Shown here piece by piece: positions 1-64,000 of a DNA stretch of 64,000 bases. The position numbers and the translations under genes were made by a program. The notes beneath the pieces were generated by a model that saw nothing but the letters and a program-made list of their open reading frames with translations, did no database searches and was not told the DNA's origin. The stretch's first letter is position 1. The number at the start of each line of letters is the position of its first letter. This DNA is from Phallusia mammillata (lineage: Eukaryota), in NCBI GenBank assembly GCA_965637545.1, contig OZ281501.1, positions 12,152,001 to 12,216,000 of the forward strand, given 5' to 3'.

Positions 1-3000
1 AGGTCCATTTGAGACGGACACGGTCAATCATACGAAAAGCGCACGTCACCACTATTTGTTGATCCATCACTTTACAGAGAGCCGGTTAATATGTATACAA
101 GTAGTGCGCATCAAAGTGTTTCTTTCCAGCCAGATTGTGCAACTACATGTATTCTTACCAAATCCAATTAGTGACAAGTTAAATGTACCGATGTGTGAGG
201 CCGAACTAAAGGATGTCGCTATTTGTTGCGACCAACGCGCGGTATTTGTTTTAGCCCCTATAGGGGACCAGTTTGAAACAGTTTGTTTAGTATTCATCCT
301 GCATGAGAAAGAAGCGCCTTAATAATATAGCGAGGCCTATTTTCTCAACTGATTATCGCAAATAATGCACTTGCGATTGCAACAGTAGAGTAACATCCCA
401 AGCAGGCCAACAATAGGGAAAGTAAACTTTGCGTATGTTGTGAGAAACGTTACAGGAAAGTTCATGCTCTTTAAAACTGTTTCGTTTGCCTCCGAGAACC
501 ACTCAGCTGTGTTTACAAACGGTTATTGACGATGTTTGCCAATGCATTTGCCGCCTTTAGTCTTGGCGTTCAGCAAGGCAAGAACAACTTTTAGAAAAGG
601 CTAAAGACCCGACCAGTCGAATGCCAGCACTTTGAGTCAATGCGCGAAAAACGACACATTTAAAACTTTAGAGACATTTTGTTCGACTGTCACAGGGACA
701 GCACAATTCACTCGTGAAATGCAAAATACCCCAGCTGTATTTAAATCCTACAAGCTTCCCATTTTGGGCTGTCGGTATTTGACGTCACGCACGCATTGGC
801 ACTTTGCATGTGCTGTCGTGTAAAGCTACCAACGTGCAATGACACCTGAAGAGGTGGGGGGTATATCCACATAACAATGTATTACCTGACGACCGCTTTG
901 GATTCAAGCGTTTGTTTACAGATCAATAAAGCTTCGTGAAAAAAGTTGGTTTAATGACTTTGACTATATACATTTGAACAAAAAAGCACCCTGTTCACAA
1001 ATTGCACAAACACTTTTACGACGCATCCAAATACTGACCGTGAACATCTAGCATACCAATATTTAGATAACATTCCTCGTAAACAGTAAACTAGGCACGT
1101 CGTTGCTCATCATTAGGTAGCAGTCGGAGCAATAAAACGATTTTACTGGACATAATGGGTCAATTGGACATGCCTGTTCGGCGATGCAGTTGCAAGCGCA
1201 TATCGGTCGTATAACTTGTTTGTCAAAACATCACGGCTCATAAATCAACAGTCATGGTCAACTACATCAAACGCACTTGCCGCTGTGTCCGGTCAGTGAA
1301 AGTTTATGACCTTCATCTTTAAAGCTTAAATGCATTTGCAAGCAGTTACTGGGTAAATAAAGTGCGTGTATGCCATATTTATCATATTACACTTTATATT
1401 ACCATGTACAACGGCTGTGAGATTTTTGCCATTTTGAAGTTTTTTTAATGACTGCAGAAGATATCTAAGAAAACCCCTTGTACACAAACAGTGCCACTGC
1501 GGTAGAAGTGGTGAGATTATCTCCTCACGTCGCACAAGTGCAGCAGTTCCGCTGCGATGGTGAAACTTGGAACAAACGTCAAAGGACCCCCTAATCTCAT
1601 TGAGCCTGACAGCGCAGTCGCCGCAAAGTTCAGATCCGTATCGGCGTCGCAGGAATGGCAAACACACTTAAAGCGAAGTGCACGAGACGCAAAAGGCTTT
1701 GTAAAATCGCAAGCGAAAGGCCAAGCAAAACCATAGCCCTGCCGACAAAGTTCAAAGCCCTGGTGTTTGGATTCCAACACGTGTTGATCGATATGCATTT
1801 TGCATTTCCTATCGAAATCTCTCAGCATAACTATACTTGCATAGTCATTAAGCGTTTCGTAGGTATCTTAGAGGGGCGTTAAGTCATACAGCGACCGGCT
1901 GTGTATATCTTTTGACGCCTGTTCATTTGCTTTACGCCCGCAATTGGGTCGCTGTTCATTGCGTAATTGCTTGTTAATAGTCGATGATGTTCGCAGACAC
2001 TTGACGGGTGACGTAATAATCACAGCTGCCTAACATCGGCTGATGGCACGTGTCGCATGCAGTCATCCGCGAAAAACACAACGTGCCAGAATTTTAGCAA
2101 CGCGTCTATCATTCTACAAAAAATATGCCGGCATGTTGTTGCTAGGACTCATTCGGTTACAAAGGTCATAATATTTTGATTGCAGGAAATCAGTTGACCT
2201 TGCATATATGAAAATCGATTTGTGTACGAGCCAAAGCAAAGTTTTGACTTTACCCTAACAAACTGTCTATGAGAAATTACACATTATCTCCTATCAGAGT
2301 ACCAGCTTCGGTTTCGAACCTATTTAGCCTGTTTCCTGATAATTACCAATTTTTATGTGTAAACAATCATAATTAAATGCCCATCTAGTTCAACGTGTAA
2401 TTACCGAGCAGAGCATCCGTTCGATTACCGGAGCTCCGCCAAGTCAAATGTCGCCACGGTCACAATCCATCAGCATTACAAATTACCATTACGCCAAAGC
2501 AAACAGGCCTGTCGAAGCTTCCAGTGGCATACAGGTCGACCTAATAAGTGCCCGTGCCCAAAAGCCTACGCAATCTCGGCCTAAGCCAAATGTTTCAACT
2601 GGAAACGAATAGCGTGTAGCCACTACGAACATGTGTAATCGAATCACAAAGCACTTTCGGATCACACGAGCAAGACTCTGGATCACAAAAGAGCTGAAAT
2701 TTGAGCCAGGGCCAAACATATTGACCAGTCAAAGTGTCGTCCGTACAGGGTGGTAAGTTATGTGGGGCGGGCGTTGGACGACAATACGACATGCTTCCAA
2801 TGAAAGTATCACAACCGTGAAATTGCTTGTACTGGCGTCAGTACGACTAATGACAGGTTGAAAGTATTTAGCGGATGTTATCCCTTTTAAAAGGGAGCAA
2901 GTCAGGCCGTCGTCCAATCTCTCAACAACGAAAAGACGCTACTTTAAACCAACAAATATTCATAAGTATGTCATCTTTTGTTATGTGTTTTCTGTTTCTT

Positions 3001-3390
3001 GGCCAATAGTTTACTCAAGCAAACGAAAGTCGCTTCTCATATATACTTCAACAAAATAGAATCCAAAAAGACTGTGCAATTTAGAAAAAAAACGGTAGAG
3101 ACTGAAAATAATCAACTAATGCTCTGACATTTAGGCAATTTCCAAATCAACAACTTCAGTGACATAACGAGTTACTAACAGCATGGCGAAAATCCAAACG
3201 ACCCCTAATTGAAATGCCTACAGAATGTAAATGGTCGGTTATGAAGATGAATGTTTGTAGCGGTGGGCCGCGAATAACGTGGTATAAGAGTTTCTGTAAA
3301 GCCTAGACGTCGTGACTGACGCCCGAAGCCAAGGTCTCGAAACGCGCGCAGCGATTTTGCATTCGGCCGAGTCGAAGAATGCACACATAC

Positions 3391-6300
3391 CTGAAATATT
3401 TGCTTGAGCGAAAACAGAGCTCGGCGAAGTTCACGTCCCTTCGAATTGTAAAGCTTTTCTGTAAAACACAAGAAGACTTGTTGCACAAAATCTTACTAGT
3501 AAATTTTAGTCTGTTAGCCTTACTTTGTCAAAAACAAACAAACGCCTCTTTGTCTTAAAGTAAGCGTTTAGATTAAAAGAAACATTTGTCAAGGAAAAGA
3601 AATGGTTTAATGTTATATTTTGCTGTGTGGTGTGCAACCGTAGATTTGCACAAAATAAGATATTCATCTGATGCAAATAAGTTAACAATCTTTCATATTT
3701 ATAGTGTTGTGGCAACACGTTTTTTAAAACTCGAAATGATAAAGCAGTCTTTCCTGCAGTTGGGCGACCGAAATTACACGTGCTTGCTTGACAGAAGGTG
3801 ATTAGAGGGAATCACAGCCGATGTTACTAAATCCAGATACATTCTTACCATAATCACTAAATCACCCTACTAACCATTGTGGTTATCGCCTATCGTCGCC
3901 ATTCAAGGCGCTATGAAAACAACGTGCAATCATCTTAAGCCCCATAAAAAGCTTTTGCAAGACAATCGGTCACAAGCAAGGTGCCCATTATGAGTTTTGA
4001 AAACGCTTTGTGTCAGTAAGAGGATGCTACATTACAATGTGAACAAATTGAAGTGGATTTGCGCCGGGGCTGAGATTTTCGTGTTTATTGTGATACGCGG
4101 CAGCCATAAATTACATTCCACAATGTCGGCTATGTAGGCCAGCTACATCAAACGTCCCGACTGTGGTAAAGTAATCAGGCGATTGGACGCTGGCCGTTGT
4201 GCTCAAATAAAACAACAGATAGAGCTTTGCCTTCTCATAAAACGCCAAATTAACAAGGGCATGTCCCTATTATGACTAAATTGCTTTCCACACATATTGG
4301 TAACGGTGAATCGTAACACTGTTTTGGCACATATGGCACTTGTCATTTCAAAGAAAATTTTGCCCTGGCGTTTGAAACGCAAAGATAACAAAATCGGTAG
4401 AATTGCACCACCAGAAATTGTGGTTGTTCTGTTGACTATTGTCAAGGGTGGCCCACTTGAGTAGTGCTCACTGAGCAGTGTTATCTTCAAACACCATAAA
4501 ACAAAGGGTGATGGCGGAATTGGAAAATAGTTGGGCCCACAATAGGTGCTGGCACAATGACCATTGTGGAAAAGACCAAAAGGCTGAAATAACATGGCCA
4601 CGGGTTTCCGATAGAGACTGTGGACAATGATACGCAATGCTGGTATGAATCACAAAACTTTAAGCTATACTTTAATAAAATAAAGGGTTTGAAATCTCCA
4701 AGGATTTACATCTACTGTACTTTAAACACAACCAAAGTTAACAGTAGATATCAAATGTGTCCATATGTTGTCTCTTGGGATAACACTTAGTTGGGTCAAA
4801 CTGTAGCAGGTGCATTAGGTTATAAGTTCCAAAAGCAATATCACCAGCATGGTAGATAGACTAATGATGTTATCTCACACTTGGAATTTTCCCTTCAGGC
4901 AAGGCTTTGTAACAGGACATGCACAGCACCATTTTATAAATCACAGTGTTTCATATGTAATAAATGCAAAAGGTCATGTCCTTTAAGCAATTTACCTTTT
5001 TAGCTATAAATGCTTATGACAAGGAATGTTGATAAAATTTGCCAATCCTGCAGCAGTATAAAAAATCATTATTGGACTTACCTATGCAGGAATGGACTCG
5101 AACTGACAACTGGGTTCGTATAATGATGGAGTTTCTTTTTCTGTGTAAAATCAAAGCAAACAGGAAGATGAGTTATGTGGGACAGTGTGACTATCGCTTA
5201 AAAACGCAAACAAAACAGGAGACTTGAGGACAAATACAGAGATGGACAATGTTTGCTGAGGCACAAACACAAGATGTTCTTTAATCGATGTTCATTGGGG
5301 AAAATAACTTTATTATTCAGATAACCTTATTCCACCCAATGTTCGTTGTGTTTTTACTTAAAAAAACACTATACAACAAAGCATTTTACAACATTAAAAA
5401 CAAGTTGTAAATTTGTTTCAAGTGATAAGCTTGTTCCATAGATGCTCAGCAACAGTGCTTGCTCAAGCAGAAACATACAAAACAAGCTTTTGAAACCACA
5501 TAAACCACAGGTATGTCATAATTTGCTTGTTAAGGTAGGTATTTGCTCCTGGGCATTTTTGCAACACTTTTGTAATGATTTGTTAAGCATGTTTCATTAC
5601 TAAAAGTTGTGACAAACTTTACATATACATCTTAAAACACTACAGCAGCAAATGCAGACAAGTTTTGGAAAAGCAGACAACAAATTAGGTATTCAATTGA
5701 TGGCTATCGACAAACAAATTGAAATAATAGCTTCCTGTTTCTCATCTTGGGCAACTTTCACATGCCATTGATGCAGTGAAGGCCATGTGAAAATATTAAA
5801 GTTTTGTTTCCTGAATGCTGGCAAGCACACAAGTTTTGAGGTGATAAAAAAGCTAACATTATAATTTTTAAATGCTATTCATCAACAAAATGTTATGTTA
5901 TAGAATAATATGTTTACCCTTCAGCATAAAAGCTTTCAAATTCCTCCTTTTGTTCAGAAATTGATAAATCCAAATCCAAGTAGGCACTTGTGTTTGATAA
6001 TTGCAGCGTACAGTCTCCAAGCTGTACAAGTAAAGTTTAAAATGTTACCTTTACGGTACAATTTAATAAAGGACATGTTACATTAATGTTGTCATCCAAA
6101 TACTGTTAACAGCTATTGCATTATAATTTTGTTTAACTTCTTTAATATCAAAACCAATCTGATTCATTATTTAAAACTTTTGTAAAAAAATGATATCATA
6201 CCTTATGGGGTGCTTTCAAAAGTCTATGAACACCTGCTACTTGTTCACACAAGGGTTGATCAACTTTAAATGTGTAACTTGGTGGTCTTGTAGGCTCTGG

Positions 6301-6399
6301 AAAGTTTGTTGATGAAAATGGATCAGTATCATCAAGATATTGCACTCTACATGTGAGATACTGGGTTCCATTTTGGACACTTGTATGTCGACCCGCCAT
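3391..6399 (-). CDS. FHOD3: FH1/FH2 domain-containing formin (FHOD1/FHOD3 family), first four coding exons; gene continues beyond the left edge of the window
   Basis: Hand-spliced GT-AG exons 6399-6202, 6021-5918, 5140-5082 and 3458-3391 join in frame: MAGRH...LTCRVQYLDDTDPFSSTNFPEPTRPPSYTF...VHRLLKAPHK / LGDCTLQLSNTSAYLDLDLSISEQKEEF / GKRNSIIIRTQLSVRVHSCI / EKLYNSKGRELRRALFSLKQIFQ. This matches the recalled FHOD N-terminal GBD/FH3 region. The next expected exon (DDKDLVHEF-like) was not found in 1-3390. Confidence 0.93.
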
Positions 6400-8544
6400 A
6401 ATGGTCAGTTAAAAAGTAATGTCACATAGCTTTCCACACAACTAATTAAAACACAGCTGAAAAGTGGTTGAATAAAACATGTATTGATGGTTATTAAACC
6501 TAACGACACAAACAGGATATGATGAATGCATGTTACAATAGGCACAACAATTGTTTTCCTATTGCACCCATACTTATAAGCTACTTAATAAGCACACTCT
6601 TTTATTCAAAATTGTTACTAAAGCTATATTTTCAAAAACAAAACTCACGTTCGACAGAGTTTAATATTTTATAAATGAACTTGACACTGACACATAAAAC
6701 TGTAAGGCAACACTCATTAAACTATTTGATTTCACCATCCCTTCAAAAATTTGCAATTCTCCAAACACTATCTGTAAATTGACAACAAACCTATTTTAAA
6801 TGTACTCTAGCGAAGTTAATAGGATCTCCAGACAACTGCACACACAACCGTTAAACAACGCCGACACCAACAGTACTGTCTGTCTCTGACCTGACCCAAG
6901 CAGCGTGCCTTGCATTAAGTGGTTGCCAACCAACAGGGATACCCCTTTGACGCCACACAACGGTAATTATTACGGCAGATCCTGCTTGGCTTTGCGCTGC
7001 AGGCAACAAGATCAAAGAAAAAGTTAAGTCCTACAAAAAGGGCGCGAATTTGGTGTTAAGTTTTGAAGAAACCAATTAAATTATATTAACTATGTGTACA
7101 TCGACAATAGACTATCATTGTCCTCAGAGAAAAACGAGTTGCGTATCCCACCACGCCTTGCTTATGTTCCGTTTATTCAGTGGGTCTGGACTTATTACGC
7201 CATTTCCCTAAACTTTGGCTTATTTCTACTTCGCAAGCCGGGAAACCAAAAGCCAATGTCCAAATGGATAAATTTCGGTTGTGTATTGAACTACAGTACT
7301 AATTTCCTACTGGCGAGTGTTTATCTTGCTTATGTAGATAATGGACGATACTACCAGCATTATACAGCAAAGACATGGATTTGGTGTCAGCGAGTGCCCA
7401 TTACAAAACATAAACGTTGTTCATATTGTATTTATCTTTACAAGATGATCTGACGTAACCTTTTAAAAGCATAAAAACTAAAAACTCCACGCGGTAAGTT
7501 TCAAGTGCACCGACAAAAACCTTTTATTAGTCTGCGTAAGCCCTTAACGCAAAATCAGAAGCGATAAAATGACACCACACAAAAAATCTTGATTCTTGAA
7601 GAAGCACAACAGAAGCGAGCGACATAAAAAAGCATATTGCACACCCGCTAACCTATAATTGCATTGCTCGATCAAATATTCGGAAAACAAAGACCTGTGC
7701 AAACGTTTACTCTATAGCTCTGGGTCTACTGAGTACCTTATAAACATAGAGATTATGTACAAAAAGAAATGAGTGCAATGTACAAAAAGGAGCATGGTCG
7801 TTTGCGGCCGCGGATAATCTACAAAAAATGTGGAACTGGTACAGAAAACAACTCAAGTTGTACAAAGGCGCATGGAACCCAGATACCCATGACACAAATT
7901 CTAAAACAAGCAAAAACGTTGCCATAAACAAAATATTGCAGACTATGTGTATCAAAGTCTAATAAATATTTTTCGTGTTCAAAAAACACATGCTAAAAGA
8001 AGATTTGAAAAAAAACACATTCTTAACGCTTCTCCATTGCGCTGGTATGGTTCTGCCGAAGGTGGACATGAAAAATATATTTAAATGTACGAACGAAATT
8101 TTTTGGCTAATTGACTCGACTTAAGGTTCTCCACTTAAACATTGTTTGTTAAATGTCACTCATTATGTATGTAGTAAAGTTGATTTTCGGTGCAAAATAA
8201 TCCGTAACATAACGAGTGTTAGGTATTAAAATACAGACACTTTGTTCGCTGCTGTGATATGTTGGCAGTTATGTGTTATACCATGTCCCAAGGTCACAAA
8301 CTGTGCACTATAGGTTGGTGCAAATTCACAGATTAAAATGGTAACATATACATATAATTTAAGTTGGATAAAATGCACAAAAGTATGCCAACAATATGTT
8401 ATTAAACCCTATCCGACAGATTTGCCACAACCCCAACTGCCAGTCAATGACAAGCCTTATTTTTGGCAACAGCAATGCGAGAAACACACCTACCAGCATA
8501 CTATAAAAGCAATTGCACCTACAATAAACAAAATTATATGGCCG

Positions 8545-14954
<6,410 letters not shown>

Positions 14955-15349
14955 TCTATTAAAACTAGTACCCACACTTTAAATACAAAAATTAAGCGTT
15001 AGCTTATAGGATAAGATAACAAATCAACTATAAAGTTGCAAGCACCACAAGACAAAACCCCCAAACAGCCAAAAACAAAGTCGACAAAACATATGTACCA
15101 CTAGTCCACTACACAGCTTGAGTATACAGCTGGCAGCTACATTTCTTTTTTCCTTTCTATTTTCCATTGTCGTACATTTAGCGTTCCGGACAAATAGTTG
15201 CAAATCATTGGAGCTCATTTCGCTTGGTAAAATTACACAACAGGATTGAAAATGATAGATAATGAAGTGAAAATCGTAAAAAGCTGTAGCGACATATACG
15301 CCAATAAACTACCACCACAACAAAAATGCAATTATTATTACATTATATC

Positions 15350-15529
15350 CAGTGGTGGGATTCAATTTTTTTGTCAACTGGTTCTATCACAAAAGTCATA
15401 TTTTTCAGTCGGTTCTGTTACAAAAAGTCCATTGACAGTAATCAGTAATGTTAACCGGTTCGCTGATCTCATAAAATTTCGTGAGACGGTTCTGTAGAAC
15501 CGGTGCAAACCGGCTCAATCCCACCACTG
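15350..15529. mobile_element. hAT-type MITE between the RIF1 3' end and the RUNDC1 start
   Basis: TIR CAGTGGTGGGATT / AATCCCACCACTG with perfect 8-bp TSD ATTATATC. Confidence 0.92.
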
Positions 15530-16007
15530 ATTATATCTCTTTGAACAACCCAAACAAAACTACTTTTCTGTCCCTATTATAACAGGCATGTTAATGTCGT
15601 CCACGATCACGAAGTCAAAAAAACTGTTTCAGGTATTTGAACAACCTATCTTTTGAAACAGAATGTCCCTAAAATAAATTCGTCATTACTTCGGATGAGA
15701 TTGTAGTTTACTTTGTCGGCATAACGTAGTTTGGCAGAGGACGATACAACAAAATGGTGGAGAAACAATGTACCGTTTACCAGTAATCTCAACGATGATT
15801 TTGCCATGGCCATGCAAGGGCAAACTAGCAAGGTGTGTCCAAGGCTTATTTGATGATACAAAGGGAAGCTGATGTAAGCAAAATGGTCACACTGTTTTAT
15901 TAGCAAAATGCCGAGACACAAACAACACATGGCAAAGTAGCACAAACATTTTTTCACAATAAGCGCGCAAGATTTGACAGCATTGACACCAAGAAAACTT
16001 TTCCAAT

Positions 16008-19000
16008 TCAACCCTTACTAATTTTCTGCATTAAAATGGCGTGGATGACAGGTGCCGCTTGCAACACAGAGTCGGTCAAATGCGAAAGTTGGCTTACAGA
16101 AAGATTTTGCAACAGACTCTGATTGGACAATTGTGACACTGTAAGCTGGTTCACTCTGGCAATTGATTTGGACGGCGATACTGCGTCACGTGACGACGCT
16201 TGAAGATTGGAAGTCGGTGATGTCTGAAGACTTGTGCCTTGGTCTCCACCACGGGCCTGAAAATGAGTAGTTTATGTAGATGTGGTAAAATAAAATTAAA
16301 AATAAGATTCTTTACTTTTATTCCAGCAATTGCAGCCGCTACAGTGGCGCTTCGAACACTCATTGGAGACCTCGTTTGTTCTTCCATCCTAGGTGTGATG
16401 ATAGTTCTTTTGGGTGCAGGTAAACTCAAACGCCTATTCACGATCCTAAATAATATTCAAACAATTGTCTTTAACAATGATTTTACTACATACGACATTT
16501 GATTCTACAAAAGAGACGTAAACAGAAGGAGGTTTGAAACCACTGCAAAAAAGGCTACACTATTAGGTTGGACAGTTTCGGGACATATATTTTTCCACTT
16601 AATATGCAGAAGATGGTCTACAGCAGTGGTTCCCAAACTTTTTCATATTTTTTCCAAAACGGTCCCTTCGCCATTATTTCGAGGGCTCGCGGTCCTTAGG
16701 ACTAAATGTGTATTTCACACAAACGAAAGTTGATTGCAGGATTTCAGCTAGTAATGCAAAATTGTGCATAACAATTATCCTAAGACAGCATGTGTCATCA
16801 CAAACAGGACAAAAACATTACGATTGTGCGCGAACAATTACATTGTTTGATAGAATTCATTCAATAAAGGCAATTGCTTAGCAATGGAGACAGTCGATTC
16901 TCAATTCTACTTTGATTTAAACTTATTTAGTGGCACAAACTGACGCCAAATAAGATTATAGAATTACTTCAACCGCTTCGCGGTCCCCCCAAAATTGCCT
17001 CACGGACCCCTAAAGGACCGCGGACCCCAGTTTGGGAACCGCTGGTCTACAGAGTTCATATTTTGGTCATATTCAGACAATATTCAAACAGCACAAACCG
17101 GCTGGAAAACTTGTTCTTCCTCCATTCAGAATGGGGACTTGAGTTGGGAGACAAAGGAATCATTTCCTCTTGAGTCTTGGAAACTGAAATTGGCTCAGCG
17201 AACGAAACCCGCCGTGACTGTACGAAAAAAAAATATATATTTTACACAAATAGATAAACACAAACAGAATAGAAGAGACTGACCTTGTTTGCTGGGCTTG
17301 GAACTTCTGAAATTCGCCGTTTCAAAATTCCACCAGGACTGGAACCTGATGGGGTCAAAGCAGCTTCCTCTCTCAATGTTGCCACTGTTTACATACAGAC
17401 ACGGTAATTTTGAGATGGGTCACACAGTTTATATAGAAAAACAGAAAAGCAGAAATAGGAATTGTCGAAACGTAACGCTTTTATTAAATATATTGGCTTT
17501 TCTGTTATTTGTCAGAATCTTTGAAACCGTGAATTGTGTATCTAAAAACAGAAACACTTACAGCGGTTGGGTATGCAGGATTTGGGTGTGCTCACAAGTT
17601 CTGTTGATTGTCCTGTAACACAAACGCCGTTGATTTATTTTTGGGGGAAAATAGGTAAAGTTGTTGGAAAATTGCAACACCTAAAAATGCATACCTTTCT
17701 GTTGCATTCCGTCTCTAATGACTATTTTCAAAATACAACTATTGCTTTGGTTTCCAAGTTTTATTTAATAAACTTTTAATAAAGGTGTGAATGAACCTCT
17801 TTGTCTCATTGACTCAAGCTTTACTGGTTGTACTAAATGACAATACGTACCAGTGGTTGTGGGTGAGCTACACTCATTAGCACTAGGCGTTTCAGTGGCC
17901 TGACCCTCCGTGGCTTTTTCCGTAAGTTTAGATTCTAAATCGACCATGGGCGTCTCGGCCACAATCGTTTGCTGCTCGGTTGGCGTTTGTTCGTTGGATT
18001 TATCATTTGCAGTTGTTTGTTCACCAGTCGGCATAGGGGTTTCGGCCAGTGCTTTCTCCGCATTTGAATCGCCGGGGATTTGTTCTTGCGGGGACTCTGC
18101 CACAATCTTGGTGTCGTTTTCGTTATTTTCCTGTTCACGTGTAACAACGACAACAGGTACGCGGTCAAACATGACTTCGTTGTCAGTGGGAGTGGTGATT
18201 TCAGGACTTGAAACTGAACTTGCTTTCTTATCTTTGGCGTCTTCTTCAGGCAACAAACGCTGACGAGTTTTTCGGACTTTAGGAGGTGGATCTTTCACTG
18301 TACTAACCTGCAGCAGCAACAGCATATAACTTGTTATATTTAAACCCAAAATATTTTTAAAGCCACATAAACATTTGCAATTACAAAGCACATTATCTGG
18401 CACTAGAAAAGTTTAAGATATGCTCTGAGGTGTGTTTCTTGTTAGGAGGTTAATTTCTAGTTGGATAAAACTAACAAATTTGAAAATGTAATGTAAAGTT
18501 TCCTGAGTGTATTGCGGTTTTAGATCCACAAAACCCACCATATGATTTAATGTATCGAAATTGCCTTTAATTGTACAATATAACGTCTTTCTCGTTACAA
18601 AAATGTATGTTTAAACACTTACCACTTTAGGCGTAGAGACTCTCTTCCTAAGTGATCGGCGAAGAGGGGTGTCCGGACGAGCAATGTCGCTTTTCCTTTT
18701 TGCTGGTTGAGCAAAATCACTTGCATCAGGAGTCGCAACGGCAGTAGCCCGTAGGACACGTGATGGCGGCCTAATCTCAACAGTCTTTTCAGGCACCTCT
18801 TTTTGTCCGGTCTCTGGTGTTTCAGGTGAGTTTTCATCCTGATCACCATCAAAACTATTATCCAACGGTTGCACTCCTAACTCTTGCTCAACTTCTTTCA
18901 TCTCCTCATCACTGATTTCCTCCTGATTTTTAGCATCATTTTCATCTGCGTGGTCTTTATCTTCTTCCAGGGCGTCATGCACAGTAGTTGTGTTGATTGA

Positions 19001-22000
19001 CATTTCGGCCATTTGAACTTCCTCATAAACGCTTGCGTCGGGGTTCGGGGCAAACACTTCATCTTGTTGGTCGTCATCCGTCGAGCTTTCATTGATTTTG
19101 CTTTCTTCCAAGTGAGGAGGTTCGGGGTGTACAGAGATTTCAGCCACCTCGCCCTCTTCATAAATACTTTTCTCCACAGCACCTTCCTCATTATCATCTG
19201 ATGTCAGGGAACTGTCGTCATGTGGGCACGTCTGGTTGATTGACATCTCCACCATGTCCACAACCTCATAAACGCTTTCGTTTGCGTAAGGTTGTTCTGG
19301 AGATGCTTTGTCGGGATCAGAGTTTAGTGAAGTGTCCCCAACGTCAATGTACTCATTTACACTTTTTTCGACATCCGTTGTCGCTTCATCGGAAGTCGAA
19401 TCCGACCGATCTTTGTTGGAGTTCATCGACACGTCAGTCATCTCCACAACTTCATAAACGCTCTCATCAATTTCGCTCTTATCAATCTCGGTGTCATCTG
19501 ACTCCATAGACGTGCTCCCCTCTTTATCTTCATGGACGCCTGTCTGGTTCACAGACATCTCAGCCACATCGACCACCTCATACAAACTTTTGTCGTCATC
19601 CATTTCCCCGGTGACGTCACCTTCCTCTTCCTCCTCCAAATCTGTGTTGGTGACGTCACACGCTGATACGAAATGCTCGTTTTGGCTGACGTCACTGTCG
19701 TCGAGAACCACGACTTCATCGTCATCGCTAACATTGTGGTCATGGTTCACAACATGGCTTTTGGAGTCTTTTTTCGAGACTGCCTTTGTCTTGGTTACTG
19801 GTAATTTGGAGTTGCCTTTTTTCTTTTTTGGGGAAAGATTCTGAAGACGGGCACTTCTTCGTCGCACTGAAGTGGTTGATTTTCTTTTGGGACTGGTTAC
19901 CACTGCGGCGGTAGAGTGACTCGCCAATTTGCGCAGGTTAAGAGATCTGCCAAAATAATGTATGAGGTAAAGGTTGGTGAAGCCGTCAGAACATTTAAAA
20001 GAAATTTTCATAATAAGACATTACTTGTTTGATTCTTCGGGAGATCTTTCTAGTGATGAATGGGATGTTTCCAACTCCTCGCCTGACATCTGAGTGACGT
20101 CAAAACTGTCATTTGTGACTTCACATTGTGCATCTGGGTGACTCTCAGAGGTGACGTCAACCACCGACTCCTATGAAGATTTATTTCAGTCAAAGGTTTA
20201 GGTTTTGTTGTGTTTACTGGACGAAAAATCATGTGACAACAATTTCGTGTTTGACAATATTAAACATTTCATTTTTTCTGTTTCAAAATGCCAGTTTATT
20301 TATGTCAATCAAAAACAATGAGAAACATAGTTGCAAAAACCTCAACTACGTGGTCGTCGTTTTCGCGTTCATCTTTTAGGTCATCTTCATCAAACGAACT
20401 TTGCAACGAAGAGGCTGAAACTAAACATACGCCAAATGTCTCAGCAACACACGTTTTAATTACAATCAACACACATGAATGGTGCCGGCATGAAGGTGCG
20501 ATTATTTTATAGCAAAAAGTAACTAAGTACGTTTTTATGTTTTGTCGTTGATACAATGCGAGTATCAACATTAGCCAATTTATAGGTCGTGTTGCTACAA
20601 AAACTTATTTTCGATTGGGCTGCATCTTACGGTCACCAGCACACGGTTTGGGTCGTGTTGTTGTCTATTAACAGTTTTACTTAATATTGATGTATTTGGG
20701 AAACTTTTGGAAAAATATTACGTACTCGCAACGTAACCACAGTATAAGACAGGGTCGGCAACCCCTGACACGCGTGCCTATCATGCAATTGTCTTAAAAT
20801 TCAGCCTTTCATGAACAAAACACTCTGCTTTCTCTTTATTATTGATATCTGCTGGCTTGAACCACTATTATTTTGAAAAACGTTGGCACGCGAGGTCATT
20901 AACACACGGAAACAACAAGTAAATTGGCACGCGTCGCCTGAAAGGTTGCCGAACCCTGGTATAAGACTACCACCGTTTTTTGGATATTCATTAAGTTTGA
21001 ACAATTTAACGACAGTGTCTTATTAGGCAATGAGTGAAAAAACGAGTGTTATGCAAAATTAATATAAAAGCGTATGTGTTCAATTTAAAAAGAACTAATT
21101 GCAAACATACCGTTAAAGGTGACGTTTTCTTTTTCAGTGTGGCCGTCCCATGTTGGCTTAAAACCATTCTTTTTGTAAACACTGGTAAGTACAGATCTGC
21201 AAAGAAATAGTGAAAAATGTTAAGTTAAAAATTCGTGTAAAAAGAGGCCGAAAGTTATTCAACATAACGAGCTTTTAAAGTTAAAAAATGGGAAAACGTG
21301 AGATTGCGATGGGCTTTCAATACCCTGTCGCCAGTATCTTTTTACATTGTTTTGCGTTATTTATGTGATTTGTATTATCTTCACCTATGACGAATCGTAA
21401 GTTAAAAAAATACTTACAAAAACTCGCTTGAAACAGACGAATCATCGAAAGATTCGAGAACTTTCAGCTCCCAGAACTCAACAGTGGATCGATATACTGA
21501 TGGTGTGGAATACTGAAATGCAGTATTAAACACGTCCAGTGTACAGTCGTCCTCCAGTAGCTTGGAGGTATATGGAAGCCTCAGTGTGACTTGTCTCCAA
21601 CATTCCTCAACGTCGCCCTGATGCTGCTTCATCATTCTAAATGTTCAGTAAAACTTAGTCACACCATTCCCGGTGTTTAGATATTGTCAGCAATAAGATA
21701 CAAGTCAATGTATACTTAACGCACCGAAATTATAAAAACTTAGCTATAATTATACACCTGAAGTCTTCAAGCCGTTCAAGTTTAAACAGGCGAAGATCCT
21801 GATTAAGCAATGTCGATTTGGTCAAGCCTTATTGCATTTCAAATTATTTGTACCTCAAGTTTTGTCCGAACCATATGAAGATATAGATTTACCGAATGCA
21901 CGTTTAACCAAGGTTTATTCCACATGTGAAGTTAAGCTCAAAAAGCTCAAGCTCAAAAAATAAATAAATCCCAAGATACGAAATCTTACTCGGAATCTTG

Positions 22001-25000
22001 CTGCAACATTGTGGGAAACATGGGGGCAAATGATACAAAGAAATCGTGGACCTGCTCAGGTGGGGCGCTCGCAAAAAGGCTTTGCAATGCCGGCATGATG
22101 TTTATTATAAGTGTTTCCATATCCACAGACAATTCCAACTAAATTGTAGTTGCAGAACATAGTTAGAAAACACATAACCCTAGTAACTTTGCATTTAAAT
22201 TTAAAAAATTGACTTTTTACTACACTGTTGGAAATGTTAATTTTTGCATAATATATAAACAACATTTGAACTCAAAAACTATTGTCAGAAGGTTATACAA
22301 AAAGCAGAAACAAAGGGTTTTACCCTGGATTAATAGAGTAGAGTAAAAAATAAAGGAATATATATATTTTGCCTTTGTGTTTTTTCTCGCTCGATCCGGT
22401 GCCCAGAAATGCGCTTGTTTTGGTTTGAGGTTGGTTCAGTTAGCTTTGGCAATTAGTAACAGCATCCCCTGTGTTTCTTTGTTATACTGGTTTACTGCTT
22501 TGAGTTTATTTTATTCATTTCAGCGTATTTGTTTTAGCACTCATTTTTATATCGATTTGGATTTCGATTACAGGAACTGATGATGCCACATAGGTGAAAT
22601 ATATATTCCTTTATTAAACCGACTGATTCTGTTTTACCAAGGATTTTATCGTCCATTGTTTTTTCTCTAGTCTAGTTAAAAAGGCAAACAGTGATTGTCA
22701 GGTTAATCCATGCTGTTGATGGTTTTGATCTATTACTAAAGTTGTTATTTTGATCACTCTGGATTAATTTTACTGTTACAACAACCAGACTTGGCAATGA
22801 ATGTTAATCGCCTATCGTTAATATGTTCCGGTTACTAAAAATATCCAGTAACTTCAACACTCACCACGCCAAGTTGAAACAATAATTTTACGATGACATT
22901 GTTAAAATCCATGTTTGGCAAAGAATCTAATATTGAGCGACGTTTGTTTTCAGTCGGTTTGGCAAGGAAAACAGCGTTCTTTACAAGTGACACAGCAAAA
23001 GCTTGATAAAACTTGCATTTGCACTGATCAAGAACCTGTTTATAAACAACTTTTACAGTAAAGAAAGATTAAATGTACAAAAAGTTTATAATTTGGATAG
23101 TTATATTTTAATTTAATTATACAAAGACTATCTAACTGCTAAGTTCACAGGACTTACTATATTGAAATTATCAATCAACTGCCCAAGAAATGATGACGCA
23201 ATTAGAGTTCTTGCTTCCTGAGGAGCTGCTGTTTCGACTGTGAGAGTCAAGGTAAAAAACTTTTCTGCTAAACTTTGCCAAAGGTCAATTGCTGTGAAAT
23301 GGTAATGTATTTTTAATGTTATATATCAGCTTTTATTAAAATTGTGTTAGCCAATGATGTGTCAAATATATTATTCTGAGTAATTGAAACTAAAAAAATC
23401 CTACCTTTTTGAGACATATCATTAAAATCACATTTCAGCTTTGTGATGAATAAAATAGGAAACGAAATCAAATCATAAAGTGCAGTAAAATCATGATCCA
23501 AGCTGTCCCCTTGATTGACGTTCTTTGTCTAAATTAAATGCCCATTTCAACAAATATGTAAATACACATATTGTTGTGACATTATTCCTACTTTTTTAAT
23601 GTACTCAATAATTTGTTCCGCCAGAACACACCAAAGTTCCAAGTACACAGGGTGGTCACATGATAAATGCCTGACAACAGCCTGCACAAACTCAAGGATT
23701 GCCATTTGTCGTTCTATACCACAAAGTATAATAGACTGGCCACACTCAAAGAATCTGTAAATGAAAATTGATTTATTGTAATATTTGCAAACATTAATTT
23801 TTGCAAATAAATTCATGTTGTATCTAAAATTTTTGACACATTACTTTGATAATAGTTAATTTACACAGTCAAACCAAAATTTCATTCAGATTAAAAAAAA
23901 ATCCACCCAAAACGTAAATTGCGCTGTGATTTTTAAAACATATATTGAGGAGTTTTTTGACACCTAGCACAGTGTTTTCACTTGCATAAATTACTTCAAC
24001 AAGAAACCAAACAATGATTTTTAGTTTCCATTATCACAGTTTCTAGATTTGTTTTCTGCCAAATTTTAAACAGGTTTATTTTTTTAGCTTACTCTGTTTG
24101 TCCAATACATTGCTTAGTAATTGAAGGAGTGACAAGAAGATCCAGTAAAGCCAAGTTCACAGTGCCATGCATCATTCCAGAGTGTTTCTTGTCCGACGAA
24201 TACAGAAGACTAGAGTTGAGAACTTTTCGAGGAAACTTGCTGATACTACAAACCAAATTCTGAAACAGAAAAAAGATTACAAAAACCTCTAAAAACTAGT
24301 CATTATTGTAATATTATGCAACAATTCTCTCCTTAAAATGACCATCTTAGGATTCTATACTTTAATATATTGCTTGTTTTATAGAGCAAAGTAAATTCTT
24401 GTTTATAGTACTGCAAATACAAATTAATCGACTCTAACCAAAAGACTTTCTGGTTTCAGATTTGAAGTTGTGACAATCTGGTTAGCAGACTGGAATAAGG
24501 TCCGAAAGAAGTCACTGTCACGCTTCCTTTTAATACACTCTTGTGCCACTTTTACCATGACATTCCAGAATCCGGATAAAAATTCATCTGGAAACACAAA
24601 AAATTAAAACATATAAAAGTTTGCAACCATGGATCAAAAGCAGGGGTCCCAAACCAGGGGTTGGAATGGTCAATATGTGGGGTCACAAATAGGTCATGGG
24701 GTCGGTGAGGTGTTGTCAAGAAACAAGTGTACAAAACAATCATAGAATTGCATTGCAGACAGCAACATTATTGTGATGTAATTATAGTCTATTTTAGTCA
24801 TTCTTGTGACATAAATGCATTTATTTTTGCTCTTTGTTGCAAATACTAACATATTAACATAGAAGGATTCAAATACTTTGTAGAGATTTGCACATTTTGA
24901 ATGAAAATCCTATGCAAACTAGAAAGGTGGCTATTCTATATACTTCCATTTGTATTTAGTGTACCCTATTTATCGATTTACTATACACACCATTTAAAAA

Positions 25001-28000
25001 AGGTTTTCAAACTCTTTATTTTTAGATTCTTTTTATAAGGACAAGTTAGTACAAAGCATCAACCCAAACTTCAAAAAAGGTTTTGTCCATATCCTGTTTA
25101 CATTATATTGTCATATATTTACAAAAGTAGTGAAAAAGAACATAAAAAATACTCCCAATCTGAGAATTTAATATCTAGGTTTGACCTTGATATAGCTGTG
25201 CAAGGCCAGTTTTGAAACAGTTTTAAATTTTCCTAGAAAACCTAGACCAGAGGTGTGCAGAGCTGGGCCGCCAAGCACATTTTGTGTGGCTCTTGACAAC
25301 ATTCTGATTCAAAGCTGGAAAAGCCAAAAACAACGATTTCGGGGTTAAAGGGTTAAAAAAATGGTGAATCGAATAAAGCAACAAAGACACCTCTAAAAGC
25401 AACACAGACCGGGCATTTTTAAAATATAATTATGCGGCATTGTGTAGACAGTAACGATTTACTATACACACCATTTTCAAAATATAACTAGAAAGGTGGC
25501 TTTCTAATATACTTCCATTTTATATATTCTATATCCTATTTATCAATTTACTATACACATTATTTGATCTACACATATGATTGTTTTTGCAAACAAATAT
25601 GAATGGGTCCCCACACGTGCGTGTGCAAATTTACAGCAAAAAACAAATGTTGCGGATATTTTTAGACTCTTAAGGAAAAACTTTCAGAAAGTATTAACCC
25701 AACTTTAAAAGTGTTGTTCGTGTTTTTTTGCATCATTATTGTGATATAATTAAAAAAAAAGTAAAAAAGGTCGGGAAACATACTTTCAATTGAATCTCAT
25801 GCTTTGACTTTGAGATTGTCGTCCAAGGTCAGTTTTTAAACACACTTTTCCAAAACTGAAAATGTGCATGATAACTTAATAAAACGACTCGCATTGCTGC
25901 GCAAAAACAGCTGATTTCTAATTACTGCCTTTCTCCTGAAACGTCTGTCCAGACGTCAAGCTGCTCTGCATTCACCCGCCTTAGTTATAAACCAGTGAAT
26001 TATTCCCTTGAGAGTTGAGACGTCTATCTTACTGACAGTGTACACATATTATGGGCTGTAAAAGTAACTATTTGGCCGATTGAGGCAAAATTTTTAATAC
26101 TAAACAAACAACTTACTGCAAACAATTGTTTAACATTTCAGCAAATTAGGGCACCAACTAACAAAGCATGAACATTGCACCAACTAACAAAGCATGAAAC
26201 TCTCAGACTATGTACTTTAGTCAGTACAGCTGTTTAAAAAAAAAACGTTTTGGGAGCCTGTGGGTGAACCGCTGGGTTGATTGGAGTTAAACTTTAGAAG
26301 CATCAAATTGGGAACAATAACTAACATCTTTGAAAATTTGAATAAATTTGAAGCAATTTTTCTTGACCAAACGCGTTTAACAAACCAGCATTAGACAGAA
26401 ACGAATATTTTGGGGCTTAAGGGGTGAAAATGGGTAAATCTTTTTAAGGTACAAAATTCTTGAAAATACCTTACACTGCACCAAACAACAAAGCACAAAA
26501 CTCCTAGTTCATGTACTTTAGTCAATATACCTGTTTTTTAAAAAATACGTTTTGGGGGCCAGTGGGTGAACCGCTGCGTAAATTGTGGTAAAACTTTAGG
26601 AGGATCAAAGTTGGATTAATAACTAACATCTGTCCAAATTTGAATAGATTTGAAGCACTCTTTCTTGACCAAATGCGTATAACAAACCAGCGTTAGACAG
26701 AAAAAAGAAAACGGACAAAAACAATATGTGTCCCCTTCAGGGAAGGTGACCCATAATTATGTGGAATTGAGCAGACAGAAATTTTCAAAACAGACCAAAG
26801 CAAAGGATATCAAAGCATAGATTGGTCCAAGGGACATGGAAGGTCAAATTAATGAATAAAATCATATTTGGCTGGGAAAAACACTTTTAATTTAATCTCT
26901 TGCTTTGACGTTGATATTGTCAGTTTTTAACACCCCTTCAGGAAAGGGGACCCATAATTAAAACTTTGTATATATATATAGCGGTTTGTGTATATGGTGG
27001 TTTTAGATGTAAATAATGCGTTCTGTAGACTATGTTTGCAATTAACATGGAAAGAATGTGGATGCTATTTTTTATTATTTTGCACATGGTATTGTTGTAG
27101 TTGCCAAGGGTATTATGAGCAGTGGCCTAGTAATCACTATATTGACTTGCGGTCACATTAAACAGTTAAAAGTTCTGAATAAGGCCGTGCTTTGAAAAGC
27201 TTGGGAACTCCTGATCTAAAGCAATGCTTTCAATGTTAAAACTGTGCAGGAAACAAACGATGTACTGCATAAATTTATCCCAGAAAGTGTTAATTGTTAC
27301 AAGCAAACCATAGCACATATACCTGGAATATTTTGTCCTGATAAGCAGATTGCATCACAAATACAAGACACCAGAAAAGATTGAAACCTCAAGAAACTGG
27401 AAGGTGAAGACATTACTGGGCAATAAAGGGGAGCTGCAAAAAAGTTTTTGTACAATAATTACTTTTTGTGTTTCTTCATATCCAAATGCCAAGACAAGAT
27501 TTAAAAGATATGTTGGATTTTAAATTTCACATTTTATCATAGTTATCAGCAAAACAAGCAATTTTGCGGACTTTTAGCAAAGCAATCGCCCTTTTCAGCT
27601 TAAATTTAATCGCCTTTCTAAAGTAAAATTTAGCTAATAAATTTAAATGTAATCTTACTAAGAGCAAATTCATGTTCACTTTTTGATACATCAAGTAGCA
27701 AATGAGCCAACATCTCAATTCCCAAATCCTGCAATTCTTTATCAGGTGCTGGATGATGAGACATCAAATCTTGGGACAAACGTCCTGATGATCTTCTGTA
27801 TGGCAGGCAATATACAGATAAAATTGTTTTAAAATTTTGCTTATTGCAAGAAAATAGTTGGGTAATTTAATTGATACGGGCTAAAAGATGAATTACAATA
27901 AGCAATTCCTCCCCACAAAGCCACATTCTACAAAGTGTCCAATTTTTATCTAATTCAGACATTCTTTTAAAGTATCACCAATTCTAAGGGCTAGTGGGGT

Positions 28001-30740
28001 AAGCAAGAAGAGAGAAGAAGAATATATAAAATAAAATTAAGAGAATTAAATCAAAGTATGTGTCTTTCAGGAAAGGGTTTAATGGTTGTCAAATGTACTC
28101 CAAAAACATACCTTGGATTTACTTGTGTTTGCTCACTGCTTACACACATTTGAATTAATGGCTTGCAAACCTAAACAGCAAAAAAATATAAACATGTGTC
28201 AACATCTCATATATATTTTTTCGTATTCTCTGCAAACTTAAAAGAATACAATAACAAACGTATATATTTACACCAATACAGTACAACAAAAAAATCACTG
28301 TAAGGACTGTACAATCATTAAACCAGCAGCAAAATAATAAACACTAACCACTTCAAAGAGATCAAGGAGTTTTTCCTCCAGAGACACAACTAACTTCCAT
28401 AGTGTCCGGAGTCGAACTTTGATTAAACCTGGTGACTTCAGTTTGAGTTTTAGAGGTTGGGTGAGCAACTTCACATACTTCGGGGAGGCTAATAGCTCTA
28501 AAACAACAATTTTCACAGGCAAATACTGTTTACTAAGTAATACAATTATTACATGGACAAATACATAATCAGAAAAACTCACCTTTGTTTGTTGCAAACG
28601 AGTCAATAAAACATCCCCATGCAGTAAAAGCACAACATCTGATTTCATCTTTGGGGTGACGAAATCCCTAAAAATATTTATACATTAGTTGAAACATATA
28701 ACAGGTGACAATAATCCACTACAACAGAGTTCAACTGCAAACCTTCTCTACAAACTGCAGCAAGAGATTTAGTAGACTGCTGCTCTTTTTAAAATATTCT
28801 CCCACGACACTCATGTAGGCTGGAAGTAGAACACTTAAAATTTCTTGCAAAACATCATCTTTGGCTCCAAACTGTTTGAGTTTGGGAAATACATCCTGCA
28901 AGGCATAATAATTTCCAATGGGAAAAGGAATTTCCATTATGAATGATTCTGTGGTGCTAGTGTAGTGTTTCTGTACTGTTGTGTACTATTCTTTTTTTCC
29001 GGTTTCAATACAATACAATACAAAACAGATGTGGATCATACATACTTCTACGCTTTTAAACTTGGCTTTAGGTTTTTACTGTTGTACTTTTTCAGTTAAA
29101 ATGAGTTACTTATTTATATGTTCTACATAACATTCACATTAAGGCAGGGGTGTCCAAAGTGCAGCCCGCGGGCCAAATGCGGCCCGGCATTTCGACTGGT
29201 CCGCAGCTGTTGTTTAAATTTTCTTTCGTACGGCCCGCAAACATTTAAAGTAAGGTTTTGGGTTGAGGTGACTTGTGACTTCACGCAAAGCTTCTCCATG
29301 GAACTATAATTACTGATAAAAAGAAACTATACGGTGCTGACGCAACAAAAACCCAAAATTTGTGTTCATGCCGTGTATTTTGTGTTATAATTGTCCAGTT
29401 AAAAAGTTTGCTTTGGCCCGCGGTTGTCTGCACCTGATAAAAATTTGCCCCTATTACAAAAAGTTTGGACACCCCTGCATTAAGGGGATCCACAATCAAA
29501 TTGGCTAGACAACTAATAAACTTTCACAAATTAATTTTAGCTACAGTCTTATGACAAAGCAATAAAATAAAGGATTGGATGGCCTGATTCTTAGTATACT
29601 GAAAGGAATGATGAGATTACAAATGTTTTGAGTTACAATAGATACCTGTTTAAGAACAGTGGTGCAGTCTGGTAATATCGTCTTTCTGTGTTTTATTAGT
29701 ACCGACATATTTTCCTTCAAGGCAGTTACCGCCATTTGCCTAGTGACGACGTTACTATGGGCAGAAAGTTGTATCATGGTTTTGGCCCAAAGCAAAACAT
29801 TTTCTTCCATTTCCTTTGGACACTGCTCAATAAGTCTAAAATTGTGTTACATCACAAAGAGTTGGTATAATTACATCACAAAGAGTTGGTATAAGTCAAG
29901 GGTAAAGGCAGTGTTGTATCACCTATTAATGACTTCAATGGTATCATTTTCCAGCAGTTGTGGGAGGCTTGTTGCAGTCAAGATAGATTCAATAAACAAC
30001 TCAACAACACTTACATTGAAGTGTTGATTTTTCAGCAATAACATGCATCTAAATTACAGATAGATCCAAAAGGTAAAACAAATTTTCATGATTATCACAA
30101 ATTAGTTTTAACCTACTTTTTCAGCATGTTTGGTTGCTTTGACTTGGATAGAATTTCAAGTAAGTTTTCCAATAAGCTATTCTGTTGATCAACTGACACC
30201 TTTCCACTATCACAATCAAAATGAAATATACAATATAAATAAGGTTATTAAAACACAACAAAATAGCTTAATAGTTCACAGTATTATTGTAATACAAAAT
30301 ACAATACTTAAATGGGTTTAGAATGCAGTTGCAAATTTCCATTTAAAACTGGACACCTACCACAAGTCACTGTTGGGATCAATAATAGCGTTTAAAATTG
30401 ATAAAACTTCTGTCACAATTTCTTCGTTGTCGCATAAAACATCGGATATAAGACGATTTAGTAAACAGGAAACATCTTGGTCTTCAACTGGTTTTGTATT
30501 GAGGCATCTAAAGTAAAGTCCAAAAAACATGTAGTTTAGACAATTTTAAAACATCTCATAGTTAATTCAAAGTAACTTTATGCCATTTGAAAGTACACTG
30601 TCACACAAAAGTAACGTTGAAAATGAAGAAATTGTTTACCTCTTGACCGATTTTAATGTTGAAAGATGATCTGCATCATTTCCACTAACCAGCTGCACTA
30701 TCAGTTTTTTCATCTCTTTATCCATCAGCATGATGGGCAT
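16008..30740 (-). CDS. RIF1: Telomere-associated / replication-timing protein RIF1 (multi-exon)
   Basis: N-terminal HEAT-region exons resemble recalled RIF1: MEENVLLWAKTMIQLSAHS (~29810), GFRHPKDEIRCCAFTAWGCFIDSF (~28670), LLASPKYVKLLTQPL, FPRKVLNSSLLY...HGTVNL (~24230) and NVNQGDSLDHDFTALY (~23510). These are followed by large acidic disordered exons (~19950-18630, ~18310-17850) and the PP1-docking pair GILK (17320-17331) and RVSF (17200-17211). Start ATG (30740, 30731 or 30725) and the last exon/stop are approximate. Confidence 0.92.
16624..17044. mobile_element. hAT (Charlie-like) MITE in a RIF1 intron
   Basis: TIR CAGTGGTTCCCAAACT / AGTTTGGGAACCGCTG with perfect 8-bp TSD GTCTACAG. Confidence 0.92.
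20750..20958. mobile_element. hAT-type MITE in a RIF1 intron
   Basis: TIR CAGGGT(T)CGGCAACC, subterminal GGCACGCGT repeats, perfect 8-bp TSD GTATAAGA. Confidence 0.9.
24916..26960 (+). mobile_element. Composite non-autonomous repeat with Helentron/DINE-1 (HINE)-like architecture
   Basis: Two AACTAGAAAGGTGGCT-headed copies (~24916, ~25487) and diverged ~300-bp internal repeats (~26210-26410 vs ~26510-26705). Subterminal inverted repeat ATGGGTCCCC (25603-25612) / GGGGACCCAT (26946-26955). 3' hairpins CCCCTTC..GAAGG at 26732 and 26933 are followed by ATAATT. Family assignment is inferred from architecture only. Confidence 0.55.
26151..26198. repeat. Short direct tandem duplication (22-bp unit, 26-bp period)
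   Basis: GCACCAACTAACAAAGCATGAA occurs at 26151 and 26177. Confidence 0.9.
29145..29477. mobile_element. hAT-Charlie-like MITE in a RIF1 intron
   Basis: TIR CAGGGGTGTCCAAA / TTTGGACACCCCTG, subterminal GGCCCGCG motifs, perfect 8-bp TSD CATTAAGG. Confidence 0.92.
29847..29894. repeat. Perfect 24-bp tandem duplication in a short RIF1 intron
   Basis: TTACATCACAAAGAGTTGGTATAA x2. Confidence 0.92.
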
Positions 30741-31170
30741 TGCGCAAATCACCTATCATTACATTGGCAACTAAAACATTACGATTTCAGATGCCGTCAT
30801 GTTGCGCAGTGGGAATATTTTTCGGCAATATTTTTGGCCTGTCACAGAAATTGTAACCATACAAATCTTTTAAGTTTGTCGTTTCTACAGTGTATCGATT
30901 TAAATTACCGTCATCAGCTGTATTTAAGACTCTGCGATCGCGCATCGATAATTTGTTTTTTTTATATCATATTCAATATTCAATTTGTTCAAAGTTTATC
31001 AGAGCTGACAAGTTGTTATCCAACACAAACCATAAATATGTCAACAATAAGGTTGTACGTTACTGATTATTTTATTAACTCGCTAATTTTCCGATGCATT
31101 TTAGTAAACATGTGTTTTATCTGTTTTTTTCTTTCGAAGAACGACCAGTGCTATTGTAATAAATTTTCCA

Positions 31171-31181
31171 TTCGCGCCAAA
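31171..31181 (-). promoter_or_regulatory. Candidate E2F site in the RIF1/BOULE divergent promoter region
   Basis: TTCGCGCCAAA (reverse complement TTTGGCGCGAA) matches the E2F consensus TTTSSCGC and lies ~430 bp upstream of the RIF1 ATG. Confidence 0.4.
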
Positions 31182-32121
31182 TGTGGCCTCAATTGTATCA
31201 TTTTCGCTGTAGCGAGTGAACTCTTGCAACACTTTATGACGTCAAACACAAGTTCCAGAACAAAACTCATTGTTCGTTCAAATCCGTTTGCCTGTTTAAA
31301 ACTTTTTCCCAGTTTGACAGGGTGTAAAAATTTGTTGTTTGGCAGGATTGGAACCGGAAAAATTGGAATTTATCAGCGTCAAGTTAAGTTGCAACTGTTT
31401 TCAAGACACTGGAACTAAATTTTCAGGTTGGTTATGTAATAAAATGTTTTGTCCTACTTATCATGCTATTTGGTGCTGACGGTGGATTTGTGGTCGAGTT
31501 AGTATGGTACAAAGTGGCTACACTCAAGAAACAAAGTTTCTGTTAAAGTTTGCAGGGATTTTGTATTGTTGTAATAAAAAAGAGCGCTTATATCATTTTA
31601 ATTATTTTGTACAGTCTACAAAAAATCGTTCCATGATGGACACATAAGGCACTGTTAATTTTTTTATCACGTTGGAGGTCCAACGAATCTATAATGCAAC
31701 ATAGCAAGTTTACGACATTACATTGGGTAAGACACATTGAAATTGGCGGACTGATGCATTAAGTGCCAACGTTGCACGCGAACCAGCATGCGTATGCTGC
31801 GCATTCTTACTCCAGACATTAACACGTCGGTCTTGATTGACATGCCAAATGCAGGCGACCCCAGGTTGGCTGTTGCTGCAGTACCTTACCGCGTTCGACG
31901 TGCCAGTAGCCTTTTAACTTACAATATAGTCCAGTTTACAGTGTATTTGCAGCTTGAAATTTTGTTACAATTTGGCAGAAATTACACGTAGCGCATATTT
32001 GTAAACATGTACGATGCAGTCTCAATATGACAGTTTTAACCCAGTTCTACATCAGGTTTTATTGCAAATATTCTGTTGTAGGTTTATTGAAAAGGTCGAA
32101 GAAGAAACGTTGAAAATAGAA

Positions 32122-35100
32122 ATGGTGAGGGCGTCTGTTGCTTGTTTATAGTTAGCTCAGATGGTTTTATGTGTGTGTCACGCGGCTATACGTACAGGAA
32201 CCTAAGGGCAATAACCAGTGTTTTTATTGCCGAACAGGGAAATATTGTAGTAATTACACATCGTTTCGACGCAATGCAAAACGAAGGCGCTAGTTTGTTG
32301 TGACACTGGGGTACATTTTTGCAGGAATCATTTTGTCACGACTTCAAAGATTATTCGATGACTGGTGTGCCCCAATCGAATACCTACATTCCAGTGAAGG
32401 TATAGAATATTTTTTCAAATCGTTCAGCTGTTGGTTGTATCACAGGCTGTTCGGATTAAGGTTAATTTTCAGGCTGAAATAAATGGAAGTTATTCTGTAG
32501 AATGGATCTTGCGTATCTGAATGCGACATGGCAGAAAAGGAGCGTCAAATGCACACCCATTACTTTAAGCCAGTTCAGGTTGGTTTCGTATGAGATAAAA
32601 GAAACGCCTTGCTTGTCCGTTTGTAGAAAAATACCCGCTCACTATTCGTAAACTAATAATAACGCACGTAGGAAATGTTTTTTGTCGAAAATAGACTGTT
32701 AATACGTTTGTTGAAATATATAAGCTTTATTTAATGTTTTATTTACCAGCCTTTGGACTCTCCAGTGTACAGTGGCAGTCCAGCACCCCCATCATCAAGT
32801 TTGAACAGCTACCCACGTTATGGAACGGTTATTCCGAACAGAATTTTTGTGGGTGGTATTGACTTTAAGGTAGGTCCCATTAGTTAGTTCATATTTTCTA
32901 CATACTTTACATTCGAACATACATTTCTACACAGACGAAGGAAGAAGACTTGCAGCAATTCTTTTGCTCATTTGGCGTGGTACGAGATACCAAGATTATA
33001 AGGGACCGCGCAGATGTCTCCAAGGGGTAAATACATAGTTTCGGTTTAACGTGTTTCCTGAGCTTTTATAACCAACAAAATCTTTTATTCAATTAAGTGA
33101 GACATGTAATGTAATGTAAAATTGCCTAAAAATAACAGCAGTCATTTGCAGCAATTTTAAACCTTTTTTGTATTTTTGAGGTACGGCTTCGTGACGTTCG
33201 AAAGCGCAGACGAGGCTAATAAAGTCCGAGAAAAGGTAAGAGCACATTATCTTACACATTGCCTAAAATACTCACCATTTTTTTGTCTTTTGTACAGTAG
33301 CACGTGTAACTAGTATTTGCAAACTAAAAAACATTACTTTCGCTTTTAATTTGTAGGAAGATTGCTTGTACATGAACGGCAAAAAGCTAAATATTGGACA
33401 AGCCGTTCGCAAACAGCAAGTCTGTTTCCCGAAAGGTACGGCTGCTTATTATTTCAAAATGTTCTCAGCAAAAAGTCGTTCTAACGTCGTGGAGTAATTT
33501 CTTGGTTTACTTTATTGCAATCTGTGCTGGACATCACATAAATGTATTTTATAACAACGGACTTGCACATTGTGCTTTTTCAGATATACACGTACCTGGT
33601 CCACCAGGCAGTTGGGTTCTACATCCTGGCGGGTATGCTTCCTTTACCAACCAAAACGGAATAACTTACTTTGCACCAGCCGCCCCTGTTATGGCCCCAG
33701 TGCAACAGCACCAGGTTGGTTTACTGACACTTTATGAAATTACCCAGCAAAACGCAAACTAGACCCTCTACCATGTCCACAACCATAAATCCTTTTTTTG
33801 AAATCATCCTATGTTGTTTATAGAGTTTTGTATTGCTTGATTATTTTTTTCTGAATCGCTTTTTTTTTTTTCAGAAACATATTCATTACTATGACATCAC
33901 ATGTGTGACTTTCTTTCCATTTACGCGAAATAGGTTTTAACACAATTATTTGGACTGGGCATTACACTCACAAAAGTATGCCGGAAATAAATGTGCAAAC
34001 AGAACGTTAACCGGCGCTGAAAGTGGTGGTAACAAAGTGTATTCTTTTTCTTTTTAGCCCTTCACACACAGCCATATGATGGCGTACAACGGTTCAGCAT
34101 ACCAGCCCGTATCGAATCACTATGCAAGTTACGCTTACCAAACCCAACCTTACAACACTGTGCATCTACCGTGGAATCACGCACCGGTAAGGATATGTAG
34201 TTTAATACAATAAACCATCACGTAGTATTTTTTTGCACCACTAGTTCTGAATTGAAACCAAATGCACGATTTTTATCGAAACTGAATACTATATTAAGTA
34301 CAAACTATCTTTTTCTTTCAATTGTCAAATTGCCCTACAGTATTCAACGTTTTGCCACATTTCTCATTAGCCGTTTTTTCTCAAAGTGATCATATTAATT
34401 CGCAATACATTTGCTTTGTAAGCGCCTCTATGTTTTTAATATTACAAAAACACTGTAATTTTCATCAACCACAAAACTGTTTGTAGATCGCTGGTGCATG
34501 TGGTCAGATTATCGCTCCATCGCCAACTCACTCTGGGATGGAACAAGTTAACGTGGTTCCCATGGCAACTCCTGCGCTTTCCACTGGAGGATATTTGCTT
34601 CCCCGGTCAGCTGCCGTTGCTCAAACAGTCGCGGTAAATATGCCTCATTTACTCAAAACAAATTCGACTTAAACGCATATTTATGACGACACAGGAAGCA
34701 TAATTAATCCTAGTATATTCAGCAAGTATATTTAGATAGTATTCGCTGTGGACTATGGCATATTCAGATGTATCCTTTATATGTCGACAAAAGGCTTGAG
34801 GTCAGTAACGATCTTATAAAAAGCCTGTCGCTGGGTTTATGTTTATGGGAGATGTAGAAGAGAAATGAATTTTAGTCCTCGGGTGTTCCGCGTATAATGT
34901 AAATCTGAACTTGGTGAGGTTTACGCTTGCTGCAGCGTGTTTAACATTTACTTACTATCTATGCTCCTGTCTTTTTTCACCTAATAACATTACAACATTG
35001 CGCAGCATTTTCGGTGAATATTTCAGCCGACTGTGCGGCTATAGTTGCTTTCACTCAGCAAAATAAACTCAACTCATTTTATAGCCTCAGCCTGTCAGCA

Positions 35101-35661
35101 CACGCCCACCAGATGGCGGTATAAACCACCAGCAAGAAAAGCAATTTGTTCAACACCAAGAGGTAAAAATAGTTGGTATTTATACTCTTAGCAAGATTTC
35201 TTAACAATTATATTGCAGTCACAGCAGCAGCCTCCACAGACTCTGCGTATGATTGTACCACAAAATGTGACAACCACGTATGTACAACCAGCTCCAGTCC
35301 AAGCTCAAGTAATTAATTGCGTACAAATCGATGTTAATTATTATCATTTAATATGCATGTAATAATTTTTTTCTAGCCTCCTGTTGCGGTGTACGCTAAC
35401 CCACAGCCTCAGATGAAACCTGTTTCGACCGGACAGCCGCACTATGTTGGCGTGCATGACACTCAGCCACACTATGTCCCCATGATGGTAGCGGAGGGTG
35501 TGGAAGTAGCCCAAAACCACGTGCAAACTGTCGTCAAGGCCGAGAACGAAATTCTTACGCCACCGCTTACCCCAGAACAGCAGCAACTACCTATGATGCA
35601 TCAACAAGGGCAGCAGCACCAGCCTTTGCAGACGCAACACCCAGCACCCCAACAACAGTAA
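32122..35661 (+). CDS. BOLL: BOULE (DAZ family) germ-cell RNA-binding protein
   Basis: In-frame exons: 32122-32124 (ATG only), optional 32501-32578, 32750-32869 (PRYGTVIPNRIFVGGIDFK), ~32935-33026 (TKEEDLQQFF...KIIRDRADVSKG), 33181-33235 (YGFVTFES, RNP1), ~33357-33435 (KKLNIGQAVRKQQ), 33583-33714, 34058-34186, ~34488-34633, ~35083-35162, ~35219-35308 and ~35378-35661. The RRM matches the recalled BOULE sequence. Confidence 0.95.
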
Positions 35662-36327
35662 ATACATGCTGCTAGGGGCAATGAATAGTCCATTTAACCA
35701 ACAATAGATGACAGCGTGTTTGGACTACTTTTTGATATTTGTATATATGTTTCATTTCTTCTCTTCTCACCGTGGCACTCCGAAGAGTGTGTGTCGCCAT
35801 AGCAACCGCGCCGAGCGAAATCGTTTCCTTGTTGCGAACCAACGTTTTTGCACTATTCTCTGCATTTTATCATCATTAACTAAATATATATATATCTATC
35901 TATACGTGTTCAATCAGTCCCTCATTTTATCTCTCTACATCATCTATACGTCAGTTTCAGTTTTAAGTTAACAGGCTGTTCGGTTAGCGTTAATATTCAT
36001 TAGTTGGTTTATGTTTGATGTTTTTTTGCCACCTGAGGTTCATGGTTTTACTGGTTCAGCATTTGTTTGCGGGAAAGGTTTGTGATTCGTTCGTTTCGTT
36101 TGCTGTTGGTTCGTTCTTGTTTGTTGTTGCGTTGCTTAGAAAATTGTAAATAAACGATGCTGTAGTAGTTGCTGGTTTGGCTGCATGCAAATCATGGCAG
36201 TGTCGATCCGTATAAAAGGCTTTACTCGTGTCGACCATATATTTACGTTGTTAAATTATGCAGGTTGTTGCAAAAATATAAAAAATGGTTGTCACCTGTA
36301 CTCACTAAGTCGACGATTCGTCTAAGC

Positions 36328-36484
36328 CAGGGGTGCGAGAACTGTTCGTAGGGGATGCGGGGATGCTGAATCATTAAGGTTGGTTAGGTCTATATTCTAT
36401 ATAAACACAAAAACCCAGTGGGGCTCGAAAATTGGTTGGTGATTTGAAAGGGGTGCAGCAAGGAAAATAGGTTAAGAACCACTG
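36328..36484. mobile_element. Degenerate hAT-type MITE
   Basis: Ends CAGGGGTGCGAGAAC / GTTAAGAACCACTG; near-perfect 8-bp TSD GTCTAAGC / ATCTAAGC. Confidence 0.7.
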
Positions 36485-36596
36485 ATCTAAGCCCATTTGC
36501 ATGACTCCTAACAATTGTTTAAGATAACTGTTGTGCAAGATAGAGTGGAAAATCCTTCACAGTAGACACCCAGGCTAAAAAGGCAGTGATTTAAAC

Positions 36597-37101
36597 TAGG
36601 GGTGACAAAATCAAACTTTATTTATAAATAATAGGCCAGTCAAAAATCCAGGCCACTTTTCTTTGTGACAATGATTTGGCAACACTGATAATTCTAATTT
36701 TTTTAGTTGGCAACCATGATTTTCGGGCCACTTATAAAATGTGCCTACAGGCCAGCAGACCCTTAATCCGGCACTGTTCATATGTTATGAATAGAAACGA
36801 TCAATGATCTTCATACTGTGCAGCTCAATCTCTGCATCAAGTTGGAAATTAATCTGGGATGTGGGGGCGTCAGAAGTTGGTAGGCTATATATGTGGTATA
36901 AACCTGTTTCTTCACATCTGTAATTTTAAAACAAAAACCAGCAGGTAATTGGCGCCTGTTGGTGAAATAAGGATCTGCAATGCGGCCGTCATAGCGAAAA
37001 GGTTGTTTAAGTGTATATAACTTGATTAAAATCACATGTGGCCCTCGGCATAATTTTAAAACTGCAATGTGCCCTCGAACCCAACGAGTTTGACACCCCT
37101 G
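36597..37101. mobile_element. hAT-Charlie-like element, possibly composite (internal second end CTTAATCCGGCACTG finishing at 36776)
   Basis: Left end TAGGGGTGACAAAATC vs right end (reverse complement) CAGGGGTGTCAAACTC; 8-bp TSD ATTTAAAC on both sides. Confidence 0.6.
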
Positions 37102-38003
37102 ATTTAAACAGTTTGATACTTTTTCTTAAGGGGATTCAAGGTGTTAAATCAACAACTAATATAACATTACCGTTGGTCTACTTAAGAGAGTATTTTAAGG
37201 CTTGGATATGTGTATGATTCTATTTTGTTTACACATGCTTCGTTTTTGGTAACTCCCTTTGGAAACACAAGGTGCAAGTCTACAAAATTTTCACATTTGC
37301 AAACAAGAGTGTACTGTCAAGAAACTCAAACATTGCGGTTTTCAGTAGATTATTTCCTTATTTTCTAGAAAAAAAATCAAAGCCACGTGGAACCACAATA
37401 TGTTTATGTCGTGGTCCGTGGACTGTTAACCTACCAATTAACAAACAGCCCGGATATATGCGTCATAAAGTGTTCATTTCGCCCCGTGAACTCGTACTTC
37501 GAACAGCATTGTCTGTGACGAAACAACGGCGCTCAGGGCCTAGTATGTGGCCCAACCAGACGTGTTGTCTTACGCCCTCAGGGCAGGCGTGTAAAAACTC
37601 GTTTGATTACTTCGATGCCCAGTAAATCGTCAGCTACAGAAAAGTGCGAGTTCTTTGCTATTCGTTCGACTGTTTAATTAAAACTGAGGTTTCAACAGGT
37701 TTAAACGTACAGCAAAGTTTTGTGCTTTATAGAACAAATGTAGGAATAAATGTTAAAGGCTTTTGAATAGCTTGAGGTAGTTTATACTCTTAAGCTACAA
37801 AAGGTACTAGAATCAGCTCAGCCTGAAACTTGCTTTGAAATACCCAAAATCATACCCAAGGTAGTAACAGCCTTTTTTGTTTTGAAAATAATAGCAAACT
37901 CGAGGTTTAATAACAACAGCACCGAGGAAAGTTGAAAATATCAATATTCTAGTGAGTTGGCTAAACCGTGGGCACGAAACTTTGTGCCATACTTCGTATT
38001 GGA

Positions 38004-41000
38004 ATGGATTTGCACGCCAATGTTGCCAATGTAAGTACTTTCTTGGCCTTTATAATAGTTTCAAAAAAGTCGGTTATTTTTTAAACATAAATTGCAAGCA
38101 GGATCTTGAACCTGAAGTAAAAGAACCAGAAAACGATGCAGAAGTCAAAGAAAACATCAATGATGGTGCGGACGCTCTATCTCAGCCTGATAACAATGCT
38201 GTAGAACAAGGTCATTGTTGCATTCATTTCTTATATATTACCATTATTCCGTAGCACATACTAATAAAGTTTTAGTATTTATCGACACCTCTAAAGTAAT
38301 AAGTACATTAATACATCAACAAAAAGGCTATAAAACAGTCATTAACAAGCAATGTGGGATATAATATGTATGTGTAAAATGTCATGTAAAACTCAGTTGT
38401 TGCAATGTTTTATGTTGGTTTGATCAGTCGCATTTTCACACAAACTGTGTGCCGTGTGATCTAAAATGAAGAAAATATCTCAAGTCGTTGTAGTGTATTT
38501 AAGCTATAAAGTAGTCCGACTATTGTTTGTAGTATGTAATCTAAAATTAAGCGAAGTTTATCTTAATTCCTGTGACGTAAATATAGATCAAGAGCAGGAT
38601 GACGAGAAAGAATCTGAAGTAGAAAGGGATGAAAGCGACCAAGGATCATCTTCTTCGGAATCTGACTCTAGCTCGTCTTCATCGGACTCAGAATCGGGTG
38701 CGGAGGACTTTGAAGAACCGGTTATGCCACAAGATAACGCAAGTCCCGAAGAAGGTGCCGGAAAAGAAGAAGAAATCCCGGCGAAAGAAGAATCACAACC
38801 TGATACAGATAGTGAAGAGCAGGAAAATGCAGATGAGAAACCCGAAGTAAATAATGTGGAACCACCACAGGATAGTGGCAAAGAAGATAACGATAGTGAT
38901 GTTTCTGATAACACACCACAAGAGCCAATAACGGAAGATGATAAGATGACACAAGAAAACCAACCCGAATCGGAAGAAAACAATGCCCCACCACCCCATG
39001 ATGATACGAATACGGAGGAACAAGATAATCTTAAGGAAGAGTCGCCTGAAAACAATTCGGTTCACGAAGACGAGCCTCCTCCAGAAGTCGACGCTTTACA
39101 TGGGAATAATTACGATTCGAGCTCCAGCAGTAGTTCATCAGATGATGAGGATGCAGGTCCTCTTGTTATCCGACAACAGCCGGAGAAGCCAGTACAAGAC
39201 GCCCCTGACGACGATTTAGCTGAGTGCCTTAAGCGCGCATTGGAGGAACGGGAGAAACAGCAACAGATGCAGAAACCTCCATGTAAGGTTTTATTAATGG
39301 GAACAAAAAGTCTACTGCAAAATTTTGAGTCAGTTCAAAATAAAAAAACATTATTTTTACGATAAAACAGCCGTATTAAATTACCTTACTATTCATTTGG
39401 GATACAGCAGTTGTGTCTTCAACGTTATTTAAAAACATGTTTATTCTGCCAATATCATAAAATCATGAGTTTTTGCAACCTTAAACCTTCGTATTCTGTC
39501 AAATTTTATTGTAATTACTTTTCTAAATGTAGGTTTAAATGTAGGTGTGTCCAATAATAAATTGCATATACCTGTTTGGCTTCTAGCTCCGGCCCCCATG
39601 AACAATTGTAGCTCGGATGAAGAAATCGATGATGCATCTCTTAAGGCAAGAACAGCCGATGACTTTGCAAACGACCACCCTCCCGCTCTTCCACCGAAGA
39701 TGCGAGTAAAATCAAACACCGGACCAAAGAACGAAGTCCCCAACATCTTCCACGTAAACGATAAGGTTGCGTTAAGCCTGTGACTTGTTAATCCAAATCA
39801 TTTTGGATCATAAAGGCCTCCTCAATAGGATCAGTATTTCAGATAAATTACGGTTCTCCTAAAATGCACAATTCGTGCGTTTTTTGCTTAGGCGTGTGCA
39901 AGAAGCATCACAACCGCAAAGTCCCAATGATTGTGCCGCTCAATGTTTCTGCAGGTCACATTGTTAAATGGTGATCAAATAGGCCAAAATTATCATAGAC
40001 TGGAGGTTTATGTCATCATGTTGTTTGCTATTTATTCTTACTAGATTTTCATTAATTAGCCTATCGAAAAGTACCAAATCTTTAAATGATAAAATGTACG
40101 AAATGTGCACAGTTTATGTTACGAGAATTGTAAACTGGTGTGTTTGACGTTTCTGGCCAAAAACTTGCTCTACCAAACCTAGACCTACCATACATTTTTG
40201 GAGGACATGTCTTCCTTTTACCAGCAACTAAACACGCTCAAACGTTTTTGTTGTTGTTGTTTGATTATAACTGTTAGACATTTTAATACGGTTAAAATAC
40301 ACTACCAGGTTAAAATACATCAGTGTAAAGATTTGTGATAATTGGTATTGGAACTAACTGAAAGCAAACTTCGTTTAAAATTGAAGATTTTAACTAATTT
40401 CGTAAAATTTATCAGTATTTTTGGTAAAATATTAGCACAATAATATCTGGTATATATATATATATATAAGTGTATACACTTGACCCTTTGGCGGTATCTT
40501 ATTACCAGTTTTTGCTATTAAAGCTGTAAAGTAAAATATTTACCATTTTAAATACTAACAGACCGCAAGTCTTGGAAGAGGACGATGGTCGGATGATGAA
40601 CTTTCACCTCCACCTCAAGCTTACAAACAACAACGCAAAGAACCAAGTCGCTCCCAACCTGATAGAATTATCGATTTCTCGCAACCTGTAAGAACTTGTC
40701 AAATGTAGTGAAGGATTCAGTACATTTTATTCTTTTTCTAGCAGCGTTTTAAAATAAATTTATTTAATGGATAGAACTAAATTTCGTTTTTCAAAAGAGG
40801 TTACTTTTGACACAAAATTTTATTATCTTTACTGCATTAACAGCAACCAAAGAACAGTCCAAAACGCCACAGACCAAAACACCATCACCAACAATACGAT
40901 CCACCCAACAGGATTATCAAGGTCCCGAGGTGAGATATCATGTTGTTTGCATTTTGCAGGCAAAACCACTTCGACGCACGCGTACAAACAAAATTGACAC

Positions 41001-44000
41001 GATAATTCCTGACAACTCATTGCCACGTACAGATATAGCCTGTAGGTATAACTGCCAGGCTACAAATGTCAGTGAAGTTTTTATGATCTGATAGCACATC
41101 CAGTTACGAGTGGTTGGTACAACGAAGTATAATTACTTGTAATTGTAGGTTTAACGACGAATTAGCGTCTACTGATTTTTGACCTCACATATGACGTAAT
41201 TCGCGATGTTACCTCTGCGTTGTCACCTACGTTTAATTGGTTAAATGGTAAACTACGATTTTAAGGACGGTTTAATAAAGTATTCGTTTTTTGAATAGTT
41301 TATAATCTAAGTTAAAGGTTTGAGGCATGGATTAATGTTGGTTGAGGCATTTTTTCGGCTGCCATAATACATATTTTAAGTTTGTTAGCATTATATGCTA
41401 GTAAATTGATTCTGGGAATCATTCCCTATTCTGTTACATTCGTGTAACGATTGTCACATTTCATATACTATTATTCACAAGTTTGTTAGTATGATGTTGA
41501 TTGCTTCCAATTGTTTCTGTTCTAAATTAAAGGCTAAAATACGTCCTATCGGCAACCTAAAACAAATCTGTAGATTTATAAGTGATATAAAAAGTTTAAC
41601 GCGAGTATATTTTGTGATATTCACCAGAAACGCCAACGAAGACATCAATGACGTGTACCGACGTCAGGCGATGGTTAGTTTACATTCAAACGTCCCAAAT
41701 CAGCGAAATGGTGACGGTTCGGATCATTACGACAGCGTACATGAGGATAACGACGATCTCAACAGACTGATCAAAGAGGCCAATAGGTACAATAACAAAA
41801 TTTCCTAGTGTATTGTTTTATGTAATATAGGCTGTTGTGGAATACTAAGTACGGATCTTTTCATAAGTTTTATGATGAAAATAGCAGCCCAAATAGACGT
41901 AAAAAGCGACATGCTTTGTTTTTCAATTGTTTCGGCAAATGCTCGTGCCATCAATAATGATATGAAGGGTCACATCAGTTACACCAGTTTGTATAACTAT
42001 AAACAAAGCGTTGAAAAATAAAGCATGTCGATTTTTATGAGCATTTGGGTCGTTATTTTCATCATACGGCCTTTTTTATTTGCCTAAACAAGTTTTAAAT
42101 GTGTACTGAAAAAAAGTTGTTCGTAAAGCTTTAATGCAACTCTTCTCATAGACTGGACATGGATCGGGTCGCAGAGAGAAAAGTCGACCCAATAGATGTG
42201 GTTTATCCATCGTACAACAAAAGTTTACCACGTCAGAAAAATCTTACTTCAGCGTATCCCGAGGTTTTCGCCAAACTCGCTGTCACTGACGATCAAGTGG
42301 TAGGAGCATAATTTGTTTACAAAATATATTTCCAGTTGTCGCAGTTTTTAGGTTATAAATGATTTTTTACTGTTGTTTTAGGTTCCAGTTATTCCTGTGG
42401 TAGAACCCGTTCAATTCAGGTTGGTATAATTTATCGATTTTTTTAGTGGCATTGTGTTTCAGTTTTTACCAAGCCTGTGTTTTTGTGAATTATTTCAAAA
42501 TATACCCTAAAAGAACGTTTGCTAATATAAAACATTTCATTATTTTAACTATTAAAGATATATTTTCGTAATACTTTATTACGACGCTTTGACAAAACTT
42601 TTATAATCAGTGTACAACAGCTAAAACAAATTCCATTCTAAAAAAAGTTTCTGTAAGTGATCCATTGAATCTAATTGAGTAAATGTGGTCGGATTATAAT
42701 CCTTGTTTGTGGTTTTAAATGGACGCACAATTTTGAATGTCTTTTGCATTTTAGTGCGATCCCTCAGGGTCCAGATTTGCCACCGAAAACTACTCGTAAT
42801 TCGCAACGAAAGCGAAAATCGTTGATCAACGATGATCCCCTTCCTACAACTCGAGATCCGCTGGATGGCGATGATGAGATATCGATTGGCGAGTCAGATA
42901 TTAAGTAAGATTCCACAGCAACTGTACTTGAAAGTGGTTGTTGCCATGCAAAAACTATATACTTCCCACATTTCCTCCCAATTCATCTATTTCAGTAATT
43001 CCCAACGTTTTTACTACCACCATATAATTGGGTGGTTTGGTACAGTGTTGGTGTACATATTACATCCAATAATCTTCAAAATATGTACAACTGAAAGTGC
43101 AAGAAAGTTCAAACATTTGCTCAAACAGCTTTCCTTTTATGCCAAAACTCCAAGTCTAATGTAATCCTATATCACTTGGAGCCTGGAGGTACGCGTACTG
43201 CAGTTTGGGAACCACATATTCATATGCACAGATTGTTTTATACCTGTTGTTTTCTAAGATTATTTCACTAAGTCTAAAAGTCGCGTTTGAACAACTTTAA
43301 GGCAGCAAAACTAAAATGTTTTTGGAATTTTTAGATTCCCAACACTACCATCAGACATACCGAAATCACTGGATGCAAGTCAGTATCTGAGTGAAGTCTA
43401 TCCTTCAGATTACACCGACTTCGATTCAGAAACTGATGGCACAGAAATTCAGGTACAGACAAAATACAAGTTATTTGTGTAGCAAATCACTATGCTTGGT
43501 TTAGCCTAGGAGCATGTTTTTTAAATCAGCAATTTGTATTCAAGATTGAAAAAATATTGCCTACGATTAAACTTTTCTTACAATTTCCTATTTAAAGAAC
43601 CATCTTCATCAAGATATCACACCGTACGACACCGTGGCTGACTTAGAGACTGATTTCGATATGCCTAAACCCAAAGCAGGTAAGCGACTGCAGAAGCTAT
43701 TTAATTTGGTGATAAGTGTTGAATGTACAAAATTAACGAAGGAAAATTGGTAACGGTAGTTTTTGTTTCAGACGACGAATCTAACGCGATAGTAAATGAC
43801 GATTACCAGATTTGCACTGCACTCAGCAAATCCCACAACACCTTCCCACGCAGACTGAAACCTGATAAACCAGTTCCAAAGTACGTTTGACATGTAACAT
43901 GGCGTTTCTGTCACATTTTTGCTCGATTTCGAACCCATTGCAGTTTGTATCTAAAAACAATGTACCAACTTACATAATATATTTTGTTTCAAACATGATT

Positions 44001-47000
44001 TTTGACAACGACATAATAATATATTTCAAATGTATTTTAGATGTTGGCATTGTTTTTTGATAAATAACCTGAAGACGAATTTTAGTGTGGATCAAGCTTA
44101 TGATTTTTATGTGTATGTTGTTAAACATGATTTTCAATTTTTACCCTTGATACCAACGATTAACATTTCTGCTGCAAATAGCATTATTAAATTTAAATAT
44201 GATATCAAACAGAGAGAGAGCAAGTTTGACAGCAATGGCGATTCCACTTACCGATCCCTCTACCGGTCCCAAGCGGCGAATGGCTTCGCTACCCTATCAT
44301 GGAGAAGGAAACCTCAAAAGAAATAAAAGTGTTCCAGATTTTGATGCCAACACCGCGGCACCGGTGAATTTTTTCGGCCACGTGCCACACATCGTGGTCA
44401 CTAGGGGTCCTACTGGTTCCGATGGGGATTTCCCAACCCCGAGGAATCTCTCACGCGAGGACGAGCCATTCAACAAAAAATCGAAGAACGAATCACAATC
44501 TGAAAATGATGTAAGTTGAATAGTGACAAAGCTGTGTGTTGAGTAGTAGTAAGATGTATCGTACGATCCCAAGTTCCGTGCAAGACATCCGGTGTCCTTG
44601 ACCTTGACCTTGAAGACGCGTCGCAATTCCGAAGGAAGTCTTACCTTTGGGGGCAGGTGTTGTGATGCATATTTACAATTGCCAAACGATACTTACATAC
44701 TTAAACTTTTCATCTAGATGGCCGAGTGGCCTGCGCAGCCGCCTTGTGTTTACGAGGTTGTTGGTTCTAATCCTGTTACGGCAATTTGTGTTTTATTGAA
44801 CAATACACTTTATTGGTCCAACCCAGTGGAAATCGATGGGTTGAACTAAATTAAAGTCACCAAATGCCTAAGTTGAAAAAATCAAATAAACATGGTTCGA
44901 AGGACTTAAAAAAATGGCGATGGCAAACTAATTGCTACCATAACGCGGTCATGCGTTGTCTGCGCAACGATTGTAAAAATAAAACAAATAAACAATCGGC
45001 AAATCATATCATTAGAGTTTTTTTACGAAGCTAAGTTTTAAATGCTTTATATTACCTGTTTCATCCACTTCATTTTAGGCCCCGCAACTGCATTTTTCTG
45101 TTGGCCACACAACCAACTCTGACACGGACGCTACAGTGGTTGGAAATCCCAATAACCTGCAGATTAATGTTCTTCCATCCGATGACCCGAACGTCATTAA
45201 CCTAAACATTACTACCGCCTCGAGAGTGCCATCTTCCGACGATGCAAAGAGCCCAGTTTTGTTTGATGATCCTCCGGCGTTTTCACCATTGCAGGTAACA
45301 AACGAATTCAACGAATTTAGAAGCAAACATTTAGGCAAAAACTACCTAATAAATGTCGATTTTTGGCGTGTGTAGTTATATTTCTTTTGCTATACTCGGG
45401 GTTGCCATACCGTACTTATTTCTAAGATTTGTCCTTATTTTGAAGGGTTATGTCTTAGAAACGTTTATTGTCCTTATTTCTAAGAAATGTCCTTCTTTTT
45501 GACTTGCGTCCTTATTTTTGCTTATTTTCAACAATTACAAGGAACAAACTTAGTGAAATGACAGTCAAATCCCTGTCATAAGTAAAAGTAAACCAAGACC
45601 TGAGTCATGAGATGCACGAAGTATTCTTTATAAACAAGGAGTTGCTGGAACAGATTGTTTCTGGTCCAAATATTGCATATGATATGTCATGGCTCGTATA
45701 TGTGCAAATATTTGTTCAAAAACGTTTGTTTCGTTTCGTAGGAAAAGTTAATTTTTCGGTTGTCCTTATTTTGGGTTTCATGTCGATGGCAACCCTGGCT
45801 ATACTTAAAGTAAACGACCGGAAAACCGAAGACATAAGTAGACTATCACTTCACTGTGGATTGGCAAAGACGTCGCAAACTTTTATCCAATTTAAGGACA
45901 TATGACACGGATTTGAACACGAGCTTAAACAAGACCTGCTATTTTCCAATAATTTTGTATTCTTTAATGTTCACCATTGTAATTTGACAAGTATTAATGT
46001 GCTATACATAAAAATGACTAGCTTGCGTATAAGTGACTTAGTGTTCAGTTCACTACAACGTGTTATCGCTATTCAGGTTCAACCGATTGTGCCGATGACA
46101 GCGATAGCTCACCCCCCTTCTGCCACTTATGAAGCCGACATGGCTTCACTCACCAGCCCCCAACATCGGGTTGTTGAAATGCCATCTATACTTGTCGATA
46201 CAAGCGATTTGCCACCACCACCCGCACCTGAAGGTAGAGATAATGCATTGCTTTTTGTAGGTAGTTTTTTACTGTTGATTTATTTGAGATGAAGTTTCTT
46301 AAGTTATTTGAAACAAAACATTCGATGGAATCTGGTTTTTACTATTTGTGGAAAATATTCGATAAAACAACTTTTTCGACAATGGCTTTTAGGTTACAGA
46401 CATACTTCATGTTTCAAACGCATATTAAGTCGTACTGTTGCCTATGATTGACAATTCCAGCATTTAAAACATAAACAACTAAAATATTAACGTAAAATAT
46501 ATCTTTCTACAAAACAAGAACCAGAAATTTTACCTACACCGCTGGTCCCAGAAGTGATTATTGCACCACCAGCACCTGTGGTTCAACAGCAACCAATCGT
46601 ACACCATCCCATAGAACCATTAGTGATACCAGTACAAGCCAGTGCACCACCAATCACCACTACACGATCAATGGTGGTTCAAACTGCTCCAGAAATTCAG
46701 CAGCAACCTAACAACACAGTGGTGGAAATACCACAACCTTATGGTGGTCGCTATAGGTAAAAATTGTGCCAAGCAAAATTAGATGTTTTTTGCGTTCCGG
46801 CTAAGTTTTTTTTAAACTATAATGGCACTTAACATAATCTTAAAGAGCAATACGTAAATAAAGACATCCATTTGCATGCACTGATGATGACAACAGCGAT
46901 TGTTAAAAAGCCTGCAAAAGACATATTAAAGTCTGCAAAAAATCGACCTAAGCTCCTACATGCAGTTTTGTTTTGTGGATTAAGCCATTTATAAACGTGT

Positions 47001-50000
47001 TAATTTCTTACCTTTATTTTGTGAGTGTTGACTGATAGTTATTGTACCAGAGTTACCCTAACATGTTACGAGTTTAGTATGTCCTCATAAACGGCTTGCG
47101 ATTAAACGGCCTACATAATTTTTACTATGCTTTTACAGATCATTACCAGCTGACCAAAAAGCATTACGTCACGGAGGTGACAGTGGCATTGACCTTACCC
47201 ACTATGACGCACAACAGCGAGCACAAGAGGACGAGTATGTGTTTTATTTCAGTTTGATTGTTTTTTTTTGTTTCTGTTGCACAAAGAACAACTTGTTCTT
47301 GTTTTTAGCGATTCTGATTCGTCCAGTGATTCAGAGTATGACATGAAAAGCACCAACTCCAAACGAAAACTAAAAAATGCGGGTACGAAAGTAAACAATT
47401 TAAAGTTATTGTTTTACGCGAATGCTAATGCGCCCCTTCATATCACTGATGATGGCTTGAGCATTTGCCGAAACGTTTGAATAAAATAGCATGTCTTTTT
47501 TTACGTCTATTTGGGCCGTTTGATTCGCCATTAAACTTATGTACACACCCATGTAAGTGTTCAGTGAATGTTACATGTAATAAAAGTAATTGATAAATGG
47601 GCGGAAAGCTTAAACTAAACATTGCGAGGTGATGCTGGTTAATGTAATTATATTTTACACCAAATCATGTTAATACACGTATATTTCAGATGAACTCAAT
47701 CGTGGTGGTCTATCGGACAAGTATATTGAATGGTACAAGAGTCAATACATGAAGCCCACCTGTTGCTACTTGTTCACCAAGCATCTTATGTTTGTTCTAA
47801 ACTTGATCTTTCTGATTGTAAGTGACAGCCTGTCGAAAGTGTACTCGAAACACATTACTGTTGTTGTTTTTCACTCGTATCTGAATTCGCTTCATTTTAA
47901 GCTGAATGCAAACATTTCACAAAGACGTTTATGTCAGCAATATGCAGATAACAAACAAAACACAGTAAACTTCGGTTAATCCGATCCCGTTTGGACCAGA
48001 AAAAATGTCCGGATTAGGTGAAGATCCGGATTAATCGTTGTCGCTTAGTTAAAGCCGTACCACATTACAAATCATTGGTACAAGTTTTGTCCCAATTGGG
48101 CGAAGACGATTAACCGAATCCGGTTTAACCTAGGTTTACTGTACAGAAAGCAAAAAATGTCTAATCCTATATTGTTAAAAGCATTTCATTTTCTGTAAAT
48201 CCTCTTCCTTTAATCTAACGGCAAAATACTTAAAATGTTAGATTTTTGCAGTGACAAGTCAACAATAAAATTTACAATATCTCCAGATTGGTCTTGCTCT
48301 TATTGGATTGGGTCTATGGGGTATTATTGACATGATGGCCAGTGGAGTGATGGACGTGTGGCTTGTTGTATACGATCCACTCTTTCCAGTATTTGCACTT
48401 GGTGTTGTCATCACCCTCGTATGTTTCTTCGGTGCTGCCGGCTTCCTACGCGACAACATTTGTCTTCTAAAGTAAGAAAAAAAATTGGTTGTAAATACGA
48501 TATTCAAAACTACGGCTACAGCATGGTATTGAATCATGTATTTTCTGATTCTTTGTGTCAATTTGTGTTGAATTAAGCAACAAATTTAAGTATTATATTT
48601 CCAACAGGTGTTTTGGGAGTTTTTTGGTCATACTTTGTTTTTGTTTTGTTGGCGGAGGAATTTGCTTTTGGATTATGAAAACTACAATTCAAGTATTCGT
48701 AAGTAGTAGTTAATTTCAATTATTCGAGAAAGAATATAGAGTTAAGACACAAATTCTTAAAGTAGATTCGTCGAATCGGGCTTTCTGGGTCGGTTTCGGT
48801 CACCTATTTCGGGTGCTCACTACTCTGATTTAGCACCACACTATGTCTACAGTCTACAAACAGAAGTACGATAATCTTTTTTTGATTTAGACCACCAACT
48901 CCTTTGTAAACCTGGTGCAAGAATACAACTACACGACTAGGAAAGCTGCCTCATTCACAATGGATCAAATTCAAGGAACATTCGAATGCTGCGGATTTTC
49001 AGCCTATTCGGATTGGAACACAACAGCGTATGATAATTGGTGGATGTTAAAGTATGTTTTTCACACTTATTAAATTGTGTCCTTGTGTTCAGCGAGTACA
49101 GATGTTACGAGGACCAAACGTGCAACTTGCCACCGACCTGCTGCAAATTACAAGACACAACGGTTCGTTTATGTTCGGTCACAGTGTACCCAGCACAGTA
49201 TACCCTGTATACACGAGACCAGTGGTTCCCAACCAGGGGGAAATTCCCCACTAGGGGGAAATTTTGTAATTTGTAGGGGAGAATTTGGGTCACAATATTT
49301 ATCTCTTACTGGTTGTCTGTGCCATGTGTTGTTGCTGCATTTGCCATATATGAGCTGAGAAAAATTTGTAGAGGGAATTAGGTTTGAATATCGACTAAAA
49401 TGGTGCAGAGGACAAAAAAGGTTGGGAACCACTGCATTAGATTTATAAATAATACTTTTTTATCTTTGTGTTTGAACTTTGTGTTGCTATAGTTTTGTTC
49501 TATCGACACTTACATAATAATGTTCCACATCTTATTCAGCAAGCCGTTTTCATACAACACTGGGGCGAAAATGTTTTTTTCTAGAGCAAAGTAACATCGG
49601 TTTAACGTGGCTGGCTCTTACAAATCAGTAGCTATTTAAATCCTTGTGGAACAAACCTATACCACAAAAATAACACTTGGAAGCAAATATTGATAAGTTT
49701 ACTTGGTTTTAAATGTTCTGCAAAAATTATTGAAATTAACATTTTGTTTTTTGGATCTACAGGTGCCGTGCACAACTATTGCAGGTGAAAAAACTTTTTT
49801 CCATATAATTCGAATCTTATTCTTAACAAACAGTAGTCGAAATATTTCCCAATGCAAAAAATGCATAGGTGATGACTAAGGCGATTAATTTTTGATCTAA
49901 AAAAAGAAAAATTTTGACCTACAAATTAAAAATTTTGACAAATTTTTGACTTTTTTGACAAGTCAAAAAATAATCGCCCTAATGATGACCGATACTAAAA

Positions 50001-50731
50001 GTACCGCTTGTTATTGTGTTTGCTGCGAATAGTTTGTTTGCCAGTCAATGTTTATCGTCTCGATGCTAATAGAAATGTAATGTGATGTGCATTATAGGAA
50101 GTATTATCAACTACTGTTGTTTTAACTCAGGTTCACGCCATCGGCACGGATGCATTGATGCAATGTCATTGTGGGCGAGAAACCGTACTCCGCTTCTAGT
50201 CGGAGTTTGGTTAGGAATCATAGTTCTATTTTTTATCAATTTTGGATGCATCTACGCAATGGTAAGATGATGCAAATGCATGATTGATATGTCTTGCAAT
50301 GTTACCTTTTTTAAGCTTTTGAAACCACAAAAACGCCTTTAGGCAGTATCTTTGTCACAATCAATCATAAATAGCAAATAGCAAGTTTCGTTTTGCAAAC
50401 TGTGACATTAATAGCAGCCTTTATTTAAATTTAAACGTTCGATAAGGCATATGCAATTCAGTCTGGTAAAAACTTAATGAATAGCAACCAAAACACATAG
50501 GTTACCCGTAGATGTATGACTGACAAGACAGTGTTATTTGTAAAGCGCAATTTTTTTCGAAATGTTCCTAAAAATCGTTTGTACTTTTCATTTTAGGCCA
50601 AGGAAATAAAATATTTGAAATTGGTTCGCGACAAAATCTTCTCCATTGGTGAAACTTATTCGGACGGAGAAAGTCGGGTGATTTTCAACGGCAACGTTCG
50701 TCCAGAATTTGAACTTCCCTCGCAATACTGA
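38004..50731 (+). CDS. TspanC8-type tetraspanin with a ~1060-aa disordered N-terminal extension (27-exon model, ~1334 aa)
   Basis: Phase-compatible GT-AG exons: 38004-38030, 38102-38210, 38587-39282, 39587-39765, 40562-40687, 40844-40929, 41628-41786, 42152-42299, 42382-42419, 42755-42904, 43335-43452, 43598-43679, 43772-43880, 44213-44510, 45079-45294, 46077-46233, 46519-46756, 47139-47234, 47309-47382, 47690-47817, 48287-48471, 48608-48698, 48891-49027, 49093-49162, 49763-49784, 50131-50261, 50597-50731 (4005 nt). The tetraspanin part is confident: four hydrophobic segments, GFLRDNICLLK, CCG..DW, PPTCC, GC and 8 EC2 cysteines. Fusion to the upstream exons is a prediction. Confidence 0.75.
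44712..44990 (+). mobile_element. tRNA-derived SINE (boundaries approximate)
   Basis: Pol III A box TGGCCGAGTGG (44719-44729) and B box GGTTCTAATCC (44763-44773), followed by a core (...AATACACTT...TCCAACCCAGTGG...ATGGGTTG) resembling my recollection of the Ciona Cics-1 SINE. Confidence 0.7.
45397..45797. mobile_element. hAT (Blackjack-like) MITE
   Basis: TIR C(G/A)GGGTTGCCA / TGGCAACCCTG, internal GTCCTTATTT repeats, perfect 8-bp TSD GCTATACT. Confidence 0.9.
47963..48141. mobile_element. Tc1/pogo-like MITE
   Basis: Ends CAGTAAAC / GTTTACTG with right TA flank (left flank CA) and palindromic CCGGATTA/TAATCCG subterminal motifs. Confidence 0.6.
49220..49434. mobile_element. hAT-Charlie-like MITE
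   Basis: Perfect TIR CAGTGGTTCCCAACC / GGTTGGGAACCACTG; TSD degenerate (CACGAGAC / CATTAGAT). Confidence 0.8.
49877..49981. mobile_element. Tiny (105 bp) hAT-type MITE
   Basis: TIR TA(A/G)GGCGATTA.TTTTTGA; TSD GTGATGAC / ATGATGAC. Confidence 0.7.
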
Positions 50732-53700
50732 TCATTGAGATATTTGCAGCAAAACAAACTGAAATACAATTGTATGTTTTTGCAATGATCTATTTAATTA
50801 GTTTTCGCATATGTACCGCTGCCAGAAATACACCCTTCTTATTTCTGATGGGTAGGTGAAATTCCTACACTTTTGACGCAAGTCAGTGGTTGTTCTCGTT
50901 TCAACGCATTTATCTGTACTACTGAAACATTTACGCAAAAATACATGTAAAAAGATGCTCGAAATTTGTGTCTCATTGATATCCGTGATAAATGGACCAG
51001 GTATTCATAAGTACAAAACAAAACAGTCTTAAGACGTTCGGCTGAAAAAAGGGAAATATTTTGCACCCCTCATGGCGCACAGTAGAAGATATTTGTTTGT
51101 TTTTTGAGGAAATAAATACATGAAATATGTATAAGGCTACTTTCATTGGTCGAAGTCATGCTAAAGACAACCATATCCAACATCCACTTGCGGCGCCAAC
51201 GAGTATGGTTTGCGCCTCACTGTTAAAGCGGAAAGAGAAAAAAAACGTTTTTTTCAGATAAGATACCGAAATTCGCAAGTGCAGCAATAATAACAATTAC
51301 CACCGTTCTTCGTGAGTGTAATCACTTGTATGATGTTATAACCGACCCCTTGTGACGTAAGAACCGCAGAACGTCATTTTGTGTTGACTTTTTTACTTCG
51401 AACTGTCAAAATCAATTACGCCCCGCTGGTGAATAATAAGATTAAAATTTTCCCCAAGTGTTGTGAGGGTGTCACGTGGCGGGCACTTGTCGTCATGCAG
51501 CAGGAACACAGGGGACACTTGACAAGATGATTGCGGCACTGATGACTAACCGCAAAAGCTAAGTACTGGAAAATTCCCGTGTTGTCTAGAGGTGAAGCCT
51601 AACTGTAACTTTACCAAACAACATAAAAAAATGGTACACTGAGGTTTCATTGCGCTTTGACAGATTACTGGATATATTTCAACTTGTATGACAAATATTT
51701 CATTAAATCTTGACACAAACTAGACCGACCCTAGGATTGGGAGATTTTTTTCCCAAAACAGGAAAATACTGACTTGTTATCCGGAAGAAATCAGTCAACT
51801 AACCATGTTTCTCTGGTCGCAAACACGACAACCGTCACAATCAAACTTGTTTCAATTGATGCCTTTGTGCTTTCCCAATTTCCAATCAATCAGTCAACGG
51901 AAAATGGCGATCGACCATCGTTGGCGCCTTGAGGACAACTTTTTTCCATTATGGCTCGAGCACTTTAAGCGTATAAATAGAAATTAAATCAAAGTCAATG
52001 ATTAAAATCACAATTTGAAACGAGGTGGGCATTTGACGAAGCGACAAGGAGCACTCTGAGGGGACTTCGACCTTTTGATGCCCGGAAATCAGTGGTTGCG
52101 ATTTTCCAAGTTGACAAGTGAGAATGTCAGTTGGCAGCCAGTGGTCGGTCCGACCTCACAAGGCGCTGTGTTGTCGTAGGGCTTTCATTTCGTGCCAAAG
52201 CTGCTTCAGCATTTCATCGCCTTACCGCGGCGGCCCCTTCATTGTACAGTGCATGGGGACGAATTGTAATTGAGTGCCGCGAACGAAAACAAGCCCATTC
52301 CCGACTTAATAGCGACAAAGGCCTTTTCCATCACGCCGCGTCAAGCGATTGTGACAAATAGAGCCGTGCGTTGAAAGGCCGTCACCTCGAATTGACCCGG
52401 GTCAACTCGTCCATAAACGACGTCTGTCAGTGTCGTTATTCAACCGTAACGCAATTGACGTCATGTTTTGACGAGGGCTTCCAGCTTGCCGTCGATTTAC
52501 GACTTTGGAGAAATTGCAAACAATTGTTTATTGCCCGTGCGACCCCGAAGAGGCGACTTGGAGCCAAATTGGCGGGTGCTCAGAAATAAATCATGCATCC
52601 CTGATTGTTGACTTCCTCATAGCATTGTGAGCCAATAGCGGTTAAAAGTCAATCACCCTACAAGGTCACAGTTGGAGTATTATTTATTACTGAGTATGTC
52701 CATTTATTGTTGGCAAATCATTGCTGGAAATGTGCCATAAAACATAAGGTGGATGACAATTTAGGTTAGAAGCAATCTCAAGGTGCGTTCGATGAACTTC
52801 AGCGCTGGTCGCATGTTTTCTTGGTAACCAGCATTTTGTAAACATTTAACAAATCCGACTTACATTGAAGTACATTATCCAAGTATCAGGTTTTTGTACA
52901 AACAATCGATGCGCTAATTCAAGCTTTTTCTCCAGACTATAAACTACTTGAAGTTTCAAAATGCTGACTTGTGATGTCCCAGCAAACTTGCCGAAATGAA
53001 AGGCCGATTTACATCTTGAAACTCTCACTTCGATGCTTTGCCCAAACATAAGTGGCAATGAATGATATTTCCTTAAGTTGCGGAAAAGAGGCAACTGTGT
53101 TGATTACTCAAGTTTCCGAAGTATTTTTGAAACTCGCTAATTGGTGGTAAGGCATTGGATGTCAGAGGTTTGCTTACAACAACAAGACATGGGCTTGGCG
53201 GTGTCATTTGCTTGTCAACACTTAACGAGCTGGAAGGGAATGGGAGGAGGGATGCGTTTCGAACGTCTGTGAAAATATTGTGACATCGGAGTGAGATAAA
53301 TTGTTCGCTGTTTCGGCGTTGGCACCCACAGGCCCCGAACGAAAACCGCTGCAAAAACAACTTGGTTTCGGCGTTCCACGGGACCCGACCAGGCCCAGGC
53401 ATTGTGTATCCCGACAACAAAGTGGTTTGAAAACAGGAAGACCAATCTTCGTCGAAATTCCTTTAGGATCTGTGTGTTTGTGGCAACCCTGGAGCGGTCA
53501 TTTACATTCCGACTTTACAAGATTACTGCCCACCCCACCAGAAAAGTTGACCCTTAATCAGCGCTTGGTCCTTTTGAAGGTCCGAACCCTGAGCTAATCT
53601 CATTCGTGCGCATTAAGTGCAAGCTTGTGAAACACTGCCGGGCATGTCCAGTTAAGTGAGCTCGCGTAACGGATCACTTCAATGGCTCGGATTTGTGTTG

Positions 53701-54451
53701 CCTGGTGATGAAAAATAATGAAGATTTAAGGACACAAGGCTGACACTAAGTCTCCGTACCTTTTGGGTGATGCATGCACTGCCTCGCAAGATCAAGAATA
53801 AGTGCTCGGATGAGGTTTGCTTGGCCGCACACCGATCCCTGACTGTGATGCGGCTTTGCGGTGTGTCTGTTTGACCAATTGGATTATTTCCAATGGGCCC
53901 CTGTTGCACAAGGTCGCTCAGTCTTGGTCAGCGGTGACATTATCTTTCGTCGGCCCGTGAGGAGCGGATTAAACCCATTCACCCATGAAGAGCTTTTAGT
54001 CATTGTTTAGGATTGTAAATATACTGCACTTTTTTGCGACTTCTTCAAAAACGGTTAAACAGTTTAAAGGGTGTATTTCCTATATATTTCCACCATTCTG
54101 CATAGGATCAACTAGCAGGTTTGATTGATTTCGCTCTTCTTTTTCCGGTATGGCTTTGTACCAAAAGTAGGTTGGAATTGGAAACATAAGCGCACACTTA
54201 TCCAGGCAGAAATTAACATCATCAACAAATTACTCATCTGATATTATCAAATATATGCCAAAGTCAGGTACGAATTTAAACCATTTGCAACAATTAAAGA
54301 AACAGTAATTGTGAAAGATTGACACCTGAGGTGATCGGGTTTGATAAAGCGGGGCACTTAACACTTTGGAGCATGGGAAACTACTAAACCTGAGAGCCTG
54401 TCTCACGTTGCACGCGTCCAAAGTAATAAAAACAAATCCCCACCGGACGCG

Positions 54452-54530
54452 GGGTCACTTTCAAGGGTCACGTAAGGTCAAAAACAGTTGTGACCCGTAT
54501 TTTGGTCGGTCGCTGACCTCGGGTGAGTCA
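54452..54530. promoter_or_regulatory. Cluster of nuclear-receptor half-sites plus an AP-1 site
   Basis: GGGTCA (54452, 54465), AGGTCA (54475; DR4 with the preceding site), TGACCC (54491), TGACCT (54514), then TGAGTCA. Confidence 0.4.
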
Positions 54531-57500
54531 GCGCCGGGGTGGCAGTTGGATTTTCTCGAAAGCGATGGACTCCTGTCAAACGGGCAACTATTTCATAGAC
54601 ATCCTGATCTCGGACAAATTTCATCGATACATCCGCTTGCAAGGCAGGCCTGGATAGAGACCGGAGTCTTTATCGACTTCGCAGCGTAAACGCAGATAAC
54701 GAGCTGTCAACGACCTTCTGGGCGTCTCCATCATCGCTTCCACTGTCTATTTTTTCGACAGCGCGACCACCAAAGACGATCACTTGCACCCGCCCACCGT
54801 CACAAATCGCTCGGCAATTAAAGCAAAATCCGACTCCCGAGCGACAGCTTAAATATACAAGCCAGCACGAATCGGCACAGCCTGCTCCATCGGTTTTGCA
54901 TTCGGCGTAAAATTCCGATTAAACCGTTTCAACGGCCAATCACCGTCTCGAGGTTGTTACTGGTTTCATTTCCATCTGTCGAGCAGCAAATTAGCTTGCA
55001 ATGTGCAGCAACAACGTTGCATTTGGTTCTTTTTATATAACAACGGTAATTACTTCGAAACACGATAAAATAGGCCATCCGATCCATTGATTTTTTACTG
55101 TTTTCCAAAAGGCTAAGACTTGATTTTTTTGTGTTGTATTACATACGATCCTGGTTATAAAACAAAAGTAATGCCCTTGCTCACAAATTTCTTCCTTAAT
55201 TATTGTTGAAAAATTGCATTTTCGCCCTGCGTTCCTCAAAGCAAACCAAGGAAGTTTTTGGACAATTTGCATGAAGCTTACAATTTAATGCTTGCATTTA
55301 AAGCCTGAACATTAAATATTGCGTTTAATATTAAGAACTCAAGTGTGTTTTTCTGCAGGTATTGTGTCAGATTAATTTCTAATAAATGTAAAGTTTTTTG
55401 TCTTGTGGTTTAATGCATTTTTTGTTAGCCGATCTGTACCAGACCTTCTGTATATGTAGTGAATTAATTTTATCAATTTATTTCTTCTGCGCTCCTGGAG
55501 GGACAACTTGATTAACTTAAACGTTATTTTAAATTCAGGATCCTGAAATATTGATTTGAAAGTGCGCATTACAATTTTCGCTTTTGCGTTGGGCGTTATA
55601 GGTGGGTGGCGAAGCAATCCTCTTTCAAATATGCGCAGTCGGCAATTGATCGGCTGCCTTGCTGCGAGTCATCCGTCATCACCACAACAGACGTTTACGT
55701 GGCGAAGGACAATCGCTTGCATTATTCAGCATAAGAGTCCTGACAGTATGTCGATAATGTGCGACGTCCAAAAAGAAAATAGGAAATGACTGTTGCGGTG
55801 CGCTGGGCAGCAGGTCAAGACTAGCACATGGAATTCCTGACTTACAACGCCACCTATGATATCCAAAGGCCAATAATTGTGATGGAAATTTGTGACTGCG
55901 TCTCGCCCCTATAAGTCATAAACCGTTGCATTGCAGTTTTTAACGTTTACATAAATTCAAATCAGCATGTATATTTAGTCCCCTCGGCCCAGATGGCGTT
56001 TCTGTTGAAAAGCAGAGACATACAATGTAAAAAACACGATTGCTCCCGGTTTGTATATACAGCAGAGGCAAACGGAGAGCGGCAGTGGTAAAAAAACAGG
56101 TGCTTTATATCAAGGAGTGTTGACGACCGAGCGCGCTGAAGGCCCCGCACGTCAAACTGCCACAATAATGAACGAGGGCGCTGACAGATGGTTCACATAT
56201 GAACGCCTCGCGGAATCACTTTACACAAAACACGAGGCGCATTAGAATGATGAACGGTGCCGCTCAGCCTACTTCAAAGCGCCTGATTTGTTTTGAATGG
56301 CAACCGTAACCCCGTGTAGTTAATGGAGAGGCATTTATTATCCTGTGCGCTTAAACGACTCCGGTTTGTTCGAGTGCCCCTGGCTCACGGACTTGTTGGA
56401 CCCTCCAGCGCCCCTGTGGGTCTGCTCCGGATTAAAACTCGCCCACAATGACGAATCACCGCGTGACACCTGACGTGTTTTCAGGTTGCGGTCGGACCGA
56501 GGTGCAAAAACTGTCGTCGGGGTCGCAGGAGTGGGTGCGTTGGTTCACGCCGCATCTGAGCTCACGCGGGGCTTCGGTGGGCAACCCGAAACCATTGACA
56601 GTTTGCGCCGCACACAAGCCAACTTTGATGTCGCGCCGAGAGTCGTTGAGCTTAATGAACCCTGTTTCCCCGCCGAGCGGGTGTCGGACGCTTCATTTTG
56701 CGCCCGCTCTTGTTTAGTAAATAACACATCGGCGCGTCCCGATCGCGGGGCCGTGTGTGGCACGTTATTGTTACCTGGTATCGACAACAGTCATCGGCTC
56801 AAACCCACCTTCAACAGTATCTGGTGCAGGGAGCCCGCCCTTCCATCGATGCGCGACTTCGGTTGAGATTCAAACCCGGCGTGAAATCGACCCTGTTTTA
56901 GGGATTTAAAGCTTTTTTGTCGTTTATAGTCGCGATCCGTCGATAAGGACGTCCTTCCTGAACGATCCCGGAGGTCGAAGTTTCGCGTTAAGGCAGCGTG
57001 AGAAGACGAAAGCACGCGGGAAAACCACATGGCGTAACATTCACAGCATTCAGTTATACCAACTGGTTTGATTCAGTATATCTAAAAGATGTCATGCAAA
57101 TGTAATGCTAAATGCCATACGCGGCATCAAAACCACATGAATATGCGAAAATATTGGACAATAAAGCGAAAAATGCTAAAATATTGGATATTTAAGGATT
57201 TCCACATTAAACTGAGCACAAGCAACCATCACAACAAGAATTTGTTTTCTGCTATTATGACAATGGAATCCCACAGCCGATGAATCTGTCAATGTACATC
57301 ATAATCCTAAACCAGCTTTCTTCTTTTGACGCATAAAATTGTTATCATAAATATAAAGTTTTGTTATGCCTTTACAACATTTCATTATTTTCTTTTTATG
57401 AATCAATTTGGTTGAAACGTTTTCTTTAACTCTGTAATCCACCTTTTTTCGTTTTGTGTGTATGGGTTATGGCAAAAAATGAATAGATACATCTGCTTGC

Positions 57501-60500
57501 AACAATTTTGGTAGCTACATATCAACACTTACCTAAAAATAGGATTTTGTCGTTCGACTATAAAAATAGATATTAGCTTCAAAATACAAAGAACTTCATT
57601 ACAAGCGAAAAGGTCAGAAATGTCAAGCTATGTGTTTACAAACATGGCCCGATTGACAGCAAATTAAACCTGGTTTAAAGTGAGGAAATTATGGTACATT
57701 GTTGAAGTGCATCTTATTTTCGCCACACTTTTAAAGTATTACGCAATTTTTAGGTTTTCTCTCCTAATTCCACTGATTCACAACACTCAATCAACGCCAA
57801 GATTACAATGAAAATAATGAACACTGGTTCAAATAAAACTAAAAAACGGATTAAAATTTTGGTGCTTTACAACGCAGGCTAATTTCTGGTAATTTTGAAA
57901 ATTTGCGCATTTTCCGCTCAGAAAAGTGACAAGCTGTCAATAACTTCGGTCTGTTAGTGCTTTCCGGGGCTAATTACTGCCCACCACTTGCTCGACTGTG
58001 CGTAAAGAGCTGACTAAAGGATTAACCCCTCTCTCAAACAAGTGGAAATTTTAAATCTGTTAATTCCCTGAGGTGTGCGGCTAAATTCCTTCGGCTTATT
58101 AACCGCAAATTGAGAGGTCAAAGTCGGTGTTTCGATGTAGGCAAGCCTTGTAAAAACTTTGCTGACAACGGCTATGTTGGAGAACTGCACGGTACAAATG
58201 ACTGTTGAGCTCCAACGTACAGAAAAGCGATTGTTCGGTTTATGAAATATTAGGCCATCGCGTGCACTATTGGTTTTACATTTACAATACAACCATTGTT
58301 TATAGAAACTGAAACAACAATTATTTGGTTTGAATGAAGCAGCCGGTTTCATATATGACTATATGACTTAGGTTATTCTATTGCATTGTGCTTCCATTTA
58401 ATTACTTTGCAATATGTTGTGTTTTACTGTATGGGGTTCGAGCAACAGCTTACCGTGTAGACTTTAGGATGTGCTTATTATACTCGGGAAAACAGGCGAA
58501 AAGTAAGGTAAATACCAGATCAATAGGAAAATACTTCAAAATGCCAAAACGTGACCGACAGAGGGAAACTTTTGAAGGTCCAGACTTCCCAGTTTGGATT
58601 GGTAAGTGCTACTGGGGCTCTCGACCCGGGAACGTGCGAGGTGGCAATAACAATACGCGCTCAGGCGTCTCCTGTTCTGCCGCATCCAGCAGTGGAGTCT
58701 GATCCTTCTCACACAACGACAAATAAATGCCGAGCTCTCACTCAGCGTTTGCGCGGAAAGTCGCCTTAGTATATACAAGGTGAAGGAGAAGTGGTGAAGC
58801 GGCGTCAATCACACAGGGCAGATTTCGACGCCCGGCCGAGGTGAGATTAATGCGCGCGGTCGACACATAAAGGCGTACGCAGCGCGCGACGTCGAAATAT
58901 CATGAATTGTGTTTGTAAAACATGTCATAAACCATTCGGCTGTTGGCCAAGCTGTCAGCGCGTTGACAAGCTTAGTGCGCCACTGTTTGTTTAGCCCTCC
59001 CGCCGGTTGCTTTCTCCCAACACCACTGATTCCGCGTCGGAATTTTGCGAAGGCCGGCTACAAGGCAAGGGCGCGCGGCTTTAAGCTATTTTCGAGAGGT
59101 AATTGCTCCAAGAAATTGCAACCGCACCACATAGCCACTGATATTTTGTTATTTACGGCAGCAAAAGCTCGAGCTCCGCGGCCCGTGCCTGTGCTTAAAT
59201 TGTTTACGCGCGCATAAATCACGGCCTTGTTCAACCTTGCCGGGCCCGAAAAAGAACAGCGAATAAAACCTCTTGGCTCGCTTGGATAATCGGCCGGATT
59301 GGTGCCGACAGCCAAACATAGGCCTTACCGGGCTTCACAAACAAACACCGATCGCTGATCGTCACACTTTAAAACAACGTGACGAACCGAAGTATGTGCG
59401 CTCAATGCCAGTGATTCACGCCTTGCTGCTGAGATTTCCTTCAAGCATGGTTATAAGGAAGAAGGGTCAGTTAGCGTTGATTTATTGCCTGGCAACTTAA
59501 CGACGCCTAATATTCGCAGCCTGCGTTTCTGTTAACGCTACCGTTTGATGAATTATGCAGGAAGTTAAAGACCGTCCGATTTGCTGGAATAACAGCGCTG
59601 ATGATGGGAAAAGGTGTACTGAATTTTTGAACTGGATAGCTTCCCTGCCTGTTGCCGCCGTGCGATACCAAAACCTATTGGGTAGTCGCTGTATTAGATT
59701 ATAATAGAATGGAACTTCCTTTTTTGATCGCTGAAACTGAGGTAACGCCGGTTTATATGCTATAGAGAAGACACAGGTCGCGTACAACCAACCTGATGTC
59801 CCTATGGTGTATCGTCGCTTTCCAGGAAAGTGGGCAAGGAAAAATCATCTTGAGTTACAGGATGCATCAAAGCGCGGTTTAGCTTGTTCAGCACAGCCTC
59901 CTTCCAACACACTGTTGACTACAACATCCCAGCGAGTGATGGCATGCACCGTCAATCAGCGGCGCCCGTACAAAATATCCGGTGTCTAAGTGGTGGCGCT
60001 AGGTCCCGACACGATCAAGCTTGTTACTCGCCCAGGGAGCAAGGGGCTTTACACAGGGGTGGTTGTGTTGTGATCGAAATTGACAGGCGAGCTGCGGCCG
60101 CAACCGAATGTCACGTAGCATGTACGTTAAAAGCATTTGACCCTGTCGTCGCGGCATATGTAGACCACCGCGCATTGTTTCGTGTGCGGAAGGCGTTTTC
60201 GCGTTTGTGATCAGCTAATATCCGTTGTCCTCGCCCCAAGTGCTTGTGTTCGGAAATCGCCTTGATGTGTCAGGTCCCAGTAACCTGACGGGCTACTGTT
60301 GCTGGGTGCTCAGCAAGCTTGTGTGTGGTAGCGAGTGAAACGTCGTCGTTGTGTGAACACAAATGCGATACTGGGTTTTCAGTGTCGATGCCGGACGAGT
60401 AGGGATCGCGCCTTTTCATTTCCTTCTTAATAAAGCTCGCTCGGCGAGTAATGAAAGGCTGACTGCGGAAGGGGGTCAGGGCGTCGTTGACAGGGGCGCA

Positions 60501-62862
60501 GCGCCCCGGCCGCGCAAAATGAATTGTCGAAGATTCGATTAGAAGCGCGCCGCGCGTTTGTTGCTGTGTAAACTGTCTCGGGTGTCAAAGAGCCCGGGCA
60601 GAAAAGATCAACAACTCGTCGAGGGCACTTAAGGCGCGAGAGAATAGGGAGAGAGGCACTGTACGCTTGTCAATCAATCATCATCTGGCCCTCCTTGGTT
60701 GGGGAGAGCGCCTGTTATTTTAAGAATGCGATAAGCGAAGCGGCAAGCTTCTCTTTCATCTCTCCAGGAGCATTGTGAGCCTTTGTCGGCTTGACACGGG
60801 AAAGACAGATTGCCTCTTTTCAGCTGTAAATCCCGCACACCCCGCGTGGGCTGCGCCGCCCTCACTCCAAATGCTTGAGCACTCCCGTTTCCGGTCGCTG
60901 CGTGGCGCTGTGGAGCGCGGTGGGTAACGAGTAGCTACTTGACGTGTTGTTTGCGCCAGACGACGCTTTGCGTTTAGTATATCTACTGCCTTGTAGTAGC
61001 CCAACATGGGTTAGAAATAATGTAAATTTGTTCAAAATTCAAACTATGAGTTTAGTCAAATCACATTTTTGATTAGGCGCAACCTCTGATGTCACAAACC
61101 AGTTACGTTCTTCGTTGTGGTTTTGCAAGTGAGGTAACAGCAACATATCTGTTCCTCAAACTATTTCAGGCACTAATTACACGCGTCAGACTGTCAGAAT
61201 AGTTGCGCGACAACAATGCATTCTTCCACAACTCAGACGGTGGCTTCTTTCAATCGAGAGGGTTTCTTTCACCACAGGCGCGTAATGAATCGGATTAGAT
61301 TACAGTTATGAGACCTTCCTTTCAGCACCCATTCATAATCGCCAGTTCTAATTACTTGTCAGGTGTCGCGGGCCCGTCCGACTCGAATCGAATCTCAATC
61401 GCGAGACACGAGCCCGGGGTGCTAAGCCTGTTCGTAATGGCCAAACAAAGACGGGAGCTGTCAGGGCGATTGAGGGACAGCCAAAAAAATGAAAGAGCTT
61501 TCAATCATCCGACGGGGAGAAAAAGGCGCAGCGACGGGGATTGCGCGGGAGCTAGCCGAGAAGTTCGATCAGTTAGGTTGCTCAGCGCCGCAAGTCGCAC
61601 GCCGCGCTTACGATCTTAGATTTGAAAACAAAAGCTATTGAGTTTGCTATTTATGATGAAAGCAGAACGACATGTTTCACTTTTAAAAGTGATTATGCAG
61701 GACAACGTTAGTTCTCAAATAGAAGGCAACGATTTTCTTGTGCAGTTTGATTTTAAGATGTTTGACTTTATAAATATGTCCTATGTGTTTGCTAGCAAAA
61801 GCGTTTGTAAAGGTGTGATATTTTAACTACTAGAAGTCATTAGAGTAAACGTGTGCAGCCCATTTTTTTCATTTTACTTTAAGAAGTTCCGCCAGGCCAA
61901 CAGGACAGACGAAAGTAAACAAACCAGCTAGGTGCAACTGACCGCGATGTGCCGTTTAAATTGCGATGTATTTATTTGTTGCGAAGTGCGCTTGACATAT
62001 CGACAAGCTGTCGAAGTTTCACGAGTCCGGTTGGAGATATGATAATGAGGGGCGTAAGTGACAGCATCAAGAAAGTTCGATCTAATAAACCTTGTTAACA
62101 TCAACTGTCAAAGCAAACGGGAACAAACACCAGGCTTCCTGCGAAAAATTACACGTCGGCAGTTTTCATTTTATCCAGTGTCAGTCATCAGGGTGTACGG
62201 AAACAACCGAAGTCGAACGTTGCGTTTTGCGAAACCCGGGGCTTTGCTTAGCCTCAACGCAGCCGTGACAGCCCTTGGTCCATCATCGCCCTTGCTTGCG
62301 ATCAGCCTGTCATCTCTTGTCATTTCGTTTCAGGAAGCTTTGTAGAGTTTAAGCACTGATTGCACTCTGCCTATTGACAACGATCACACCCGAAGCAGCT
62401 ATCAGACAACGGAAAAAGTCAACTAAAATGGCGGGACGAGCCCAGCAATATCTCCGCACCGAGTACATCCAGCCGCCGCCCGGTCCTCCCACGGTGAGTC
62501 ATGTTTGCAAGAGTTTGTGGAAGATAACAGAACATAGCGGCGTAAGATAAGAACGCTGCAAAGCATGTGCTGCTGACCCTGTGGGTCTTCATGTGCGGTT
62601 TTTAATGATGTCATACACCACGCAAAAATGTCACGTATCCATTCCCTGTTTGTGGTTTTATTTACCAATTATCAGGTACGGGCTCGAAAATTAACTGTGA
62701 CGTGTAATTGCAACCCGGTGGTAATCAATTGCCGATGACCCTTAAAGACAAACAAAATGAAGGCCAAGAGGATTTGCGCAGCGCACTAGACACGAGGTCT
62801 ATCGATTTTCAACTTGTCAAGCGCCGCGGTGCGCTAGATCTAAACCGAGAACTGCAACTGAG

Positions 62863-62879
62863 TGACCTACAACTGACCC
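62863..62879 (-). promoter_or_regulatory. Perfect DR5 element (candidate retinoic acid response element)
   Basis: TGACCT-ACAAC-TGACCC reads GGGTCA-N5-AGGTCA on the minus strand; an extra TGACCT lies at 62895-62900. Confidence 0.45.
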
Positions 62880-63322
62880 GGGCCGTCCCGGCACTGACCT
62901 GCCAATTCATCGGCGTTCGCTTGCAAGACAGGGACCCGGGGCGGGTTGGCGTCGGGCGCACAGGGTCGTAAATTACCAAACGCCGCGGCGTCGAGATTGC
63001 GGCGTTCGGGAATCATGTATACAAAGCCCAAACAGCCGCATTCATCACACTAAAACGTGGCTATTTTGAGTGGCCGCGGAAGTGGCAGGGCTTATCAATA
63101 GAGGGAATTGCGGAAACGAGCTTGACGTCGTTGCTATAAGGTCGATGACTTCCAACAGCTCGCCGCCATCGCACCCCCTTAGCACCAAAAGGCGCGCGCC
63201 GCAAAATACAGAGGCACCGTGGCAATAAATTTTGTTTTTATCGATGCGGTCAAACGTGTTCGTTGTATGTAAAAGACATGACCGATCGCAAACTCCACCC
63301 ACTAGTGTACAGCGAACAAAAA

Positions 63323-63391
63323 AGCGCGAGCGAAGTTAAAGAGGAAAATTAGAAAAAACAGCGCGAGCGAAGTTAAAGAGGAAAATTAGAA
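63323..63391. repeat. Perfect 32-bp direct repeat, 37-bp period
   Basis: AGCGCGAGCGAAGTTAAAGAGGAAAATTAGAA at 63323 and 63360. Confidence 0.92.
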
Positions 63392-64000
63392 TATATCACG
63401 CAGCCGCCATTAATCAGAAATAGTAAAATTAAGGGCAGGCTGGATTGTCGAAATTCAATGGCACAAGCTGTGGCCCGGATCCTTGACAAAACACACACGC
63501 ACCAGGCTTTACCGGGGCTCCTTTATCCTCGGGTGGCAAATATTTTGGGATCGTGTTGGCATCTGAGAGCCAATCCATCAACATGGTAATCCCACAGCCT
63601 TCGCTGTAACTCCACCTGACGCAGTCACTCGTCGCCGCATTGTGTTGTTCGTCAGCGGCCCCGGGAAACGTTTGGGTCCTTTGTTTCTCCAAAGGGCGGC
63701 CATTGGGATCCGTCATTAATCCCTCAAGAACCGCGGATTTTATTTATCCCTGAAGGTGACGTCATTAGAGGGTTGGTGGTGAGGGGCTGCCGCAGTTACG
63801 CACCGGCAGTCCTGTTCCGTAAACATAGTGGTATATACTCAATTACCGTTGCGCTATAAGCCAAAGCGACGGGCGTACAAAAACCGTGCGGTCGCGCAAG
63901 ATTTCACGCAATTGATCAGCGGGGTCGGGCGGATAGCTTACTCTCGTCCATGGATGCTCCACTTGCTACGTCAGCGCTTTGAAGTTTCCTTCATTACTGC

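What the first reader, a model, noticed from the sequence alone, without database searches (positions are those of the whole stretch)
38004..50731. Giant tetraspanin: a ~1060-aa disordered cytoplasmic N-terminus spliced in frame to a TspanC8 domain
Seen: 19 consecutive exons (3106 nt), none recognisable as a known domain, are all phase-compatible and stop-free. They splice in frame into the exon carrying TM1 (...KNA|DELNRGGLSDKYIEWYKSQYMKPTCCYLFTKHLMFVLNLIFLI). No signal peptide or hydrophobic segment is apparent in the extension. Established: tetraspanins are usually 200-350 aa with very short cytoplasmic tails, and TspanC8 members (8 EC2 cysteines) escort ADAM10 and tune Notch signalling. 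Inference: a ~1334-aa tetraspanin that carries its own large cytoplasmic scaffold, possibly a lineage-specific gene fusion coupling ADAM10 trafficking to cytoskeletal or tyrosine-kinase signalling. This is the best candidate for an undescribed system in the window.
Basis: partly seen in the sequence, partly recalled or inferred. Interest (0 to 1): 0.9.

Follow-up and report, generated by a model that had tools for sequence, protein, structure and literature searches.

The report
Giant ascidian tetraspanin with disordered tail
The sea squirt Phallusia mammillata makes one spliced mRNA for a 1334-residue tetraspanin whose roughly 1050-residue acidic, disordered N-terminal tail is conserved and gene-linked in other ascidians; the protein is in databases only as "uncharacterized", and what the tail does is untested.

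Summary
The window encodes a deposited 1334-aa protein (Phallusia mammillata CAB3262171.1, "uncharacterized protein LOC100178305") at 100% identity through 27 GT-AG exons, 38004-50731.

RNA contigs from four runs in two studies carry the contested splice 47382|47690 and all 12 junctions from 45079 to the stop.

The C-terminal 278 aa form a full tetraspanin domain (PF00335, 113.9 bits) with the eight-cysteine TspanC8 pattern. The best solved relative is TSPAN15. The only vertebrate hits of the TM1-TM2 exon are TSPAN10.

The tail has no Pfam domain and no hydrophobic segment. Its net charge is about -108 and it is predicted disordered. It is homologous and linked to the tetraspanin in Clavelina (E 4e-149), Styela (E 6e-47, 1730-1742 aa) and an unnamed tunicate contig. 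The Met before TM1 is Leu in every orthologue, so this is one conserved gene, not a read-through.

Motifs conserved in all three long orthologues are two YxxΦ, an acidic di-leucine, PxxPxK and DSGIDLT. They suggest a sorting or regulatory tail. ADAM10 binding is untested.

No tail relatives were found outside ascidians, and no paper describes the protein. Verdict: new variant of a known kind.

The parts
38004..38030 (+). Exon 1, start codon (MDLHANVAN).
   Evidence: exact match to P0001. An in-frame stop lies 13 codons upstream in the genome. The Clavelina orthologue also starts with MD.
38102..38210 (+). Exon 2, acidic tail.
38587..39282 (+). Exon 3 (696 nt), an acidic, Ser-rich, low-complexity block that ends in the conserved GPLVIRQQ and LKRALEEREK islands.
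39587..39765 (+). Exon 4, with the conserved ARTA..DF and PALPPK (PxxPxK) motifs.
40562..40687 (+). Exon 5, with the conserved RGRWSDDE and DRIIDFSQ islands.
40844..40929 (+). Exon 6, a basic and His-rich variable stretch.
41628..41786 (+). Exon 7, with VSLHS and the acidic di-leucine-type motif DDLNRLI. AlphaFold2 predicts a short helix here.
42152..42299 (+). Exon 8, conserved YPSY..SLP..KNL..YP.VFAKLA island.
42382..42419 (+). Exon 9 (38 nt).
42755..42904 (+). Exon 10, with AIPQGP and the invariant DGDDEIS.
43335..43452 (+). Exon 11, invariant YPSDYT (a YTDF YxxΦ motif).
43598..43679 (+). Exon 12, invariant YDTVA (a YDTV YxxΦ motif) followed by an acidic ETD.D stretch.
43772..43880 (+). Exon 13, conserved DDYQIC..TFP.RL.PDKP island.
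44213..44510 (+). Exon 14, with the AIPL and VPHIVVTRGPT islands.
   Evidence: Its 3' end is read in the loose ends of the RNA contigs at 45079.
45079..45294 (+). Exon 15, with INVLPSDDPNVINLNI.
   Evidence: (RNA junctions).
46077..46233 (+). Exon 16, with QHRVV, Pro-rich.
46519..46756 (+). Exon 17, a Pro/Val/Gln-rich stretch.
47139..47234 (+). Exon 18, invariant GDSGIDLT (a beta-TrCP-degron-like DSG motif).
   Evidence: The same exon is seen in tunicate contig L001.
47309..47382 (+). Exon 19, the last tail exon (SEYD..KRKLK). It has no stop before its donor.
   Evidence: The same exon is seen in L001.
47383..47689 (+). Intron 19, the contested intron. If retained it would give a stop at 47478-47480 and an AATAAA at 47480. 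Positions 47425-47541 are a dispersed repeat, with an inverted copy at 41862-41978.
   Evidence: spliced out in all 4 runs. The extra depth at 47435-47520 comes from contigs with foreign flanks; the repeat and the signals.
47690..47817 (+). Exon 20, with the conserved juxtamembrane KY.EWYK..Y(M/L)KP(T/S)CC and the first part of TM1.
   Evidence: the Met is Leu in every orthologue.
48287..48471 (+). Exon 21, covering the end of TM1, the small loop and TM2.
   Evidence: Pfam PF00335 profile positions 15-76.
48608..48698 (+). Exon 22, TM3.
48891..49027 (+). Exon 23, the large loop with the CCG motif.
49093..49162 (+). Exon 24, the large loop with its C, C and PPTCC cysteines.
49763..49784 (+). 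Exon 25, a 22-nt micro-exon carrying the seventh loop cysteine.
   Evidence: (both flanking joints in all 4 runs).
50131..50261 (+). Exon 26, with the GC cysteine and TM4.
50597..50731 (+). Exon 27, the C-terminal cytoplasmic tail of 44 aa and the stop codon. The 3' UTR runs on past 50900.

Best explanation
This is one conserved ascidian gene, not two. It encodes a 148-kDa four-pass membrane protein. The last 278 residues are a tetraspanin of the eight-cysteine (TspanC8) type. The first roughly 1056 residues are a cytosolic, very acidic (pI 4.4), Pro/Ser/Asp/Glu-rich, intrinsically disordered tail.

The tail is a string of short conserved islands separated by fast-evolving low-complexity spacers. 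That is the usual layout of a linear-motif scaffold.

Inferred mechanism:
- The tetraspanin module sits in the membrane and, like other TspanC8 proteins, probably escorts a partner. The default guess is the ADAM10/Kuzbanian orthologue.
- The tail supplies adaptor-binding and turnover signals: two YxxΦ motifs, an acidic di-leucine, a PxxPxK, a DSG degron-like motif, and many acidic Ser clusters that could be phosphorylated.
- These would set where the complex goes and how long it lives.
- The nearest functional parallels are the 24-residue di-leucine N-terminus of C. elegans TSP-14B, and the phospho-regulated N-terminal tail of iRhom2 for ADAM17.

Shown: gene structure, splicing, domain identity, cysteine pattern, tail conservation and linkage.

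Inferred: cytosolic disorder, motif function, and the ADAM10 partnership.
For: Gene model and RNA:
- The window reproduces P0001 at 100% through 27 GT-AG exons.
- All junctions from exon 15 to exon 27, including 47382|47690, are in one contig per run in 4 runs of 2 studies.
- The upstream exons account for the 31-mer share in the same runs.

Domain:
- PF00335 scores 113.9 bits over residues 1066-1289.
- The 8-Cys pattern CCG-DW-C-C-PxxCC-C-GC is the pattern that PMC2965184 gives for TSPAN5/10/15/33.
- The best PDB hit is TSPAN15, 8esv_B, at 7.5e-18.
- The only vertebrate representatives hit by the TM1-TM2 exon among 1.84 billion are three TSPAN10-like clusters, two of them named Tetraspanin-10.

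One gene, conserved:
- Clavelina has a 1139-aa protein and Styela has 1730-1742-aa proteins with the same order, carrying only PF00335.
- Tail-only BLASTP gives 3.9e-149 against Clavelina and 5.6e-47 against Styela.
- The Styela genome is collinear with the Phallusia protein.
- An unannotated tunicate contig has the same last three exons in order.
- The Met before KPTCC is Leu in five other sequences, while the 20 residues before it are conserved.

Tail nature:
- No Pfam hit and no hydrophobic window.
- Net charge -108, with 0.1% Trp and 0.3% Cys.
- AlphaFold2 pLDDT is about 30 throughout the tail.

Motifs conserved at aligned positions in all three long orthologues are listed.

Precedents:
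- TSP-14B N-terminal di-leucine sorting signal (PMC8827444).
- Tspan15 cytoplasmic regions control surface stability (PMC8268256).
- iRhom2 tail phosphorylation (PMC5656746).
Against: - No functional data exist.
- ADAM10 binding is untested. The ascidian large-loop core is 48-56 residues against 68 in fish TSPAN10, with deletions relative to TSPAN15 in the variable part of the loop, so partner specificity may differ.
- Identity to fish TSPAN10 is only 23-26%, and no tree with all six TspanC8 paralogues could be built.
- The motif matches are short regular expressions. Conservation shows constraint, not which partner binds.
- The AlphaFold2 alignment had 3 sequences and also scored the tetraspanin part poorly, so low pLDDT is weak evidence of disorder.
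- Contigs drop rare isoforms, so minor tail-only or tetraspanin-only transcripts are not excluded.
- The deposited protein and the RNA runs may share raw data, so they are not fully independent.
Confidence: 0.7

Rival explanations
1. The fusion protein is real, but the tetraspanin module no longer works with ADAM10, or never did. The tail would then serve an ascidian-specific role unrelated to sheddase trafficking, such as anchoring a membrane microdomain to a cytosolic structure or forming a membrane-tethered condensate.
For: - The large loop is shortened and has gaps against TSPAN15 in the loop region.
- Identity to vertebrate TspanC8 proteins is low.
- The tail is huge, highly charged and low in complexity.
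- The tail has no relatives outside ascidians.
Against: - The eight-cysteine pattern is intact in Phallusia, Styela and Ciona savignyi.
- According to PMC2965184, all metazoan 8-Cys tetraspanins belong to one super-lineage.
- All six mammalian members bind ADAM10 (PMC8268256).
Confidence: 0.25
2. The locus has two outputs. Intron 19 would act as a switch: retention or intronic polyadenylation would give a tail-only soluble protein, and the internal ATG at 47749 would give a normal short tetraspanin. The fused form would then be only one of several products.
For: - A stop at 47478-47480 and an AATAAA at 47480 lie in intron 19.
- An in-frame ATG lies four codons before the CC of TM1.
- Earlier scan note s1-358983 raises the same idea.
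- Clavelina has an annotated isoform X3 that ends after TM2, so some isoform diversity exists.
Against: - All four RNA runs splice the intron cleanly. The only intronic depth, at 47435-47520, comes from contigs with unrelated flanks that belong to a dispersed repeat.
- Depth over 47561-47689 is nil once the exon share is taken out.
- The Met is Leu in Clavelina, Styela, both Ciona species and contig L001.
- All Styela isoforms are 1730-1742 aa long.
Confidence: 0.05
3. The transcript is a non-functional read-through or conjoined product of two neighbouring genes, or an assembly chimera.
For: In Ciona intestinalis an NCBI model of 223 aa called 'tetraspanin-17-like' begins at an internal Met. 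Annotators have therefore, at least once, modelled the tetraspanin on its own.
Against: - The junction is a canonical GT..AG splice at full contig depth in two studies.
- The frame is open over 4005 nt.
- The arrangement and the tail sequence are conserved in three ascidian orders.
- The tail exon has no stop of its own, and the tetraspanin exon has no conserved start.
Confidence: 0.02

Closest known systems
TspanC8 tetraspanins (TSPAN5, 10, 14, 15, 17, 33; Drosophila Tsp3A/26A/86D; C. elegans TSP-12/14)
   Same: - Four transmembrane helices and a full-length PF00335 match.
- Eight loop cysteines in the pattern CCG-DW-C-C-PxxCC-C-GC.
- Juxtamembrane cysteines before TM1.
- The best solved relative is TSPAN15, taken from the ADAM10-Tspan15 complex entry 8esv.
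   Different: - The N-terminal cytoplasmic region is about 1056 aa, and about 1370 aa in Styela. Typical tetraspanins are 200-350 aa in total with very short cytoplasmic tails.
- The large-loop core is 12-20 residues shorter.
- Identity to fish TSPAN10 is 23-26%.
- ADAM10 binding has not been tested.
Vertebrate TSPAN10 (oculospanin)
   Same: - It is the only vertebrate family reached by the TM1-TM2 exon in the exhaustive search.
- Some fish and sturgeon TSPAN10-like models carry N-terminal extensions of about 85-130 residues before TM1.
- PMC2965184 reports TSPAN10-lineage orthologues in invertebrate deuterostomes.
   Different: - No sequence similarity was found between the ascidian tail and fish or sturgeon TSPAN10 N-termini.
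- Orthology was not tested with a tree.
C. elegans TSP-14B (N-terminal isoform extension)
   Same: It is a TspanC8 whose extra N-terminal residues carry a di-leucine sorting signal that sets membrane localisation (PMC8827444). The ascidian tail has a conserved acidic di-leucine-type motif and two YxxΦ motifs.
   Different: - The extension is 24 residues against about 1050.
- There is no sequence relationship.
- The function of the ascidian motifs is untested.
iRhom2 N-terminal cytoplasmic tail (regulator of ADAM17)
   Same: It is a polytopic escort protein of an ADAM sheddase that carries a long cytoplasmic N-terminal tail, which is phosphorylated and recruits 14-3-3 proteins to control shedding (PMC5656746). 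This is the closest 'works like' analogy.
   Different: - It has a different fold (a rhomboid pseudoprotease) and a different protease partner.
- There is no homology.
- No 14-3-3 motif is conserved in all three ascidian tails.

Membership tests
Tetraspanin superfamily (PF00335) | Full-length match to the family profile above the curated cut-off. | tested here: met
   113.9 bits against a cut-off of 32.1, residues 1066-1289 on profile positions 2-223 of 225. Styela scores 114.8 bits and C. savignyi 111.3 bits.
Tetraspanin superfamily (PF00335) | Four hydrophobic helices and a CCG motif in the large loop. | tested here: met
   hydrophobic windows at about 1060-1090, 1102-1130, 1136-1160 and 1268-1290. 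CCG at residue 1203.
TspanC8 (8-cysteine super-lineage) | Eight cysteines in the large loop in the pattern CCG--[DN][WY]--C--C--PXXCC--C--GC (PMC2965184, Table 1). | tested here: met
   Phallusia and C. savignyi match fully. Styela has 8 Cys but QW in place of [DN][WY] and PC in place of GC.
TspanC8 (8-cysteine super-lineage) | Phylogenetic placement inside the TspanC8 clade. | tested here: inconclusive
   No tree was possible, because only TSPAN10 reference sequences could be fetched. Indirect evidence: the best PDB hit is TSPAN15, the vertebrate hits are TSPAN10-like only, and NCBI names the Ciona fragment 'tetraspanin-17-like'. Foldseek puts TSPAN15 first but mixes in CD63 and TSPAN6, on a low-confidence model.
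TspanC8 (8-cysteine super-lineage) | [quoted passage not shown] | not testable with these tools
   Needs co-immunoprecipitation or trafficking assays.
TSPAN10 orthologue | N-terminal extension homologous to that of vertebrate TSPAN10. | tested here: not met
   BLASTP of the tail against three fish or sturgeon TSPAN10 N-termini finds nothing better than E 6.7.
Conjoined or read-through transcript of two genes | Each half has its own start and stop, and the joint form is not conserved. | tested here: not met
   The tail's last exon has no stop. The start Met of the tetraspanin half is not conserved. The joint form is conserved in three orders.

The most novel reading that the evidence does not exclude
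Ascidians may have turned a TspanC8 into a self-contained regulatory hub for a sheddase, the ADAM10 counterpart of iRhom2. In this reading the membrane-tethered disordered tail of more than 1000 residues integrates phosphorylation, adaptor binding (AP complexes, SH3 proteins) and ubiquitin-ligase recruitment. Together these would switch the location, partner release or lifetime of the protease complex. That would be a class of tetraspanin with a built-in cytoplasmic signalling scaffold, which has not been described for any tetraspanin.
Probability: 0.25. Interest if true: 0.75.

Novelty: new variant of a known kind. Interest (0 to 1): 0.55.

Why it matters
Tetraspanins are regarded as small proteins (200-350 aa) whose cytoplasmic parts are a few dozen residues at most. 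Even those short stretches decide where TspanC8/ADAM10 complexes go and how long they last.

A family conserved across ascidians has a cytoplasmic N-terminus about 50 times longer, built from conserved linear motifs. That makes it a natural experiment on what tetraspanin tails can do.

It sits in the closest invertebrate relatives of vertebrates. Phallusia and Ciona embryos are transparent and easy to inject and image.

It also corrects annotation. The Ciona models are fragments, and the long proteins are labelled only "uncharacterized" although they are TspanC8-type tetraspanins.

Tried and rejected
- **Gene modelling from sequence alone.** A splice-site and codon dynamic-programming script over-split the upstream region into 29 micro-exons. 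I dropped it once the database protein gave the exact model.
- **Homologue search with the domain alone.** P0001:1055-1334 at E 1e-5 found nothing among 941 word-sharing candidates. The word filter is too coarse at about 40% identity, and I had set the threshold too strictly. As a result the named TSPAN5/14/15/17/33 sequences needed for a tree could not be fetched.
- **Searches for tail relatives.** Two long-protein searches and a language-model look-alike search (best score 0.65, below chance level) found no tail relative outside the three ascidians.
- **Structure.** The tetraspanin domain modelled from 9 sequences gave pLDDT 58, with the large loop under 50. The Swiss-Prot fold search therefore only confirms "tetraspanin". 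The atlas search of the domain was likewise not subfamily-specific.
- **Clavelina locus.** Not retrievable by exact look-up.
- **Contig L002.** It starts inside the gene, so it says nothing about the tail.
- **Literature.** Searches for the accessions, for ascidian, Ciona or Phallusia with tetraspanin, and for long disordered tetraspanin tails found no description.
- **Spurious hits.** The bacterial hits P0007 and P0013 to the TM exon (7 stretches each) were set aside as hydrophobic-repeat noise.
Full report
**What is in the sequence**

The window is from the ascidian Phallusia mammillata. This follows from the exact match described below.

I started with RNA. Logan contigs of four RNA runs from two studies were laid on 45000-50900. 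In every run a single contig carries twelve GT..AG joints. Joining the exons at those joints gives one open frame from 45079 to a stop at 50731.

An exhaustive phmmer search was run with the largest tetraspanin exon (48287-48469) against 1.84 billion representatives. It returned a 1334-aa protein at 100% identity, with the exon at residues 1079-1139. That protein is CAB3262171.1 / A0A6F9DG41, "uncharacterized protein LOC100178305 [Phallusia mammillata]".

A spliced-alignment script then showed that the window encodes it residue for residue through 27 exons, all with GT-AG introns, from the ATG at 38004. Exons 1-19 total 3106 nt.

Three indirect checks support them:
- The contigs extend 2298-2394 nt upstream of 45079, against 2325 nt needed.
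- Their loose ends at 45079 read the end of exon 14.
- The same RNA runs hold 0.28-0.30 of the 31-mers of 37900-44600. My calculation from the exon lengths expects 0.29 if all fourteen exons, and only those, are transcribed.

**The tetraspanin half**

Residues 1066-1289 match Pfam PF00335 end to end at 113.9 bits, and nothing else in the protein matches any Pfam family.

The large loop has eight cysteines arranged CCG-DW-C-C-PPTCC-C-GC. Huang et al. give this pattern for the TSPAN5/10/15/33 super-lineage and state that all metazoan 8-Cys tetraspanins belong to it (PMC2965184).

On subfamily:
- Among solved structures the best match is TSPAN15 from the ADAM10 complex entry 8esv (7.5e-18), ahead of TSPAN7, CD53 and CD81.
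- In the exhaustive search the only vertebrate clusters reached were three TSPAN10-like ones, two of them named Tetraspanin-10.
- Identity to fish TSPAN10 is only 23-26%.
- The loop core is 48-56 residues in ascidians against 68 in fish TSPAN10.

I could not fetch the other TspanC8 paralogues, so no tree was built. The protein meets the sequence definition of a TspanC8. Its exact position in that clade, and ADAM10 binding, remain open.

**The tail half**

Residues 1-1056 weigh 117 kDa and have pI 4.4.
- Over residues 1-1040, net charge is -108 and the composition is 11.7% Pro, 11.2% Asp, 9.5% Ser, 8.5% Glu, 0.1% Trp and 0.3% Cys.
- No 19-residue window reaches transmembrane hydrophobicity.
- AlphaFold2 gives pLDDT of about 30 throughout, with only two short helices and one hairpin, all at low confidence. 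That is weak evidence, because only three sequences were available.

As in all tetraspanins the N-terminus should be cytosolic. This is established topology and was not tested here.

**One gene or two?**

Long proteins with the same order, and with PF00335 as their only Pfam domain, exist in:
- Clavelina lepadiformis (1139 aa, isoform X3);
- Styela clava (four isoforms of 1730-1742 aa).

These three species represent the three traditional ascidian orders.

Tail-only BLASTP gives E 3.9e-149 against Clavelina and 5.6e-47 against Styela. Per-window identity in the tail (20-60%) is close to that of the membrane domain.

Further evidence of linkage:
- The Styela genome locus is collinear with the Phallusia protein from tail to TM4.
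- An unannotated contig from another tunicate (L001) carries, in order and on one strand, the GDSGIDL exon, the SEYD..KRKLK exon and the EWY..KPSCC/TM1 exon.
- The 20 residues before the putative internal start are conserved (KY.EWYK..Y.KP.CC). The Met itself is Leu in Clavelina, Styela, both Ciona species and L001.
- The last tail exon has no stop.

This is therefore a single ancient gene, not a read-through. The short Ciona entries are truncated models. They are a 223-aa "tetraspanin-17-like" that starts at the Met of the conserved YMEWY, and a 435-aa C. savignyi fragment.

**The proposed switch in intron 19**

The stop at 47478 and the AATAAA at 47480 are real. However, all four runs splice the intron. 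The only extra depth there, at 47435-47520, comes from contigs with foreign flanks. It coincides with a dispersed repeat whose inverted copy lies in intron 7 at 41862-41978. Contigs can hide rare isoforms, so a minor product is not excluded. Nothing supports one.

**How it may work**

The tail alternates invariant islands with variable spacers. The invariant islands include DGDDEIS, YPSDYT, YDTVA, INVLPS..INLNI, QHRVV and GDSGIDLT.

Motif classes conserved at aligned positions in all three long proteins are:
- two YxxΦ motifs (YTDF and YDTV);
- an acidic di-leucine type (DDLNRLI);
- a PxxPxK (PALPPK);
- a DSG motif resembling a beta-TrCP degron.

14-3-3, NPxY, PPxY and clathrin-box patterns are not conserved.

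Three published precedents are relevant:
- Cytoplasmic regions of TspanC8 proteins control surface stability (PMC8268256).
- A di-leucine in the 24-residue N-terminal extension of C. elegans TSP-14B directs basolateral targeting (PMC8827444).
- iRhom2 uses a phosphorylated N-terminal tail to regulate ADAM17 (PMC5656746).

The most economical reading is that the tail is a sorting, turnover and regulatory scaffold for a TspanC8 complex. I put the architecture at about 0.95 and this mechanism at about 0.35.

**Origin and novelty**

No tail relative was found outside ascidians. The two word-filtered searches could only see candidates of roughly 600-2300 aa, and the language-model search found nothing either. 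The tail shows no similarity to vertebrate TSPAN10 N-termini. "Gene fusion" therefore remains a guess. Stepwise growth of an N-terminal extension is equally possible.

The sequences are public but labelled "uncharacterized", and five literature searches found no description. I class it as a new variant of a known kind: a TspanC8-type tetraspanin with an unprecedentedly long, conserved, motif-rich cytoplasmic tail.

Noticed in passing
window 47425-47541 and 41862-41978: A dispersed repeat of about 117 nt sits in inverted orientation in introns 19 and 7, at 80% identity. RNA contigs with unrelated flanks cover it, so other copies are transcribed elsewhere in the genome.
   Followed up: partly
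window 47478-47480, 47480, 47530, 47579, 47749: If intron 19 were retained it would give a stop 32 codons in, followed by three poly(A)-signal hexamers. An in-frame ATG lies just before TM1. There is no RNA support for use of either, and the ATG is Leu in the orthologues.
   Followed up: yes
window 49326-50157 and 45394-45787: Low-depth RNA contigs (about 4-40, against 150-450 for the exons) cover intronic sequence. They are probably pre-mRNA or repeats. One odd GA..GA joint, 49873->49989, appears in a single run.
   Followed up: no
P0010 (Ciona intestinalis) and P0008 (Ciona savignyi): The public Ciona models of this gene are fragments. The 223-aa 'tetraspanin-17-like' starts at an internal Met and lacks part of the large loop. 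The 435-aa C. savignyi model keeps only the last roughly 130 tail residues. Both also show a long Ser-rich and basic C-terminal tail that Phallusia lacks.
   Followed up: partly
P0003 (Clavelina isoform X3): This isoform leaves the tetraspanin frame after TM2 and ends 31 residues later. It would be a two-helix product that keeps the whole tail.
   Followed up: no
window 33394-35661 (+): Gln- and Pro-rich open stretches upstream of the gene may belong to another gene lying between the RIF1 gene (placed upstream by earlier scan note s1-358982) and this one.
   Followed up: no
window 52000-64000: G+C rises to 0.44-0.50, against 0.33-0.40 over the tetraspanin gene. No long open frames are found there.
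   Followed up: no
L003 (Styela clava OZ123522.1): The Styela orthologue is flanked by a MARVEL-domain gene upstream and a C2-domain gene downstream. Synteny with the Phallusia window was not compared.
   Followed up: no
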